DNA of 64,000 nucleotides from an uncultured virus (IMG/VR IMGVR_UViG_3300037792_000004). Its lineage: Duplodnaviria; Heunggongvirae; Uroviricota; Caudoviricetes. The notes under the pieces were generated by a model, which saw nothing but the letters and a program-made list of their open reading frames with translations, had not been told where the DNA came from and made no database searches. The DNA is taken from IMG/VR virus record IMGVR_UViG_3300037792_000004; one strand, given 5' to 3'. Of this stretch, positions 1 to 64,000 are shown in pieces. Position 1 is the first letter of the stretch, and each line of letters begins with the position of its first letter. The position numbers and the translations under genes are program-made.

Positions 1-50
1 CGCAAAGGCGAAAAGATGAAACGGGAGAGCGATGCAATCGGCCTGTCCAT
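1..50 (-). CDS. 5' fragment of the next tail gene, probably P2 gpU-like (runs off window)
   Basis: ATG at 50 overlaps the TMP stop (TGATG); reads MDRPIASLSRFIFSPL; position matches P2 U after T. Confidence 0.45.
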   Translation of the reverse strand, partial: MDRPIASLSRFIFSPL

Positions 51-2914
51 CAGTCTGTCAGCCTCTTGTTGAGTTGCCGGACAAAGGCATCGGCAGCTTT
101 GCGGCCTTGGGCTTCGCTGGAGCCGCCACCTTCAATGCGGATCGTGATTTCAAACGAGTTGTAATTGATCGTCTGCCCGCTTGATCCGGAGGCAGACGCC
201 GTTCCACCTGTGCTCCCGCCATGAGCCGCAATCTGTGGCAAGAGCGGTGGCGCTGGTTCTGCGGCAACGGCCCCGTTCATGGATGCGGCGGCGACGGTAC
301 CGGCCGCCAAACGTCGGCCCGCTTTGGCAAGGCTTGCCATTTGCCGGAGCTGGCGGTTATGGGCGATGAATTCGCCCTTGGAGCCATATCGCAGCTCTGG
401 ACCACGCTCGCCGACCATGATGGGGCCGGTGCGTTTTACGGTGCCGCCATTCGCATGGCCCGGTATGTCCGCTGCGGCGTCTGATCCAGTGCCGAGCCAG
501 CGGCCCAGGAAGGCGGGCGGGGAAGGCCATGTGATGATGTTGGACAGATCGATGCTGCCGATCTTGCTAATGATCGTGGACGGGATCGACTTTATGAACT
601 CGATGAACTGATCGAACTTCTCAACCGCGCCATCCCAGAGGCTTTGAATGGCCTGACGACCTTTCTCTGAGAGGTTGACCTCCGGCACCCATGTGGACCA
701 GTCCAGCACCTCAAACTCCGGCCAGCTGAATTCCGGGATGTACTTATCCCAGCCAAGCGGTTTGATCAGCAAGGACCAGAGCAGCTGTCCCGCCAGAAGC
801 GCCCAGCCAATGCCCGGTATCAGCCGCGCGCCCCATTTGAGCGGTGTGATCAGCATCGTCCAGGACAACTTGCCGAGAAGGCTGGTCCATTTGAGTGCAG
901 GCAGGAACGCGCGCCAGGCGACCTTCGGGATAAAGCTCAGCCATCTCAAGACACTGACCAGACCGCGCCAAGACAGCTTTGTGATGTATGCGCCCCACTT
1001 GAATGCCGAGACAAAGCCCCGCCAGATCAGCTTTGGAATGAACATGGCCCATTTGAGCGGTTTGAGTCCTGTGAGCCCCTTGAAGACCTTGCCCAGGAGC
1101 GCCAGCGCACCCCCAGAGCGAACGGCGCTGGCTCCGAGCATGAAGAGCCCGTATTTCAGACCCGCGCTCCAGAGCATGGCCGTGCCCAAGAACGTCAACA
1201 GCGCGCCGCCGACAATCAACAGTCCTGCAATTGCGATCGCGGTAAAGCCGATCCATTTCGTCAGCCGTGGGTGTTCCTTCATCCAGGCGGCCGTATCACG
1301 GGCAAGGCCGGTCAGCAGTTGAGTTGTTTCCCGCAAGGCGGGATTGAGAGCCTCGCCAAGGGTCAGGGACACTTCGCTGGCGGCTGAATTAAACGCCTTG
1401 AGATCGCCGGGAAGGTTGTCGCCCATTTCGGTCGCAACGCGGTTGGCTTCGCCTTCCACATCGCCAAGCGCCTCCAGCAATTGCTGGAATGCGGCAAACC
1501 CCTTTTCATCGAGCAAGGCCGAGAACGCCGATCCGGCTTCCATCCCGATAAGGTCTTTGAAGATCTCTTTGCGCTCGGCCGAGCCCATGTCTTTGGTGGC
1601 CTCGCCAATCTCCAGCAAAAGTTCCGGAACCGATCTCAGATTTCCTTGCGCGTCTCGGGCTTCAATACCGAGTTTCTTAAGGGCTTTTGCGCCTTCGCTT
1701 GTCGGTGCTGCGAGCCGTTGATAGATCGCGCGCAGAGCCGTACCAGCCTGACTGCCTTGGATGCCCATATTGCCGAGGAGCCCGGCCATGGCTGCGGTTT
1801 CTTGCAGGGAGATCCCGAGCGCCTTCGCTTCGGGCGCGACATACTTCATGCTTTCGCCCAGCATGGAGAGATCGACATTGGCGCGTGTGGTGGTGGCGGT
1901 CAGGACATCAGAGATCCGACCCATTTCGCTCGGGTCCATTCCGAAGGCCGACAGGATGTTAGAGGAAATGTCAGAGGTCGCGGCGAGATCCGTATTGGTT
2001 GCCTTTGCAAGATCCAGAACCTCTTCAATCGAGGCAAGGATCGCGTCTGGCGAAAACCCGGCCATGGCTTGGAACTGCATGGCGCTGGCAACTTCCTGCG
2101 CCGAAAAGCTCGTCGACCCACCAAGCTCCCGAGCCTTGCCGCTGAGGTCGCCGTAGGTCTTGCTGTTTTGTGAGACGCGGGCAATCGCCGCCACCGCGTC
2201 CATCTGTTCTTCAAAACTGCCGTACTCTATTGCGGAGTGTTTCACCGGCCTGGCAGCTTGTCCGCCGGCATACATCGTGCCGATGCCAGCCGCGCCCATA
2301 CCAAGGCCGATGCCCGCCATCCGGTCGCGTTGCGCGCGGCGCTTCTCGGTCAGCCGATCCAGCGCTTGTAGGCGGCGTTCGGTCCGTTTCAGTTCTCGGG
2401 TTTGGGCTTCAAGGGCCGAGGTGGTGGCGCGAATGGAACTGCGCGCCGATTGCTGTGCTGAAGCAAGGCCATCTGTCGCAACGTCCGCGTCCTTCAGCCG
2501 CCGCCGCGCCATCTCGAGCCGTTCGTTCTGCTGACCCAGCTCCCTTTTCAGGTGAGACGCCTTGCGCCGGAGCTGGGAGAACTCAGTACCGGTGGTCTTG
2601 CCTTCCTTGGCGAGTGCCGAAAGCTTGCCCTGCGTCTCGGCAAGGCGCTGTTTCAGGGATTGGGATTGGCCTTTAAGGCCGCGGAACTCATTGATCAGCC
2701 GGTTCTGGCTTTGGGCGGCTTTTAAGGTCTCGCGGGCGGTGGATTTCATGGACCGGCCGAGGCTGTCAGATCCAGCGCTGGCACCGCGCATATCCTTTCG
2801 AAGGGTGCGCGCGGTACCGGAGATTTCCCTCAGGCGGTCGCGGGCCTTGGCAGCGGGACCGCGCAACCGGTCCCGAAGCTCAAGAAGTACGCGTGCCCTT
2901 AGTTCTTGACCCAT
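50..2914 (-). CDS. Tail tape measure protein (TP901-type core)
   Basis: 954 aa; coiled-coil N-terminus, ARELGGSTSFSAQEVA and GIQGSQAGTALR core, Trp-periodic C-terminal part; follows the chaperone. Confidence 0.95.
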   Translation of the reverse strand: MGQELRARVLLELRDRLRGPAAKARDRLREISGTARTLRKDMRGASAGSDSLGRSMKSTARETLKAAQSQNRLINEFRGLKGQSQSLKQRLAETQGKLSALAKEGKTTGTEFSQLRRKASHLKRELGQQNERLEMARRRLKDADVATDGLASAQQSARSSIRATTSALEAQTRELKRTERRLQALDRLTEKRRAQRDRMAGIGLGMGAAGIGTMYAGGQAARPVKHSAIEYGSFEEQMDAVAAIARVSQNSKTYGDLSGKARELGGSTSFSAQEVASAMQFQAMAGFSPDAILASIEEVLDLAKATNTDLAATSDISSNILSAFGMDPSEMGRISDVLTATTTRANVDLSMLGESMKYVAPEAKALGISLQETAAMAGLLGNMGIQGSQAGTALRAIYQRLAAPTSEGAKALKKLGIEARDAQGNLRSVPELLLEIGEATKDMGSAERKEIFKDLIGMEAGSAFSALLDEKGFAAFQQLLEALGDVEGEANRVATEMGDNLPGDLKAFNSAASEVSLTLGEALNPALRETTQLLTGLARDTAAWMKEHPRLTKWIGFTAIAIAGLLIVGGALLTFLGTAMLWSAGLKYGLFMLGASAVRSGGALALLGKVFKGLTGLKPLKWAMFIPKLIWRGFVSAFKWGAYITKLSWRGLVSVLRWLSFIPKVAWRAFLPALKWTSLLGKLSWTMLITPLKWGARLIPGIGWALLAGQLLWSLLIKPLGWDKYIPEFSWPEFEVLDWSTWVPEVNLSEKGRQAIQSLWDGAVEKFDQFIEFIKSIPSTIISKIGSIDLSNIITWPSPPAFLGRWLGTGSDAAADIPGHANGGTVKRTGPIMVGERGPELRYGSKGEFIAHNRQLRQMASLAKAGRRLAAGTVAAASMNGAVAAEPAPPLLPQIAAHGGSTGGTASASGSSGQTINYNSFEITIRIEGGGSSEAQGRKAADAFVRQLNKRLTD

Positions 2915-3179
2915 TGTCCCGCTCAGCTTTCTTGGCTGCTTCCAATTGTTCCTGAAGGATCTTCCGGGCGTTCAGCCAGTGGCGGTACAGCTCGGAAAAA
3001 GGGAGGTCCCGCAGCTCTCCGATAGACCATCGGAATGCTGCGGATATCTCATAGTAGACCTGGTCTAGGTCTTCTGGCCGGACGACTTGGAAGCCGTCTC
3101 CGCTGTTCCACCATTCGGCGAAGTCGAAGTCGTCTCCTTCACCTTCGCCATGTTGCTCATGTCCAAGTGTTCCAAAAAA
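2880..3179 (-). CDS. -1 frameshift extension of the chaperone (gpE'-like)
   Basis: The -1 frame is open from TTTTTTG (3173-3179) to TGA at 2880-2882 and encodes DLDQVYYEISAAFRWSIGELRDLPFSELYRHWLNAR, resembling P2 E'. Confidence 0.8.
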   Translation of the reverse strand, partial: FFGTLGHEQHGEGEGDDFDFAEWWNSGDGFQVVRPEDLDQVYYEISAAFRWSIGELRDLPFSELYRHWLNARKILQEQLEAAKKAERDNGSRTKGTRTS

Positions 3180-3427
3180 GCTGCAAAGCCCAACGACAGC
3201 GCTGTGAGGTTACCGGTGGACATGTTCTTCACAACATCGCGTGAGATGTGCGGGCGGGCGATTTTCGGCACGACATGAGCAAGGGCTTTCACCTCACCTT
3301 CAAACAGATCCATAGTGGTGAAGCGACCAAGATCCGTGCCGATGGGTTCGCGAACATAAGTCAACGTGGTGACGGATTGGCCGTCGATGGTCAGCGGGCT
3401 GGCGAGTTCAACATCTACCTGTGGCAT
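3065..3427 (-). CDS. Tail assembly chaperone (P2 gpE / FluMu gp41-like)
   Basis: 120 aa between tube and TMP; contains slippery T TTT TTG. Confidence 0.85.
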   Translation of the reverse strand: MPQVDVELASPLTIDGQSVTTLTYVREPIGTDLGRFTTMDLFEGEVKALAHVVPKIARPHISRDVVKNMSTGNLTALSLGFAAFLEHLDMSNMAKVKETTSTSPNGGTAETASKSSGQKT

Positions 3428-3607
3428 TTTAGGGTCCTTTCAAAGGGTGTTTAAAGCAGTCAAAAACCGTGTGTGAGGCGCGATCTCAGATCCTTATGGG
3501 CTTCCTGCCTTCAATCCCCCGAAGGCCTTGCGGCGCGGGGAATGCTGGGGGCCTTGCGAGCCGTACCAGACGCCTCTTCCTCGGCGGGTATTCGTAAGCG
3601 CTGGCCG

Positions 3608-4117
3608 TTACCGGCCGAGCGCTGCATTCGTGGCTTCGGTTTCGTCCTCGCCGTTCATGCGGACGATGTTGTTGCGAAGGTCGATGTACATCTTCTCCCC
3701 TCCGCCAAATTCCTCGCGGTAGAAGACCAGAGCCATTTCAACGGTTACTTCGATCGGCTCACCGGCCTTAAGCTCCATTCCGAAATCCGGGTTTGTGCAC
3801 CGCCCCCGGAACTCGTGAACCAGCGAGGAAACATCACCGGTAAACTCGTCAATGAAACTGCCCCGCGCAAAGAGCGTCTTTTGGGCAAGTGTCCGGCTTG
3901 GGAGTAACTCGAAGAGCTTCGGGGTCAGCGTGGTGAAGACCAGTTCCACGCCAAGTTCTTCAAAGCCGTGGAAGCTCACAAGGCTCCCCCGGCTGCCGCC
4001 CGGTCGGCGGCTTTCGGTCTTGCGTTTGATGATCGGTTTGACGGAAGAGACCGAGCCGCCCAGATCCATGTCGTCGATCCAGACTGTCAGCTCTTCCTGT
4101 TGTTTGCCAAATTCCAT
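3608..4117 (-). CDS. Major tail tube protein (P2 FII-like)
   Basis: 169 aa after sheath; C-terminal YIDLRNNIVRMNGED...ALG typical of FII. Confidence 0.88.
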   Translation of the reverse strand: MEFGKQQEELTVWIDDMDLGGSVSSVKPIIKRKTESRRPGGSRGSLVSFHGFEELGVELVFTTLTPKLFELLPSRTLAQKTLFARGSFIDEFTGDVSSLVHEFRGRCTNPDFGMELKAGEPIEVTVEMALVFYREEFGGGEKMYIDLRNNIVRMNGEDETEATNAALGR

Positions 4118-4138
4118 TGGACCGGTTCCTTTCAGCGG

Positions 4139-5374
4139 TTAGGCGGCAGCGCCAATATCGTTCAGTGTCGCGGTGAAGGATGCTTGAGCAGAGGCCAGAG
4201 AGAGGAACTCCTGGTACATACCCGGCACCCGGTAGCCCCAAACCTCAATCACGCGCATTGGCGTTGCCTCGATAAACTCAAGCTTGAAGAACAAGATCCC
4301 GTCGGCGATCTGCTGAGGTGTGTTGAGGTCTTCCGGCAGTTCGAACTTGAAGCCGTTCAAAGCGCCTTTCTGCATCAGCCCAAGACCGAACTCATGAGCA
4401 ACGGAGCCGATATGCCGAACAGCATGGAGGCGGGTTGGCCTACCAATAAACGGCAGCAAGCCGCCTTCCAGGCTGTCATAGAGCTTGTCGGCGACACGGC
4501 GGCCGACGATGGTCCCGCCCAAGGCGCGGGCGGGATCCAGTGTCATGCCACCCCATGTCCAAAAGCCCTTCTGCCGGTAGAACGTAGAGACGTCTGAAGC
4601 ATTCAAGATATTCGCCTCAGAGTTGGTCTGGCCGACCCGCCAATCGATCGGGCGTGCCATCCCTTCGATGTTCACGTCCTTGTTGTCGTTGGACCACCAA
4701 AAACCCTCTTCGAGATCAAGCCGGGATTGCAGACCGGCATAAATCGCCGACCCCGGCATGTTGATCGTGTCGGCAGCGTCCGTGTCGAACATCAAGACGT
4801 GCGGATCGATGATCTGAAGCCGGTCAGAGCTGTAGTTCTGGCGCGCGGCGATGGCATCAGCTGTCGTGGTGTTCGGGCCATCGGCGAACACGAAAGACCG
4901 GATGCGATCGGCCACATCTGTCATCGCGTTGATGACTGCATCAGCCTCGGCTCCAGCGGCTGCGTTGGCAAAGCCGGGTGCACACAAGAGGTCCGGTTCA
5001 AAGTCAAGCAATCCCCGACAGGCCAAGCCCGCGTAGATGCCCGACTTGTCCGTCTCACTGCCAACGATCGCGGCCTTTTGTTGGACCGGATCTGCCTGTT
5101 CCTCGACACGCACCACCGCAATCTTGCCGGACTGCCGCTTGTACTGCCGCCAAGTCGCCTTCAAGGCTGCTTTCAAGGTGCCTTGTGTGCCCAGATCATC
5201 GACCTGTGCGATATCGCCAAGGATCGGTGTTGGCACATTGAGCGGGAACTTGTCGTTGTCGGCCGCTGGCGCGGTGCCGAACATGATGATTTCACCGGCA
5301 TCGCCGACACGAATGCGCGGTGTCGCGGCGGTTTTATCGCTCGCGAAGACGCCGTGTTTGTAGTTCGTAGACAT
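4139..5374 (-). CDS. Contractile tail sheath protein (P2 FI-like)
   Basis: 411 aa; N-terminal YKHGV, PDLLCAPGF, GFWWSNDN, GFWTWGG motifs. Confidence 0.93.
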   Translation of the reverse strand: MSTNYKHGVFASDKTAATPRIRVGDAGEIIMFGTAPAADNDKFPLNVPTPILGDIAQVDDLGTQGTLKAALKATWRQYKRQSGKIAVVRVEEQADPVQQKAAIVGSETDKSGIYAGLACRGLLDFEPDLLCAPGFANAAAGAEADAVINAMTDVADRIRSFVFADGPNTTTADAIAARQNYSSDRLQIIDPHVLMFDTDAADTINMPGSAIYAGLQSRLDLEEGFWWSNDNKDVNIEGMARPIDWRVGQTNSEANILNASDVSTFYRQKGFWTWGGMTLDPARALGGTIVGRRVADKLYDSLEGGLLPFIGRPTRLHAVRHIGSVAHEFGLGLMQKGALNGFKFELPEDLNTPQQIADGILFFKLEFIEATPMRVIEVWGYRVPGMYQEFLSLASAQASFTATLNDIGAAA

Positions 5375-5460
5375 GACAGTCTTCCTTTCTCTTCAGCGCT
5401 AGATGCGCGCCCTGCGTTTGCCGGTTTCGATCGGCGCGAAAAATTGGGATTTGAGGCGGA

Positions 5461-5943
5461 TCACAGCGGCCACCCTTGTTGGATCTCCGCAGGCCGGTGA
5501 TCTTCGATCAGCCCGGCAGCCCGAACGCTTTCAAGCCCAAGCGCAATGTCCGGATGCTGGACGTCCACGTCTTCAAGCTGTGGGTCTTCCAGATCGCCAA
5601 AGAAGATGTCCAGGGCGCGCTTCAGCTCGCGGGCGGTTTCGCGCTGGGTGTCATCTGAAATCGCGTCAATCACCGCCTGGTCCCGTGCCCGGTCGATCGC
5701 CATACGCTCACCATGAGTGAACAGGCGCTGGAACTCTCGCGGGGTTACAAGTGTCCTGTAGATCGGGACAGGTTCGCCCGCGTCTGGTGCCGCAGGATTG
5801 GTAAAGGTTTCGCCGTCATAGGCTGCGCCTTGAACCGTCGTGTCCGGGCATTCGACCCAGGCCCAATCTGCGGGATACCGGCCGGACGGGTTCCAGGACA
5901 CGATTTCAACGGCGATACCGTCAACGATGCGTGCATGTTTCAT
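5461..5943 (-). CDS. Putative tail fibre assembly protein
   Basis: 160 aa directly after the fibre genes; ARIVDGIAVEI...GAAYDGETFTNP pattern. Confidence 0.55.
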   Translation of the reverse strand: MKHARIVDGIAVEIVSWNPSGRYPADWAWVECPDTTVQGAAYDGETFTNPAAPDAGEPVPIYRTLVTPREFQRLFTHGERMAIDRARDQAVIDAISDDTQRETARELKRALDIFFGDLEDPQLEDVDVQHPDIALGLESVRAAGLIEDHRPAEIQQGWPL

Positions 5944-5954
5944 GGGGAAGCTCC

Positions 5955-7028
5955 TCAGGCCGCGTTGAAGAAAATCAGGACGGCACCGTCTCCGCCGTCG
6001 CCACCGGTAGCCCCGCCAGTGGTCCCGGCTCCCGCACCGCCGCCACCGCCATTGCCGCCGTGGCCGCCGATTTGGGCTGCACCGCCACCGCCGCCAAAAC
6101 CGCCGTTGCCGCCTTGCTGAAAGCTGCTGAACCCACCACCGCCTGCACCGGTACCGCCATCGGCACCAAGCGTTTTGGAGCGCGCGCCACCGCCGCCGTC
6201 CATGTCATGGAGATCCCACCAGTCAGCGCTGTGACCAAACGGGTCGGCATAGCCATACGTTGTGTCGTAGGTGATCCCGCCACGTGCGGTCAGACCCGAC
6301 GCTGCGGTCTCACTTGCCAAGCTGCTGCGGCCGGGAAAATGGCTGGACGCACCGGTGCCATTGTTAGACGGCCCACCCCAGCCGGATCCGCCTGCATCTA
6401 GTGCTTCGAACCCGTCAGATCTCGGGCCACCGGATGAGCCGCCACCTAGCACCACCGTTGCGGACCCAGCGCCTCCGGTGCGGTTGACTTCGCCGCCCGT
6501 GGCCGTGCCACCCGCAGCACCTGCAGCCTTGCCGCCTTCGCCACCGTTCACAACAAGGCTGACGCCTCGGGCTGCGCAGATCACAGTCGTGGTGCCGCCG
6601 TTGTTGCCATCCACATTGTGGATCGCGCCATCCCCGCCGCCGCCAACAGTGACCGTGAAGACGTCGCCCGCAACGACTTCGATATCAAGTTCTGTAAAAC
6701 CACCCCCGGCACCGGGTCTGCGCTGGCCACCCCCGCCACCAGGGCCGAGAGCCTGTATCCGGATTTTCCCGTCAGCTGCTGCTGTCCAGCTGTATGCGCC
6801 AGACTTCAAAAACATGGCCCTGCGCGAATAGCCGTTGGATCCCGGCCCCGATGCACTGGCACCTGCCACCCCGCTGCCGGATTGAGCCGCCGATAGAAGC
6901 GCGTTTCGAACGAGGATCTGAGCGGCTGCAAGCTCCGCCTGTTCGGCGGTACCGGTTGCTGGATCATAGGTTTGTGCAGCGGTAGACAAGGCGTCCAGGA
7001 CTGCTGTTTGTGTGGCTTCCAAAGTCAT
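5955..7028 (-). CDS. Glycine-rich tail fibre / receptor-binding protein
   Basis: 357 aa, extremely Gly-rich, ends GGDGAVLI; lies in the fibre position. Confidence 0.75.
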   Translation of the reverse strand: MTLEATQTAVLDALSTAAQTYDPATGTAEQAELAAAQILVRNALLSAAQSGSGVAGASASGPGSNGYSRRAMFLKSGAYSWTAAADGKIRIQALGPGGGGGQRRPGAGGGFTELDIEVVAGDVFTVTVGGGGDGAIHNVDGNNGGTTTVICAARGVSLVVNGGEGGKAAGAAGGTATGGEVNRTGGAGSATVVLGGGSSGGPRSDGFEALDAGGSGWGGPSNNGTGASSHFPGRSSLASETAASGLTARGGITYDTTYGYADPFGHSADWWDLHDMDGGGGARSKTLGADGGTGAGGGGFSSFQQGGNGGFGGGGGAAQIGGHGGNGGGGGAGAGTTGGATGGDGGDGAVLIFFNAA

Positions 7029-7037
7029 GGCCGGTCC

Positions 7038-7826
7038 TTACAATCCGACACGCGCAAACAAACGCGTGGCTCTGTTTTCAGGGGAAGAGCTGTGGCTGGA
7101 GAGAGCGGCCTTCAGGCCTTGCGGGTGCACCTTGTGTTCCGCGCTCACACCCTCAACCGTTGCCTCATTCGTTGCAAAGGGCGCACCGCCCAAGGCCTTT
7201 GCAGCCTCTGTGGGCGACACGCGCTTGTGTTCTCCGGCCGAGGCGTCCTTCAGCACGAACGCGTCATTGGCCATATCGATCTGAGACGCGCTGATTGGGG
7301 CGAGCCCTTCGATCGCCAGTTTCAACGTCCGGTCGGCAGAGAGATCCCCGCCGCCGGTCAAACCTTCTTGGGTGTTGATCTGGCGGGATGCCGGGACATA
7401 AGCGCCGATGGTCTGGATCTGGATCACGAGGTTTTCCAGATCGGAGAAGGCGACAACCGTGCGGATCTGGGCTTCCGCATTTTGTCCGGACCCGGCCACC
7501 GGTTTGTTGATCGGCGGGTCGTAGTGAATGACCGCGATCATGTCGCCGTCTTGATCGAAAAGCCCGGCTTCGCGAATAACAAACGGCCCGTCATCGGCCT
7601 CCAGAAGCGCATCAAAATAGGATGCATTCGGCGCGCCTGTCGCGACACCCTGGGCAATGATCGGCTTTCGGATCAGCTCATTTTCAAGCGCGGTTTCACC
7701 ACCGGACGGGATGCGGTTGCCATCGCCAAAGGCAAGTTCGGTCAGGACAAGCGGTGCGGCATTGGCAAGCGATAGCGCTTCCTTGTTTTTGCCGGTCGTT
7801 GTCAGGATGGAATAGGTGGTCTGCAC
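7038..7826 (-). CDS. Proximal tail fibre protein (P2 gpH N-terminal, DUF3751-like)
   Basis: YSILTTTGKNKEA...AFGDG...GPFVIREAGLFDQDGDMIAV signature. Confidence 0.9.
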   Translation of the reverse strand: MQTTYSILTTTGKNKEALSLANAAPLVLTELAFGDGNRIPSGGETALENELIRKPIIAQGVATGAPNASYFDALLEADDGPFVIREAGLFDQDGDMIAVIHYDPPINKPVAGSGQNAEAQIRTVVAFSDLENLVIQIQTIGAYVPASRQINTQEGLTGGGDLSADRTLKLAIEGLAPISASQIDMANDAFVLKDASAGEHKRVSPTEAAKALGGAPFATNEATVEGVSAEHKVHPQGLKAALSSHSSSPENRATRLFARVGL

Positions 7827-7827
7827 T

Positions 7828-8469
7828 TCAAACCTCCTTCGGGTGTGCTGTGATGAAAAGACGGATCAGGGAAGAAACACCGGCGCGGGCCTGCGCCGTC
7901 ACTTCCGGTGGCGCTATGGCCAGCGGAAAGGCCGTGATGACCAGCCGGACCAAAGGGAAAACGCCTGCATAGACTGGCGTGGTGTTTGCCGTCAGCAAGC
8001 GCAGGGAATAGTGCCGGGACAGCGGTTTGGAACTGTCGATCGCAGCAAAGGCCAGCCGCCAGATCTTGTCGGAAAACAGATCCGTGCCGTTCACTTCACC
8101 GATGATATCAAAGGTACCCGGAACACCTTCCGGCACTTTCTCAAACCATTCAACAATCTCGGCGTTGATGTTGAGCAAGGAAAGCGCCAGGCGCACGGCC
8201 GGTTCCGTTCCAGCTGTCCGGTGGATCTCCCATAGAGCGTCGATCGCGCGGCGTTGCTGGGCCTCCGTCCAGTCGGGATCCCAGAACGGGGCCTTGGCCT
8301 CATGTGCCCGCCAGGCAAGGTACTTTGAAGGCACTTTAAACGAGTCGTTAAAGTGCTTTAAATCCGCGATCTCGCCGCGCAAGACTTCAACGCCCGGATC
8401 ACCAACGGAGAAGACACGCTTCTCGTGTTCGGTGGCATAGTCTGTCGGGAGTGTTCTCGGATCAGCCAT
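7828..8469 (-). CDS. Phage tail protein I (P2 gpI-like)
   Basis: WDPDWTEAQQR...HRTAGT...VEWFE motifs; start placed at MADPR. Confidence 0.88.
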   Translation of the reverse strand: MADPRTLPTDYATEHEKRVFSVGDPGVEVLRGEIADLKHFNDSFKVPSKYLAWRAHEAKAPFWDPDWTEAQQRRAIDALWEIHRTAGTEPAVRLALSLLNINAEIVEWFEKVPEGVPGTFDIIGEVNGTDLFSDKIWRLAFAAIDSSKPLSRHYSLRLLTANTTPVYAGVFPLVRLVITAFPLAIAPPEVTAQARAGVSSLIRLFITAHPKEV

Positions 8470-9355
8470 TGACGACCTCCGCACTCAAAGAGAGCGTGGT
8501 ACATCGCGCGATCTCGGTTGGACCCACCGCAACATCGCCCGCAGCTTGAAGATCCACCCACTCAACACCGGGGACCGACAAGGCCGCATACTGGACAGAG
8601 ACTGGAATATCGATCCCGATGCGGGACCGGTTCGCGAGCATCTGCTGCCAGGAGGCAAGGGCTGCTTCCAGGATCTCCGCTTGGCCGGGGCCGTTGCTAA
8701 TCTTCAGAACAGCTGTCCGGCTAAACTCGATGATTGTCGCAGGCCGAGCTGTGACCCGGTCTCCGATCGGTCTAACCGTCTTGTCAGAACATGCTTCGTA
8801 AACTGCAGATAACAGATCCACTGAAGCAGGCGCGGAAAGGTCAAGCGGGGCGATCCAGATATCAATCAGGCAGGGGCTCGGGCTGTCAGCCCAAACATCC
8901 AGAAGACCGGGGACAGAGCGCGCCCAATACTCATAGGCATCACCCGGACCGGCAACGGACCAGGCCGCAGGCGCAAGCCAGATCCGGTGCCGGTAATCGT
9001 CATCGGCCTCCATTTCGGCCGGAATGGGCGGCACGGCATCCGGGTCGCCTGCGCGTTTGACCAGGCGCGGTGTCCGGCGCTCCCATCCCCAAACGTCAAG
9101 ATCCGCTTTTTCTGCAGTCGCCAGCCGGTTGGCGCGGGACGCCTGATTGATCCGCTGGCGCACCAGCATTTCCGCATGGGCATCCGCGCCAAGGTGCGCG
9201 CGCACCGGTTCGAATTCACTGCTGTCTTCAAACTCCGTGTCCAGCTCCGAGTATTTCTCAAGTTGGCGCTGATAGAGTTTCGAATAGTCGATTTCCTCGA
9301 CCATCGACGGCGGCGTCTGATCACCGATCGGAACCACACCAAATGCAAGGCTCAT
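8462..9355 (-). CDS. Baseplate J/gp47 family protein
   Basis: EADDDYRHRI...SVAGPGDAYEYWA...VRPIGDRV motifs. Confidence 0.92.
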   Translation of the reverse strand: MSLAFGVVPIGDQTPPSMVEEIDYSKLYQRQLEKYSELDTEFEDSSEFEPVRAHLGADAHAEMLVRQRINQASRANRLATAEKADLDVWGWERRTPRLVKRAGDPDAVPPIPAEMEADDDYRHRIWLAPAAWSVAGPGDAYEYWARSVPGLLDVWADSPSPCLIDIWIAPLDLSAPASVDLLSAVYEACSDKTVRPIGDRVTARPATIIEFSRTAVLKISNGPGQAEILEAALASWQQMLANRSRIGIDIPVSVQYAALSVPGVEWVDLQAAGDVAVGPTEIARCTTLSLSAEVVNG

Positions 9356-9711
9356 GAGATCACCTCGCTCAAGTCGATCGGGTTCCCGGTCTCTTTGGAA
9401 ATCGCGTTGATGTAGACGCGGTGTTCGCCATCGGCGGCTTGTTCCGGCGTCACGCCATCGTCTTCACCGCCAAAGCGGATGGTCTTCAGCTCAACGCGCT
9501 TTTCGTGGGTCTGGATGGCCTCGGCAACAGCCGCCCGCACTAGTTGGACTTCATAAGGATTGCCGGGCCTGCCAATGGACCTGGGCAGATCGCAGGTCAG
9601 GTGACGGCGCATGATCAAGGAGCCGTGCGTTTTGAGCAGGCGTTTGACCGCCTGTACAATCCGCGCGTCCCCATAGATCCGCCGACCCGTCTCTGCGTCA
9701 TACCCGGCCAT
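9352..9711 (-). CDS. Baseplate wedge gpW/gp25 family protein
   Basis: MAGYDAETGR...GSLIMRR...AIQTHEKRV; lies between V and J. Confidence 0.85.
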   Translation of the reverse strand: MAGYDAETGRRIYGDARIVQAVKRLLKTHGSLIMRRHLTCDLPRSIGRPGNPYEVQLVRAAVAEAIQTHEKRVELKTIRFGGEDDGVTPEQAADGEHRVYINAISKETGNPIDLSEVIS

Positions 9712-9714
9712 CGG

Positions 9715-9942
9715 TTATTTGCCCTTCGGCTTTTCAGCCGCGGACTTGTCCTCGTGCAGCTCCAATGTGCCGTTCGCCACAAGGAACCGGGCGGTCTCCT
9801 TGGACATCTTCACGCCGTTCTTTTTGATCTCCGGATCTTCCGGGTTGACCGGGCGGCCGTACCGGTAAAACGCCTTCTTCACGGTGTATGTGAAGAGCGG
9901 TGGTTTCTTGGCCTCAGTTTGCTGTGCGGGGGAGCGTCTCAT
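9715..9942 (-). CDS. Hypothetical protein
   Basis: 75 aa, translationally coupled between V and W. Confidence 0.6.
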   Translation of the reverse strand: MRRSPAQQTEAKKPPLFTYTVKKAFYRYGRPVNPEDPEIKKNGVKMSKETARFLVANGTLELHEDKSAAEKPKGK

Positions 9943-10448
9943 ACGGGTTCTCCTGTCAGGTTCGGCCCGGTGACGACCTTGTCGTGTTTGTGGTCATGGC
10001 CGTTGTTGGTGTCGTTGTGGGTGAACACGCTGCCGTAGGCTCGGAACGCACCGTCAATCCGGACGTCACCCTCAAAATGAAAGCCGTCGTCGTTGATCGT
10101 CAGCGTCTTGCCTTCCGGCGAGATCGCTTTCAGAACCTTGGTGTCGGTGCTGGCCGCTTCATGAGCGTCATCGGGAAGGCAGGGCAGAAAAACTCCGTTC
10201 GCGGGATCGCCGTCAGGGCAAAACACGAGCCCTTGCGCGCCCGCATCTGCTGGCGCGTCGATTTTCCATGCGCCGGCGCTTAATGAGACCTGCGACAGTT
10301 CACCGGAAACAAAGCCGGTCCCGTCTTCAACGATCACCTTGCCGTTGCGGTTTTCCTTGACCTTCACCTTGCGAAGCACGTTTGCCTGGCGTCGTTCCAA
10401 CTCGGCCAGCCGCTCAAGGATCTGCATCATCGGGTCCGACTTAGGCAC
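9939..10448 (-). CDS. Baseplate spike protein V
   Basis: GTG start after AGGAGG; GAQGLVFCPDGDPANG; C-terminal HKH metal-binding tip motif. Confidence 0.85.
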   Translation of the reverse strand: MPKSDPMMQILERLAELERRQANVLRKVKVKENRNGKVIVEDGTGFVSGELSQVSLSAGAWKIDAPADAGAQGLVFCPDGDPANGVFLPCLPDDAHEAASTDTKVLKAISPEGKTLTINDDGFHFEGDVRIDGAFRAYGSVFTHNDTNNGHDHKHDKVVTGPNLTGEPV

Positions 10449-10953
10449 CGGCCCCTCCTGTCTGGCGCTGAGTGACCGCGCCTTCTGCATCAAACAGGTG
10501 GAAAGTTTGCTGCCACTCGATTTGCCAAATCGTGGTGCCCTTCTTGTCCAGGGACGGCGAATAGTGATTGGCGGCAAAGAGACCTGAGGGTTTGTTCGCA
10601 CCTGCAAGGCCAAAGCGATTGCCATCAACAAACAGGGTCGCTGCCCCAACCAGGTCTGCAAGATCACCAGACTGTTTTGCCCGGCGCTCGGACGGTGGCA
10701 CCAGAAACACGCCAAGGCGCAAGACGATCATCTGCGCGCCATTTGCATGTGCGCCCACGTCCGCAATCCGGCCGATCCCGACAAAGGCGGCTCCGGATTT
10801 CGGGACTGAGTTCTTGGACAGGAACGCCTCGGTCAAAATGCCGGGTGACGGTTCAACCTTCGCGCCCGCTGCCAGCAGCCCGGCAGATTTGATGGAGGCG
10901 GCAACCGCATCTTGAATATCGCTGAGTGTCTTGGGTTGGTTAAGACCGCTCAT
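10441..10953 (-). CDS. Mu gp37-like tail terminator / neck protein
   Basis: 170 aa after gpG; C-terminal IWQIEWQQ. Confidence 0.65.
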   Translation of the reverse strand: MSGLNQPKTLSDIQDAVAASIKSAGLLAAGAKVEPSPGILTEAFLSKNSVPKSGAAFVGIGRIADVGAHANGAQMIVLRLGVFLVPPSERRAKQSGDLADLVGAATLFVDGNRFGLAGANKPSGLFAANHYSPSLDKKGTTIWQIEWQQTFHLFDAEGAVTQRQTGGAGA

Positions 10954-11429
10954 TGCAGCACCTCGCCAACAAAGCGCAGGGCCGCGCCTTCAAGCTCGCG
11001 CGCGTTGTCCTGGCTGATCCCCACATAGGGCCGCGCCGGGATGGTGACTTCTTTGGCAAAGATCGGACTGCCGCCGATCGAAAAGGCGAGCGTCTTGGCG
11101 CTGTCCGGTTTGATCACCGCGCCGGACTGATGGACGGCGGCATAGACCAGGGCAGATCCCCAGGCGACCGCGTCAGAACCTTCAGCTTGGTGATCAATGC
11201 TGTCAGCCAACGCCCCTGTCTGAAACAGGAGGGAAGAGCCTTCCGCATTCGCTTTCCAGGCTTCGCCGTCCGGTCCCGTCTTTTCCTCTTCCAGCCGCCG
11301 TTTGGTCTGGCTGGCACCAAGTGCGCCGAGACCGTCCAGCAGCTCGGACTTGTCCAGCCCGGCCGCGCGATCAAGGGCCGCAATCGGCTCATCAAACTGG
11401 AAAGAGGTTATGAATTGAAATCCGCTCAT
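10950..11429 (-). CDS. Phage virion morphogenesis protein (Mu gpG)
   Basis: GPDGEAWK, YAAVHQSG, IPARPYVGIS motifs; start placed at MSGFQF. Confidence 0.9.
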   Translation of the reverse strand: MSGFQFITSFQFDEPIAALDRAAGLDKSELLDGLGALGASQTKRRLEEEKTGPDGEAWKANAEGSSLLFQTGALADSIDHQAEGSDAVAWGSALVYAAVHQSGAVIKPDSAKTLAFSIGGSPIFAKEVTIPARPYVGISQDNARELEGAALRFVGEVLQ

Positions 11430-11430
11430 C

Positions 11431-11868
11431 TCACCACTCGCTGAATTCTGAGCGGGAGAACTGGCGCTCCGGCGCAATCATCTGGACATCAGAAGAGGTC
11501 GCAGCTGCGGGCTCGGTTGTGCCCTGTTTGGTCACCGGCAAATCGGCTACGCCTTTGGCCACGGACTTGAGATAGTCGATCGAGGCTTTGTAGCGCTCCT
11601 TGATTTCCTCAGTGACCTCATTGGCAGTGCGCGCCAGATGATAGGTGGCAATCGCAACCGCATGGACCCTCAACACCGGGAGCGCCGCCGGGTCGATCAC
11701 CGGAACCGGGTAACGGCTGGCAAGCCACCCGTCCATTTCAGCGCTGGCAGAGACCAGTGCCTTGTCAATGCCGGTGACATCGGCCGTGCCGTCTCCATCG
11801 GCATCCCCGATGAAGCTTTGGCTTTCCTCTGCCTCCAGCCAGTCCTGTGCGGTTGCATAAGCCATCAC
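11431..11868 (-). CDS. Mu gp36-like head-tail adaptor (DUF1320)
   Basis: MAYAT...ASAEMDGWLASRYPVP...LKSVAKG; paralogous to 57385-57816. Confidence 0.88.
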   Translation of the reverse strand: MMAYATAQDWLEAEESQSFIGDADGDGTADVTGIDKALVSASAEMDGWLASRYPVPVIDPAALPVLRVHAVAIATYHLARTANEVTEEIKERYKASIDYLKSVAKGVADLPVTKQGTTEPAAATSSDVQMIAPERQFSRSEFSEW

Positions 11869-12281
11869 GCGCCGGATGCCTCCAGACGTGCTTTCAGCGT
11901 GTCGCGCTGCTCATCGGTCAAACCGGCAAGAGCTGCGGTGACATCAGCCTTGGACAAATCCCGGCCGATCGCGGTTTCGATCGCGGCAACATTGGGCGAT
12001 CCATCCTTGTTGAAGTCTTCCGGCGTCAAGTCTTCAAGAACGGCCTTGATGATGGCAGCTCCAGCGTCCTCTTCAGTGCCGGTCTGATCGTTCGCCGTGG
12101 CATCTGCTGTGCCGAACCGCAGGGACAGGACCGGGTCGCCTTCCAGGCGCGGAAGTTCAGTTTCGGAAAGGTCCGCTACTTTCAGCGTTACCGGCTCTTT
12201 TGCCTTGAAAAGACGGCCAATCCGCCAGCGGTCTCGGCTCGCGGTCACAATGACCACGTCTTGTTCTGCACTTTTAGTCAT
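11865..12281 (-). CDS. Mu-like HI1506-related protein
   Basis: RWRIGRLF...LEGDPVL after capsid; start at MTKSAEQ. Confidence 0.6.
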   Translation of the reverse strand: MTKSAEQDVVIVTASRDRWRIGRLFKAKEPVTLKVADLSETELPRLEGDPVLSLRFGTADATANDQTGTEEDAGAAIIKAVLEDLTPEDFNKDGSPNVAAIETAIGRDLSKADVTAALAGLTDEQRDTLKARLEASGA

Positions 12282-12300
12282 GGTTGGTCTCCAAAGAGAC

Positions 12301-12319
12301 CCGGACGGATACCGTCCGG
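12301..12319 (-). terminator. Hairpin after the capsid gene
   Basis: CCGGACGG-ATA-CCGTCCGG perfect inverted repeat; no strong U tract. Confidence 0.4.
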
Positions 12320-12334
12320 ATCTTGTCGAGCAGG

Positions 12335-13234
12335 TCAGGCGAGGTGCGGCGAGACGAACAGTTCGGTAATCCCTTTCAGGATGTTGTCTTCGCCGCCTGT
12401 CTTGCGGGCCTGTTCCAGAAGCTCGCGCGCCTTCCATTGGTTGGAAGACCCGACCACCAGCAGGTTTGGCTTGATCGCAAGCTTGCCGCCCTGATCGTTC
12501 TCAAGGTCAGTCATGGACTGGTAAGCGGACTTGAAGTTGGCCTCGGTCAGGTCCGCTTTGGAGCCGAACGCCATTTGCCAGAAGCTGTACCCAACGTTCG
12601 CGCGGGCTTCGATGCCGTACAGCAATTCGTTCTTCATGAAGACCCGCTCCGTTGTGTTCGGATCGGTCATCTGCGCGAATTGTGGTTTCTTGCGCATTTG
12701 CAAGATGATCGGCTTCAAGGCCTGATTGGTGTCAACAAGGAACCAGGGCGCGCCACCGCCAGCCTGCATGTTGGAGACGGTTCGAAGATTGCCTTCGGCT
12801 TTGTCACCAACCGGGTGGTCGGTATCAAAGAAGTTCTGCCCGTCATAACAGGCTGTGTCGAACCCGGCTGCGAGTGCAGGCCAGACAAGTTCATCCGGCC
12901 AGCGGGCAGCTGCCCGGCCTTGCGCCTGGAAAAGCTTGGAGTAAACGCCGAGGTTGTCGTCTTCAATGTGCTTCTTCAGAACACCGACTGTGTTTTCAAA
13001 GTCTTCGTTCTCAATGGCGTATTTGTGCGCGGCCAGGGCTTTGACGACACGGTCGCCAACCCACTTGCGCAAAGACGGCCACTGACCTAGCCAGCCATAT
13101 TCGTTGCTGGCTGTCGTGGATGTGACTTCCTCAGCCACCATGTTCCAGGTTGGCGTAACTTCATTAAAGCCAGCCTGGTAATTCGATTTGAAGCCGACGC
13201 CGAGCGTCTGAAGATTTGCTCCGGTGAGTTCCAT
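12335..13234 (-). CDS. Mu-like major capsid protein gpT
   Basis: YGWLGQWPSLRKWVGDR, CYDGQNFFDTDHPV, KPIILQMR motifs. Confidence 0.96.
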   Translation of the reverse strand: MELTGANLQTLGVGFKSNYQAGFNEVTPTWNMVAEEVTSTTASNEYGWLGQWPSLRKWVGDRVVKALAAHKYAIENEDFENTVGVLKKHIEDDNLGVYSKLFQAQGRAAARWPDELVWPALAAGFDTACYDGQNFFDTDHPVGDKAEGNLRTVSNMQAGGGAPWFLVDTNQALKPIILQMRKKPQFAQMTDPNTTERVFMKNELLYGIEARANVGYSFWQMAFGSKADLTEANFKSAYQSMTDLENDQGGKLAIKPNLLVVGSSNQWKARELLEQARKTGGEDNILKGITELFVSPHLA

Positions 13235-13281
13235 TTTGAAAAGTCTCCGCTAACGGCCGATACAGCCGGGTGAAAGGCTGA

Positions 13282-13683
13282 TCAGTCGAACGAGATCCAC
13301 ACGCCGACGTCGTCAACGTCGCGCACGGTTCCTGCTTTCGACCGGGTGTTGGTGCCATCGGTTGCGGCAACGGTTTCATCGTCAACGATGTAACAAGGCT
13401 GACCGATGGAAGACCGGGTCACCGGATCGCCGATGTCATTGCCAAGGCGGAACCAGTCGTCCCGCTCAACGGTGACGTTGGTATCGCCATTCGCTCCGGA
13501 GCTGTTGTCGGCGGTCATGATGGCCATACCGATCGCGACAAGACCGGTGGCGGTGCGGCCACGCGTGGCAAAGCCGTTTTCCAGGACGGCAAGTGCCCCG
13601 CCAAAGATCTTGGTCGCAGCCGCAACTGGATGGCTCGGCGTGCGGCCTGCCCGCTTATGCACGTTCTGTCTGGACGTCAGCAT
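13282..13683 (-). CDS. Capsid cement / decoration-like protein
   Basis: 133 aa between protease and capsid; CYIVDDETVA...RSKAGTV; paralogous to 59189-59599. Confidence 0.7.
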   Translation of the reverse strand: MLTSRQNVHKRAGRTPSHPVAAATKIFGGALAVLENGFATRGRTATGLVAIGMAIMTADNSSGANGDTNVTVERDDWFRLGNDIGDPVTRSSIGQPCYIVDDETVAATDGTNTRSKAGTVRDVDDVGVWISFD

Positions 13684-14696
13684 CAGGCGGCTCCCTTGTC
13701 TGCCGCCAGATCCTTGGCGAAGTCGTCATGCGACAGGCCAAGCTGATCGGCGATTTTCTTCTCATCGGCGGAAAGCACGGCTTTGCCCTTACCGGGATCA
13801 ACCGTGTCCAGGCCGCTGTTCTCGGCCATGGCCAGAACAGGCGCGCCTTCGATAAAGGCCTTGAAGCCTTTCAAGCCCTCAGGACCGGACCGGCAAGCGG
13901 CCAGGTGATAGTCCTTTGAAGCCGGAGCGATCTTGCCGTCCTTGATTGCCTGATCGACCAGATCCGCAATCTCCGCATCGGCGGTTTGCTTTAGGCTGTT
14001 CAAAGCCGTGTCGCGCTCACCGACCACCTTGTCGTAGTCAGAACGCGGGACGAACTTTTCAACGTCCGGCATTTGGGCCGCGTTCTCAGCCTTGGCCTTA
14101 CCGGCGTCCAGTTCCTCAACGGCCTTGATGATCGCATCGTCTGACGCCTCATCAGCCAGACCGAGGGAACGGCAAAGCGCGCGGCGCTTTTCCTTGTCCA
14201 TGGTGCTCTCGCTTGTGTTTGGTTCAGGGGAAGGGCCGCGCCGGTTGAGCGCGGTAAGCTGCAAATTCGGATCGACAGTCAAGGCAACAGAGGTCAGCTC
14301 CAAAACCCGGTTGGTGTTGGTGTCGTAGAAAAACGCGGGACTGACATGGCGGTACTGCCGCGAACCGACTTTCTCCCGGCCAAGCTCCGTCCAGTCCGCC
14401 TTGCCCCAGACAGACCCATCGTCCTTGAGATCCAGCTCGACGATGTAACCGGCAATATCCTTGGCCTTGCCGTCCGGCCACTCTTCCGTGCCGTGTTCAA
14501 AGTCGATCGGCAGCCCGGACGGGCGGCGGTCGAACATGGCAAGAAGATCTTCCGGCCGGTCATTGAGCCACGTGCGGCCATCGTAACCAGCCACTGTTTG
14601 ACCAGCAGGCAGAAGCTGGATCCACTCCGGAACCGTTCCCTCTTCACCGGTGTTCAGGGCAATCGCGATTGCAGCAATGGGGCTCGTTTTCGTCAT
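13683..14696 (-). CDS. Mu-like prohead protease/scaffold gpI
   Basis: WIQLLPAG, IDFEH, YRHVSPAF, SVALT motifs; start placed at MTKTSP. Confidence 0.93.
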   Translation of the reverse strand: MTKTSPIAAIAIALNTGEEGTVPEWIQLLPAGQTVAGYDGRTWLNDRPEDLLAMFDRRPSGLPIDFEHGTEEWPDGKAKDIAGYIVELDLKDDGSVWGKADWTELGREKVGSRQYRHVSPAFFYDTNTNRVLELTSVALTVDPNLQLTALNRRGPSPEPNTSESTMDKEKRRALCRSLGLADEASDDAIIKAVEELDAGKAKAENAAQMPDVEKFVPRSDYDKVVGERDTALNSLKQTADAEIADLVDQAIKDGKIAPASKDYHLAACRSGPEGLKGFKAFIEGAPVLAMAENSGLDTVDPGKGKAVLSADEKKIADQLGLSHDDFAKDLAADKGAA

Positions 14697-14729
14697 GCCC
14701 GAAAGCTGGCAGACACCGGGCACAAAAAA

Positions 14730-14751
14730 ACCGGCGACATATGTCACCGGT
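14730..14751 (-). promoter_or_regulatory. Putative late-activator site / late promoter of prophage A (protease operon)
   Basis: 22-bp palindrome ACCGGCGACATATGTCACCGGT, 21 nt upstream of -10-like CAGCTT; near-identical copy at 23324. Confidence 0.75.
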
Positions 14752-14965
14752 CTAGTTTGTTAGGTTAACGTGAGGACCTATTTTTGACCCCAAACCGGTT
14801 CCGATTGCAAGTTGCATCCTCGGGCGCTGGATCGCTTCGCCGTTAAACGGGGTTTAAACAGGGTACAACGCGCGCGAGGATTTTTTGCGCATCATGAACC
14901 GCAAACGCCTCTCCAGAGGCTTCTATGGCGATTTTTCGGCATAATAGGTAAACACGGCATGGTGG

Positions 14966-15901
14966 TCAGCTGCCAATACCGAGATACTCGTTAAGTTTGA
15001 CTTTGAACCAGGCGATCCCGGCAGCTTGAGTTACATTCCATGCTTTATCTGCTCCAGCGACCAGTTTTGCCCCGAGCCATGCCATGGCCTTTTCATGGAA
15101 TTTGTTTTCTTCACCGGCAGGTTCAGATGCGGCTATTGCCTTCAGCTCGTTGGCCTGATCAATCGGTATGCCGCCTTGCGCTAAAGCTGCTACTAAGCCG
15201 TCGATATCACCGATCGTGACATGCGTTGTGATCTGCGAATTGTCGCCAGAGCTGTTTATGTTCGTAACCGTGCCGTAATTGATGATCTGTTGCGAAATTT
15301 TTGAAGCAGCTTCTGCATCGATCTCCGGCGTTTCATGCAGACTACTAACTTCTATTTCTGCAGCTTCTGGTATCATGTTTTCCAGTTCCAGCGTCAGGTC
15401 GAGCAGCTTGGAACGAACCGTAGATTTTGTCTTAATAAATACAATAGGATTGAATTCGCTTCGAATTTCTACCAGGGGAATGCGCTCGTAAATCTTGTTT
15501 TGCAAAATGAGTTTCAAATCAGCGCAAGGAAGGCCGTAATTGCCATTGTCCTTTGATGGGGAATTGAGTTTTGCAATTATGGGCTCCAGCGAAGCTAGTG
15601 GCTCCCGCACGTGATAGTTAAGCCAGCCTTCTCCTGCATGTTCTTTGATTAAGTAAAGAGGAATAGAAACGTCGTTCAAATACGTTACCCCGTCAGAAAA
15701 AGTTCCATTATATGACAATGGCGCTATCCTGTAATCGGGAACAGGCGAACCGTCTGGATATCCCGAAATCTCGTGACTGACCCAGTCTTCAAGTGCAACA
15801 TCACCCAATCTGTTCGCGAGATACCTCAATTTCAACAGAGCCGGTTCCAATGCGGCATGATCGTCTAGTACCGCGTTTTGAATTTCGCGTAGCAAACTCA
15901 T
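14966..15901 (-). CDS. AbiTii-domain protein (abortive-infection-like moron)
   Basis: LLKLRYLANRLG...WVSHEISGY...VPDYR N-terminal signature; AT-richer than flanks; inserted between gpF and gpI. Confidence 0.8.
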   Translation of the reverse strand: MSLLREIQNAVLDDHAALEPALLKLRYLANRLGDVALEDWVSHEISGYPDGSPVPDYRIAPLSYNGTFSDGVTYLNDVSIPLYLIKEHAGEGWLNYHVREPLASLEPIIAKLNSPSKDNGNYGLPCADLKLILQNKIYERIPLVEIRSEFNPIVFIKTKSTVRSKLLDLTLELENMIPEAAEIEVSSLHETPEIDAEAASKISQQIINYGTVTNINSSGDNSQITTHVTIGDIDGLVAALAQGGIPIDQANELKAIAASEPAGEENKFHEKAMAWLGAKLVAGADKAWNVTQAAGIAWFKVKLNEYLGIGS

Positions 15902-16027
15902 TTTGTAGCCTCAATAGCCCCAATTAATATGCTTTATTTGTGGTAGGATTCTGATACAAACACAACCAGCCGGGCAAACCAGTGGCAGGCGCGAACCTGC
16001 GGGAGATGTAGCTGTCCTCCCTCCGGC

Positions 16028-17215
16028 CTATTCCCCTCCCCATTCTCCATACTTCGCTAGATGCGACTTGAGCAGGTTGGCGCTCGATACAAACAACGTG
16101 CCGATGTACAAGTACCCCTCGGCCGACTGGCGCACCACAACACGTCGCAAGTAGCCGCCCTGATCCATCCAGAAGTTGATACCTTTGTTGTCAGTGCGCC
16201 GGTCAATCGCAGTCCCGGTTTCCAGCATCTGCTGAACCTGACCAAAGCCCGCCGTGTCGATCGCTGCATGCTTCCCAATCTTTGCAGCCAACGTGTCATT
16301 GGAAACCACCACCAAAGCAGACGGTGCTTTAAGGCGATTTGCCAAATCTGGAGCGTATGCCACGGGCAGATGCACCCGCTCATTCATCCGCGCGTAGGCT
16401 TCCGGTGCTCGCGATTGCCAGAACTCTTGCAAGACGGCTTTGGCAATTGCCGGTGATGCACTGCCCGCGTCTTCCAGATTGGCGTTGAAATGCGGGATCA
16501 GGTTCTTTGCCCGCGCCTTGCCGGGATTGGTGTTCCAACCCGGATCAATCCCTTGCGGGATCAACTCGGTCTTGCCGGTGCGCTTGTTCAGGACTTCGAC
16601 CAGGGGAATGTCGGGTGGTTCACTAACGCCGCCGCGCGTGTCGGTCTCTTCCTGGCTGATTTGCCGAAGCCAGCATTTGCAGCCCCAGCCATTGGGCGGG
16701 AACCAGTCATCCCAGATCGGATCGTCTACCGGGCGGATCGTACCTTCCCGGGCCACGTGGTGCAGCCGTCTGTTCTCGCTCGGGCCTATCCGATAGATGA
16801 AATACGGCAAGACGCGTTTGGTGCGCTGAGCCCGCTCCCAATGCCCGGCAGCACGTGCCGTGCGCGTGTTCGCCCAATAGATCGTTTTGAGCCGTCGCGG
16901 TGATCCGAGCTGCGCGGCAATCAGCTCACCGGTTTTCGGATCAATGAGGTTCTGTTTCCCCCACCATCCAAGGCTCTTTAAAGTGGGTTCAAGGTCCGTT
17001 TTAAAGGCCTCTAACGTCTGCCCGGTCCGGATGGCTTTGGCGACCGCATCGCGAAGCTCGGTAAGGACCTCGGCCTTGACTGCCTTTGCCACTGTGAATG
17101 CAAAGCTGTGTTCTTCGGGCAGGACATCCCGCCAGTGGAAGGATGGCTTGAACGCCTTTTCTTCAAAGAACCGGGTAACCTCCGGCGCGGGTCTGGATGT
17201 GAAGTCATAGGTCAT
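16028..17215 (-). CDS. Mu gpF head morphogenesis protein with C-terminal extension
   Basis: AFTVAKA, GSPRRLKTIY, FPPNGWGCKC, IDPGWNTNPG; extra C-terminal domain of roughly 120-150 aa. Confidence 0.92.
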   Translation of the reverse strand: MTYDFTSRPAPEVTRFFEEKAFKPSFHWRDVLPEEHSFAFTVAKAVKAEVLTELRDAVAKAIRTGQTLEAFKTDLEPTLKSLGWWGKQNLIDPKTGELIAAQLGSPRRLKTIYWANTRTARAAGHWERAQRTKRVLPYFIYRIGPSENRRLHHVAREGTIRPVDDPIWDDWFPPNGWGCKCWLRQISQEETDTRGGVSEPPDIPLVEVLNKRTGKTELIPQGIDPGWNTNPGKARAKNLIPHFNANLEDAGSASPAIAKAVLQEFWQSRAPEAYARMNERVHLPVAYAPDLANRLKAPSALVVVSNDTLAAKIGKHAAIDTAGFGQVQQMLETGTAIDRRTDNKGINFWMDQGGYLRRVVVRQSAEGYLYIGTLFVSSANLLKSHLAKYGEWGGE

Positions 17216-17216
17216 C

Positions 17217-18764
17217 TCAATCCATTACGTCCCCAACGCCCCGCGCCTTCAACCTTGCCCGGTTGAGACCCCGCGCGAGTTCGCTGTCGTCCATGTCTGC
17301 GGTCAAACCCTCAAGACCGGTCAAGATCTCTTCGAAAGATCCGGCACCGTTGACCAGGTCGCGCACGGGCTGAAGCAGCGGGTCCATTTGAGTTTCCCAT
17401 TGGCCGAGTTCATCCGCGCCGATTTCCTCTAGCAAGTCATCAGCAGCGTGGGCGCTGTTGGTGGCCTTGCGCCGGTTTCGGGCGTTGCCCGTATCGTCGG
17501 CTTCGCTCTCGGCAGGCGCACCCAGGATCTCCGCCTCTTCGTCCGGATCGGAGAAGCCCGCCCGGTCGCGGACTTCCGCCGCAGAAACGCGCAGGCCAAG
17601 GGGCACGAGTTTGTGAAGGACATTGGCAAGGCGCTCCAGATCCTCGGGCTCTTGCACCGGCAGGCGCACGGCCGGGTAGCGCTTCTGCTGACCGAAATTC
17701 ACATCAACAAAGGGCCGGATCACGTCCTTGTTGAGAGCCGCTTCCAGTTGCCGGGCATCAGCGGCCTTTACATCAAGGCGGACCTCGTTGTGCACCTCGG
17801 CTTGAGCCTTGGACGATCCATTGTCCGTCGTCATGGTTTGGCCAAGGATGATTTTGGAAACCTGTTCGTCCAGGAACTTGGCAAGGTGCCCAAAGACACT
17901 GTCACCGCCGCGCGCACCGTTTTGGATGAACTCTATGTCCATTCCTTGCGGAATGATCCCGGCCGCATCCGAGGCGATCGACATAACCGCCCGCATCAGC
18001 TTGCGCTTGTCCTCATCCGAGGCATTGGCGTGATACTTACCAATGCGCAGGGGCATACCGAAGATTTCGCAGAACTGCGCCCAATCCTTCAGCGTGTAGG
18101 ATTTCAGGACAAAGGACCACACCGCCACACGGGCAAGACCGGCCCGCACAGGCTTGCCGCTTTTCAGTTTCGGCATATGGGTGATGAACTTGGCCGGTGC
18201 GAGCGGCAGCCCGTCCTTGGTGCCTTCCTGGCGGATCTCAAGCGTACGCTTTTTCTGCTTGTCAAACTGGAACAGACGCGGGTCTTGCCAAACAAAGTCA
18301 CGAGGCATCCAGACCGGCGACTTGGTGTCCCACATCATTTCAACAACGGCGTAGCCTTTGCCAAGTCCGTCCAGGGCATCGTCCAACATGTCGATGAAGT
18401 CCGGCTGCTCAACCAGCATCTTGACCGCTTCGGCAATTGTCTTGTCCGCCTCGGCCTCGCTGGCCGCGTCCACCGTCATGTCGATCGAAGATACAGCACG
18501 CTTGCGGGTTCCAAGCACAGACCCATAGTGCGGCTCGCGCTCTTCCATTTCCTCGGCAAGCGTCAAGAAGTCGAACATGTCGCCATCGTTCGCCGCTTTC
18601 AGAATACGCGGAACGTTGCGCGGCCTCAGGCCCGAGGCAATGCTTTCGTCAAAGCTCCGGCTGAAGCGTCCGACGCTGGTAAAGTCGGTTTCCTTTGAAA
18701 GGGCTTTCGGCTCGGCTTTGATCGGGAGCCCGTGACGATCATAAAAAACGTGGTCTGCCATCAA
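17217..18764 (-). CDS. Portal protein (Mu gp29, DUF935)
   Basis: WAQFCEIFGMP-R-GKY, SKIILGQTMTT, AEVHNEVR motifs. Confidence 0.95.
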   Translation of the reverse strand: MMADHVFYDRHGLPIKAEPKALSKETDFTSVGRFSRSFDESIASGLRPRNVPRILKAANDGDMFDFLTLAEEMEEREPHYGSVLGTRKRAVSSIDMTVDAASEAEADKTIAEAVKMLVEQPDFIDMLDDALDGLGKGYAVVEMMWDTKSPVWMPRDFVWQDPRLFQFDKQKKRTLEIRQEGTKDGLPLAPAKFITHMPKLKSGKPVRAGLARVAVWSFVLKSYTLKDWAQFCEIFGMPLRIGKYHANASDEDKRKLMRAVMSIASDAAGIIPQGMDIEFIQNGARGGDSVFGHLAKFLDEQVSKIILGQTMTTDNGSSKAQAEVHNEVRLDVKAADARQLEAALNKDVIRPFVDVNFGQQKRYPAVRLPVQEPEDLERLANVLHKLVPLGLRVSAAEVRDRAGFSDPDEEAEILGAPAESEADDTGNARNRRKATNSAHAADDLLEEIGADELGQWETQMDPLLQPVRDLVNGAGSFEEILTGLEGLTADMDDSELARGLNRARLKARGVGDVMD

Positions 18765-20407
18765 TAAAGCCCATCGTTGCGTTGATAGTCCATGCCGCCA
18801 TAATCCGGCTCATCATCTGCATGCCGCGCCTTGTGATCGCGGGCACCGGGTTCTGTCACAGGCGTGTAGTCGTATGAAACCGGAGCTTGCCGGGAGGCGA
18901 AGTAGGCGAGGATCCCAGCCGGTGCGCTGTCGCCGTGCCGATCATTCCCGTCCGCTCCTTTGAACCGCATGTCTTCCGGCACCCGGATAATGCCGTTGAC
19001 GTAGCTGAGCGCCTGGTGGTCTTTCAGAACATCCTCATCCAGCGGAAGCAGGATCGTCCCGTCGCTAAACGCTTCTATGTAGACGGGCGAATTGGCCTGG
19101 TACCAAGAGGCGGTCATATGCACCTCTTGAATGATCTCGCCCCACTTCTGAGCGGCTTTTTCTGCCAGATACTGACCGTTGCCCGTGGCATCCAAAGCGC
19201 CAGCGGCAAGGCGTGGCAGACGGTCTCCGGCGTAAAAGAGAACATCGCGCTGTTGGTCAAACGGGACGTTGCGCAGCTCGATCGCAAAGACCGTGCGCCT
19301 GACCAGGTCCCGGCCGATCTCAAAAAACAGCATGAAGGTCAGATCGCCTTTGCGGGCAAAGTCCACTCCGAAACAATGCGGGCGGGTTGGATCCAGTTTC
19401 CGGACCACCGGGTCTATATGTTTCCGGCACCAATCCAGCTGCTCGGCTTTGCGGATGTGCTCCGGAGCGTTCTTGAAATCATCGTCGCAATCCCAACGCA
19501 GGATTGGAATGCCGGGTTTCATGCAAGCTTCGATCTGGACCCGTGTAAGAGCTGAGCCCTCGGCCTCAGCCGGGATTGCGTCCAGCTCCTGGCGCATCTT
19601 CGATTTGCGCGCGCCATAGGCTTTGCGGATCTTTGCGATCCAAGCTTCCTCGTTCTCCTTGGTGTAGGTCTCGCCATTGCGCATACAGACCCGCTTGAAC
19701 AAACCGTTTTTAATGGCCGTTTCAAAGGGTATGAAATGGAGGCTATAGGGAACTTTCCCGGCCTTGGCTTCCCGGATCAGTTCGTTGAACGGGTTCAAGA
19801 CACCGTTGTGGGTGGAGATGATCCGGATTTTGCCGCCCCAGATCAGAAGGGCGTTGACGCTGTCCAGGACCTCGCGCACGTCCTTATGGAAAGCCGCCTC
19901 ATCAATCACCACCACGCCTTGAAGACCGCGAATGTTCTCCGGGCGGGATGACAGTGCCTCGACCCGGAACCCGGAGCTGAAGCGGATACGAAACGCGGAG
20001 ATTTGGCGGGTCGATCCGTCTTCCTTCTGATCTTCAAAAAGGAACTCTTCAACGTCCGCCAGCTCGCCCGCCACAACCTTTGCAAAGTGCGCAACATAGC
20101 CGATGAACTCACGGCCCTTATCCTTGGTGTCACCGATGTAAAAGACGTTATCGCCGCCAGCTTCCCGGCTCGCGGCTGCAATCAATGTGTCGTCCAGGGC
20201 CTCAGCAAAGGTGATACCGGTGCGCCGGCCCTTTTCGCACAACTTCAAATCCGACTTGTCTTCGAGCCACTCTTTCTGGTGATCCATCAAGATCCCGGCA
20301 GCAAGCGGATCCAGATCTTCCGGAATATCGGAACCGCGCGGCAGCTCGGGCGGAAGCGAGGTCGGGTCGCGGGATAGGACCGGAGTGTTCACTGTGGCTG
20401 CGGTCAT
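18761..20407 (-). CDS. Terminase large subunit (Mu gp28-like)
   Basis: EKGRRTGITF Walker A, VVIDEAAFH Walker B, GVDFAR, DATGNG, HGD nuclease motifs. Confidence 0.95.
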   Translation of the reverse strand: MTAATVNTPVLSRDPTSLPPELPRGSDIPEDLDPLAAGILMDHQKEWLEDKSDLKLCEKGRRTGITFAEALDDTLIAAASREAGGDNVFYIGDTKDKGREFIGYVAHFAKVVAGELADVEEFLFEDQKEDGSTRQISAFRIRFSSGFRVEALSSRPENIRGLQGVVVIDEAAFHKDVREVLDSVNALLIWGGKIRIISTHNGVLNPFNELIREAKAGKVPYSLHFIPFETAIKNGLFKRVCMRNGETYTKENEEAWIAKIRKAYGARKSKMRQELDAIPAEAEGSALTRVQIEACMKPGIPILRWDCDDDFKNAPEHIRKAEQLDWCRKHIDPVVRKLDPTRPHCFGVDFARKGDLTFMLFFEIGRDLVRRTVFAIELRNVPFDQQRDVLFYAGDRLPRLAAGALDATGNGQYLAEKAAQKWGEIIQEVHMTASWYQANSPVYIEAFSDGTILLPLDEDVLKDHQALSYVNGIIRVPEDMRFKGADGNDRHGDSAPAGILAYFASRQAPVSYDYTPVTEPGARDHKARHADDEPDYGGMDYQRNDGLY

Positions 20408-20997
20408 GCCCGCAGCCCCAGGAACTCGCGCCGCAACTGGGCAACGGCATCCTTAGACAGACCTTTGGCCTTGGCCACCTTCTCCAGGGCCGCGTCGGTC
20501 TTCTTGGCAAAGTCTGTCTCAACCTGACTGCGGCGCTTGCTGGAAATGCCCTGGGCAGCGGTCGCCTTATGCAGCGCATTGGCAAGGCTCATGGCTTCCT
20601 TCGGTGCCAAGCCGCTTTCCCCGGCGTCGGTCAGCAATTCAAAGATGAGGGTCTTTAGGGCTTCCGCTGCGATCAAGGTCAGATCGTCGGACGCTTCCGC
20701 ATCAAAGCTCTCGGCGATGCTGGCGGCGATGGTGCGGGTGTCTTCCATGCGCCTGGTCAAATGGGCCTGTTTGATCGCATAGCGGTTGAACGATGAAAAC
20801 GACGGGATCGTGAATTCGAGCTCGCCGCAATACTCTTTTTGCAGACCTTCCAGTTCGCGATAGAAATCCTCATAGATTTCCGTTTGGTTCTTGTCCCGGC
20901 CGCGCAGCTCCCGCGCCGCATCTGCAATGATGTGATCGCACTCGGGCGGGAGTTTCTCGATCGAGGACAAGCGGCCCCGGCCGCGACGGGGAGCCAT
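20404..20997 (-). CDS. Mu gp27-like protein (DUF3486), putative small terminase
   Basis: GRLSSIEKLP N-terminus; GLSKDAVAQLRREFLG C-terminus. Confidence 0.85.
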   Translation of the reverse strand: MAPRRGRGRLSSIEKLPPECDHIIADAARELRGRDKNQTEIYEDFYRELEGLQKEYCGELEFTIPSFSSFNRYAIKQAHLTRRMEDTRTIAASIAESFDAEASDDLTLIAAEALKTLIFELLTDAGESGLAPKEAMSLANALHKATAAQGISSKRRSQVETDFAKKTDAALEKVAKAKGLSKDAVAQLRREFLGLRA

Positions 20998-20999
20998 GG

Positions 21000-21299
21000 T
21001 CAGCTACCGATCGACGGCTTCAGAACACCGTCCAAAAACGCCCGGCGCTCCACATGATCAAGGCCCGGCTGTTTTAACTGAGCAACCAAAACGGTTCCAA
21101 CCTCAAACAAGTCAATCGCGCCCAGCTCGTTCAACTTGCGCAATTGGGTCCGGACATAGTCCCTGCTTTTGGTGTGCCCAAAGGTCTGCAGGAGATGGGC
21201 AACCAGCGTTTCATTCAGGCGGTGGTCGTTCTCATCCGCCAACCCCTTGAGAATGATCAGACGAACGTCCTGTGCAGAGTGTTCGGCGAAATCCATCAC
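21000..21299 (-). CDS. Mu gp26-like winged-helix protein
   Basis: RLIILKGL...SRDYVRTQLRKL...GVLKPS. Confidence 0.8.
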   Translation of the reverse strand: MMDFAEHSAQDVRLIILKGLADENDHRLNETLVAHLLQTFGHTKSRDYVRTQLRKLNELGAIDLFEVGTVLVAQLKQPGLDHVERRAFLDGVLKPSIGS

Positions 21300-21634
21300 T
21301 TGCTCCCTTTATTGAGAAGAAAGTCGTCAATGCGGGTAGCAATGCGGCTAACCGCCGTCACTTCCGCCGACAGTGTCGCGATATCACCGCTCACTTGGCT
21401 GAGCTGAAGGTTCAACGCGTGAAAGTCTTCTCGGGTTGGCTGATTTTTCTGAACAGCCTCCAACTCCGAAACGCGGTTGTGAAGCGATGCGTTCTCCGCT
21501 TCCAGATTGGAGATCTTCACTGCGTTGGCTTTGGAGCCACGGGTTAGCCAGGACGTCGCAAACGCCGCCGCGCCAAAGAGGAAAGCAGCGATGTTAAAGG
21601 CGCTGTCGATTGCCTTGAGATCAATCACGGGCAC
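21296..21634 (-). CDS. Mu gp25-like membrane-anchored coiled-coil protein (DUF2730-like)
   Basis: N-terminal TM, RVSELEAVQKNQPTREDFHAL. Confidence 0.75.
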   Translation of the reverse strand: MPVIDLKAIDSAFNIAAFLFGAAAFATSWLTRGSKANAVKISNLEAENASLHNRVSELEAVQKNQPTREDFHALNLQLSQVSGDIATLSAEVTAVSRIATRIDDFLLNKGSK

Positions 21635-21635
21635 C

Positions 21636-22028
21636 TCACTTGAGCATCTTGATCGCGCCGACAACGGTGCCGGTGTAGAAGAGCCAACGGATCATCTGGC
21701 CGCCCCAGTCTTCGAGAATTGGAACACTGGCAACGCCCCAGCCAAACAGAAACACGCTGTCCAAAATGACGGCGGTCCACCAGAAGCCGAGCGGGAAAAC
21801 AAAGAGACCGGCGAAGATCCAGTAAGGCAACTTGTCGAACTTGGACTTTTGGAGATCCGCCATGATCCGGGTTTCCTGCACGGCCGCCCGAATGGTCTCG
21901 ATCGTCGTTTGCGCCTTGATCCGCTCCCGTTCTGTGCCGATCGCGGCTTTCTGTTCCATGTAGCGCAGGGCCTTGTCGACCATCGGACCGCTAAAGAGCT
22001 TCAATAGGAAAGACAGGAAGACCGTCAT
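21636..22028 (-). CDS. Putative holin / lysis membrane protein
   Basis: Several hydrophobic segments; ATGA-coupled to the endolysin. Confidence 0.65.
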   Translation of the reverse strand: MTVFLSFLLKLFSGPMVDKALRYMEQKAAIGTERERIKAQTTIETIRAAVQETRIMADLQKSKFDKLPYWIFAGLFVFPLGFWWTAVILDSVFLFGWGVASVPILEDWGGQMIRWLFYTGTVVGAIKMLK

Positions 22029-23242
22029 CCGATGTGCCTCCATTCCTTCGCATCATGGAGACGGCGCGCCTTGATCTGCCGGGCGATCATGAACACCGCA
22101 AAGCCGATCGCGGCCAGTGCCAGCCACTTATTGTCGCCGATCAACTGCAGGATCGGATCAACAAGCCCGCTGATCTGCTGAACCATTGCCGAGAACCCTT
22201 TGAGTGTCTCAAGGCCAGAGGCCGCGCCGAGTTCTTCCAGGAGCTTGGCACCGGCACCGGTCACAACGGTACCGGCACCCAGCCCCGTTAGGCGGTCTGC
22301 CTGTTTGATAGTCTGTGATCCTGACTTGCGCAGATCCTTGACGGTCATGGCGTCCCGGTTGCCGCCCGGTTGCGCTGTGATCGGCACGGCGCTTTCAAGT
22401 GCAGCTGCAGTCTTGGGACCAACAACACCATCAGCAGCCAGACCGTTGTCCACCTGAAACGCAACCACTTGCCGCCGCGTTGCCGGTCCGAAATCGCCGT
22501 CCGCCTTAAGGTGATAGCCGAGCGCAATCAAACGATCCTGCAAAGCCTTCACCCGGTAGCCTTCAGAGCCAATTCGAAGATTGCCGGAGCTGACCTCACT
22601 TTTGCCGGAACGGCCACTCAAGCGCTGATAGGCTTGGCGCATAAGGTTGGCATAGTAGGTGACCTGACCAGGCCCATTGTAGCGCCGGGCGATTGCCCGC
22701 CAGTCCTTGTCCCGGATTGCCTGTAACAATCCAACCTTTTCAAGGAAGGTAAGGAACGCCTCAACCTGTGCGGCTTCAGACTGTGCGAGCGATAGAACGA
22801 ATTCTTGAACGCTCGAAAATCCGCACAGCTCGGCATTGAAGCCCATGATCTGCGGCCCGCCATAGGAGGCAGAGCGAAGCCCGGCAGTCTCGTGAAGCCG
22901 GACCATTGCTTCCAGCCGATCCCAGCGCTTGTCAGAACCGGAACCGCCCAGGCCTTTGTAGTTCGCCCGCGACCATCGACGAACCGCCAATCCAAGGCGT
23001 TGCGCCCGGCCGCGCAACTGTTGCGGCAACTCCCGCCAGAAGACGTGTTTCTCGGTCAAGATGATCAAACGGCCAGCATCGTCAAATGGACGGCCCTTGC
23101 TCTCCACCTCAAGGATGGCAAACAGGACTTCCGGCTCGCACTGCATGCGTGCGGCAGCAAGCGTGACGACGCTATCGTCGCTGAACTTTCCGCCACCGCG
23201 TTTCAGACGGGAAATGATATCGGGAGTTTGCTGATTGTTCAC
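22025..23242 (-). CDS. Endolysin: N-acetylmuramidase (DUF3380) plus peptidoglycan-binding domain and C-terminal hydrophobic helices
   Basis: VESKG, SASYGGPQIMGFN, ARRYNGP; DGDFGPAT...DGVVGPKT; start placed at GTG 23242. Confidence 0.92.
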   Translation of the reverse strand: MNNQQTPDIISRLKRGGGKFSDDSVVTLAAARMQCEPEVLFAILEVESKGRPFDDAGRLIILTEKHVFWRELPQQLRGRAQRLGLAVRRWSRANYKGLGGSGSDKRWDRLEAMVRLHETAGLRSASYGGPQIMGFNAELCGFSSVQEFVLSLAQSEAAQVEAFLTFLEKVGLLQAIRDKDWRAIARRYNGPGQVTYYANLMRQAYQRLSGRSGKSEVSSGNLRIGSEGYRVKALQDRLIALGYHLKADGDFGPATRRQVVAFQVDNGLAADGVVGPKTAAALESAVPITAQPGGNRDAMTVKDLRKSGSQTIKQADRLTGLGAGTVVTGAGAKLLEELGAASGLETLKGFSAMVQQISGLVDPILQLIGDNKWLALAAIGFAVFMIARQIKARRLHDAKEWRHIG

Positions 23243-23323
23243 ATCGCACCGCTCTTGTTGGAGAACCGGATGGCAGGTAGTTGCCTGATGTGAAACAAGG
23301 TGCGGGATGTGCCGCAAAATAAG

Positions 23324-23345
23324 ACCGGTGACACATGTCGCCGGT
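23324..23345 (-). promoter_or_regulatory. Putative late-activator site / lysis promoter of prophage A
   Basis: ACCGGTGACACATGTCGCCGGT palindrome, 21 nt upstream of -10-like CACCTT. Confidence 0.75.
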
Positions 23346-23352
23346 AGAGGTT

Positions 23353-23784
23353 TTAGCCGGTTTTGGGGAGGTCAAACAGATCTGGCTGGCGACGGTCCGG
23401 GTCGGCTGACAAGTTGTCGCCAAGACGCCTTTGGACGGTGCGCCGCGATACCCCGCATGTGCGGGCGATCGCGTCATGAGACTTGCCTTCTCTCGCCAGC
23501 TTGTCAATCGTCCTGTGCGTTATGGCGCGCGATGCTGCAGGTCCGAGAGGGATATCAGCGTATATCCCGCGCAACCGGTCGCTGTCTGCACTTCCGAGCG
23601 ATAGTTCCTTGCAAAGGCGTTTTGCTTTGTCATGGCCGATAAGCTTTGAAAGCCAGTGGTCACTGCCCGGCACTGCTGGAAAATTGCACCGTCCACCGCC
23701 CTTTTCATGGGCGATTAACAGCGCGCTTTTCTCGCCAACAATTGCGGCGATTTCCGACAGGATACCGGGCAGATAGGAGGTCAT
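23353..23784 (-). CDS. Mor/C-like late transcription activator
   Basis: LSEIAAIVGEKSALLIAHEKGG N-terminus and C-terminal HTH (IARTCGVSRRTVQRRL); sits just before the lysis genes. Confidence 0.8.
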   Translation of the reverse strand: MTSYLPGILSEIAAIVGEKSALLIAHEKGGGRCNFPAVPGSDHWLSKLIGHDKAKRLCKELSLGSADSDRLRGIYADIPLGPAASRAITHRTIDKLAREGKSHDAIARTCGVSRRTVQRRLGDNLSADPDRRQPDLFDLPKTG

Positions 23785-23787
23785 TCC

Positions 23788-24411
23788 CTAGGCCTTCCGC
23801 ATGCGCCGGTAGTTCTCGCCGAGCTTGTTCATCGCCTTGATCCAGTCGCCGTCGCTGAGCTGGTCCGGTGTTTCCTTGCCACTGACGCAGCGCAGCAGCT
23901 GCTCAAGGGATCCGGACGGGTGTCGGTTCCGTTTCACAAGCTCAGTCCAGATGTGCAGGCAGATCTGGAACCGGTGATCGTTCAATAGGCGGGACCGGTG
24001 TTTGTCGCGTGTGAACAGATCCGGGTTTCCAGTTTCGCGGCGGTACCAGATTTTCAAGGCGTCAATCGCTTTGGCCGCGTCTTCGTCTTTGGACAGAAAG
24101 CGATGATGATCCAGGCCGGTCTGGCGCTTCAGCCAATCAATCATGGCCTTGTCGGACTTCTTGGTGACAACGCCGAGATTGTAGCCAGCGATCCAAATGG
24201 CCTGTAGCTTCTTGCCGAATTTGCCGGTTGCCACCGGTCGGTACTCGGCTGGCACGAGCTTCTGAAGCTCAGAAATGACCGTAAGGCGTTGACCAGCGGT
24301 CATGTCTTTGGAAGACCGGCTTCCCGTGTGCCTTTCCAGAAAAGCCCGGTAGGTGTCATCATCGAAACCGGCTTGGGTTTTCAGGATGTGGATTTTCGCG
24401 ATCGCTGTCAT
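23788..24411 (-). CDS. gemA: GemA/gp16 family protein (DUF1018)
   Basis: IAKIHILKTQAGFDDDTYRAFL...SSKDMT signature. Confidence 0.88.
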   Translation of the reverse strand: MTAIAKIHILKTQAGFDDDTYRAFLERHTGSRSSKDMTAGQRLTVISELQKLVPAEYRPVATGKFGKKLQAIWIAGYNLGVVTKKSDKAMIDWLKRQTGLDHHRFLSKDEDAAKAIDALKIWYRRETGNPDLFTRDKHRSRLLNDHRFQICLHIWTELVKRNRHPSGSLEQLLRCVSGKETPDQLSDGDWIKAMNKLGENYRRMRKA

Positions 24412-24414
24412 GCT

Positions 24415-24666
24415 TCAATCCTTGTAAGGGAGCCTGCCTTGCACCTGCCCACCAACGGCACCGGCATCGCCGAGCGGTTGGTGCTGTGGCTTTTGGGAAG
24501 CGGCTAATTCACGCTTTAAAAGTTCGTTTGTAACGGCCTTTAACTCGGCCTGTTCGGCCATCAATCCGGGCCGAAGCTGGACCCTGCGCGACAATCTGGT
24601 CCGCCGGTCGCGCAGGGTTTGCGTCTCACTCAACTCGTACTCGGACGGTTTTGTGAGGCGGGCCAT
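24415..24666 (-). CDS. Hypothetical protein
   Basis: 83 aa tightly packed in the semi-essential region. Confidence 0.65.
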   Translation of the reverse strand: MARLTKPSEYELSETQTLRDRRTRLSRRVQLRPGLMAEQAELKAVTNELLKRELAASQKPQHQPLGDAGAVGGQVQGRLPYKD

Positions 24667-24667
24667 G

Positions 24668-24919
24668 TCAGGTCGCCTTTGCCTGCTGGTTCAAGAGATC
24701 AGCAAGAGCGGACAAAACCGGCTTGAAACTGATCTGCATCTGCAGGCCGGACGGATGCCACAACTCGTATTTGCCCGGTGCCGACATCATGACCTTGATG
24801 GGTGTTCCATCGACTTCGATTTCGCCGCAATCCGACACCAGTGAAAGACCGGGGAAGTCACCCCGGCGACCGGTTTTGTAGGTGACGTTCTGAGATATCG
24901 TCTGTTGGGAAAGTGCCAT
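24668..24919 (-). CDS. Hypothetical protein
   Basis: 83 aa from MALSQQ, packed between neighbours. Confidence 0.6.
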   Translation of the reverse strand: MALSQQTISQNVTYKTGRRGDFPGLSLVSDCGEIEVDGTPIKVMMSAPGKYELWHPSGLQMQISFKPVLSALADLLNQQAKAT

Positions 24920-24920
24920 C

Positions 24921-25067
24921 TCAAGCCACCTTTTTCGGTTTGGGCGATTCCTTGCCGTGGACTTGGAGAAGATGCGTTGCGAGACCTTTGCCGCCGCGCA
25001 GTTTCTTGCCGCAATCGGGGCACTTGGTTTGTGCCCCGGACCGGCTCCGGTTTTTGCGCGCGGCCAT
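24921..25067 (-). CDS. 48-aa basic protein with a C2H2 zinc-finger pattern
   Basis: CPDC-x12-H-x4-H; fills the gap with 1-nt spacing on both sides. Confidence 0.65.
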   Translation of the reverse strand: MAARKNRSRSGAQTKCPDCGKKLRGGKGLATHLLQVHGKESPKPKKVA

Positions 25068-25068
25068 C

Positions 25069-25728
25069 TCAAGCCGCCTTTGCAATGTCGATGGTGATTG
25101 GCTCCCATTGGTCGGCGGGATCGCTGCGGCGATAGAACCGGACATAGCTTTTGGAGCCCGTGACACGCATGGCATCGCGGATCGCATCCATGCCGCGTTT
25201 CCAGCGGTCATCGTCAAAATCAAAGCGCAGAAGCAACAAGATTTCCGACTTGTTGACCTGACCTTCCTTGTCGGTGTTGAAGGCGCGGGTAACGATGGCG
25301 CGGATCTCCGCACTGCTATCGGCAGCCCAATCATTCAGACACTCGTCTATGAGGGTCTTTGCGATCTGGATTTCCGGCCCGAAGTCGATGAAATCAGACA
25401 CTTGGATCTGGACCTTCAAACAGCCGTCGACGGTCTGGAAAGTGGTATTGCCTTTCTTGCCGCCTTTCCCGGCGCCATATTCTTGCGCCAGCATTGACGT
25501 CAGGCTGAGAAGGTCGGCGTAGGTGTGGTTCCGGAACCTTGAAATCTGGCTGTTTAAGTCCTCGGCAAATCCGATGATCTTGCGCACAGCTTCGTCTTCC
25601 AGCTTGTGCTGCGGCTTGACGTTCTCCACGGGCATAAGGTTGCCCTTGGCATCGCGCATATAGGGGTGGCCGTTGACCATCTCTATACCGGGCTGGATCG
25701 GTGCAACTTCAGTTTGGTTGGTGTCCAT
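25069..25728 (-). CDS. DUF3164 family protein
   Basis: MRDAKGNLMP, GGKKGN, FGPEIQIAKTLIDECL, SKSYVRFY motifs. Confidence 0.88.
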   Translation of the reverse strand: MDTNQTEVAPIQPGIEMVNGHPYMRDAKGNLMPVENVKPQHKLEDEAVRKIIGFAEDLNSQISRFRNHTYADLLSLTSMLAQEYGAGKGGKKGNTTFQTVDGCLKVQIQVSDFIDFGPEIQIAKTLIDECLNDWAADSSAEIRAIVTRAFNTDKEGQVNKSEILLLLRFDFDDDRWKRGMDAIRDAMRVTGSKSYVRFYRRSDPADQWEPITIDIAKAA

Positions 25729-25729
25729 T

Positions 25730-26137
25730 TCAAAAGATCCTCTTGCTGTAGCGGGGCTCTTCGCGAAACGCTGGAGGCCGTTTCAAAGAGCGTTCAAATT
25801 CTGCGAATGCCGGGTCGTTCATGAGATTGGCAGTCACATCGATGGGGCTGCGTTGAGCCCGTCGCACAGCGGAGCCGAGCACGCGGAACTTTCGCGGCTT
25901 CCACTTGTCCTTTGTTTTCGGTGTGTCGGTTTTCTCAGGCGGGATCGCGCAGCTGATATCAGCGTCGATAAGACCCTCTCTCCAGAGGGTGGACAGGATG
26001 TTGTTGTAGGCCAGCTCAACCGCCAGCACAGACCGGTCAAGTTCGGTGGCGATGAACGGGAAATCTTCACCAAGGGTCAGATACCCGATCATCAAGGCCT
26101 GCTGGCGATAGGTGAGCGGTGCAAGTCCTTTGCTCAT
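25730..26137 (-). CDS. Hypothetical protein (possible HTH)
   Basis: 135 aa coupled ORF; IATELDRSVLAV. Confidence 0.6.
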   Translation of the reverse strand: MSKGLAPLTYRQQALMIGYLTLGEDFPFIATELDRSVLAVELAYNNILSTLWREGLIDADISCAIPPEKTDTPKTKDKWKPRKFRVLGSAVRRAQRSPIDVTANLMNDPAFAEFERSLKRPPAFREEPRYSKRIF

Positions 26138-26400
26138 GCCACACCCCCGTCGCTGGATGGAACTGGACGAAGTTTTGCTTTGGGAAACGGAATGACGTTT
26201 TCAGCACTCAGATCCACAACGACACTGTCGGTCGGGAAGGGGATGATGGCGGGCTTGGCCTCCATCCCTTGGGCGCGTTCAGCGGCTTCCAGAAGCCTTT
26301 CACCAAGGCGTTTGGTGAATTCTTGCAACCGATCATGTTCTTGTGTTTGTGCTGCCGTGAAGCACATGTAGCCATATTGGACGAGGTCGGTGCTAAGCAT
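26134..26400 (-). CDS. Hypothetical protein
   Basis: 88 aa coupled ORF. Confidence 0.55.
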   Translation of the reverse strand: MLSTDLVQYGYMCFTAAQTQEHDRLQEFTKRLGERLLEAAERAQGMEAKPAIIPFPTDSVVVDLSAENVIPFPKAKLRPVPSSDGGVA

Positions 26401-26782
26401 CCCTGCCTCCTGTGTTCTTCAAGCGGGAGTGCGGGCAACCATTTCTGCAAGCCCGGTAAAGACGGGTCCGGATGGAGTTGGTGTGCGCGCGCTTTGCAGC
26501 TTGATGTCGGAGGCATTGATCCCGGCCGATATCACCGACAACAGGGCAATTGACGGTTTCGTGCATCAACGCCCCGCGGACCGTTTCCTCTATCTTTCCG
26601 AGGTCGCCACGGTATTTGTTGTTGATCGTGTTGCTGACGGCTGCGCCGGAGTAATTGAGGCGTTCAGCGCAGACGTTCAGCCCTTGGTGTGTTGCAAGTC
26701 GCGCCAGCTCTTCAACCCAATCAGGGACATTGCCGTTCCAGGCGATTTGAGCCTTTTCCAGCATGGTGGGTTTCTGGTTCAT
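26393..26782 (-). CDS. HTH protein with Cys-rich C-terminus
   Basis: AERLNYSGAAVSNTINNKYRGD; CPVVG...C...CRNGCPHS. Confidence 0.75.
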   Translation of the reverse strand: MNQKPTMLEKAQIAWNGNVPDWVEELARLATHQGLNVCAERLNYSGAAVSNTINNKYRGDLGKIEETVRGALMHETVNCPVVGDIGRDQCLRHQAAKRAHTNSIRTRLYRACRNGCPHSRLKNTGGRDA

Positions 26783-27420
26783 GCTGCGCACTCCTCAGCA
26801 ACCGGCTTGCCGAAAATGCGCCCTTTGTTAACGTCATAGACCACCTTTGTTTTCAGGATACGCGGGGCCTCCGGACCGGTGTTCATAGAGGGTTTAAGTC
26901 GCCAAATTGCCGGATTGCGGGAGCGGCTGGCGCGCAGTTCCTGAATGTACCCGGCATTCATCAAGTGTTGGATGTAGGTCGCAGCTGTATGGATACTGAT
27001 AGGCAAGACATCTGTGGCAGCTGAGATCGCCAGATCGTGCTTTGTGAACCGGCTCATGCAGCGCATTGCCGTCCACATATTGGCGTTTTTTTCGCCCTGT
27101 TGCCCGGTCGTGCCATCACGGTTCACGATGGGCGTTTTGGTCGGCCTGCTAAGCAGGCGGTAGACGTTGTGTTTGACGGAACCGCCGCGCTTGGTCGGAG
27201 CGTTGAAAGTGCGCGTCACCTCGACAATCTGCGCCTTGATCAATCGCTGTAGAAAGTCACCGATCGATTTGTCGCGCGGATCGTTGGAACGGCTCGCGAT
27301 CTCGGCGAGCGTGAACTCTGCACTGTCTTTGCCAAGGTCTCGCATCACGCTCCAGTAGTGATCGTGACCGCGATAGACCGGTGTCCCAGGGGTGACTTGC
27401 AATTCGAGTTGGATGGACAT
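26779..27420 (-). CDS. Putative winged-helix DNA-binding protein
   Basis: NMWTAMR...TYIQHLMNAGYI...NTGPEAP...VYDVN; follows B. Confidence 0.7.
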   Translation of the reverse strand: MSIQLELQVTPGTPVYRGHDHYWSVMRDLGKDSAEFTLAEIASRSNDPRDKSIGDFLQRLIKAQIVEVTRTFNAPTKRGGSVKHNVYRLLSRPTKTPIVNRDGTTGQQGEKNANMWTAMRCMSRFTKHDLAISAATDVLPISIHTAATYIQHLMNAGYIQELRASRSRNPAIWRLKPSMNTGPEAPRILKTKVVYDVNKGRIFGKPVAEECAA

Positions 27421-28175
27421 TACGCAGCCCTCCGAACACGGTGCCGACGGGCTTGGCCGGTTGCAAAGAAGCTGTCGTCAAAATGCTCCGCTGATAGTTT
27501 CTTCGTGCCGGTGTTTTGAGCATATGCGAGGATCTGATTGAAGTTGACGACAAGAAGACGCGCTTTGCCACGAGTACGTTCAACCGTCAGGTCGATCAGC
27601 TCGTCGGATACATTGAGGCCAGGGCAGTAAAGATCCGCCAACTTGCGGGCGTCTCCGTGGTCGCAGGCCTCTGCCTGTACCCAACTCAAAACGCGATTGT
27701 GGAACCGTTCAACCTTCTCAAGTTTTTCAGGTAGCAGCTCTTCGCCAATCATCATGATGGGGACTTGGCTGTGTTCGTAGATCTCGCGCACCAGCTCCAA
27801 CATGCCCTTGTCAGCGAGCTTGTCCGCTTCGTCTATGAACAATGGGCGATTGGGATCGTCAGCCAGAACTGCGATAGCCTCTTCAGTGAGGTCTGCGATG
27901 GTGCGTTGACGGGGTTCAATTCCGGCTTCGCGCAAGAGCATTTGCAGGAATTTCTTCTTCGTCCAGCTGTCGCCGACTTCAAGTCTGAGCGCCCGTGTCT
28001 TGTTTTGGGCATAGATCGAGGCCTGTGTTTTCCCGAGGCCGGAATGACCGTGAAAAACCCCGATCCCCGGCAGGCCGATTGGGCGATGTATGAGGGTGTT
28101 GGCCAACGTCAAGAACCTTGCGACGTTCCTAAGGTTGGCCAATCCGCCATTGACACTTGTGCTTCTATTCGTCAT
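27420..28175 (-). CDS. MuB-like AAA+ transposition ATPase
   Basis: GHSGLGKT Walker A, LFIDEAD Walker B; immediately after the transposase. Confidence 0.93.
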   Translation of the reverse strand: MTNRSTSVNGGLANLRNVARFLTLANTLIHRPIGLPGIGVFHGHSGLGKTQASIYAQNKTRALRLEVGDSWTKKKFLQMLLREAGIEPRQRTIADLTEEAIAVLADDPNRPLFIDEADKLADKGMLELVREIYEHSQVPIMMIGEELLPEKLEKVERFHNRVLSWVQAEACDHGDARKLADLYCPGLNVSDELIDLTVERTRGKARLLVVNFNQILAYAQNTGTKKLSAEHFDDSFFATGQARRHRVRRAA

Positions 28176-28207
28176 GGTTTGGGTCCATTAGTTTTGTCTG
28201 ACTTTCT

Positions 28208-28237
28208 CAGCCTCAGAAGTTGCAGCTTCTGAGGCTG
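28208..28237 (-). terminator. Strong hairpin between transposase and ATPase genes
   Basis: CAGCCTCAGAAG-6 nt-CTTCTGAGGCTG perfect 12-bp stem. Confidence 0.5.
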
Positions 28238-28247
28238 TTTCTTTGCC

Positions 28248-30407
28248 CTAAGACGCGGGCGGCACTTGTTCCGAACGCTCAAAGTCCTCGTGGATCATGT
28301 TGAGTGCCCGGTATTCAGCACCGGCTTGATAGCCGGTCAGCCAGAGCGCATCGGCGTCAGCCAATGGGTTGCCCGTGGCAATACGCTGTTCCAACCTCTT
28401 GGCTCGGTTGAAACGATCTTCGGGGGTGTCTTGGTTCGGCAGGCGCTTGACGTTCACCGGCTGTGCGGGACCGGCTTCCAGCTGCTCCATGACCTTGCGT
28501 TCGGCATCTGTGAGCGGTTTCGGCGTACGCTTTGCCTTGACCGTCGCAGCGGCTTGCATCTTGCTGGTCTCATACTTTTCAGTAGGTTTTGGAAAGCTGA
28601 CCAGCGTGGCATTATGAACATGTGCTGATCGTTGTGCGTCTGCCACTGTGCGCGGTGTGATCCTGCGTTTCTCCCTGCGGATTTCGACCAGCCGTTCTTC
28701 TTCGATCGCTTTCTGTTTTGCGCGAACCTTTTGGATGGTCTCTGCAGGATCCAAGCCCGCCAGATGTGGATTAACCGCTTCCCCGAGATAGGTTTCGCCG
28801 TCCGGATCAAATAACCACAAGCGGCCAAGATCATCGGGATCATGCCGGGCAAGGATCATCGTGCCGGGCAAAACGTCTCCGGTGTAGAAATACTCGCCGT
28901 CCACCCGGACGCCCTGTTTGGTGACTTTGCGCAAACCGTCTTGGCCAGCGATAGGCGCTAGGAGCACATTGAGCGCTTTGGGATCGTTGATCGCTTGGAT
29001 AGGGCCTGTGTAAGCCTGGGCTACCTCAAACGGTGTCTTGCGTTTCAGTCCCTCATGCGGGGTATGGGCATAGCGCTCTTCAGCCCACTTGTCTGCGCGC
29101 TCTTGAAGGTCCTTGGCGGTCAGCTCAACATTGAAAAGCTTAGCGTCATCGGTTCCAAGACGGGCCGAAAATGATTTGCGCGCTTCAATGACCTTGCGGT
29201 CAGAAACTGAGTGCCCAATGAAGCCCGGTTGGACCGCTGCGAAGTCCCTTTGAAACGTGCCAATGACGCGCTCAACAGTGCCTTTTTGCTCGGGGCTGTA
29301 AGGCGAAGATAGATCGTGTTCAATTCCGAGCGCATCCAACAACCGGACGATGGACTTTGCCTTAAAGTCCGAGCCGTTATCACTCTTGATAGTTTCAGGA
29401 ACGCCCCAGGCGAGTATCCCTTTTCTGATCAGCAACCCGACCGCATCGGCCCGAGGTGTTTTGGTAACGAGAATGATCACGCGCCGGGAATAAAGATCAA
29501 TCGCCGCGTATATGTTCATACGCCCGTCAACCGTCATGACATCGGACGGGGAGGCGTCGATCTCCCACTTCTGATTAAGGCGCTCCATTCGGTTTGCACC
29601 GCTGGCAACAAACCGGACCTTGGATTTGTAGGCGTCCGGGTCCGTTATCTTGAGGAGCACGTTTGCGTCCTCTTTAAGCCAGTTTTTAAGAGCGTTTTGA
29701 AACGTCCTTAAAGCGGGCATCGGGACACGTTCTGTTCGGCCCTTGCGCTTTACGCTGACCATTGAACCAAACTCTTTTTCCGCTGCATCAAGGATATGCT
29801 GAGCGCTGAAAAACTGGTTTGAAGCATAGACCGCAAGACAATAGGCCCGGAGCCTTCCGTCTTCGGCTCTGTCAAGCACACCGGTACCCTTGCGGGCATT
29901 GGCGGGATCATAGGCTAGGCGGTTCAGATCTTTGCGGGCATCACTGCGCCAGCGGTGCATGGTGCGGGTGGAGATCTTCTTTACATGCTCAAGAACCCAT
30001 TCGGGGAGCGGCACCTTGCCGTCTTCAAACAGCTGGCAGAAGAGATGATCAGACCCCGACGCACCTAGGCCACTGGTCTTGCGGAAACGGTTCGCAACCT
30101 TAAGCAAGATCAACCGGGCATCGCGGGTGCTAAGTTCGCGGCGGTTCAATTCGTTGGTGGTTTCAGTTTCGTAGTCTTCGCGCTCAACCCGAACAAAGGT
30201 CCCGGCATATTCAAGGCGCTGTGCAAGCGGCAGGAGGTCGATATGGTATTCCATACCTCCGCCGCCCTCACGGCCCTCACGCTTGCGCGCTAGCTCGCTG
30301 GAGGCCCATTTTTCCCGGTCCGCAAATTTCTGGACGCCATATTTACTGGCGGGGAAGCCAACAAGCTTGAGGTCGGCGATCTCCTGAGCTGTGAGCCAGA
30401 GTTTCAT
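28248..30407 (-). CDS. MuA-like DDE transposase
   Basis: N-terminal HTH_Mu (WLTAQEIA), WEIDASPSD, SDNGSDF, KGTVER catalytic D-D-E, C-terminal RHDPDDLG. Confidence 0.96.
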   Translation of the reverse strand: MKLWLTAQEIADLKLVGFPASKYGVQKFADREKWASSELARKREGREGGGGMEYHIDLLPLAQRLEYAGTFVRVEREDYETETTNELNRRELSTRDARLILLKVANRFRKTSGLGASGSDHLFCQLFEDGKVPLPEWVLEHVKKISTRTMHRWRSDARKDLNRLAYDPANARKGTGVLDRAEDGRLRAYCLAVYASNQFFSAQHILDAAEKEFGSMVSVKRKGRTERVPMPALRTFQNALKNWLKEDANVLLKITDPDAYKSKVRFVASGANRMERLNQKWEIDASPSDVMTVDGRMNIYAAIDLYSRRVIILVTKTPRADAVGLLIRKGILAWGVPETIKSDNGSDFKAKSIVRLLDALGIEHDLSSPYSPEQKGTVERVIGTFQRDFAAVQPGFIGHSVSDRKVIEARKSFSARLGTDDAKLFNVELTAKDLQERADKWAEERYAHTPHEGLKRKTPFEVAQAYTGPIQAINDPKALNVLLAPIAGQDGLRKVTKQGVRVDGEYFYTGDVLPGTMILARHDPDDLGRLWLFDPDGETYLGEAVNPHLAGLDPAETIQKVRAKQKAIEEERLVEIRREKRRITPRTVADAQRSAHVHNATLVSFPKPTEKYETSKMQAAATVKAKRTPKPLTDAERKVMEQLEAGPAQPVNVKRLPNQDTPEDRFNRAKRLEQRIATGNPLADADALWLTGYQAGAEYRALNMIHEDFERSEQVPPAS

Positions 30408-30868
30408 AGCGCCCCCCGGATCTTCGCCTTGAGGGTTTTTTCCTGCTGTTCAAGCAGCTCTTTGCGGTCCTTGATAAAAGCCAGCGTAATGACGTTTTCA
30501 TACTTGGCCGGAACAACTTTCAGATCGAAGTGATCCGCCAAGAAGCCAAGTAGTTCTCTCTGTCCGGTGCCATGGATTAGAGCTACAAACCGTTCGACCG
30601 TGATGTTGTTGTCGGTCTTCGACTCACTGGCGTAGGCGTCGAGCGTTGCTGTGGTAACCTTGTGACCAAGGCGCTCGCTCATGGCGGCGGCGATTTCTTG
30701 GCGGCTTTTGCCGCAGTCCTTCAATGCCTTTGCAACCGCCCGACTGATGCGGGAAGAAAGGCGGTTACCTTGGATGGCATTGGGCTCAAAACCAACCGTC
30801 ACCTTGGGCGGGGTCCAGTTGAACAGATCCGGAGTGATCGTATCTTTGGGGGGGCGACCTCTACGCAT
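30404..30868 (-). CDS. Putative phage regulatory / DNA-binding protein
   Basis: SRQEIAAAMSERLG...LDAYASES; coupled to the transposase. Confidence 0.7.
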   Translation of the reverse strand: MRRGRPPKDTITPDLFNWTPPKVTVGFEPNAIQGNRLSSRISRAVAKALKDCGKSRQEIAAAMSERLGHKVTTATLDAYASESKTDNNITVERFVALIHGTGQRELLGFLADHFDLKVVPAKYENVITLAFIKDRKELLEQQEKTLKAKIRGAL

Positions 30869-31700
30869 CGAGCCAGCCCTCCCTCTGGACCAATTCAATG
30901 ATCTCTTTCTTGTGGGCGCGGAAGACGGTGAATTTGGCGGCTTTTGAAAGCTTTGGGAGGATGTCTCTTACCCGTTGAAGCTTTTTCTCACCGTCGCTTT
31001 CTGGCTTCTTGCCCGAGACCATGAACTTGGCATCGGCAATGGACCCGGCTTTTGGCTCTTGTCCAAGGACGAGGTCTAGAACCTTTGCCTGGGCAGTTGC
31101 ATCAAGTTCGGCGAGCGCCTTCAGATCGGACTGTTTCTCAGCAAAGGGTGTGCCCTTCAAAGCCTCGCGTGATGCTGGGGCAAGGCCTTCAAAAATCTGT
31201 ACTGCGAGTTCGACAGAACGGCGGGATAGCCCTGTGGTGTCGGCAGCGTTTTGGCAAAACGCAAAAATTGCGACTTGATCTTCAGTCTTCTTTTTTGCGG
31301 CGTGGCTTTTCCGATCCCCGCCATGTTTTGTTTGCGGGTGAAGTGTCTGATAAACGCGCTTCAACTCCGTGAGCGCCTCACAGCGTTCCAGCGCGTTGAA
31401 GTTCTTCCGGCCAAGATTTTCGAGGATCTCATGCAGCCGCATTTCTTCGGCTGGTTGATCGGTGGCCGGGACCAATATGCGGCAGCTGATTTGTTTCCAG
31501 TTCAGGATCTTTGCCGCTTCAAGGCGATGCCCGCCCGCAACCAAGCGGAACCGATCCCCGGTGACTTCCACATCTATGGGTGTTTTGTGGCCTGTCTCTT
31601 TGAACATACCGGCTAGGGTCTTTGCCCAATCCGGATCAATGTCACGCAAGCGACCGGCAGGAATATCGATTAGGTCAATTTTGATCTTTTTGTCGGCCAT
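30861..31700 (-). CDS. ParB N-terminal domain protein
   Basis: LVAGGHRLEAA, ENLGR, HGGDRKS, HTH. Confidence 0.9.
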   Translation of the reverse strand: MADKKIKIDLIDIPAGRLRDIDPDWAKTLAGMFKETGHKTPIDVEVTGDRFRLVAGGHRLEAAKILNWKQISCRILVPATDQPAEEMRLHEILENLGRKNFNALERCEALTELKRVYQTLHPQTKHGGDRKSHAAKKKTEDQVAIFAFCQNAADTTGLSRRSVELAVQIFEGLAPASREALKGTPFAEKQSDLKALAELDATAQAKVLDLVLGQEPKAGSIADAKFMVSGKKPESDGEKKLQRVRDILPKLSKAAKFTVFRAHKKEIIELVQREGWLDA

Positions 31701-31832
31701 GTGAAATACCTTTCAAAGCCGTTGAAAAGACCGGGCGGCAGGAGCGACCCGTAAGTCCGCCCGGTAAGTTTTAGGGAGGATGTGACGTCCATCTCAGGAC
31801 GCCCCAAAAAGCGGCAGCGCCGCATCCCACCA

Positions 31833-32147
31833 CTACGCAGGTGGCGCGTTTCCCGGCTCTTGCGGATGTGCGGTGCAAGGTCCGGAAACCAGATGTTTTG
31901 ATAGGGTTGAAACTTCCCAAGGTGCTCCGCCGATGCCGCAGTTGTTCAGCAACCTTGCTAGAGCTGCCGGGAGCGGACGGCTGATGTACCCGTACGCCTC
32001 TTTCGGCGAGTGGCTTGTCTGAGCAACCAACACGACATCGCCTGACGCTGTTTCGCTGGGGTTCAGCTCGCCAGTGAAGAAATATCGCCGACCAGAGGCC
32101 GAAACCTTTGTCAGGATAAATTCAGTGGGGAGACAAAAGGCTGTCAT
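31833..32147 (-). CDS. Hypothetical protein
   Basis: 104 aa starting directly after the ner stop. Confidence 0.5.
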   Translation of the reverse strand: MTAFCLPTEFILTKVSASGRRYFFTGELNPSETASGDVVLVAQTSHSPKEAYGYISRPLPAALARLLNNCGIGGAPWEVSTLSKHLVSGPCTAHPQEPGNAPPA

Positions 32148-32459
32148 TTAAGCCGCCTTTTTGTCTGGCGCAGCTGTGGCTTTTTGCCTAGCGCGCTGAC
32201 CATCGTGTTTGCTAGAAAGGATCTTGGCAGTCCGCTTCGGATAGCGGTCCTTGAAAAGGACTTCTTTCGGAATGCCGAGAAATTCGGCTATTGCCTGTTC
32301 GGCGGGTGCAGTGTGACGTTTCCAAACGTGCGAGAATGCACTGGGCGTCCTGCCTTTTGATCTGGCAAGTTGTGCCAGTGTCATGCCTCGACGATGGAGC
32401 TCAGCTTTGATCGAATGCTGATCCCAGTCGTCTTTTGGTACCTGTTTGGTCGTTGCCAT
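32148..32459 (-). CDS. ner: Ner-like (Cro-equivalent) regulator
   Basis: WDQHSIKAELHRRGMTLAQLA...EQAIAEFLG...LFKDRY; divergent from the repressor. Confidence 0.88.
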   Translation of the reverse strand: MATTKQVPKDDWDQHSIKAELHRRGMTLAQLARSKGRTPSAFSHVWKRHTAPAEQAIAEFLGIPKEVLFKDRYPKRTAKILSSKHDGQRARQKATAAPDKKAA

Positions 32460-32559
32460 CGGGTGCCTTTCTGGAAGGCGGCTTGTTGCAGCAAGCCGCT
32501 TTCTTTGGACTTGGTTTGTAAACAAAACGGCTCAACATGTTGGTCCGTTAAGATGGGAG

Positions 32560-32610
32560 TTTACATAAAATTTGGATTTATTCAACGGATAAATCCGAAA
32601 ATAATGTAAA
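32560..32610. promoter_or_regulatory. Immunity-region inverted repeat (operator / divergent promoters)
   Basis: TTTACATAAAATTTGGATTTAT-7 nt-ATAAATCCGAAAATAATGTAAA, AT-rich, between ner and c. Confidence 0.65.
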
Positions 32611-32616
32611 TAGGAA

Positions 32617-33084
32617 ATGGCCAGACCAGCAAAGCCAAAAACCGATATAGCTAAAAGACTTATAGAGTTTCGAGGGGGAATTAGTCGGGACGATTTTGCT
32701 CAGTCTGTTGAGGTAATACCCGGAACTTATGCAAATTATGAAAGAGGCGACTCTGAGCCCAACAGTGTCGTTCTACAAAAGTTGGCTAGTGTGCACGGCA
32801 TGAATATTCACTGGCTAATGACAGGAACCGGCTCAATGCGTGTCGGTGAAGGTGTCAAAGTAGATGACACCAACATGGCGCATGTCAGGAAAGTAGTGCA
32901 GAACATCGCCTACTTCACCGCAGGGCAAGGCCTGCGACGAATGAAACCCGATGCATATTCAGAACACTTTTTAGAGCTGTTCGACTACCTTATGACGCTC
33001 GACGACTATGACGAAAAGTCTGCTGAGAAGGTGATTGAATTTGGCTCTGAACGACTGAAGCGAGCATTCGGTCAAGCCGACTAA
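32617..33084 (+). CDS. Prophage repressor (XRE HTH)
   Basis: SRDDFAQSVEVIPGTYANYERGDSEP...NIHWLMTGTG; divergent from ner. Confidence 0.88.
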   Translation: MARPAKPKTDIAKRLIEFRGGISRDDFAQSVEVIPGTYANYERGDSEPNSVVLQKLASVHGMNIHWLMTGTGSMRVGEGVKVDDTNMAHVRKVVQNIAYFTAGQGLRRMKPDAYSEHFLELFDYLMTLDDYDEKSAEKVIEFGSERLKRAFGQAD

Positions 33085-33598
33085 CCAGATCGTGGTAAGG
33101 CGGGCTTTCGTAGCCGATTTCAGGTATGTTGTAGCCGACTATCGTCCGCGATCTATAGACTGAGGCGCGCCAACCCAACGCGGTGTAAAAACGCCGATAC
33201 GGGTTCTCACGAAATGCCCAAATGCATGCAGGCCACAAGTCCCGTTCAAACATGCTTGTCGCCAGTCCTCGCATTAGGGCAGGACCACTCATTCCGCCGC
33301 GAAATTCTGGCAGGATGTAACCCGCATGCATCTCTCCAACCGCTGGAATGTCGGAGTCGTGATTTGGCTTGGACAGAGCGAAACCAACAACTGATTGATC
33401 GTTGGTTAGGACCAATAGTGTTTCATCGTCCGGTTGCTCTTCAAACCATCGTTGCCACTGCTTCAAACGAAAGTGACGAGACCTGGCTTGATGCACTTCC
33501 TCAGGCATAAAAGAGTAGACTTCGCGCCAGCAAAGGCTATGTATCTCAGAAATTGTATCTGCGTCAGAATGTATACCATTACGAATATTCATTGACAT
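32990..33598 (-). CDS. GNAT family N-acetyltransferase
   Basis: VVGFA, YILPEFRGGMSG (motif A), WAFRENPYRRFYTALGW (motif B). Confidence 0.88.
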   Translation of the reverse strand: MSMNIRNGIHSDADTISEIHSLCWREVYSFMPEEVHQARSRHFRLKQWQRWFEEQPDDETLLVLTNDQSVVGFALSKPNHDSDIPAVGEMHAGYILPEFRGGMSGPALMRGLATSMFERDLWPACIWAFRENPYRRFYTALGWRASVYRSRTIVGYNIPEIGYESPPYHDLVSRLDRMLASVVQSQIQSPSQQTFRHSRRAS

Positions 33599-33652
33599 GA
33601 AATAGCTCCTAGGTTGTAGTCACTTACCACTACCATCAGAAGCTATTCATCA

Positions 33653-34030
33653 ATGATTGACCAGCATTTTCAAAACGCCCTAATGAGTGTGAATACCCAA
33701 AAGAGAGTTTGGATCAAACGCATCTCTTTGCTTGCGATCATTATAGCAGCGGCCTTCGTCGGCTTGGTGTCTGCCGGGCATCTTCAGACGATGAGTACGC
33801 AATCAAAATTGGATGATGAAGCTTTAGGGAAGCTTGCAGCCTTCGCTGCCTGCAGCTCCGGTCAATTGCCCACAGTCGAGTGGGACCGAGCCCAAAAAAG
33901 TGTGTCTATGTTTGAATACCTTTTTGGACAGTCGCGCCTTGCAATGGCTCACTACTTTTTAACGATCATCGACACTCGTAAGTGCACTGGAGCGCAGACC
34001 GCGCGCGCCCAAAACCACAACCGGGTATAG
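33653..34030 (+). CDS. Small single-pass membrane protein, unknown function
   Basis: 125 aa; KRISLLAIIIAAAFVGLV TM; two Cys in the extracytoplasmic part. Confidence 0.65.
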   Translation: MIDQHFQNALMSVNTQKRVWIKRISLLAIIIAAAFVGLVSAGHLQTMSTQSKLDDEALGKLAAFAACSSGQLPTVEWDRAQKSVSMFEYLFGQSRLAMAHYFLTIIDTRKCTGAQTARAQNHNRV

Positions 34031-34714
34031 TTCTGAACGTCGCCAAGCAATGATCGATTCCGTCTTGCTAAAGAGGGTGGTCGAATTTCCCTCAATGCTT
34101 TTATTTATCAACGGTAAGCTCAACACGTGGTTCGGAATATCCGCAGCTGGCGGAAACGAGGCAATAATCGAGCCGTCTTCACGCATCAGTGCAGAAACAC
34201 AATCAAAGCATCGCCCCTCTTCGTGAATAAGGAAATGCGGAGATACGATTGCAGCTATGACGTAGTCACCGACTTGCTTTGATACTGGCAAAAAAGGGAC
34301 GCCCGAAGTTCGTCCCTTTTGCGTGGCCCCAATGTGCAGACCAAGTCTCGATCGGGCTGCAATGACATACTCTCTGTCACCCAAGTGAAGTGTCGGCGTA
34401 GGATACGTGTAACTATCAACAGCAAGGTTGCCTAACCCATTGATTGCAATAACCGCGCGCACGCCTGGTAGGCGTTCAGCTATCTCGCGGAATTCCTCAT
34501 GGATAACTCGATCATTGTTAGTGATCTTTAGGGCATATCCCGCTGTGTCTAAGGCGTGGTCTATGGCCAACAGAACCCGTTCTGCCGAAAGACGATTTAA
34601 AGCGACCGTAGTGCGCACCTCGCGCATCAATTCTTGTGGCACCACAGTTTGAGACAATGCCTCTCCGCTCAACGCAGCGAGACATGCAAAGAACAACCCG
34701 ATGATTTTTCGCAC
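33959..34714 (-). CDS. Stand-alone secreted Cache/PDC sensor-domain protein
   Basis: Signal peptide (RKIIGLFFACLAALSGEALS), LGDREY and GRTSGVPFLPVS dCache-like motifs; no second TM or output domain. Confidence 0.72.
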   Translation of the reverse strand: MRKIIGLFFACLAALSGEALSQTVVPQELMREVRTTVALNRLSAERVLLAIDHALDTAGYALKITNNDRVIHEEFREIAERLPGVRAVIAINGLGNLAVDSYTYPTPTLHLGDREYVIAARSRLGLHIGATQKGRTSGVPFLPVSKQVGDYVIAAIVSPHFLIHEEGRCFDCVSALMREDGSIIASFPPAADIPNHVLSLPLINKSIEGNSTTLFSKTESIIAWRRSELYPVVVLGARGLRSSALTSVDDR

Positions 34715-35007
34715 CAAAAAACCCTGTACTAGAAAAAGCACAAAATAACCCCGCGGTATGCACCGTATGGATAGGAACGTGAAACAACTGTGAAATGTAG
34801 CGGTAGCCTCAGATAGAAAGTTGCCACCTTAGCCGGACATCACTGCCGCCCAATCACGCTACCTCGGCGGAATTCTGCCAATGTGCTCTTGGTGGCAACT
34901 CCAGAGGAAAACACGGCTAGAGTTGCCACCTCGATTTTGCGCGCCTATTGTTTTCATTAAGTCTTTTCGTTTGGCAAAAATCTCCGCGCCGACTTTCCAG
35001 AGCCTTT

Positions 35008-35134
35008 GTGCCATATGAAGTTGCGCGGCTGTTTTTGTCGATGTCCCTCGTAAATGGCTTGTTTCCGCCAATTATCGGATATTCCCACTTAATCCCGGAT
35101 ATTGCCTTAGTGCCAAGTGTTCTTGCGCGTTACA
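35008..35134 (-). repeat. Left end (attL) of prophage A: terminal TGTAA plus sites L1 and L2
   Basis: GTGCCAAGTGTTCTTGCGCG (35110-35129) then TTACA; GTGCCATATGAAGTTGCGCG (35008-35027); 82-bp gap. Confidence 0.85.
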
Positions 35135-35178
35135 AGCGCGCAATTTCGTTTGGCAAATCGCGCAACTTCACTTGGCAC
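35135..35178 (+). repeat. Right end (attR) of prophage B: tandem sites R1 and R2, terminal TG missing
   Basis: CGCGCAATTTCGTTTGGCAA (35137-35156) and CGCGCAACTTCACTTGGCAC (35159-35178), inverted relative to L1/L2. Confidence 0.82.
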
Positions 35179-35271
35179 GTAGTTTGACCTGCGTTTTGGG
35201 CCCTAACGCTCCCTTCGTTGCCTAGAACTTTCGCCTGAAGATGGTTCGGTGTTGACAGTACAATTCTTCCA

Positions 35272-36279
35272 ATGGTTTCTGTTCATTTACATTTTAAAGA
35301 GTTACTTCCAAAACTATCTTCGGCGGCTAGCATAATGACAGATCAACAGAAAACTGGGCTTAGAGAAATTCTCGCGGCCGCCATTGAGGAAAAGGACAAA
35401 ACGACCGTTAAAGATCTAGTTTCCTTTGGCCGTTTTTGTGTTGAGGTAGGTCTTTACGATCCTTGGACACTCGAGCCTGGGGGCATGCAAAGCATCCGAG
35501 GCGGAACGGACTTGATACCCAAATATCCAAGATTCTATTGCCCCCACTGCAATGACTTCATGCCATGGCAGACGAGCGGATTAGGCGAAGCAAACGACAT
35601 TATAAACGCTCGAAGACTTGGCGGAGCGGCTAGTATCACTGCACCGTCAAGGCAGAGCGCCATCGTTGTTAATCCGGACGAGAACATAGGCATTAATTAT
35701 CACAATATTGAATGGGTCTGCCGCGGTAACCGAGATCACGTGTTCTCGGTCAACTTGCGGCTTGATGGAAGTACTATTCAAAAGGTTGGGCAATATCCAT
35801 CACACGCCGATTTCTCGATTGCAGAGTATGCTGAACTCAGCAATCAACTCGAAAAGGGTGATAGAAGAGAATTCAACAAAGCACTCGGCCTTTTTGCTCA
35901 TAAAGTCGGAATAGGATCGTTCGTATATCTGCGGAGAATTTTAGAAAACTTGGTTGAACGGCGCTTCCACGAACTCAAGGACAAAAACGAATGGGACGTC
36001 GATGAATTCCGCACCAAAAAAATGGATGATAAAGTCGCATTCCTAAAGGATTATCTACCCGACTACCTAGTCGAAAACAAAATCATATACGGTATTCTAA
36101 GTAAGGGTATCCACGAGTTGGAAGAGCCGATTTGCATTGGTGCGTTTCCGCTTCTTCGCGACGCGATCCTAACCATCCTGCGTGATGACGCCGTCCGGAA
36201 AGCAGAACTGAAGCAACGGAAACAGACCGCCAAGGATCTACAGGCACTTGCTGCTGTTGCGAAAAAGCCACCCAACTAG
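35272..36279 (+). CDS. Hypothetical protein: Zn-ribbon plus DUF4145/HEPN-like C-terminus (moron)
   Basis: CPHC; GSFVYLRRILE...LSKGIHEL; AT-richer, antisense to the phage late genes. Confidence 0.6.
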   Translation: MVSVHLHFKELLPKLSSAASIMTDQQKTGLREILAAAIEEKDKTTVKDLVSFGRFCVEVGLYDPWTLEPGGMQSIRGGTDLIPKYPRFYCPHCNDFMPWQTSGLGEANDIINARRLGGAASITAPSRQSAIVVNPDENIGINYHNIEWVCRGNRDHVFSVNLRLDGSTIQKVGQYPSHADFSIAEYAELSNQLEKGDRREFNKALGLFAHKVGIGSFVYLRRILENLVERRFHELKDKNEWDVDEFRTKKMDDKVAFLKDYLPDYLVENKIIYGILSKGIHELEEPICIGAFPLLRDAILTILRDDAVRKAELKQRKQTAKDLQALAAVAKKPPN

Positions 36280-36413
36280 GCTGCGAACTCCTAATTAGTA
36301 CATCCCCTGCTGGGCGGTTTACCTCGAACACGCGCTATGCCTTGTTTAATTGTGCGAAACCGGTGGAAATGGTCCGGTTGGGCATTTGGTTTTGGCGGAG
36401 GGAGTTCAGGTGG

Positions 36414-36614
36414 TTACAACCGCTCTGACCGTTTCGTCAGGCTCGCCCGCCAATCACCATCAAATCCAAATGTCGGAGCGGGCTTTGGTTCTTGAAACCA
36501 AAAGTCAGTGAAGGCGGCGACATCGGGACAGCAAAACCAGTGTGCTGAGCCATCCGCATCGATCGCCCACCACACTGCATTTTTCGGAGCCTGTTTCCAG
36601 TCGACCTCACCCAT
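36414..36614 (-). CDS. Small Trp-rich phage protein
   Basis: 66 aa VDWKQAPKNAVWWAIDADG...WRASLTKR after the MTase. Confidence 0.7.
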   Translation of the reverse strand: MGEVDWKQAPKNAVWWAIDADGSAHWFCCPDVAAFTDFWFQEPKPAPTFGFDGDWRASLTKRSERL

Positions 36615-36642
36615 GTTTTTCCGCCGCCGTACTGACCGTGAA

Positions 36643-37620
36643 TTAAGGCATTAAACCGGTATTAATCGGCCTTGAAAAGGCCTCTACAAAATAGGCAGCC
36701 TTGAGAGTTCGGTATGCATAAGCTGCCGCCAGAGGGACAACTCCGTTACCGGCTGCGCGGGATCGCTCCACCCGATAGGCCAACCCATCATCCAGTCCGA
36801 AAAGTTCGGGTTGAAGGTCCAGTCGCCGGGACAGGTGCGTGTCCCAGGCTTCAAGGTCACATGGAGGGGGCGCGAAGATGGGTAGACTGATGTCCGTGCC
36901 GGTTTCAGGCCGGTGGCCTTCATCAGTTCCCAAAACACCGTCCAAACGCGCGCTGTGTTGCCGAGACTGTGCTGGCTTCCAACCTGATCGATTGCCGGCC
37001 GGAACCGGAACCCGTCCTGACTGATCAGAATGTCGGTCCGGTTGCAATAAAGGCTGGTTGTCGGCGTGGGCCAGAATGAAGAGCCTTTTCCGGATATGGG
37101 ACGCGCCGACTTCAGCCGCTGAGAACAAGCCCGCTTTAACGCTGTAACCCAGCTCCGATAAGTCTCCGGCAACCTCTTCAAATCCACGGTCCAAATGTCC
37201 TTCGACGTTTTCGCAGAAGACCCATTCAGGTCCACATTCGCCGATGATCCGGGCGACGTCCGGCCACAGGTGCCGCGGATCGTCGCGCCCGCGGCGCAAA
37301 CCGCTGGACGAAAACGGCTGGCAGGGATATCCGGCAGTGAGGATATGAAGTTTGCCGCGCCACAGGCGGCCGTCGAAGGACTTAACATCAGACCATAAAG
37401 GCGCGTTATCCAGGGCCTTGTCTTCCATCCGCGCCACGAGGGTGGCCGCAGCGCAGGCTTCTCGCTCAACATAACAAACAGTTCGATATCCGGGTTCGGC
37501 AATATGGAGGCCAAGCTCCAGTCCGCCAACGCCGGTGCAAAGGGACAGTCCGTTAAGCCGCTGAGGGCTTGTTTCGGGATATACAGCCACAAGAGTTTTC
37601 TCCTTGGGGATCACGCTCAT
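36643..37620 (-). CDS. C5 cytosine DNA methyltransferase, catalytic (alpha) polypeptide
   Basis: Motif I SLCTGVGG, IV GYPCQPFS, VI ENV, VIII HIRKR, X GNGVVP; motif IX not seen in this frame. Confidence 0.93.
   Translation of the reverse strand: MSVIPKEKTLVAVYPETSPQRLNGLSLCTGVGGLELGLHIAEPGYRTVCYVEREACAAATLVARMEDKALDNAPLWSDVKSFDGRLWRGKLHILTAGYPCQPFSSSGLRRGRDDPRHLWPDVARIIGECGPEWVFCENVEGHLDRGFEEVAGDLSELGYSVKAGLFSAAEVGASHIRKRLFILAHADNQPLLQPDRHSDQSGRVPVPAGNRSGWKPAQSRQHSARLDGVLGTDEGHRPETGTDISLPIFAPPPCDLEAWDTHLSRRLDLQPELFGLDDGLAYRVERSRAAGNGVVPLAAAYAYRTLKAAYFVEAFSRPINTGLMP
36684..37592 (-). CDS. Nested alternative-frame ORF, putative beta polypeptide of the MTase
   Basis: 302 codons open inside the MTase; WPTP and motif IX-like FNPNFSDWMMGWPIGWSD; TTG start 7 nt after AAGGAG. 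Confidence 0.72.
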   Translation of the reverse strand: MWLYIPKQALSGLTDCPFAPALADWSLASILPNPDIELFVMLSEKPALRPPSWRGWKTRPWITRLYGLMLSPSTAACGAANFISSLPDIPASRFRPAVCAAGATIRGTCGRTSPGSSANVDLNGSSAKTSKDIWTVDLKRLPETYRSWVTALKRACSQRLKSARPISGKGSSFWPTPTTSLYCNRTDILISQDGFRFRPAIDQVGSQHSLGNTARVWTVFWELMKATGLKPARTSVYPSSRPLHVTLKPGTRTCPGDWTFNPNFSDWMMGWPIGWSDPAQPVTELSLWRQLMHTELSRLPIL

Positions 37621-37801
37621 TGACCGGCTTGCCGGGGCGTTCGGAGACAGGCTCTGTTGGCTCTTGGGGGATGGGCTCTAGGGGCCTCAAACTGGTCAGT
37701 GTTCCGCAGCGCGGACACTTGATTTCAACTGGACCGATTATCGCGTTTTTTGCCGACTTCATCAAGAGACGGCGGCAACTCCCGCATCGTATTTCTTCCA
37801 T
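37553..37801 (-). CDS. com: Mu Com-like zinc-finger translational regulator
   Basis: MEEIRCGSCRRLL...EIKCPRCGTL; overlaps the MTase start as com overlaps mom in Mu. Confidence 0.88.
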   Translation of the reverse strand: MEEIRCGSCRRLLMKSAKNAIIGPVEIKCPRCGTLTSLRPLEPIPQEPTEPVSERPGKPVNERDPQGENSCGCISRNKPSAA

Positions 37802-37988
37802 GACAACCCTAGGACGACTCAGCCACACTGTCGGCGCTCGCGCGAGCAAAGCGGGTGCGGCGGTTATCTAAGGTGACTGCTGGGCGGGTTCTTGGTTTGG
37901 CGATCAGGCCCGCCGTCCGGATTTCGGTCCGGACCACCTGTCAGGGATCGAACAAGACTGTATTGAAGTTCCTGTCGGAGAAAGCGAA

Positions 37989-39212
37989 ATGACAACCAAA
38001 CGGCCAGTATGGCTTAATTGGTCGCAAGTTAAACGCCGTCCGACGGTTGTTGCCCGGCTTTCCTTTAGTCGGCTGGTCTGCTCTGTCGTGGCGTTGTGGA
38101 GGTGGATTGCTTCTGTGGGAGAGGTCGGCTGGCGAAACGCGACTATCGCTCTCACGATCATGGCTGTGCTGGGCTATTTGTTTGCTTGGAGCTACATTTT
38201 TCACGGTCCGGTGAGTGTCGAACTTGCGAAGGATCAATTCGTTTTTGGACCCGACGTAAGAGCACGTGCCGTAACGCCTGTGCTTTTGGGGCTGGCCGGT
38301 TTTGTTACTTTGGTTGCAACGCTTTGGCGTGGAACGATTTCTGAGCGACAAACAGAAGAGCAGACACGTCAAAATGACAGCAAAGAAGAAGCTGATCTCG
38401 GATTGCTTCTCGAGAAGGGGCACGAGCACACAGCGAAGGGTAAAGTGGATGACATCGCGCTCGGTATCGCAATGCTGGAGACCGTCGCACAGGCAAAAAA
38501 CGATAAGTACGCATCTTATGCTCTCTATGTGATCGGGAGCCAGTTGGAGCCGTGTTTCCAGATGTCGGGCACCGATAGGGACCGAATTTACATACAAATC
38601 AGGGCGGTATTCCAACGCATCGCCGGTGACAAAGAGAAAAGCATGCGCCGACCGAACACCAGGCTTAAGGTAGATGCTGGCCATTACGATCAATACGGCG
38701 TGTTGGCGGAACAACACTCGAGAGTAATTTCGTTGTTCAAGCATATACCGACATGCTCGATCGCGAATGGTCAACTGATTATCGACACAGACGTACTTGC
38801 AATACTCAACGACGATATAACCGACTTTTCCTTGCAGAATTGTCGTATTGTCCCGGTTTCGCAGGATGGATTCGGTCTTTTTTCGGGCGGCGGGCCACTT
38901 GAGATAAACAAGGTTGCCAGCAAACGATATGCAAATTGTCAGATTGAGGGTTTTGCTGTTCGGGAAATCGGCGATGCGTTCATGTTTAGTGACGGCTCTC
39001 CCCAAACAACATTTATCTCCTGCAACCTCACGAACACGAATCTCGCATCCCGTGCAATTCTTGAGTCGTGTAAGTTTAGGAACTGCTACTTCCATAGCGA
39101 TGACGCGCCCTACATCGAGGGCCCGGAAGGGCCTGAAAAGTTTGATCGCGAAATTCTGGCCGAGTATGGCATCACATCCCGACCGACGTTATTGAATGCG
39201 TTCCCGACCTAG
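37989..39212 (+). CDS. Membrane-anchored hypothetical protein with degenerate pentapeptide-like C-terminus (moron)
   Basis: Two TM segments, GIAMLETVA helix, FISCNLTNTNL...FRNCYF; antisense to tail genes. Confidence 0.65.
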   Translation: MTTKRPVWLNWSQVKRRPTVVARLSFSRLVCSVVALWRWIASVGEVGWRNATIALTIMAVLGYLFAWSYIFHGPVSVELAKDQFVFGPDVRARAVTPVLLGLAGFVTLVATLWRGTISERQTEEQTRQNDSKEEADLGLLLEKGHEHTAKGKVDDIALGIAMLETVAQAKNDKYASYALYVIGSQLEPCFQMSGTDRDRIYIQIRAVFQRIAGDKEKSMRRPNTRLKVDAGHYDQYGVLAEQHSRVISLFKHIPTCSIANGQLIIDTDVLAILNDDITDFSLQNCRIVPVSQDGFGLFSGGGPLEINKVASKRYANCQIEGFAVREIGDAFMFSDGSPQTTFISCNLTNTNLASRAILESCKFRNCYFHSDDAPYIEGPEGPEKFDREILAEYGITSRPTLLNAFPT

Positions 39213-39261
39213 TGTTTCGGTCGCCATCAGCATCTCGCGGGTTGCTGCCACTGCCCATTGG

Positions 39262-39987
39262 CTACCCCTGCGGCACCACCGGCATCAGATAATGCAGCAC
39301 CACTTTCACTGCTCCGCCTGTAAAATTCCCGCCGTTCGCGCTCAAGCGCACAGCCGTGTCTGAATAAAACGCCTGGGGCCCGATCACGCCGGCATTGGTG
39401 GAGCCTTCCGCAATCCCGAGCGATCCGCCGAACTTGGACGTTTCACCAGAGATCCCGCAGTTATAGGACGTTGCCCCGATAATGGCTGCCGTTGTCCTTG
39501 TTGACACGCACCAGACGACGGCCCGGTTTGGAATGACGATAGAGGTGTTGACACTCGCGCCGCTCAAGCCCGTCAGGTCCTCTTCTACAGTGCACATCCG
39601 GCTTTCGGCGCCGGACGGCGTTTGTGAGACCGTAGCGACTTGAGATAGCAGGGCGCCGTAGTTGGCCCAGCCGGAACCGGTGTAAACGGCGAGCGTTCCC
39701 TCATCGGCAAGGAAGGCAATCAGGCCCAGGACCGGCGCCAGGAACGCCCAGGCCCCATCGGCGTAGTGCGCGATCTGGCCGTCCTGGCCTATCCAGTCGC
39801 CGGTTCCACCTGTTGCGACCAGGTAGCTGTCGCCGTCCGTGGCGGCCGGCGGTGCGGTCAAATCCCGGGCGAGGATTGTGAGATGTGCCAGAGCATCGAG
39901 CCTTGCCAAAGCCTCATTGTGCGTGACTTCCTTCTGCGCCTGGCTTGAGGCAATGAAGGGCAGCTTCAGGCGCGCCGTTGTGCTCAT
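39262..39987 (-). CDS. DUF2793 domain tail fibre/spike protein
   Basis: LPFIASSQAQKEVTHNEALARLD...GDWIGQDGQIA signature. Confidence 0.88.
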   Translation of the reverse strand: MSTTARLKLPFIASSQAQKEVTHNEALARLDALAHLTILARDLTAPPAATDGDSYLVATGGTGDWIGQDGQIAHYADGAWAFLAPVLGLIAFLADEGTLAVYTGSGWANYGALLSQVATVSQTPSGAESRMCTVEEDLTGLSGASVNTSIVIPNRAVVWCVSTRTTAAIIGATSYNCGISGETSKFGGSLGIAEGSTNAGVIGPQAFYSDTAVRLSANGGNFTGGAVKVVLHYLMPVVPQG

Positions 39988-42900
39988 AAGATTTCCTCCG
40001 TGGGAATGCCCCGGCCGATCGTTCCGGAGACTTGGAAAATACGAACCTGAACCGACACCTGGACACTGCCGAAGTCCGCCACCTGGTCGGTCGCCGTGTA
40101 GGTGTGGCTGGGCGCTGTCAGTCCGGTGATGGTCCGCACAACAGTAGATCCGGATAGGATCTCGACGTCATAACGCTCGCTGTCTTCATGAAGCGGGACA
40201 TCCGAGCCGTTCGCCCATGTTCCATTGCGCCGTGTGCGCCGGATCCAGGTTATGCTGAGGTTTCCCGCAAGATCCCGCCGCCCGCGCAGATGGACCGGCG
40301 CAAACGGCTTGAGAGCCACCGCTTCAAAGGTGTTTGAACGGCTTTTAAATGCGGTGTCGGTCGACGGAAGCGGAGACGGGCCATACTCCCAAGTCCGGAG
40401 CACACCGCGATCCGACAACGGCACATCGGCCTGTGTCAGCGCGCCATCCATCAAAACTACGCGGCTTCCGGTTGCTACAGGATCGCGCATGGCGTATTCC
40501 GTGCCGCGGCGCCCGCGCAACAAGGTGGAAAGCCGCCAGGTTTGCGGTCCAATCAGCTCGGCGGTGGCAAACTGCAGGATCTCCCAATCGCCATCGCCGT
40601 TCCGGATCGCAAGGGCATTCCCCGGTCCCGCCAGCAACGTGTCCTCAGACACGGATGACAGCGTTCCCTGGGCGAGTTTGACCGTTACGGAATTTGCCCG
40701 GTCAAAGCGGTACGGTGTTCCGGCATAAAGATTAGTCGTGGTTAGCCCCAAGGTTGCCGGGGCAACCACTTGGCCGATGATCCGGTTTCCTTCCAGCACG
40801 GTGACGCCCGCCCAGGGCTCGGCAAACCCGGCGAGCCAGGGCTGATGTTGCGTCTGGCCCTCGCTGATCACCGGCAGGTCCAGCACCTCCAGCACAACCT
40901 CGCCATAGGTCGGGATCGGAGACGGTGGTGCGGGTGGCGGCGGATCCGTCCGGGTGGAGCGGTAGCGTTCTGTCTCGACCGAGACCGCTTCGCACTGCCG
41001 TGCCCCGCCATCGATGATCCGGGTAAGCCGCATGTCGCGGGCTCTGCCTGCAATGCCGATCGAGATAACATCGGCCGGATCAAACCGGATCAGGGAGGGC
41101 GGCAGAGCAAAACTCGCCTGTTCGCGCTCCGTCCATTGCCCATAAAGCCAGTCCTCGATCATGCCCCCGGCAACGCCGGGATCAATGACCGCGGGCACCG
41201 ACAGCCGCGTCACCCGGTCGGACGTGGTGGTCAGCCGTCCCGCAGCCGAACTCGTCTGGCGGTAGTCGCTCTCTGCATCCCAATAGACCAATAATGCCCG
41301 CAGAGGCAGATCGGTTTCCTGGGCCCGGGTGATCGACCAGTCGGGTTTTTCGCGGTCGGGCGCTGCCAGATCCTTTTCCTCAATCGCACCTTCCGGTGCC
41401 AGGCCGCGCGGGATGAACTTGATCAGGCCTTCGCTTTCCACCGCATCGAAGCGGTAGAGCTCGGCCAGCACCTCGATCTGGTCGCGCGGCGAAGCCAGAT
41501 CCGGCCGCAGCCAGCCCGTCACCGTCGCTTCCAGCAACGAAACATCGACGGCCGTAAAGCCGACCTGCGCGCAGATGTGTTTGATGAGATCGGCGAGCTC
41601 TACAACGCCGAACTTGCCCTGCACCCAATGGCCATAGGGCCAGTTGTTCCCATCCGACCAGACGCTCAGATAATAGGGAAACGAGGGATAGGGCCGCGCG
41701 TCCCAGGTCCAGAGATGGCTGCGTGCCAGATCCAGCATCGGCCCGCCATAAACGCTGGAGACCGGGTTGTTGCCTTTCGCCGGATCCCAATAGGCGAGCA
41801 GCGCCTGGATGCCGCGCCGTTGAATGAAGTCGTCCCGTTCCTCCGCCGAATAATAAGGCCAGGCACTTTCCGAGGATTTTGGATCGACAAAGACATTCGG
41901 CTGGTTGGTGGCCTTGTCGACAGACGGAAACCCGTATTCGGTGAAGAGGATCGGTTTCGACTGCGGCATCCAGCCTGTCGGAGATCCGCTCTCGATACCG
42001 CCCGGCCGGTCATAATGCTGATGGAGCCACCAGTTCCGAAAGTCCTTGGTCCGGTAGACCCAGGGTTTTCCGGATCCGTCCGTGATCGGCGTGCGGATCT
42101 GGGCATCGCGGTCGCCCGGACTGGCATAATACCAGTCATAATCCTCGCCGCCTTCGACGTTGCCGGTGAGGTAGGCCTTGGAATAGATCGATTTGGTGCC
42201 ATCCAGAAAATCGAGATGCGTCCGGCCGTCGCGCCAGTCCGACAGTTTCATGTAATTGTCGATGGAAACCGCATCGATCGACGGGGAGCTCCACAGCGGA
42301 TCCAGGTGGAAGAAGAAGTCTCCGGATCCATCGGCCGGGTCATGGCCGCGATATTCTGTCCAATCGGCGGCATAAGTGATGTCGACGGTGCTGCCCAAAA
42401 TGGATTTGCAGTCGCTTGCCAGACTGACCAGATGGCTCACCGCCGGATAGGTTGAGGATGAACTCCGGGTCTGCGTCAGGCCGACCATTTCCGAGCCAAT
42501 GACAAAGGTGCTGACCGCGCCGGGATCAATGGCATTCACGGCGGCGCAGAGTTTGGCGTAATGCAGCACCATGCGCCGCAAGGACCATTCCGCGGGGCCG
42601 GAATAACCGCAGGCCACCGCATCCGTCGCAACGTCCACCGACAGGCTGATGTGCCCCGGCATCGCCGTCCCGAACAGCGCATCGACCTGAGCACCGGCGG
42701 CTGCCGTCTTGTCGACACTGCCCGGCTGCCCGGCCGCCGGCATGCAGGTGATGCGTCCGCGCCAGGGATAGGTTGCCTGTTCCGCCGCCCCATAAGGATC
42801 GGGCAAACCATTGCCGGGCGGCACATCCATCAGGATGAAGGGATAGAAGATCACATCATAGCCGCGGGCCTTCAGATCCCGGATCGCTTGCACCACGGTC

Positions 42901-43934
42901 TGGTCGGACGGCGTGCCGCCATAAACGGGCCGGGACGGATCCTGCGGATCCCGGGAGATTTCAAGCGCCGTTTCGCGAACCTCCGAATGCACCGCCCAGG
43001 TCAGCGGCGTGGTCTCCTTGCCGGTCCCGAATTCGACACCCGGCCGGATCTGGCAGTGCCCGCACCTTAAATCCGTGCCGAACCAAGCCACCACCAGCAG
43101 CACAGACGTCACATTCGGGCAGGTAAAGGAGAGATTGTCGAGCGCGACCGCCCAGTCTGTGCCACCGACCTGGTTGTTGGTGTTTTCGGGAAGGCTTGCG
43201 CCTTCCCGGTCCGGATTTAGTTTCCGCACCGGTTCATCGGCATAGACCCATTCGCCGGCGCCCGGAATGACCACCATGCCTTGAACATCTTCTTCCACAC
43301 CGCCAAGGCGGCGGAACACTTCGAATTCAAATTGCGGAATGCGGTTGCCGAAGTCTTCCAGCGGCAGATCCTCAAAGACGATATAGGCCGTGCCGCGATA
43401 GGCGGGTGCGGCGCCCTCCTTGGTTTCAATGAGCGGATCGGGTTGCTGGTCGTCCGTTCCGCGATAAACCCGGTGCGGCAAGGTGGAGCGGTCCAGAAGT
43501 TTGCCATCGGCCCACACCCGGCCGATGCCGATGATTGGGCCTTCGCAGATCGCGATCGCGAAGTTGCCGTAATAAAGATAGCTGGTCGTGGTCACCTTCT
43601 GGCCACCGCCGCCGCCCTTGCCACCGGCCTTCTGGGTGGAGGTTGAAACCTCCATCCGCAACCGGGTGGACCAGATCACCTGTCCGGCCAACCGCAGACG
43701 GCCAAAGGCATCGGGGACCGGCGCGCCTTCGGTCGAGGTTTGCAGACGCAGATCACCAATGCGCGGGCCGTTGACCGCCGTGTTTCTGGAAGGCGTCAGC
43801 GCAGAGACCAGCAGGTTGTCGGCATAGGCTCCGGCCACCGTTGCCGCGCCGGAGATCAGCGCCGAGGTAAAGGCCCCAGCACCAATCGCGCCGGAAAAGG
43901 CCGTTGCGGCGGCTCCGAGCACCAACGTGGCCAT
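39984..43934 (-). CDS. GTA-like multidomain baseplate protein (RcGTA g15 'megatron', TIM-barrel-like)
   Basis: PAYRGTAYIVFEDLPLEDFGNRIPQ, YPWRGRIT, YAADWTEY, WTWDARPYP, LSTLLRGRRGTE motifs; 1316 aa. Confidence 0.93.
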   Translation of the reverse strand: MATLVLGAAATAFSGAIGAGAFTSALISGAATVAGAYADNLLVSALTPSRNTAVNGPRIGDLRLQTSTEGAPVPDAFGRLRLAGQVIWSTRLRMEVSTSTQKAGGKGGGGGQKVTTTSYLYYGNFAIAICEGPIIGIGRVWADGKLLDRSTLPHRVYRGTDDQQPDPLIETKEGAAPAYRGTAYIVFEDLPLEDFGNRIPQFEFEVFRRLGGVEEDVQGMVVIPGAGEWVYADEPVRKLNPDREGASLPENTNNQVGGTDWAVALDNLSFTCPNVTSVLLVVAWFGTDLRCGHCQIRPGVEFGTGKETTPLTWAVHSEVRETALEISRDPQDPSRPVYGGTPSDQTVVQAIRDLKARGYDVIFYPFILMDVPPGNGLPDPYGAAEQATYPWRGRITCMPAAGQPGSVDKTAAAGAQVDALFGTAMPGHISLSVDVATDAVACGYSGPAEWSLRRMVLHYAKLCAAVNAIDPGAVSTFVIGSEMVGLTQTRSSSSTYPAVSHLVSLASDCKSILGSTVDITYAADWTEYRGHDPADGSGDFFFHLDPLWSSPSIDAVSIDNYMKLSDWRDGRTHLDFLDGTKSIYSKAYLTGNVEGGEDYDWYYASPGDRDAQIRTPITDGSGKPWVYRTKDFRNWWLHQHYDRPGGIESGSPTGWMPQSKPILFTEYGFPSVDKATNQPNVFVDPKSSESAWPYYSAEERDDFIQRRGIQALLAYWDPAKGNNPVSSVYGGPMLDLARSHLWTWDARPYPSFPYYLSVWSDGNNWPYGHWVQGKFGVVELADLIKHICAQVGFTAVDVSLLEATVTGWLRPDLASPRDQIEVLAELYRFDAVESEGLIKFIPRGLAPEGAIEEKDLAAPDREKPDWSITRAQETDLPLRALLVYWDAESDYRQTSSAAGRLTTTSDRVTRLSVPAVIDPGVAGGMIEDWLYGQWTEREQASFALPPSLIRFDPADVISIGIAGRARDMRLTRIIDGGARQCEAVSVETERYRSTRTDPPPPAPPSPIPTYGEVVLEVLDLPVISEGQTQHQPWLAGFAEPWAGVTVLEGNRIIGQVVAPATLGLTTTNLYAGTPYRFDRANSVTVKLAQGTLSSVSEDTLLAGPGNALAIRNGDGDWEILQFATAELIGPQTWRLSTLLRGRRGTEYAMRDPVATGSRVVLMDGALTQADVPLSDRGVLRTWEYGPSPLPSTDTAFKSRSNTFEAVALKPFAPVHLRGRRDLAGNLSITWIRRTRRNGTWANGSDVPLHEDSERYDVEILSGSTVVRTITGLTAPSHTYTATDQVADFGSVQVSVQVRIFQVSGTIGRGIPTEEIL

Positions 43935-44494
43935 TAGGTTCTCCTCACGGGCGCACCGCCCTTCGGGCTGCCCTCCAGAGGGGGCGGGCCATCAGGCCCG
44001 GCGGCCGCTTGGCCTTGCGGCACCGGTGGTGCCGGGTTCATGCCTATTCCCGGAAAAGAGAACGCAAAGCGGATTTTTCTGCGCCAGCCGTCAAACAACG
44101 CCACCTCGGCCACGGGCAGGTTCTCATGGGCATGGAGGATCTTGGGCGCGGGATCCTTAATCGCGGTGGTCAGCAGCGCGCAGTGTTTGGCCGGCAACTC
44201 CGGTTTAAACGCGAACATCAGAACGTCGCCCGGTCCGGCCTCCTCCACGGCGATTGGCACCAGATGCCGGGCGGCCGCGTCTCGCAAGGTCTCGGCCCGG
44301 TGGCGCTCCGCCCAGTCGGGCGTATAGGGCGGCGGCGTTTCCGGTTCTAACCCATACAGATCCCGCCAGACACCGCGCAGGAGGCCGAGGCAATCGCAGC
44401 CGGCGCCCTTGCAGCTCGCCTGATGCACATACGGCGTGCCGATCCAAGATCGGGCCGTTGCAACGATATCGGTGCGGGTGACCGGAACGCTCAT
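43934..44494 (-). CDS. NlpC/P60 cell-wall peptidase (RcGTA g14-like)
   Basis: ARSWIGTPYVHQAS...GCDCLGLLRGVWR...KHCA. Confidence 0.93.
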   Translation of the reverse strand: MSVPVTRTDIVATARSWIGTPYVHQASCKGAGCDCLGLLRGVWRDLYGLEPETPPPYTPDWAERHRAETLRDAAARHLVPIAVEEAGPGDVLMFAFKPELPAKHCALLTTAIKDPAPKILHAHENLPVAEVALFDGWRRKIRFAFSFPGIGMNPAPPVPQGQAAAGPDGPPPLEGSPKGGAPVRRT

Positions 44495-45375
44495 TTGAAC
44501 AGGCTCCCGCCATCGTTCAGATCATCCTTGTCCGCATAACCGATGATCACCTGATTGCCTGGAATATGCGGGAAGCCGCCGAAGTTGGCGCCATTCAAAA
44601 AACGCGCCTGGCAGGTCTCAAACCGCTTGTCGCATCCGGCCTGAACCGAAAAGGTATCGTCCGGCTCAATGCTGTCGGCCATCGGCAGCGAGAGTTCAAA
44701 CGTCACTGTTCCAAGAGCGTTTGAATGCCGTTTGATCTCCATTTTTCGGCCCGCATTGCCGCCGCTTGTCCAGGTCAAGAGACCATGGCGGAACAATCCG
44801 TCGTCCTTGTCATCGAGACCCGAGGCGGTGAAGCTGAGGAGATCGAACCCTTCCACCACCACGCCGGGGAAGGTCCACCCCGCCAGCGCCACCTGGCAGC
44901 GCTTGTCGCCCAGCTCCCAGGAGCACGTCCGGTCGAACTGGCGGCCATACGTCTGCCCGAGCCGGTGCGCCAGGCCGCGCAGTTCCGCCAGAAAGGCGGT
45001 CGGTCCCCGGGTGATCTCGCCGATGTTGCCCTTGCGCAGCAGCAGCCGGCTCGCCGGATTGCTCCAGTCGGTCAGCCAGATTTCGATCTCCGCATCGTCC
45101 CAAAGCCTGCGGGCAATGTCGTCCTCGGTGATGGTTGAGGAGGAGAGGGCTCCCTCGACATCGAGGTTGTCGACCGCAAGTCCGAGGCTGGTTTCCATGG
45201 AAGTGGCGGTAAAGCCCGTCGCCGCTTCATAGGTAAGGCCATCAACGCTCAGCGGCCGGTCGTGATCGGTAAAGCCGAACACCGCCCCATCTCGGCGCTC
45301 CACCCGCCACAAGCGGCAATGGGTGGTCGCCCGGCTGTTCAGATTGGCCTGCATGGCATCCGGCACTGTTTTCAT
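44491..45375 (-). CDS. Baseplate hub protein (DUF2163/BR0599, RcGTA g13-like)
   Basis: GFTDHDRPL, GCDKRFETC, NFGGFPHIPG. Confidence 0.92.
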   Translation of the reverse strand: MKTVPDAMQANLNSRATTHCRLWRVERRDGAVFGFTDHDRPLSVDGLTYEAATGFTATSMETSLGLAVDNLDVEGALSSSTITEDDIARRLWDDAEIEIWLTDWSNPASRLLLRKGNIGEITRGPTAFLAELRGLAHRLGQTYGRQFDRTCSWELGDKRCQVALAGWTFPGVVVEGFDLLSFTASGLDDKDDGLFRHGLLTWTSGGNAGRKMEIKRHSNALGTVTFELSLPMADSIEPDDTFSVQAGCDKRFETCQARFLNGANFGGFPHIPGNQVIIGYADKDDLNDGGSLFK

Positions 45376-45998
45376 ATCTTCACCTCCACGACTGGAATGG
45401 CGCGGATCTCGCCGAGGCGGATGTTGGTGAGATTGGTCTGGATGATGTCCGTGTCGAAGCGGCAGGGCACATCGAACTCAAACCCCGCCGTGATCATCCC
45501 GGAGGCCGGAGCAACATCGAAGGTGACCTGGCCGGTCGCCAGATCCACTGACCAGCCGGAAGCCTGCGGCGTCCCATCGACGGCCACCACCACCGTGCCT
45601 GCGACCGGCTTGGTGATCGTGCGGGACCAGCTGCGCCCGCCGGAAGAATACGCCTTGCTGAGCTGGAAGGTGGTCCGGGTTCCGTCCGCCGCGCCGATCT
45701 CCTGATCCAGCGGCGTCAGCGGCGCAGACGGTCTCGCCGATTTGTAATCAGACCAGTCCTTGAACCGGAAACCCCTGAGGCGGCCGGAGCGGGCTTCAAA
45801 AAACGAGACCACGGCGGCCAGATGATCCGGGTGGCGGATGCCGGAGCCGACATCGTATTTGCGCCGGCTGTCCGCCCATGGCGTGTTGCGTTCTTCAAAG
45901 CCAGATGTCAGTTCGACGATTTCCGTGCGCCGTTCTGGCCCGCCTTGCGCGCCCCTGGCCACAATTTCCGGGAACTGGATCTCGTCAAAATCGGCCAT
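45372..45998 (-). CDS. Distal tail protein (DUF2460, RcGTA g12-like)
   Basis: GGPERRTEIV...EERNTPWA, GFRFKDWSDY, AGFEFDVPCRFDTD. Confidence 0.93.
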   Translation of the reverse strand: MADFDEIQFPEIVARGAQGGPERRTEIVELTSGFEERNTPWADSRRKYDVGSGIRHPDHLAAVVSFFEARSGRLRGFRFKDWSDYKSARPSAPLTPLDQEIGAADGTRTTFQLSKAYSSGGRSWSRTITKPVAGTVVVAVDGTPQASGWSVDLATGQVTFDVAPASGMITAGFEFDVPCRFDTDIIQTNLTNIRLGEIRAIPVVEVKI

Positions 45999-46002
45999 GG
46001 CG

Positions 46003-46905
46003 TTATCCGTTCCGGCCTCCGCGCAGGTTCATGCGGGCGAACTCTCCGGCGAGCTGCGATCGGGACGCCCGGAAGCTCTGGATGTCCGGCGTTGCGATGT
46101 TCATGATGAACGTGTCGCCGGTCTGCTGGACCGGACCGGGTTGGCTTCTTGCCGTTTCGGTTTGCGTCAATCTCGGTGCTGAAAAAGCGGATGTCGTGAC
46201 CAGGCCGCCGTCCTGATAGCCACGAAGAGCGCCCTGACGCAGAGCTTCCAGGGTATTGACGCCGATCTTCCGGGTGGACTGAGCGTCAAAGACATATTCG
46301 TTCCGGTGCACCAACCCGGCGACCTCCGTGTCGCTCCCCCTGCCCGTTGAACCGCCACTATCGAAGGATCCGAACAATCCACCCAGAAAGCCGCCGGCCG
46401 CGCCAAGCGTCGGACGCGCTGTCCCAAAGAGCGCATTGGTGAGCGGATTGATTGCGGCAAGCTGCAGTCCGAGCTGCGAGACCTCCGTAATCACCGACCG
46501 TAACGCGCCGGTCAGATCCCCATCCGCCAACCGGGTCACAAGCGAGCGGATCGCCGTTTCCCCGGTCCGCTGCACCGCGCTCCAGGCACTCTGAAGCTCC
46601 TCAAGCGCCAGCGTTTCCTCCGCGATCGCCCGGGCATTGTCGCGCAGGCTTGCGGCCGTCCCCCGGCTGTGGCCGTCTATATCCGCCAGCGTGATCGTCA
46701 GCTCCGGAATGGTCCGGGCGAGCTCTCCGGCGGCCGCGCCGGTGTCTTTGAAGCCGCCCGCCACGCCGCCGAGCTGTTCTTGTTGCGCGGTCAGAACGTC
46801 CGTTCCGGTCTCGCCAAGACCGGCAATCGCTTTTTGAGCATCCTTGGCCCCATCCACCACGCCCGTGGCATCCAGCGTTGCCAGCATGGTCAGCTTCAAG
46901 GTCAT
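46003..46905 (-). CDS. Short tail tape measure protein (300 aa)
   Basis: Start MTLKLTML; AGLVHRNEYVF and NIATPDIQSFRASRSQ C-terminal motifs; directly before the g12-like gene. Confidence 0.8.
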   Translation of the reverse strand: MTLKLTMLATLDATGVVDGAKDAQKAIAGLGETGTDVLTAQQEQLGGVAGGFKDTGAAAGELARTIPELTITLADIDGHSRGTAASLRDNARAIAEETLALEELQSAWSAVQRTGETAIRSLVTRLADGDLTGALRSVITEVSQLGLQLAAINPLTNALFGTARPTLGAAGGFLGGLFGSFDSGGSTGRGSDTEVAGLVHRNEYVFDAQSTRKIGVNTLEALRQGALRGYQDGGLVTTSAFSAPRLTQTETARSQPGPVQQTGDTFIMNIATPDIQSFRASRSQLAGEFARMNLRGGRNG

Positions 46906-47055
46906 CCACCGTCCTTTTTCTTCCGCGCCGCCCCGGACCCGATCCGGGGCCTGCCCCGAACCACGATCCGGGGGCACTCAGGGGCTCTTCGAAACACTCG
47001 GCCCTCGGGCGCTCGTCTCCGGCGTTGCGCAGTGTCGCGCGCGCGCGGCCCGTCC

Positions 47056-47076
47056 AACACCCGGGCGGGTGCACGG
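47056..47076 (-). promoter_or_regulatory. Putative late promoter motif of prophage B upstream of TMP
   Basis: CCGTGCACCCGCCCGGGTGTT + 19 nt + GACACT; 19/21 identical to 60675-60695. Confidence 0.7.
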
Positions 47077-47224
47077 GGGATTGGGAAGGGTTGGTTTAGC
47101 GCGGGGCGGGCGGTGATGCCGGTCCCTTGGGGTGGGGGAACTGGGAGGGGGATTCGGCAGGGGTGGTAGGTGACGCGAATCGTGCGTATATGCAACCGGA
47201 GCTACAGCGTACGTTTAACTCATT

Positions 47225-48637
47225 TTGCGTGTGCCTACTGCAACAGAACGGATAGAGAGAGGTTTCAGCCGCTTCATGGAATGGTTCAGCCAGTCCTTCA
47301 ACAACCGGGAAATTGCTTCAGCGATCTGGTTGGCTATCGGGGCGGTGTTTTTTGTCCCGTACTTATTGCCGACAGCCGATTTGAAGAGATTGGTCTTCGA
47401 GTTATTGAAGGCTCTTTTCCAGCCAAGACTGGTAGTCTTGTTTGGTGCCTACGCTCTTTGGGTCACGCTAGGGGCCTATCTACTGTCCCTTGTAGGTTTA
47501 TGGACCGCATTTGAGCTTAAAAACACCATCATGTGGTTCTTGTTTTCCGGTGCGGGCTTGCTTGCCAGAGCTATACAGCACGACGGTGATGCCTCGTTCT
47601 TTGGTGAAATTATTCGCGATCAATTTCGGATTTTGGCCGTCTTTGAGTTTGTTGTGGTTGCCTACTCGTTTGCGCTTTGGCTGGAGCTATTGCTCGTTCC
47701 CTTCGTGACATTGCTGACCGGTTTACAGTTTGTCGCCGAACGGGAGGAAAAGTTTGCTCCGGTGAAGAGGCTCATTGACGGGATATTGCTCGGCATAGCT
47801 GTGATGGCTATTTGGCATTTCGTTGCATCTGTAATGGAAAATACAGGCACTTTCTTTTCTTTGCAGACCATGCGCGATGTGTTGCTGCCGATCCTGCTAA
47901 GCGCGTTCTCGATACCAATATATTATTTGACGTATTGTTATTCGCGTTGGGAAAATGCAGTAATCCGGATTGGATTGAAGACCTATCAATCTGACGTATT
48001 GAAAGAACAAGCCAAAGCTACTTTCTGTCGGAATCTCTTTCTTCAACCAGTGTTATTGGACCGGGCGGTTCGCCAGTTTCAAACCCTGCCTGCCAAAAAC
48101 AAACCAGATCTCGATGAGATCGTTGCCGAGATTAGGCAGTACGAGCGCCTGAAGGCATCACCACCCACAGTACCGGCAGAAAAAGGATGGTGTCCCTACA
48201 AAGCTGAACAATTCCTGACGGAACAGGAATTGGAAACGTCGGACTACCATAGCACAGGTTTTGACGAAAAATGGTTTGCAGAATCCAGTTCCAAATACAT
48301 TTCTGACACCTTCCCGCGAGAAAAGCTGACGTATAGCCTCCACGGAAAAAAAGGCGCTGCCAACGCGCTAAAACTTAGGGGCAGCTTCCAGATTACACCG
48401 CATCCAACGACAGGGTTGTCCGCGCTTCAAGATGCAGCGGCAACATTGGCTAAAAATGCCATTGGCGTTGAAGACCTGCCAGGCCTAATAGTCTCCGCGA
48501 TTCGTGAAGCATCGGATGCCGAAACGTTTGTTGATCGCCATGTCCTGTCTGTGGCTGCATCGCGTTTTGGCGAAGCGAATATCCTTGATATGGAATTTTC
48601 TATCCGCCCGCAAAAGCGTGGCAGAAATGGAAACTGA
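47225..48637 (+). CDS. Multi-pass membrane protein with soluble C-terminal domain (island gene)
   Basis: About 7 hydrophobic segments then about 230 aa soluble; true start may be the ATG of MEWFSQ. Confidence 0.75.
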   Translation: MRVPTATERIERGFSRFMEWFSQSFNNREIASAIWLAIGAVFFVPYLLPTADLKRLVFELLKALFQPRLVVLFGAYALWVTLGAYLLSLVGLWTAFELKNTIMWFLFSGAGLLARAIQHDGDASFFGEIIRDQFRILAVFEFVVVAYSFALWLELLLVPFVTLLTGLQFVAEREEKFAPVKRLIDGILLGIAVMAIWHFVASVMENTGTFFSLQTMRDVLLPILLSAFSIPIYYLTYCYSRWENAVIRIGLKTYQSDVLKEQAKATFCRNLFLQPVLLDRAVRQFQTLPAKNKPDLDEIVAEIRQYERLKASPPTVPAEKGWCPYKAEQFLTEQELETSDYHSTGFDEKWFAESSSKYISDTFPREKLTYSLHGKKGAANALKLRGSFQITPHPTTGLSALQDAAATLAKNAIGVEDLPGLIVSAIREASDAETFVDRHVLSVAASRFGEANILDMEFSIRPQKRGRNGN

Positions 48638-48729
48638 AATATCAATCTTGAATTCAAATCATTTCCCGATCAGCCCGGCAGCTCGGCCGAGTTTGCAGCC
48701 TTCATTTGTAACTTAAACGGGGCAAAGAC

Positions 48730-49704
48730 ATGAACCTAACGCTCGATCAATGTGATGCGCTCGATCGTGAAATTGACAGTTTGAATGGAAAAACAGAACT
48801 TCGCATACGCGATGTGGAAGAAACATTTGGCAAAGTCTTGAACGTGCTCCTTGTACAGGAGGGGTTTGGCCGCATAAATACGCCTCGTAGTTCCGATGGA
48901 GGTGTCGACTTCATTTGGGAAAGAAACGCTTCAGGCGATCCACTGGATTCGGAGAAATGTGGCGTCACTATCAAGTATTATCGAAACAAAGTTGGCATAT
49001 CAGAGCTCCAGAAACTGCTTGCAGTTTCGGTTCTAGGCAGTTTCAACCGAGCCCTTTTAGTCAGCAACTCCGAATTCACGCAAAAAGCACACGATCTGGT
49101 CAACCGAGAGCTTCCGGTCAAGGTTGAGTTGGTAGGGCTTTCCGATTTAAAAAATTGGGTCGCGCGGTTTCGGAATAATGAGCCCGATATTGAAACGGAA
49201 GTCCGAATAATAATGCGAGATCTAAGCGAAATTCTCGCGCGCATGATTGCTCGGGATAAAAGTACGCTTGTTCATTTGGAATGGCGCGATGTCGAGCGGG
49301 TTGTAGCAGAAGTTTTTGATGGCTTGGGATTTCGAGTTGCCTTGACCCCAGGGTCGAAGGACGGTGGCAAGGATGTGGTAGTCACTTGTTTTGCCGAGGG
49401 GCGCGAAGCCGAGTATTATATCGAAATCAAGCATTGGCGATCATCGACAAAGGTTGGTTCTGGTGCGGTTGAAAAGCTCCTAAAAGTGATTGTCGAAGAG
49501 AAGAAGGATGGGGGGATGTTTCTGTCCACATACGGCTTCACTTGCAATGCATTCGAGCAGTTGACCACGATTGACAGGCAAAAATTATGTTTCGGCGATC
49601 AGGAGCGGATCGCGACTTTCTGCAAGACATATGTGAAAGCAAAGGCAGGCCTCTGGTCTCCACCTGAAAACTTGGGAGAGGTATTATTTGACAAGAAAAA
49701 CTGA
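48730..49704 (+). CDS. Mrr-like restriction endonuclease with two tandem Mrr catalytic domains
   Basis: TPRSSDGGVDF...TIKYY and TPGSKDGGKDV...IEIKHW; each followed by a typical S(N/T)xxFT motif. Confidence 0.85.
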   Translation: MNLTLDQCDALDREIDSLNGKTELRIRDVEETFGKVLNVLLVQEGFGRINTPRSSDGGVDFIWERNASGDPLDSEKCGVTIKYYRNKVGISELQKLLAVSVLGSFNRALLVSNSEFTQKAHDLVNRELPVKVELVGLSDLKNWVARFRNNEPDIETEVRIIMRDLSEILARMIARDKSTLVHLEWRDVERVVAEVFDGLGFRVALTPGSKDGGKDVVVTCFAEGREAEYYIEIKHWRSSTKVGSGAVEKLLKVIVEEKKDGGMFLSTYGFTCNAFEQLTTIDRQKLCFGDQERIATFCKTYVKAKAGLWSPPENLGEVLFDKKN

Positions 49705-49765
49705 AGCGGAGGCTTCCGTAAAACAGTGACGAGTTCTAATTCTACTGATGCATCAGCGCTTAGAA

Positions 49766-52144
49766 TTATTCGTCATTTGCGCCGTACTGGTGTTTCCGGA
49801 GCTCAAGAGACTCTTGCGCGCGTTCGCGTTCGTGGACCTCGGCAACTTTGAGGCTTTCAATGTGCCGTTCAGCGAATTCTCGCACATTTAAATCTTCATT
49901 ATACAACCAGTCTTGCAGTTCAACTGCCTTTCGAGCATAGGCGTCCGCAATTCCAAATTCCCCGGAGACGACACCTGTCGACGTTAATACAGAGAATACG
50001 TCAGACATCAGTTTTTCGTCTGAAGAATGTGTTGCAACTACTTCTCGGCAAACATTGTGCAAGAACGGCTGACCGTGGTAATTTTTTAGAATGTCGAGAG
50101 AAAATTTTGCATGTGATTTCTCGCCAGTTCTCACCAGAGCAATGAGTTCACGTTCCAATTCCTCACCAAAATTTGGGTAGACATTGGCGATTAGGCGTCC
50201 ACCGCGAAACTGAAACAAAACATCTTTTTCATCATACCATGAGCGCACAGTGCTCACGATAAGCTTTGCGTTTTTCGAAAGTGGTTCTATCAATTCATGG
50301 AAATCGAACGGAATTGCTTCACAATCATCCAAACATTCTTCCGAGATAATACGCTGCCTGAAAAAGTCGAGGACCAAATCCGGTCGCAATTCCGCGACTG
50401 GTTTGAGAAGTTCCTCGGCCGTATTGTCAATCCGCTGGACACATAACAAAGCCTCTATCAGCACCATCAGTTTGTCTTCAGGCAGCTCCTCAGTTATTTT
50501 TTGGAGACGACGAACGTCCCAGATGAATTTCACCCAGTCTTTGCTTTGCAAGTCGGTCAATCGCCTTAACACAGGCACAAACAGACGATCTACGGCGACA
50601 CCGGGATCGCTTTCATATATGTGGCTGCCGACTTCCAGCAGCAGTGACAAGATATATTCGTTTTTATTTGCGAACGCTTGCTCAAGAACAATTTCCAACA
50701 GCTCAATATCGAGCTGCTGATCGCCAAGAAAGAGCTTGGCAATTGCTTCAAGTTCCAAACCCTCATCAGCGCGTTGCTTCAGCAGCGTCTGACAATCATT
50801 CCTATATGTCGTTTGAAGGAGGCCTCGGTAGATTGGGATAGTGAATTTTTCGACCTGCTCAAGATGATTGCCAACGAGTTCAAAAGCGAGGTTAGGCTTT
50901 AATTCCGCCAGTTCTCGCAAGAATCCAAAGAAAATCGGAAACGTAGCCAAGTCGGTGGACTCGGTCTTGCAAAATTCAAGGATCCTCTCTTTCCAGGTGG
51001 CCCAATTCTCTTCGCTCACTTCGTGTGCGAATTCGGATGAATTTTGCTGGCGCTCACCCTCGACCTTAGCGAAGTCTGTTTCTGTAGAAAGGGACTCTTC
51101 CCAATCCTCGAACACGCTCTCAAACCCGATGAGAACCCGATAAATCTGATATTCTGGATTTTCGTAAAGGGTATCGCGTATTTCTAGGCAAGACTGCCTG
51201 ATCGCGTCAGATATACCGTGATAATAGCGCCAATAGACGTCGTGTTCAGTTTTTTGAAGCACGGGAAAGCGCTCCTCGGGGATCTTGCCTTTAATCCAAT
51301 CAAGAACATCCAAACCGTTCTCGACGATTACTTCTTTAAGATCATCTCCACACTCACCTCTAGAGGGAACATCCATTGAAGCCATCATTAAGCGAATAAG
51401 TGATATTTTCTCCGAAATGGATCGGTCTGCATGATAGATGCTTTTTAAGAAGTTTACCGTCCGGTTCCGGACGTCAATCGTTTGATCGCAAACTGGAAGC
51501 GCTCTGCTGGACCATGTGACGCTCTTGTAATCCCAGGATGTTCCTTCCAACGATGGAGAAAGGAGTTCCTCACAAAGACATTGAACAGCTTCAATGTGCC
51601 CGTGCATGAACTCGGTCTGGTTCTTTTCCAAATAAGCCAATATTTCAAGCTGTGGCGAGGCCCCTAAACCAGGCCGACCTTCGCCTCCATAGAATACTTG
51701 GATATCGTAAGACGCACACTTTCTCAGGGCCTCGAGAGCGGCTCTGACCACTGTTTCATCGGTATCCTCGCAATACCGAATGAATATGTCTACAACTGCC
51801 GGCGTATCGAAGTAGCGAAAGAGCTGAACAAGTTCCAACGTCTCCTTGGTGAGATAAGTTTGTGCTTCTACAGGCGATGTTGGGTCATATTCTGTAACGC
51901 TGTTTATGAATACAGGCCCCCGCAGCTTCTCAAGAAACTTTGATAAGGTGGGGATCAGGTGATCAGCAACCCTATGCCCGTAAACAGTCAGTTCCTCCAA
52001 GACAGATTCCAATTGATGATAATCTGTGCTTTCAGTCAGAATTACTGCGGCTTTCTGAAACTCGTTTTTGAGCGCCAAGGAGGCCTTATCGCTTTGTGAC
52101 CGGCTGAGTTGCTTCAGTATTTTGAGCTTGTCATCCCGCGCCAT
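49766..52144 (-). CDS. Large alpha-helical (HEAT/ARM-like) protein, unknown function
   Basis: 792 aa, Leu/Glu-rich, no Walker motifs seen; starts 2 nt after the upstream nuclease stop. Confidence 0.75.
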   Translation of the reverse strand: MARDDKLKILKQLSRSQSDKASLALKNEFQKAAVILTESTDYHQLESVLEELTVYGHRVADHLIPTLSKFLEKLRGPVFINSVTEYDPTSPVEAQTYLTKETLELVQLFRYFDTPAVVDIFIRYCEDTDETVVRAALEALRKCASYDIQVFYGGEGRPGLGASPQLEILAYLEKNQTEFMHGHIEAVQCLCEELLSPSLEGTSWDYKSVTWSSRALPVCDQTIDVRNRTVNFLKSIYHADRSISEKISLIRLMMASMDVPSRGECGDDLKEVIVENGLDVLDWIKGKIPEERFPVLQKTEHDVYWRYYHGISDAIRQSCLEIRDTLYENPEYQIYRVLIGFESVFEDWEESLSTETDFAKVEGERQQNSSEFAHEVSEENWATWKERILEFCKTESTDLATFPIFFGFLRELAELKPNLAFELVGNHLEQVEKFTIPIYRGLLQTTYRNDCQTLLKQRADEGLELEAIAKLFLGDQQLDIELLEIVLEQAFANKNEYILSLLLEVGSHIYESDPGVAVDRLFVPVLRRLTDLQSKDWVKFIWDVRRLQKITEELPEDKLMVLIEALLCVQRIDNTAEELLKPVAELRPDLVLDFFRQRIISEECLDDCEAIPFDFHELIEPLSKNAKLIVSTVRSWYDEKDVLFQFRGGRLIANVYPNFGEELERELIALVRTGEKSHAKFSLDILKNYHGQPFLHNVCREVVATHSSDEKLMSDVFSVLTSTGVVSGEFGIADAYARKAVELQDWLYNEDLNVREFAERHIESLKVAEVHERERAQESLELRKHQYGANDE

Positions 52145-52146
52145 AG

Positions 52147-52989
52147 CTAGAGGGCCTCCAGTTTTGCAAGGAATTGGTCAGCGTATGCCTCGGCGGCTTC
52201 GCTGCAGATTGCTATATTCAGCGGAAGAATGTGTGATGCGGTTACTTTTATGAGACCCATCTGAGCAAGACGTTCAACGTTTGCAGCAATGGCAGATACG
52301 TCCAAACCACACTCAGCGATCAAGTCATTAAGCTGTTCTTTTGACATAGGATCGAGCCACATGCTGTATCCTAGGATGCGGCGCCTTATCTCACGGTCGC
52401 CGGCTTCAATGTCGTCCAATACCTGTTCAAGCGACGGTTGGTTTGTTAGGGTTTCTACCGGCGCTTCCAATGGTGGTTTCCGGCTTTTGTGGTCGGCAAC
52501 AATTCGCTCAAATTGGTCAATAACAGCATCGTCGAATTCATGATCTTGCGAGCTCAGTTTGCATATTTTTCTTAGACGATGAGGAGAAAGCTCCATCGCC
52601 ATATTCAGCAAATCATTTCTGCACCAAGCACGTATTTCAATGCCAGGGTGTTTTTCGCGTAGATCTCCCAGAAGTACGTTGCAAGTAGTCCATAGTTCGC
52701 GCTGATTGAAGACAAATACCCATTTTAACATGCGGTTGCCAAAATGTTTTACGGCACCATGAAAGTCTTCATTAATTTTCTTCGCTGTATCTGCAGGATT
52801 AGGTTTCTCCGGTCCGTAACACTGGAATACAGTTTGTTCCGTTACATGATAACCGTCACATTTATGGTCACCATGCCGCCCTTGAGGTTTCCAGCTTTCG
52901 AAATCCTCTCCCCATCTCTCCTTAGCAAGTTCGATAAAGAAATCCTCAAAACCCTGCATCGTTTTTTCGCGCAGGAGATCCGCAATCAA
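52147..52989 (-). CDS. Putative PD-(D/E)xK nuclease effector (ABC-three-component / Lamassu LmuA-like N-terminus) with possible C-terminal wHTH
   Basis: FEDFF...KPQGRHGDHKCDGY...FQCYGPE motif. Confidence 0.65.
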   Translation of the reverse strand: MIADLLREKTMQGFEDFFIELAKERWGEDFESWKPQGRHGDHKCDGYHVTEQTVFQCYGPEKPNPADTAKKINEDFHGAVKHFGNRMLKWVFVFNQRELWTTCNVLLGDLREKHPGIEIRAWCRNDLLNMAMELSPHRLRKICKLSSQDHEFDDAVIDQFERIVADHKSRKPPLEAPVETLTNQPSLEQVLDDIEAGDREIRRRILGYSMWLDPMSKEQLNDLIAECGLDVSAIAANVERLAQMGLIKVTASHILPLNIAICSEAAEAYADQFLAKLEAL

Positions 52990-53156
52990 GAGAGCTTCTA
53001 AGGGATAAGCCAGGGCGAAACACCGAGTCGTTCACAATTGTCTGCAACTTAGCTCAAAAATCTTCAAAAAATCAAAAAAGTACAGTGCCGCTAATTCTCG
53101 GAACTTCACGACATCTGATCAAAGGGCCTGTCACCGGCCGCCGAGTATCGGCATGG

Positions 53157-53258
53157 ATCACCGGATCAAGTCCGGTGATGACGGCAGTGGGTATGGGGGC
53201 GTCGGTTTTTAATCTCCAAGGCTCTGGAAATGATTGGATCCCCGATCAAGTCGGGGAT
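53157..53258. repeat. Two REP-like palindromes (GTCAT-type on the minus strand)
   Basis: ATCACCGGA-TCAAG-TCCGGTGAT (53157-53179) and ATCCCCGA-TCAAG-TCGGGGAT (53238-53258); relatives at 46930, 56258, 59158. Confidence 0.75.
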
Positions 53259-53262
53259 GACA

Positions 53263-53430
53263 TCAGAGGGGGGACCCAAGGACGTGCCTTGACCGGCAGC
53301 TGCAGTAACACCCGCAAAACCGCATCAAACAGTGAGAACCGATCCCGGCAATGGCTCGGCCAGCCTCCCGGGCGCCGCTTTCGACGCCCGAGGCATCCAA
53401 CCGGGCCAGCATTTGCAGGTTCAAGGTCAT
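53263..53430 (-). pseudogene. Truncated tape-measure 5' stub
   Basis: MTLNLQMLARLDASGVESGAREAGRAIAGIG is 20/31 identical to the N-terminus of the TMP at 46905; it then diverges and stops after 55 aa. Confidence 0.8.
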
Positions 53431-53461
53431 GCCCGCATCGTCGCGCGCGGGCGAGGGTCAA

Positions 53462-53482
53462 GCTATCCGGGTGGATGCGTGG
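53462..53482 (-). promoter_or_regulatory. Diverged copy of the prophage B late promoter motif
   Basis: CCACGCATCCACCCGGATAGC + 19 nt + GACGAT, 6 nt before the stub ATG. Confidence 0.6.
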
Positions 53483-53726
53483 GATGCGAGAAGCAGGCAA
53501 CCTGGACCAAACCAAGTCTGTATCCAATTCGCCTAGTTGCCGATTGAGTAGTCGTTTGCGTAGCGAACCGATCCAATTTCGGCGCACCAAACGAGTTGGA
53601 CAGATTTCATAATCGCCAGAACCAGTGGGTCAACTTAAATCAAGTCTGTATCTGCCGTGAGTTTATTCAAATTAGGATCAGGTTCTTTGGGGATCGCGGT
53701 TTATAAAAATCGAACCAGATTCGATA

Positions 53727-54374
53727 TTAACGGGCCCAAAAATACAGTGTAGTTATCACGGTGGGCGGCACCATGATCGAGATCAACATTATTGACCAAC
53801 AATCAAACCAATATTTTATTGGCTGATAAAATGAATATATGTAATCACCAGCATGTTTGCCGATGTTTATTCTGAAAGTACGATAATCAGTCTCTGAATG
53901 GTTATCTGCGAAATCATGGACCAACTCATTGTAACTTTTGACTGCATCTGCGACGTCTTCTTTGGAAAGGCGACTGATACGTCGGGCAAACTCAAGTTCA
54001 TCTCGTAATCTTTGTATTCCCTGTGCGCATCGTAAGAACAGTTCTGCCTTAAGATCATGCTTCTTACCCTGCTCAAGAACTGAAAAAGCAATAATGAATG
54101 CAGACATTACCATGTTGGCGATTATGAGGTGTTGTTCGAGGTTTCCGAACGCGCTCAAATCGTAGATAGCCAGAATTGTGCTAGTAGTGAAAACGTACAT
54201 TGAGAGCGCAATAATGGACCAAATAGATGCAGTAGCGCGCCTTTGATGCCTTCTTGCGGCCTGGTATCTGGCACCCTTTGTAAGGTGCATTCTATACAGC
54301 AGAGTGTCGACGTATTCATCAAGCTCAGCCTCGCTCGGCTCTGGGGTGCTTTTCACAACCTCAGCTACAGTCAT
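53727..54374 (-). CDS. SLATT domain membrane effector (SLATT_5-like)
   Basis: TKGARYQAARRH followed by two TM helices, ADNHSETDY, C-terminal TM; AT-rich. Confidence 0.8.
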   Translation of the reverse strand: MTVAEVVKSTPEPSEAELDEYVDTLLYRMHLTKGARYQAARRHQRRATASIWSIIALSMYVFTTSTILAIYDLSAFGNLEQHLIIANMVMSAFIIAFSVLEQGKKHDLKAELFLRCAQGIQRLRDELEFARRISRLSKEDVADAVKSYNELVHDFADNHSETDYRTFRINIGKHAGDYIYSFYQPIKYWFDCWSIMLISIMVPPTVITTLYFWAR

Positions 54375-54465
54375 ATGCGACTTCCCCGCGTTATTTCCTG
54401 AACCACACCAGAATATTGATGAATAATTTTAATGTATCAAGATATCATTTCTGGATACGTCCGCT

Positions 54466-54837
54466 TCACCTATTCAAAACCTCCAGCGCCGCCGCTTCCA
54501 TAACCCGCAGCTCCCCCAAAAGCCGCTGCCAGGCCCGTCGGTTCCGGCCCCGGAACGCCGCCGCCGCCGCCGCATAATCCAGCCCGCACCAGATCAGCCC
54601 GCCCGCCCCGGCGACCACCCGCCACTGGGTTTCCAGCGCCACAAAGGCCGTGACCGCACGCCAGTTGACACGCGGGACGTCGAAGAACTCTAGGTCTGTT
54701 GGATAAGTGTCCGGCACTTTGAGGCCGAGCGCCCGGAACTCATCGGCAGTGTCCGTGTCCAGTTCGGCTGGTTTTTCGGGATCGGACAGGCCGCGCCACG
54801 CATGCGCCCAGGCGCGGGCAGCCTCCTTCAGTTTTTT
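54466..54837 (-). CDS. -1 frameshift extension of tail chaperone (DUF1799-like)
   Basis: KKLKEAARAW...NWRAVTAFVALETQWR...GLDY...LRVMEAAAL, entered through A AAA AAC. Confidence 0.82.
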   Translation of the reverse strand, partial: KKLKEAARAWAHAWRGLSDPEKPAELDTDTADEFRALGLKVPDTYPTDLEFFDVPRVNWRAVTAFVALETQWRVVAGAGGLIWCGLDYAAAAAAFRGRNRRAWQRLLGELRVMEAAALEVLNR

Positions 54838-55184
54838 GCCCTTGCACCGTGACCATTTGGGGCTGCCTGGCCGTTCAAGGCTGACAGATAGGCCCGGTAA
54901 ACAGCGATCCGGAAATGCTGATAGGGAAGGCACTTCCTGAGCGCTTCGCCGCTGAAAGGGGCCGGATTGCCGTCCTCATCATGGACATTGCGCCAATCGG
55001 TCAAGATCGTTGAGATCAGCTGCTCCTGGCCCTCAGATTCCAGTTCGGCCAGCTGTTCGTGGCTGGTCATCAGGAACTTGCCCTCAAAGTCCTGCTGGCA
55101 GAGTTCGCCGGGCCTGTCCGGGTCGGGCAGGGAAACCGTGACCGGCCACCAAAACGAATAAGGATCGCAGATCTGGAAATGCAT
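54828..55184 (-). CDS. Tail assembly chaperone
   Basis: FWWPVTV...DWRNVHDEDGNPAPFS...RAKN stop; follows the tail tube. Confidence 0.85.
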   Translation of the reverse strand: MHFQICDPYSFWWPVTVSLPDPDRPGELCQQDFEGKFLMTSHEQLAELESEGQEQLISTILTDWRNVHDEDGNPAPFSGEALRKCLPYQHFRIAVYRAYLSALNGQAAPNGHGARAKN

Positions 55185-55192
55185 GATGGTTC

Positions 55193-56116
55193 CTATCTGA
55201 TGCTGAGTGTGAACTCGTCGTCACCGGTCTGAGGCTGGAAGATCAGCGGCAGTGTGTAGTTTGTGATGCGGTTGGTCTCGCCTGATGTGGGGCGGCCGAT
55301 TTGAACGGACGGTGCATTCAGCCGGACGATGTGGCCAGCCACAGTGCCGTGGGTGAGTTGCAAGGCCCCGGTGGTCTTGGCCTGGGCAATGTCGAACCAG
55401 TTGATGTCGGCCATCGCCTTGGCTTCGACCACCACTGAGCCCGTCGATTGCCGGTCAACCAGCTGGATGCGTTCATCCCCGATCAGAAAGCGCGGGACCA
55501 CCTCGACGCCGAGATCGAACGCCACCCGCTCGGAAATCCGGGCAGCCCCGTGCAGCGAAAAACTGGTGTTGGCATTGGAGACCGGAAGCGGTTTTTGAAA
55601 CGCGGTGACATCGGCCGCGGGCAGGGCGCTGTCCGAAACGGTGCCAAGCAGACCCATAAGCGTGAACCGGAACCGGGGGATCTGCTTTGGCGCAAACTCA
55701 AGCTGGAAGGTTCCGCGGCACCCCAGCGCGACATGCCGGACGCCGTCCTGATTGAAATAGACCGAGACACTTTCTTCGCCGTCCGAAACCGGCTCATAGT
55801 CCACCGATGTCGCTGGGGTGATCGTCTCAGATAGACCGCAGGCCCGCAGCAAAGCGCCATAGGCAGGCAAGGTTCCGGCCGCCCCGGCGCTTGCAGCTTC
55901 GACCGAAAACTCCATCTGCACATAGTTGCCGACAAGCTCGATGCCCTGATGGCCCAGCCAGGGAAGCAGCAAATCCCGGTTGATGTCCTCCCCGGCCAGC
56001 GGTGTCAGGGTGACATCCGTTGCTAGGATCGCATTGGCGGCACCCGTCGGAACACTGTCGGTGCCGTAAACCGGTTCGATTTTCGCCAGGATGGCAAGTT
56101 TCCGGTGCTTGCGCAT
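55193..56116 (-). CDS. Major tail tube protein (siphovirus type)
   Basis: ILAKIEPVYGTD, LLRACG, GCRGT motifs; no sheath gene nearby. Confidence 0.85.
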   Translation of the reverse strand: MRKHRKLAILAKIEPVYGTDSVPTGAANAILATDVTLTPLAGEDINRDLLLPWLGHQGIELVGNYVQMEFSVEAASAGAAGTLPAYGALLRACGLSETITPATSVDYEPVSDGEESVSVYFNQDGVRHVALGCRGTFQLEFAPKQIPRFRFTLMGLLGTVSDSALPAADVTAFQKPLPVSNANTSFSLHGAARISERVAFDLGVEVVPRFLIGDERIQLVDRQSTGSVVVEAKAMADINWFDIAQAKTTGALQLTHGTVAGHIVRLNAPSVQIGRPTSGETNRITNYTLPLIFQPQTGDDEFTLSIR

Positions 56117-56118
56117 GG

Positions 56119-56364
56119 TTATTTGTCCTTTCTTCTCACGGGCGGTTCGCACGACGTGCTGCCCTCCGAAGCAGGCGGCGCATCCGCGCCTGCGCGCGGT
56201 CGCGCTTGCGGCGCTTTTGGCGCTGGGCTCTTTTTCCTTGGAAGTTTGGATTTAGCCGTCCCGGACTTGATCCGGGACCGCTCATCTTCGCGCACCCGTT
56301 CGCCCGTGTCCGGATCCCGCAGATACCGCCCGCCCAGGCGTGGGGCACAGGTCGTCTCGCTCAT
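56119..56364 (-). CDS. Small hypothetical protein
   Basis: GGRYLRDPDTGERV; coupled between terminator and tube genes; contains an in-frame palindrome. Confidence 0.6.
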   Translation of the reverse strand: MSETTCAPRLGGRYLRDPDTGERVREDERSRIKSGTAKSKLPRKKSPAPKAPQARPRAGADAPPASEGSTSCEPPVRRKDK

Positions 56365-56789
56365 GAGGAGTGCTCCAGGTAGGAGGTCGCGCCATAAAGG
56401 TCCTCAAACCAGACGGTGCCCGATCGTGCTTTCAGCAGCTTGCCGGAGATGAAAATCAGTTCTGCATCGGTGCCAGCCGGAACAAATCCGATCAGCCTGG
56501 TGCGCACCCAGCCTTTCAAGGCCTCGATATCCCCGGCTGCGGCTGACATCCGGCCATCGGTGAGGTTCTCGGCGACAAGAATAACCGCGATGTCCGAGGC
56601 AAGCTCCTGAAGCACACCGCCGGTCGACCGGCTGTTGTCGCTGGCAGCTTCTTCAGCAATCAGCACATAGGCCGCCGGGACCGCGCGCCGGCGCTTTTCG
56701 ATCGCGGCAAATTCTATGGCACCGGCAACCTCTTTAAACGGCGTTCCAGACCCCTTTAAACGGCCGATAATGGAGGCAATCAGGCTCAT
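56361..56789 (-). CDS. Tail terminator-like protein
   Basis: PAAYVL...RLIGFVP; lies between gpG and tube. Confidence 0.75.
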   Translation of the reverse strand: MSLIASIIGRLKGSGTPFKEVAGAIEFAAIEKRRRAVPAAYVLIAEEAASDNSRSTGGVLQELASDIAVILVAENLTDGRMSAAAGDIEALKGWVRTRLIGFVPAGTDAELIFISGKLLKARSGTVWFEDLYGATSYLEHSS

Positions 56790-57385
56790 GCGGGTTTGTC
56801 TCCCTCGGCTGCGGCTTCAAAATGGGCCTCAGTGATCGCTAAAATCTCGGCACGGTCTCCGTCTGAAAACCCGAGATACGGGCGCGCAGGAATGACGATC
56901 GTGCGCTGCCCATATGTGACTTGCTTCTCGGTGACCCGTTTTTGGGCTTTACGGGCAAAGCGGAGCTGATTGCCCACCTTTCGGAACCGCACCTTCCGGC
57001 TCTGCGGGTACTGCGTGATGGTGCCGCCATGCTGGTGGATACCGGCATAGGTGAGATTGGTGCCGGTGGCCGCTTCCGTTTCCGATGCCTCCGCCACGAT
57101 CGACTGGTACAGCCGGTTGCTGTCACGCAGGAGTTTTGGTGTGACGTCCTGATCCGCACTTCGCGCCCTGTTGATCCGCGCTTGGGCCGTTTTCGGTGCA
57201 TGGCGCGGCCAGGCAGCTCCCTCCGGATCGCTTTCGGTTTCAAAGCGCCGCTGGACAGAGAACAGCATGGCGCCGGAAATCTCCTGCATCAGCGCGAGGG
57301 TGTCGCCGTCGGCGGCCGCGACCCGGGACAGGGCCGCATTGATCTCGGCATCTTCGATCGTGATGGCAGAAGACACACCGGTCAT
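56786..57385 (-). CDS. Phage virion morphogenesis protein (Mu gpG)
   Basis: RFETESDPEGAAW, GTNLTYAGIHQHGG, IPARPYLG. Confidence 0.92.
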   Translation of the reverse strand: MTGVSSAITIEDAEINAALSRVAAADGDTLALMQEISGAMLFSVQRRFETESDPEGAAWPRHAPKTAQARINRARSADQDVTPKLLRDSNRLYQSIVAEASETEAATGTNLTYAGIHQHGGTITQYPQSRKVRFRKVGNQLRFARKAQKRVTEKQVTYGQRTIVIPARPYLGFSDGDRAEILAITEAHFEAAAEGDKPA

Positions 57386-57816
57386 CAGAAGCCTCCGAGC
57401 GTGTCACGACTGAAGATGCGGCCAGGTGCGCTCACCTGGACCGCGCCGCCGCCGCTTTGTCCGGAGGTTTTGCCGTCGGCTTCGAGCTGCACGGTGCCAT
57501 TGGCAACGTCTTTCAGCCAGGCAATGGCCCGCTCAAAGTCCCGCGTCACCGGATCGTCCTTGTCCAGCCGGCGCCCGTGAAGATAATAGCGGCCGATCTG
57601 GCAGATCATCGGGATCAGCACATCGGGGACAGGGACAAGCGGCACCTGATATTTCTTGGCGATGTAACTGTCGGCCAGGTTCTCCGCATCTCTGATCGCC
57701 GCCGAGACAACTGCCGCGTCGATGGTGGTGGCCGGCAGGTTGGCCCGGTCGGTCAGCTGGATCAGCTCATCCTCGCCATACCGGTCAATCAGATCCTGTT
57801 GGGATGCATAGGCCAC
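57385..57816 (-). CDS. Mu gp36-like head-tail adaptor (DUF1320)
   Basis: YASQQDLIDRYGEDELIQLTD...AIAWLKDVANG. Confidence 0.92.
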   Translation of the reverse strand: MAYASQQDLIDRYGEDELIQLTDRANLPATTIDAAVVSAAIRDAENLADSYIAKKYQVPLVPVPDVLIPMICQIGRYYLHGRRLDKDDPVTRDFERAIAWLKDVANGTVQLEADGKTSGQSGGGAVQVSAPGRIFSRDTLGGF

Positions 57817-57825
57817 GGCTTGTCC

Positions 57826-58056
57826 TCAGAGCTCGTGAACAACCAGATTGGCTTCGCTTTTCAGCGCACGGATCTCCGCCGCTGAAAACCGGCCCTCCGG
57901 ATAATCGATAGCGTTCGCCGGATGATGCACACCGCAGCGCCGGAAGCCTTCGGCCGGTTTTGCCGTGATCCGGAGCGCCATTTTCGGTTGCTCTGCCTCT
58001 GATGGGGCAGGGGCAGACTTTGAGGCGGTTGCTTTTGTTTTGGTCGCGGTGGTCAT
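57826..58056 (-). CDS. HI1506-related protein
   Basis: GFRRCGVHH...LKSEANLVV. Confidence 0.75.
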   Translation of the reverse strand: MTTATKTKATASKSAPAPSEAEQPKMALRITAKPAEGFRRCGVHHPANAIDYPEGRFSAAEIRALKSEANLVVHEL

Positions 58057-58110
58057 GACAGGGTGTCCTTATGGTGAGGCTTGCGGACAGGCGCGGGCGG
58101 CGCCGGTTCG

Positions 58111-58148
58111 AAAACCCCGTTGTCCGGAGGCGGGCACCCGGACAACGG
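58111..58148 (-). terminator. Putative intrinsic terminator/attenuator after the capsid gene
   Basis: CCGTTGTCCGG-10 nt-CCGGACAACGG followed by GGTTTT on the minus strand. Confidence 0.55.
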
Positions 58149-58168
58149 AAAAGGGCGGGGGAGCGGGC

Positions 58169-59065
58169 TTAGGCGAGCCAGGGAACGACCAGGACTTCGG
58201 CTGTACCGGCCCATTTGTTGGTTTCGCCGCCGTTGATCAATTTGCTTTGCACGATCTCGTTGGCCGCCCCTTCCAAAGACGGCGGAACAACCAGCAGGCG
58301 GGGATTGATGGCAAGCGGTTTGCCGAAATCCGCTTTCAACTCCCCCAGGCCAACCCGTGCGTTTTCATAGGTGGCCGCGTTGAGCGTCTGTTTGGAGCCC
58401 CAGGCCATTTGCCAGAAGCCATATCCGCTTTGCGCCCGGCCATCGAGGCCGTAGATGAACTGCTTTTGCATGAAGACGTTTTGATCGTCTTCCTTGTCCA
58501 TGCGGATCAGCCGGTTCGGCCGTTTGCGGTCCTGAAAGATGAACGGTTTGAGCGGTCGGCTGACATCAAGCAGGTACCAGGGCGTGCCGGAGCCGCCGTC
58601 GGTGTTGGCAACGGAGATAGGCTCGCCGTTTTCATCCAGCACCGGGTGGTCGGTATCGAAGAAATACTGGCCGTCGTAACATGTCTGGCTGAAGCCGTTT
58701 TTCAAAAGCGGCCAGATCAGATCATCGGGAAAGGTGGCCGAGGCCATGCCGAGATCGCGGAACATTGGTCCATAGATCCCGAGATTGTCGTCATCGAAAT
58801 CATCCCGGTCGACCTCGACGGTCAGTTCAAACGACCTGTTCTTGAGCGTATAGCCATGTTTGGCGAGCGAATTGATCACCCGGTCGCCGACCCATTCGCG
58901 GAACCGTGGAAACTTGCCGAGCCAGCCATACTCGTTTTCCCGGGTGGTCGAGGTGACGGTGGTCGCAACCCGGCTGGCCATGCTGCTCGCCTCGGCAAGC
59001 CCGTTTTGAAACGCGGCGTTAAAACCGACATAGGCCGACTGAAGGGTCTGTGTGTTGATGTCCAT
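58169..59065 (-). CDS. Mu-like major capsid protein gpT (second copy)
   Basis: YGWLGKFPRFREWVGDR, CYDGQYFFDTDHPV; start at MDINTQ. Confidence 0.96.
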   Translation of the reverse strand: MDINTQTLQSAYVGFNAAFQNGLAEASSMASRVATTVTSTTRENEYGWLGKFPRFREWVGDRVINSLAKHGYTLKNRSFELTVEVDRDDFDDDNLGIYGPMFRDLGMASATFPDDLIWPLLKNGFSQTCYDGQYFFDTDHPVLDENGEPISVANTDGGSGTPWYLLDVSRPLKPFIFQDRKRPNRLIRMDKEDDQNVFMQKQFIYGLDGRAQSGYGFWQMAWGSKQTLNAATYENARVGLGELKADFGKPLAINPRLLVVPPSLEGAANEIVQSKLINGGETNKWAGTAEVLVVPWLA

Positions 59066-59188
59066 GTCAAAGGGACTCCGTTGTCCGTGCGGGTGCCCCG
59101 CCACTTAAAACCTCATCCTGAGGGCCGCGAAGCGGCGTCTCGAAGGATCTCAATGCCGCCCCGGACCTGATCCGGGGCCTCTCCTTGA

Positions 59189-59599
59189 TCAGCGGAACTC
59201 GACCCAGACGCCGTTCGCATCGACGTCAAAGACCGTGCCGGCAGCGGACCGGGTTCCGGTGCCATCGGTTTTGGCAACGGTCTGATCATCGACGCCGTAA
59301 CAGGTCGTCCCGATGTCCGATTGGGTGATTTCATCGGCTGCAGCTGAATTGGCGAAACGAAAACAGCCGGTTTTCACTTGGGTCCGGATGGCGCCTGAAG
59401 CACCGGCGGAATTGTCGGCACGCGCCTCGCAGCGGCCAACGGCGCGCAAGGCACTGGAGGCCGACATCGGGACAAGTTCATTGGACGCGTTGAGCGCGGC
59501 CATTGCCCCGGCATAAAGGGTGGTTGCGGCGGCGAGCGGAAATTCCCGGAGAGCGGCAACGCGTTCCGGCGTGCGCCGGTCTGTGGTCAGGGCGGTCAT
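59189..59599 (-). CDS. Capsid cement / decoration-like protein
   Basis: CYGVDDQTVAKTDGTGTRSAAG; paralogous to 13282-13683. Confidence 0.72.
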   Translation of the reverse strand: MTALTTDRRTPERVAALREFPLAAATTLYAGAMAALNASNELVPMSASSALRAVGRCEARADNSAGASGAIRTQVKTGCFRFANSAAADEITQSDIGTTCYGVDDQTVAKTDGTGTRSAAGTVFDVDANGVWVEFR

Positions 59600-60642
59600 G
59601 ACTGCAGATCCTTTTTCGCGGCAACCATGGCGTCCCGGTCAAGTCCCATCTGGGACATGATCTCAAGATCAGCGTCACTCAGATCCGGATCGCCGGTCTG
59701 TTTGGGCTGACTGCCGAGCTGGGTGCTGGTGAGCTCCGGAGCGCTGGCCGTGAAGGCCTCGAATTTCTCTGGATCTTTGCGGGCAAGATCCAGGCCCCAG
59801 TCTTTCAGCGCCGGCGCAAGCTTGCCAGCTTCGATCGCCGCAGTGACCAAGGTCTCAGCCTTGCCGTCAGCGTGATCGCTCTGAAGCTTTTTGACATCCG
59901 CTTGCAGGGCTTCAACCTGTGCGATCGGCACGTATTTGGCCGGATCGGGGGGCGTGCCGGCCATCGCCTTGGTGACGGCTGCCGTGATCGCCTCTGTGCT
60001 TGCATCCTCATCCAGGCTGACGGCAAGCGCGATGGCGGATTGAGTGGCGGTCAGGGCTTTGATCGCCGACACCGCATCGGCCACGGTCGCGTCCCCGGCA
60101 AGACCGAGGGCTTCCAGGAGTTCGTCCATGTCTGATCCTTTGGTGAGAGAGAGCTCGGCATGCGCGGCAACCGCGGCCAGGTCCATGGCCGGCGTGTTCA
60201 GAAGCGCTGCGCTGAAGAGCAGGGAGACGTGCCGGGTTGTCTTGTCCGGAGCAAAGGTCGGAGAGATGTAGCGGTATTCACCGGCGTCAATGGCGTCCCG
60301 TGCCGCGGCCGTCCATGCGACCCGGCCGTAGATCCCGTCGCCGCGGACCTCAAAATCCTTGACCCAGCCGGCCGCCTTGGCCGTGCCGCCAACGCCTTTG
60401 ACCGCACCAAAGACGGACTGGTGATCGTAATCGATCATCAGCTCCGTGCCGCCGAGATAGTCTTTGGTCCGCTGGATGATAGCGGCCATCTCGTCCGCAT
60501 CGCCGGCATGAAATGGGCCGCGCCCGTCCCGGGTCGAGAACGTTCCAGACGGCAGCAGCTTGATCCAGGCACCGCCCTCCGGCGGACCGGCATCAGCGGG
60601 GTCAGTGGCGCAAATAATGAGCTGTGAGGCGGATAAGGTCAT
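59596..60642 (-). CDS. Mu-like prohead protease/scaffold gpI (second copy)
   Basis: WIKLLPSG, IDYDHQ, YRYISPTF, AALLNTPA; start at MTLSAS. Confidence 0.93.
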   Translation of the reverse strand: MTLSASQLIICATDPADAGPPEGGAWIKLLPSGTFSTRDGRGPFHAGDADEMAAIIQRTKDYLGGTELMIDYDHQSVFGAVKGVGGTAKAAGWVKDFEVRGDGIYGRVAWTAAARDAIDAGEYRYISPTFAPDKTTRHVSLLFSAALLNTPAMDLAAVAAHAELSLTKGSDMDELLEALGLAGDATVADAVSAIKALTATQSAIALAVSLDEDASTEAITAAVTKAMAGTPPDPAKYVPIAQVEALQADVKKLQSDHADGKAETLVTAAIEAGKLAPALKDWGLDLARKDPEKFEAFTASAPELTSTQLGSQPKQTGDPDLSDADLEIMSQMGLDRDAMVAAKKDLQS

Positions 60643-60674
60643 GCGGCACAGAGTGCCGGTCAGACCCAATCAAA

Positions 60675-60695
60675 AACACCCGCGCGGATGCACGG
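60675..60695 (-). promoter_or_regulatory. Putative late promoter motif of prophage B upstream of protease
   Basis: CCGTGCATCCGCGCGGGTGTT + 19 nt + CACTCT, 7 nt before the ATG. Confidence 0.7.
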
Positions 60696-60804
60696 TTAGT
60701 GTCAGTCAGTGGTTAAGGTTTAGAATTCTACGCTTGCTGAGATAATGGCCGTAAATTGTATGGAGTGTAGTCATACGCCTAGACTTCAAAGACAGGATTT
60801 GATG

Positions 60805-62292
60805 CTACCAGCATGTTGGATCCCTGTCTTCCTGAGGTTGAGATGCAATACTGTTTAAATCCACCAAAGTGTTCAAAAAATACTCTGAAAAGTGTTGGCT
60901 CTGTGGGGCTGAATTCCCAATTGATTTTGAAGGACATGATAGTTTTTGACACTCATCTCCAATGCATAAGTCACTTAATTGAACGGCACTTGATTGAATG
61001 GAAATTGGATGTACTGAAAGTCCCTGCCGCTCGTAGTGGTCATGTAGACTGTCTTCTTCCCTGTTCAGTCTTCTAACAATCTGTTCGATCGGCTCGCCCC
61101 ATTCTGCAGATATAAAATAAGTTCCGAGATCTACATGTTGATCTTTTTCACCATTACAGGTTTGTGGGACGTTGACGCCTTCCGGTACCAAAGGTGGACC
61201 ATTTAGCGAGAATTTGCGTCGTATGTATTTTTTAGGCGTTCCATTCGGAGTGCAGCCAACAGCAACAATGTCCAGATGCACTCCTTTTTCACTATAACAA
61301 GCTTCCGATAGGAAGTCTGGATCGGTGTATTTTACGCTTCGAAAATCCGCTCCCGTTACGTTGGCGCCGCGAAAAACTGTGTTGGATATCTTAAGATCGT
61401 AATCAGCTGGGTTCTCCAAACACCCTGCCCCATCACCACTTCCGCAGGATCCTCTTGCAAAAATAGATCCAGCCAAGTTGGATTCCTGGAAATTAGCGCC
61501 AGTCATATCGATCGCAACAAATTCACTTATCGGGAAAACCGTTTTTTCGAAGTCGCTTTCTTTCATCGTTGAATAGGAAACTCTGGCTCCTGGGATGTCC
61601 GCAAGCTTCCATTTAAACTGAACTTGATCAAAATTCGTATCGTAGAAATCAAAAACTCTTAAAGGCTGGCCAAGCCTACCGGTTTCGATTTGACTATCCG
61701 TATGAGTCTGCAGATCCTCTTGGATTTTTGCGCGCGAGAAATTTATTCCAGAGTTGTTAGTAGTTGAGAAGTATACTTTCTCGAGTATAGCTCCCGAGAA
61801 GTCAGCATCATTTAGATGAGAGTGCCGAAAATCTACTTTATGGAATCGAGCTTCTGAGAAATTTGTTTTACAAAATTTACCTTGGCGCAGATCAATATCG
61901 CGAAATGGTATACCACTCAGATCTACATTGGATAACGAAACACCCATTTTGTTGAGGCGTTCCAAGGCCTCAGATTGACCAATTTCGCCTGAAGCACCAA
62001 TACGCCCTGCACGATCTATTATTGAAAAATACTCGTTTATTGCTGGGATGCGTCGATCCTCAGCAGAGGAGCGAAGTTCAGAAATTTTCAACCCAAAGTC
62101 CGAAAAAACCAAATAAACGCCAACAAGTGCAAGTGCAAAGCCGGCTACTTCTATTCTTTGGAAAAGCCAGTTAGGTGCTTCATATCGGAACAAAAATTTG
62201 AATGGGAAAAAAAATTTGCTTATGAACAGGTCACGCCGGTTCTTAGTCCGCAAAAATCGATACCAAATTCTTAATCTTCGTGTAGCAGTCAT
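60805..62292 (-). CDS. Membrane-anchored pentapeptide-repeat protein (moron)
   Basis: TM near the N-terminus; many repeats such as TNFSE, ARFHK, ADFSG, ANFQE, SNLAG; AT-rich. Confidence 0.85.
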   Translation of the reverse strand: MTATRRLRIWYRFLRTKNRRDLFISKFFFPFKFLFRYEAPNWLFQRIEVAGFALALVGVYLVFSDFGLKISELRSSAEDRRIPAINEYFSIIDRAGRIGASGEIGQSEALERLNKMGVSLSNVDLSGIPFRDIDLRQGKFCKTNFSEARFHKVDFRHSHLNDADFSGAILEKVYFSTTNNSGINFSRAKIQEDLQTHTDSQIETGRLGQPLRVFDFYDTNFDQVQFKWKLADIPGARVSYSTMKESDFEKTVFPISEFVAIDMTGANFQESNLAGSIFARGSCGSGDGAGCLENPADYDLKISNTVFRGANVTGADFRSVKYTDPDFLSEACYSEKGVHLDIVAVGCTPNGTPKKYIRRKFSLNGPPLVPEGVNVPQTCNGEKDQHVDLGTYFISAEWGEPIEQIVRRLNREEDSLHDHYERQGLSVHPISIQSSAVQLSDLCIGDECQKLSCPSKSIGNSAPQSQHFSEYFLNTLVDLNSIASQPQEDRDPTCW

Positions 62293-62472
62293 TTAGTAGT
62301 TTCCCAAAAGATACAAAATGATGGAACAAATATTATATATTCGCCGGTTAGGGGTTGTGATTAATAAAGTATTTTTTCAAAGTTGGTCGGGCGGAAAATA
62401 TAATCGAGAGCATTTAAAATATAAATCTTAACGTACTGCAACTAGTTGTTGCATTCTTCTGATTATTAATAG

Positions 62473-64000
62473 CTATCTATGAGCAAATAGTAGCCCCATT
62501 GGTGATTTCTTCAGTTCCTGATGAGCGTTTCTGAGATCACGAAACCTTTCCGGGATTTCCTTCAGTTTTGGTGCGTCTATCACTTGATTGATTGCGAAAG
62601 CTGCAGCACCAAAAGCAGGTGTTCCTGTTGCGATTGCTGCGACTTCGACGGTGCCAGCAACTAACCATGATCCCAAATCGTGCCCAGCAAACTTCAAGCC
62701 TTTGGCCTTTAGTTCTTTGATGTTTTCCTGGTGCTTTTCGAAAGCATCTTGAACATTGTTGACTATTTGATCGCTCGACCGAAAAAATCCATCTGGCTTG
62801 GCATTGGCTATCTCGTTGATACCGGCAGATAACGTTTCTCTAATCTCTTCAAATGCTCCTTGTTGGCGCATCTCTATCAGCGCTTCGGAAGGAATGTTGC
62901 CCAGCCACTGCATGTCGGTATCAGCAACTCTTTGCAGCCCCTTAATCATATGTAAATGGGTTACTTCGTCATCGGCCATCGCGGAGTTGTATTCCAGCTT
63001 CCAATTGAAATATTTCCAGGAAGTCGGAGCGTCCAGCAATGGAGTTCCATAAAGGTATCGGCTCTTTAGCAGTATATCGGTGGCTTGCATCATCCGACCC
63101 ATACATTGCATAGCAGCAAAATCTCCCGCCGCGATCTCGCCAGGAAACAATGATCCATCGTTCTTGAGCGCCCGTTTTATTTGATCCTCAAGTGTGCCGT
63201 CCCAATCAAGGTCGAACAGCAGTTTCTCTCTATCGATTACCTCCTTGACGAGCTTTTCTGGAGTTTCCAGCGTAGAGCAAAATCCAAAGAGTTCTTCAAT
63301 GCTTTCAAATTTCCTGCCAAACACTTGCCCCGCGTGAATGAGTCCATCTTTTTCGGCAATTTTCTCCAAAAAAACGCGCTCATCTTCATCAATCGATGAC
63401 TTGAACGGCGTTACGATAATTACCGGATTATCAAGCTCAGCCAAGGCTAGATCTCGATATTTCATAAGATTTATTGCGTGCTTTACTAAGAAATAAACTT
63501 GCTTTTCATGGGAAGAGTTTTCAAATACTGCTTTTGATTGCCAAAAAGGGTCTGACAATATGATTGTATCGACATATAGGCCGACACTACTGGCTATGTT
63601 CTTTTGATATGAAGGGAAGAGATCGCCACCGTAGACGGCTTTTGTTCCGTTTAAGTCTTGAATGTGGTAATGAGAAGACTCAGAAAGCGCGCTCCAAAGC
63701 TCTTGAAGTCCCTCGAGAAAGTGTGGGATCTGTGGACTTATGTCCTTAACCGCCAAGGGTTGCTGAGATATCGCTAAAGCGAAGTCATGCGCATCATAAC
63801 CTTTTTCACGAGCTTCCGTGACGAAGAAACCCAAATTTGACTCGATGTACTTGAAGTATGATGCAGCAATTTCTTCTAGCGAAATGGCGTCTTTAGCTTC
63901 TTGTCGATCTTGCATAACTGCTGCAATCATGGCTAACGAGCGGATTCGCGCATCGACGGTCGCCAGATCTATTTTGCCATCTGTACCGTAACGTATCGCG
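62473..64000 (-). CDS. Hypothetical protein (moron), possibly 5'-truncated by the window edge
   Basis: Frame stays open upstream of the ATG at 63930 to the window end (AIRYGTDGKIDLATVDARIRSLA); AT-rich. Confidence 0.7.
   Translation of the reverse strand, partial: AIRYGTDGKIDLATVDARIRSLAMIAAVMQDRQEAKDAISLEEIAASYFKYIESNLGFFVTEAREKGYDAHDFALAISQQPLAVKDISPQIPHFLEGLQELWSALSESSHYHIQDLNGTKAVYGGDLFPSYQKNIASSVGLYVDTIILSDPFWQSKAVFENSSHEKQVYFLVKHAINLMKYRDLALAELDNPVIIVTPFKSSIDEDERVFLEKIAEKDGLIHAGQVFGRKFESIEELFGFCSTLETPEKLVKEVIDREKLLFDLDWDGTLEDQIKRALKNDGSLFPGEIAAGDFAAMQCMGRMMQATDILLKSRYLYGTPLLDAPTSWKYFNWKLEYNSAMADDEVTHLHMIKGLQRVADTDMQWLGNIPSEALIEMRQQGAFEEIRETLSAGINEIANAKPDGFFRSSDQIVNNVQDAFEKHQENIKELKAKGLKFAGHDLGSWLVAGTVEVAAIATGTPAFGAAAFAINQVIDAPKLKEIPERFRDLRNAHQELKKSPMGLLFAHR

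Follow-up and report, generated by a model that had tools for sequence, protein, structure and literature searches.

How did the left (L) end of one Mu-like phage come to be joined directly to the right (R) end of another? This question is raised by a window of 64,000 nucleotides, which represents nearly the whole of a 64,353-bp virus record and starts at the record's first base. Gene content assigns positions 1..35134 (minus strand) to prophage A, a Mu-like myophage whose L end lies at 35134 and whose R end lies to the left of the record. The remainder (35135..64000, minus strand) holds only the late region of prophage B, with a Mu-like head and a GTA-type tail; the record does not extend to B's early region and L end. 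On the minus strand, A encodes a repressor, ner, a ParB-like gene, a DDE transposase (28248..30407; phrog_310; Pfam rve and Mu-transpos_C), a MuB-like AAA+ ATPase of 251 aa (27420..28175; AAA_22), Mu head genes, and a contractile tail. The family match of the ATPase is the phage DNA-transposition protein phrog_296, and the protein is 90% identical to the B protein of a tRNA-adjacent prophage in genome G095. Directly after it lies the gene for a predicted tandem winged-helix protein of 213 aa (26779..27420, minus strand). Both prophages carry gpT, the I protease, and gp36; the portal was found in A, and com (37553-37849) in B, which also carries a C5 methylase (36643-37620). A DDE transposase followed by an AAA+ B protein was found in A only, B's early region being outside the record. 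The earlier note had read the locus as a fusion of two different Mu-like prophages, and the gene content agrees, since B is a siphophage with its own capsid, 45% identical to that of A.

Among isolates, those closest to A by transposase are Rhodobacter phage RC1 and Rhodovulum phage RS1 (41.5%). A's early proteins have their nearest homologs in Roseibium/Labrenzia, and thus the host is probably a member of that group. In sequencing runs X1-X3 we also observed a second, diverged transposase copy (27961-30277) and an additional near-identical L end whose flank differs (35134), indicating that the host has at least one more related element or that these pieces are B's own early region.

Four exact copies of KTGCCA-N7-TTGCGCG, at 35008-35027, 35110-35129, 35137-35156, and 35159-35178, are the sole exact matches in the window. 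By chance 0.01 would be expected, and four were reached in none of 100 shuffles, whereas with two mismatches the motif is unremarkable across the window (10 matches vs 6.8 expected). The second copy (minus strand) is L1 of A, a putative transposase-binding motif judged by its position and its conservation in relatives; the first (minus strand) is L2, which lies 82 bp inside L1 (35027 to 35110). The third and fourth copies (plus strand) are R1 and R2 of B. The four coordinates and the 82-bp separation, together with the spacer TTACAAG between L1 and R1, are as the earlier note had described them. A fifth site, an L3-like motif with an 8-nt spacer (34924..34943, minus strand), was absent from its list.

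Within the spacer, TTACA (35130..35134) is the intact L terminus of A, which reads 5'-TGTAA on the minus strand and has the same tip in relatives. The AG that follows (35135..35136, plus strand) is a remnant of B's tip. A scan for tandem R1-R2 motifs yielded 26 viral loci, of which 24 have the tip TGTAG and one has TATAG, the remaining one being the window junction. Given this consensus, B lacks its terminal TGT, so the earlier description of an L end joined to a clipped R end is supported. Repeated transposase motifs and 5'-TG termini are found at A's L end and at the R ends of the family, and B's R end lacks the TG. The position of A's terminus is fixed at 35134 by a second L-end copy in the contigs, whose flank departs exactly behind this base in 3 of 4 sequencing runs. 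The same junction is present in a second IMG/VR record (10,045 bp, 100%), which may derive from the same strain and may not be independent. Among the contig pieces listed, none spans the junction. Nevertheless, depth to the left and right of it is similar in three runs (1301/1209, 22.5/20.6, and 64.4/54.2), and only one loose end was seen behind 35134 despite the two L-end copies. We consider the junction well supported, short of proof by reads. Further inside A's L end, GTTGCCACC is present three times (34819-34829, 34891-34900 in inverted orientation, and 34921-34931), as possible half-sites or an operator.

Relatives of the two phages were sought with the end motif in 72 Roseibium genomes, allowing one mismatch, a setting at which degenerate ends are missed; the motif was found in 48. 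Seven internal or divergent sites mis-typed as ends, as well as sites with <250 nt of flank, were left out before counting, and the ends of G003:C11 and G001:C1 were taken from looser scans. The 83 R tips that remained after filtering correspond to 78 loci in 43 genomes, with serial tips within 200 bp merged. At 54 of the 78 loci, representing 37 of the 43 genomes, the R end lies within 200 nt downstream of a tRNA gene and always on the same strand (54/54). The random expectation is 0.07, given 52 tRNA genes per genome, and none of 32 L ends was near a tRNA. Of the other R loci, five lie behind an L end and 19 elsewhere; 7 of these 19 are 72-87 nt behind a displaced tRNA 3' fragment, compared with 1 of 32 L controls (at 4 nt). 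Neither a tRNA nor a fragment is nearby at 12 of the 78. The 54 tRNA-adjacent loci span 10 tRNA types and many positions, within one genus whose genomes are not independent of one another. Near-random prophage position, as for Mu itself, is not what this lineage displays.

The R ends face the 3' end of the tRNA, with distance peaks of 72-76 and 84-90 nt. These two main peaks held 29 of the 46 tips that lacked a displaced older tip and 10 of the 13 stacked tips, the other three stacked tips being at 97-101. The position of a stacked tip relative to the older one varied from 5 to 27 nt inside, with spacers of 2-50 bp for those outside. Because first and stacked tips share the same peaks while their offsets from a resident tip vary, the position of insertion follows the tRNA and not the resident end. 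With the long tRNA-Ser genes the distances from the 3' end are the same, which points to the 3' half of the tRNA as the anchor. The sequence GGTTCRARTCC is present in the T arm of all 9 tRNA types used at 60-200 nt and also in 17 of 34 unused types (p=0.006, for a motif chosen after seeing the used tRNAs). The distances are equally compatible with periods of 11-15 nt and so do not resolve a helical periodicity.

Outside Roseibium, the signal is weaker. In viral records, 12 of 71 R ends were tRNA-adjacent, and 7 of the other 59 lay behind tRNA fragments by a looser match. An Rfam search of 20 non-tRNA flanks revealed no other RNA family, and only one tRNA, 560 nt away. Two R ends (L186, in G077:C6, and L240) are exceptions to the usual peaks: they lie behind tRNA-Gly(ccc) at 2 and 38 nt, and this tRNA is without the T-arm motif.

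The earlier note had suggested that similar L/R junctions should be looked for in other genomes, and an orientation-neutral pattern for inverted ends retrieved 2 viral and 3 genome records, all of them L-to-R; no L-L or R-R inverted junction was obtained with this pattern from either set. The junctions found in this way have spacers of +6, +6, +9, -8, and, for the window junction, -3. Further junctions have spacers of +2, +8, +8, +19, and +50, and in one case the fusion point of an L end lies 10 bp within an R1 remnant. A displaced older tip was present at 13 of the 83 R tips, and every displaced tip found was an R tip. In a Roseibium MAG (G001), a displaced 8-nt tip plus GCAAG precedes the new R end. 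On another contig, an L end leads into GCAAG and then the remainder of R1, and the pairing of these two halves is inferred. With that proviso, insertion into a resident R end, as proposed for the window, does occur in the family.

Among 21 end pairings, the 5-bp duplications match in 11 and the other 10 share none, suggesting that rearrangement on the L side is common. In both arrays of G095, it is the tRNA-proximal element, the newcomer, that has the matching duplication. Both tandem elements of G025 have 5-bp duplications; a 6-bp duplication, considered because of the two 6-bp spacers, was ruled out, since this genome has two 5-bp duplications offset by one base. Tandem pairs are also present at sites without a nearby tRNA (G025, L013, and L288). 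Insertions stacked 0-50 bp from a resident end exist in this lineage, as cases of occurrence rather than a measure of cis immunity.

Other arrangements of the same ends were also observed. Elements of 2.4 to 15 kb lie between such ends at L180 (G069:C15), L012/L013, L119 (G025), and L206 (G095), three of them with matching 5-bp duplications; these are probably non-autonomous derivatives. Runs of two to four L ends in the same orientation and a few kb apart (L087 in G003:C3, L198 and L223 in G088:C2, L218 in G072:C1, and L221 in G048:C2) lie downstream of tRNA-adjacent R ends or tRNA genes and look like decayed arrays. At L119 1-1013 (G025), two elements one base apart occupy a non-tRNA site upstream of a gene that by eye resembles methionine aminopeptidase, a placement that suggests other anchors in other hosts.

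Taking these observations together, it is likely that A inserted by Mu-type transposition, at a distance set by a tRNA gene, where B already sat, and that A's L end was thereby joined to a clipped R end of B. For the window junction itself, the tRNA link is inferred from the relatives, as A's outer flank was not recovered. In the relatives, insertion produces a 5-bp duplication, the R end faces the 3' end of the tRNA from 72-76 or 84-90 nt, and later arrivals keep to these peaks whether they fall just outside the resident tip or within it, giving Tn7-like head-to-tail arrays. In the window, A would be the later arrival, and its unseen R end would lie ~70-120 nt behind a tRNA. The anchor would likely be the 3' half of the tRNA gene (the T-arm region), and a protein reading it on the DNA would set the position of the MuB/transposase complex. 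This explanation is supported by A's transposase, which groups (100/99, in a 17-row tree) with prophages behind tRNA-Gln(ttg) in G095 and tRNA-Arg(acg) in G052, and by B's late genes and com/methylase, which match tRNA-adjacent elements. The displaced-tip pattern predicted for A's R flank gave 0 matches in metagenome_contigs and viral_contigs, an absence that is uninformative. A pattern for the start of the window likewise gave 0 matches in metagenome_contigs, and in viral_contigs it found two relatives, both of which end short of the R end.

Mu-type transposases need the terminal dinucleotide, as established for Mu. Whichever way the last step took place, B's terminal TG is lost, and B is likely grounded, that is, no longer able to transpose on its own. 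Newcomers could in this manner ground resident prophages by clipping their R ends. A composite element bounded by the outer ends, which the earlier note had raised, is possible in principle, at about twice the length of a phage genome.

Insertion at a tRNA-set distance could have led to the present junction in two ways. In the first, A inserted directly 3 bp inside B's tip, and by our estimate this would be modestly favored. In the second, which we regard as a realistic but lesser possibility, A inserted at a normal central-A/T target beside or overlapping B's tip, and the imperfect L-R palindrome formed there then lost its center, for example through a deletion between two AG dinucleotides, so that TTACA-AG was left. 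The 5-mer that follows A's L end is AGCGC, which the earlier note had predicted as the duplication and which has a central C. Of 116 flanking 5-mers in Roseibium, 112 have a central A/T (80/83 at R ends and 32/33 at L ends), and therefore direct insertion at +3 would be an uncommon event. A deletion would account for this atypical target and is also consistent with the 5 of 33 L flanks that begin with AG, with the existing junctions that have spacers of 2, 6, 6, 8, 8, and 9 bp, and with the long hairpin into which the window junction folds (-21.3 kcal/mol, no shuffle control). However, it requires a second event that spared A's terminal CA exactly, the six short-spacer junctions persist unaltered, and targets with a central C/G do occur, both in Roseibium (4/116) and in viral records (17/83).

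Another explanation is that the machinery of A recognizes the end of a resident phage through the motif common to both and inserts a short distance away. IS911, IS30, and IS21 undergo end-targeted insertion of this sort, at a short fixed offset from the target end, and the earlier note had drawn this parallel. Displaced older tips at R ends and the tandem pairs at sites without a nearby tRNA, along with the shared motif, could be taken in this sense. Nevertheless, we consider it unlikely. First arrivals lie at the same tRNA distances as stacked ones, and the offsets from resident tips (+5 to +27 inside, 2-50 bp outside) are not fixed. In addition, all the displaced tips found were R tips, and the junction pattern gave neither L-L nor R-R inverted junctions. 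With Mu, MuA bound to an end is reported to repel insertion, not to attract it (PMC7350765). One element's end is joined next to another's, as with IS911/IS30/IS21, but offsets in this lineage vary widely and position follows the tRNA. Of the earlier interpretation, the geometry of the junction, the clipped R end, and insertion into resident R ends stand, but end targeting as their cause is not supported.

Rearrangement, either as an adjacent deletion running from A's L end or as a circular L-R junction recombined into a resident prophage, could also fuse two ends. The frequent pairings without a shared duplication (10/21) and the common orphan L ends are in keeping with it, as is G034, in which an L end is fused to an R1 remnant with no outer partner and no displaced tip in that genome. 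Yet landing exactly at B's tip would still need a targeting rule, and the arrays with matching duplications represent simple sequential insertion, which makes a rearrangement very unlikely as the source of the window junction.

We also considered that insertion is random and that survival is limited to prophages in the neutral zone downstream of tRNA genes, with the junction as a by-product. Regions downstream of tRNA genes are known hot spots for islands (PMC7344871), and our sample consists of surviving prophages only. But neutrality leaves unexplained the single orientation (54/54), the absence of L ends (0/32), peaks only 5-7 bp wide, and repeat insertions within 30 bp, and we find this account highly improbable. 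Finally, an assembly chimera is barely credible, since the lack of a bridging contig among the pieces listed and a second record that may be the same strain are outweighed by a join with no sequence overlap for an assembler to collapse, similar depth on both sides in three runs, the one loose end behind 35134 for two L-end copies, and recurrence of this junction type in other genomes.

If insertion at a tRNA-set distance is correct, some protein would be expected to read the tRNA gene. No TniQ/TnsD or TnsA family match was obtained among A's early ORFs. The 213-aa protein that follows the B gene is homologous to D3112 orf8 and is predicted to be a tandem winged helix (pLDDT 82.5). By sequence it has no match to a solved structure, and in the structure search the model gave only generic winged-helix matches (Z up to 8.8). 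The top Foldseek match, human TFIIIC (E 1.5e-4, TM 0.25, rmsd 16), was treated as generic because cullin winged helices score alike and TFIIIC is outside the top 50 in both VIA searches. The gene occupies what we take to be the operon position of tniQ. It is also found in relatives that are not at tRNAs. The protein is our tentative candidate for the target selector. One could speculate further, with a greater measure of doubt, that it forms part of a compact, RNA-free module, in which the tandem winged-helix protein would read the T arm of many tRNA genes and place a MuB filament whose length is set; lysogenic integration would then be orientation-fixed at 72-90 nt, and lytic copies would go elsewhere. 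Such a module would be the Mu-branch counterpart of TniQ, and diverging versions of it might explain why D3112-type phages have REP-anchored hot spots and why Citromicrobium phiA targets a single gene.

Mu is the textbook example of a random, self-immune transposon. Phage A and its relatives resemble Mu and Mu-like phages in having a DDE transposase and an AAA+ B protein, TG...CA ends, repeated binding motifs, 5-bp duplications (observed in the relatives), Mu head genes, and com. In contrast to the random positions described for Mu-like prophages of E. coli (PMC3603311), the prophages of this lineage are linked to tRNA genes and share a single orientation. Their target 5-mer has a central A/T instead of the central C/G of CYSRG/NYSRN. 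They also stack as close as 0-50 bp to a resident end. Mu, by comparison, shows cis immunity over 1.5 kb or more, and its insertions are reported to spare both mature tRNA sequence and DNA adjoining its ends (PMC7350765).

A bias in insertion site has already been published for Mu-like phages of Citromicrobium and Pseudomonas, although without a mechanism. In Citromicrobium, the Mu-like phiA occupies a 40-bp zone in 24 strains and phiB has six hot spots (PMC12486242). Like our lineage, these are alphaproteobacterial Mu-like phages with site-biased integrative transposition, but the target of phiA is a hypothetical gene, and the text of that report covered here states no tRNA anchor, orientation rule, or stacking. 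The Pseudomonas phages Ab30 and 2P1 have hot spots 55-61 bp to one side of a conserved palindromic motif (PMC5977238). They share with our lineage a fixed distance from an anchor, and D3112-type phages carry a homolog of the 213-aa gene; their anchor, however, is REP/BIME, it accounts for 5% of replicative events, and it shows no bias in orientation (PMC5977238). In the openly accessible literature searched, we found no report of tRNA-anchored, orientation-fixed insertion by a Mu-like phage.

The closest parallel in target choice is with Tn7-like transposons that have TniQ/TnsD, including the tRNA-homing CAST I-B2/I-D, which insert at a set distance from a recognized gene (PMC10293859, PMC11014353). 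As in those elements, distance and orientation to the attachment gene are fixed (in the relatives) and the AAA+ ATPase is related to MuB. Unlike them, these are complete phages in the Mu branch that use many tRNA types, with several distance peaks at 72-90 nt rather than about 30-33 nt. A is thus a Mu-like phage that works like a Tn7 element in target choice, not a demonstrated member of the Tn7 group. A natural Mu-like lineage whose members lie behind many tRNA genes, at a set distance and in one orientation, and build arrays of unrelated phages there, would bring target selection of the Tn7 kind into the Mu branch. With a candidate gene and an anchor motif named, the lineage offers a direct test of how site-biased integration by Mu-like phages works and, possibly, a safe-site integration tool for alphaproteobacteria.

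Apart from the junction, both prophages have slots that hold cargo. B contains a low-GC block (47000-54460) between the tail chaperone genes and a short tape measure gene. The 324-aa product of the latter had been suspected of being truncated, but the ORF that begins in the same way in a relative encodes 350 aa, so B is not shown to be defective at this gene. The block encodes an Mrr-like nuclease (48730-49704), SLATT_5 (53727-54374), and unmatched ORFs of 470, 792, 280, and 175 aa. In the related element L082 the same slot holds different ORFs (373 and 597 aa), suggesting, from gene content, a hot spot for defense cargo. In each of the two phages, a further cargo slot immediately precedes the I protease gene (14966-15901 in A and 60805-63930 in B), and it holds AbiTii in A and, in B, a pentapeptide-repeat protein (below all NCBIfam cut-offs) together with a DitB-like ORF.
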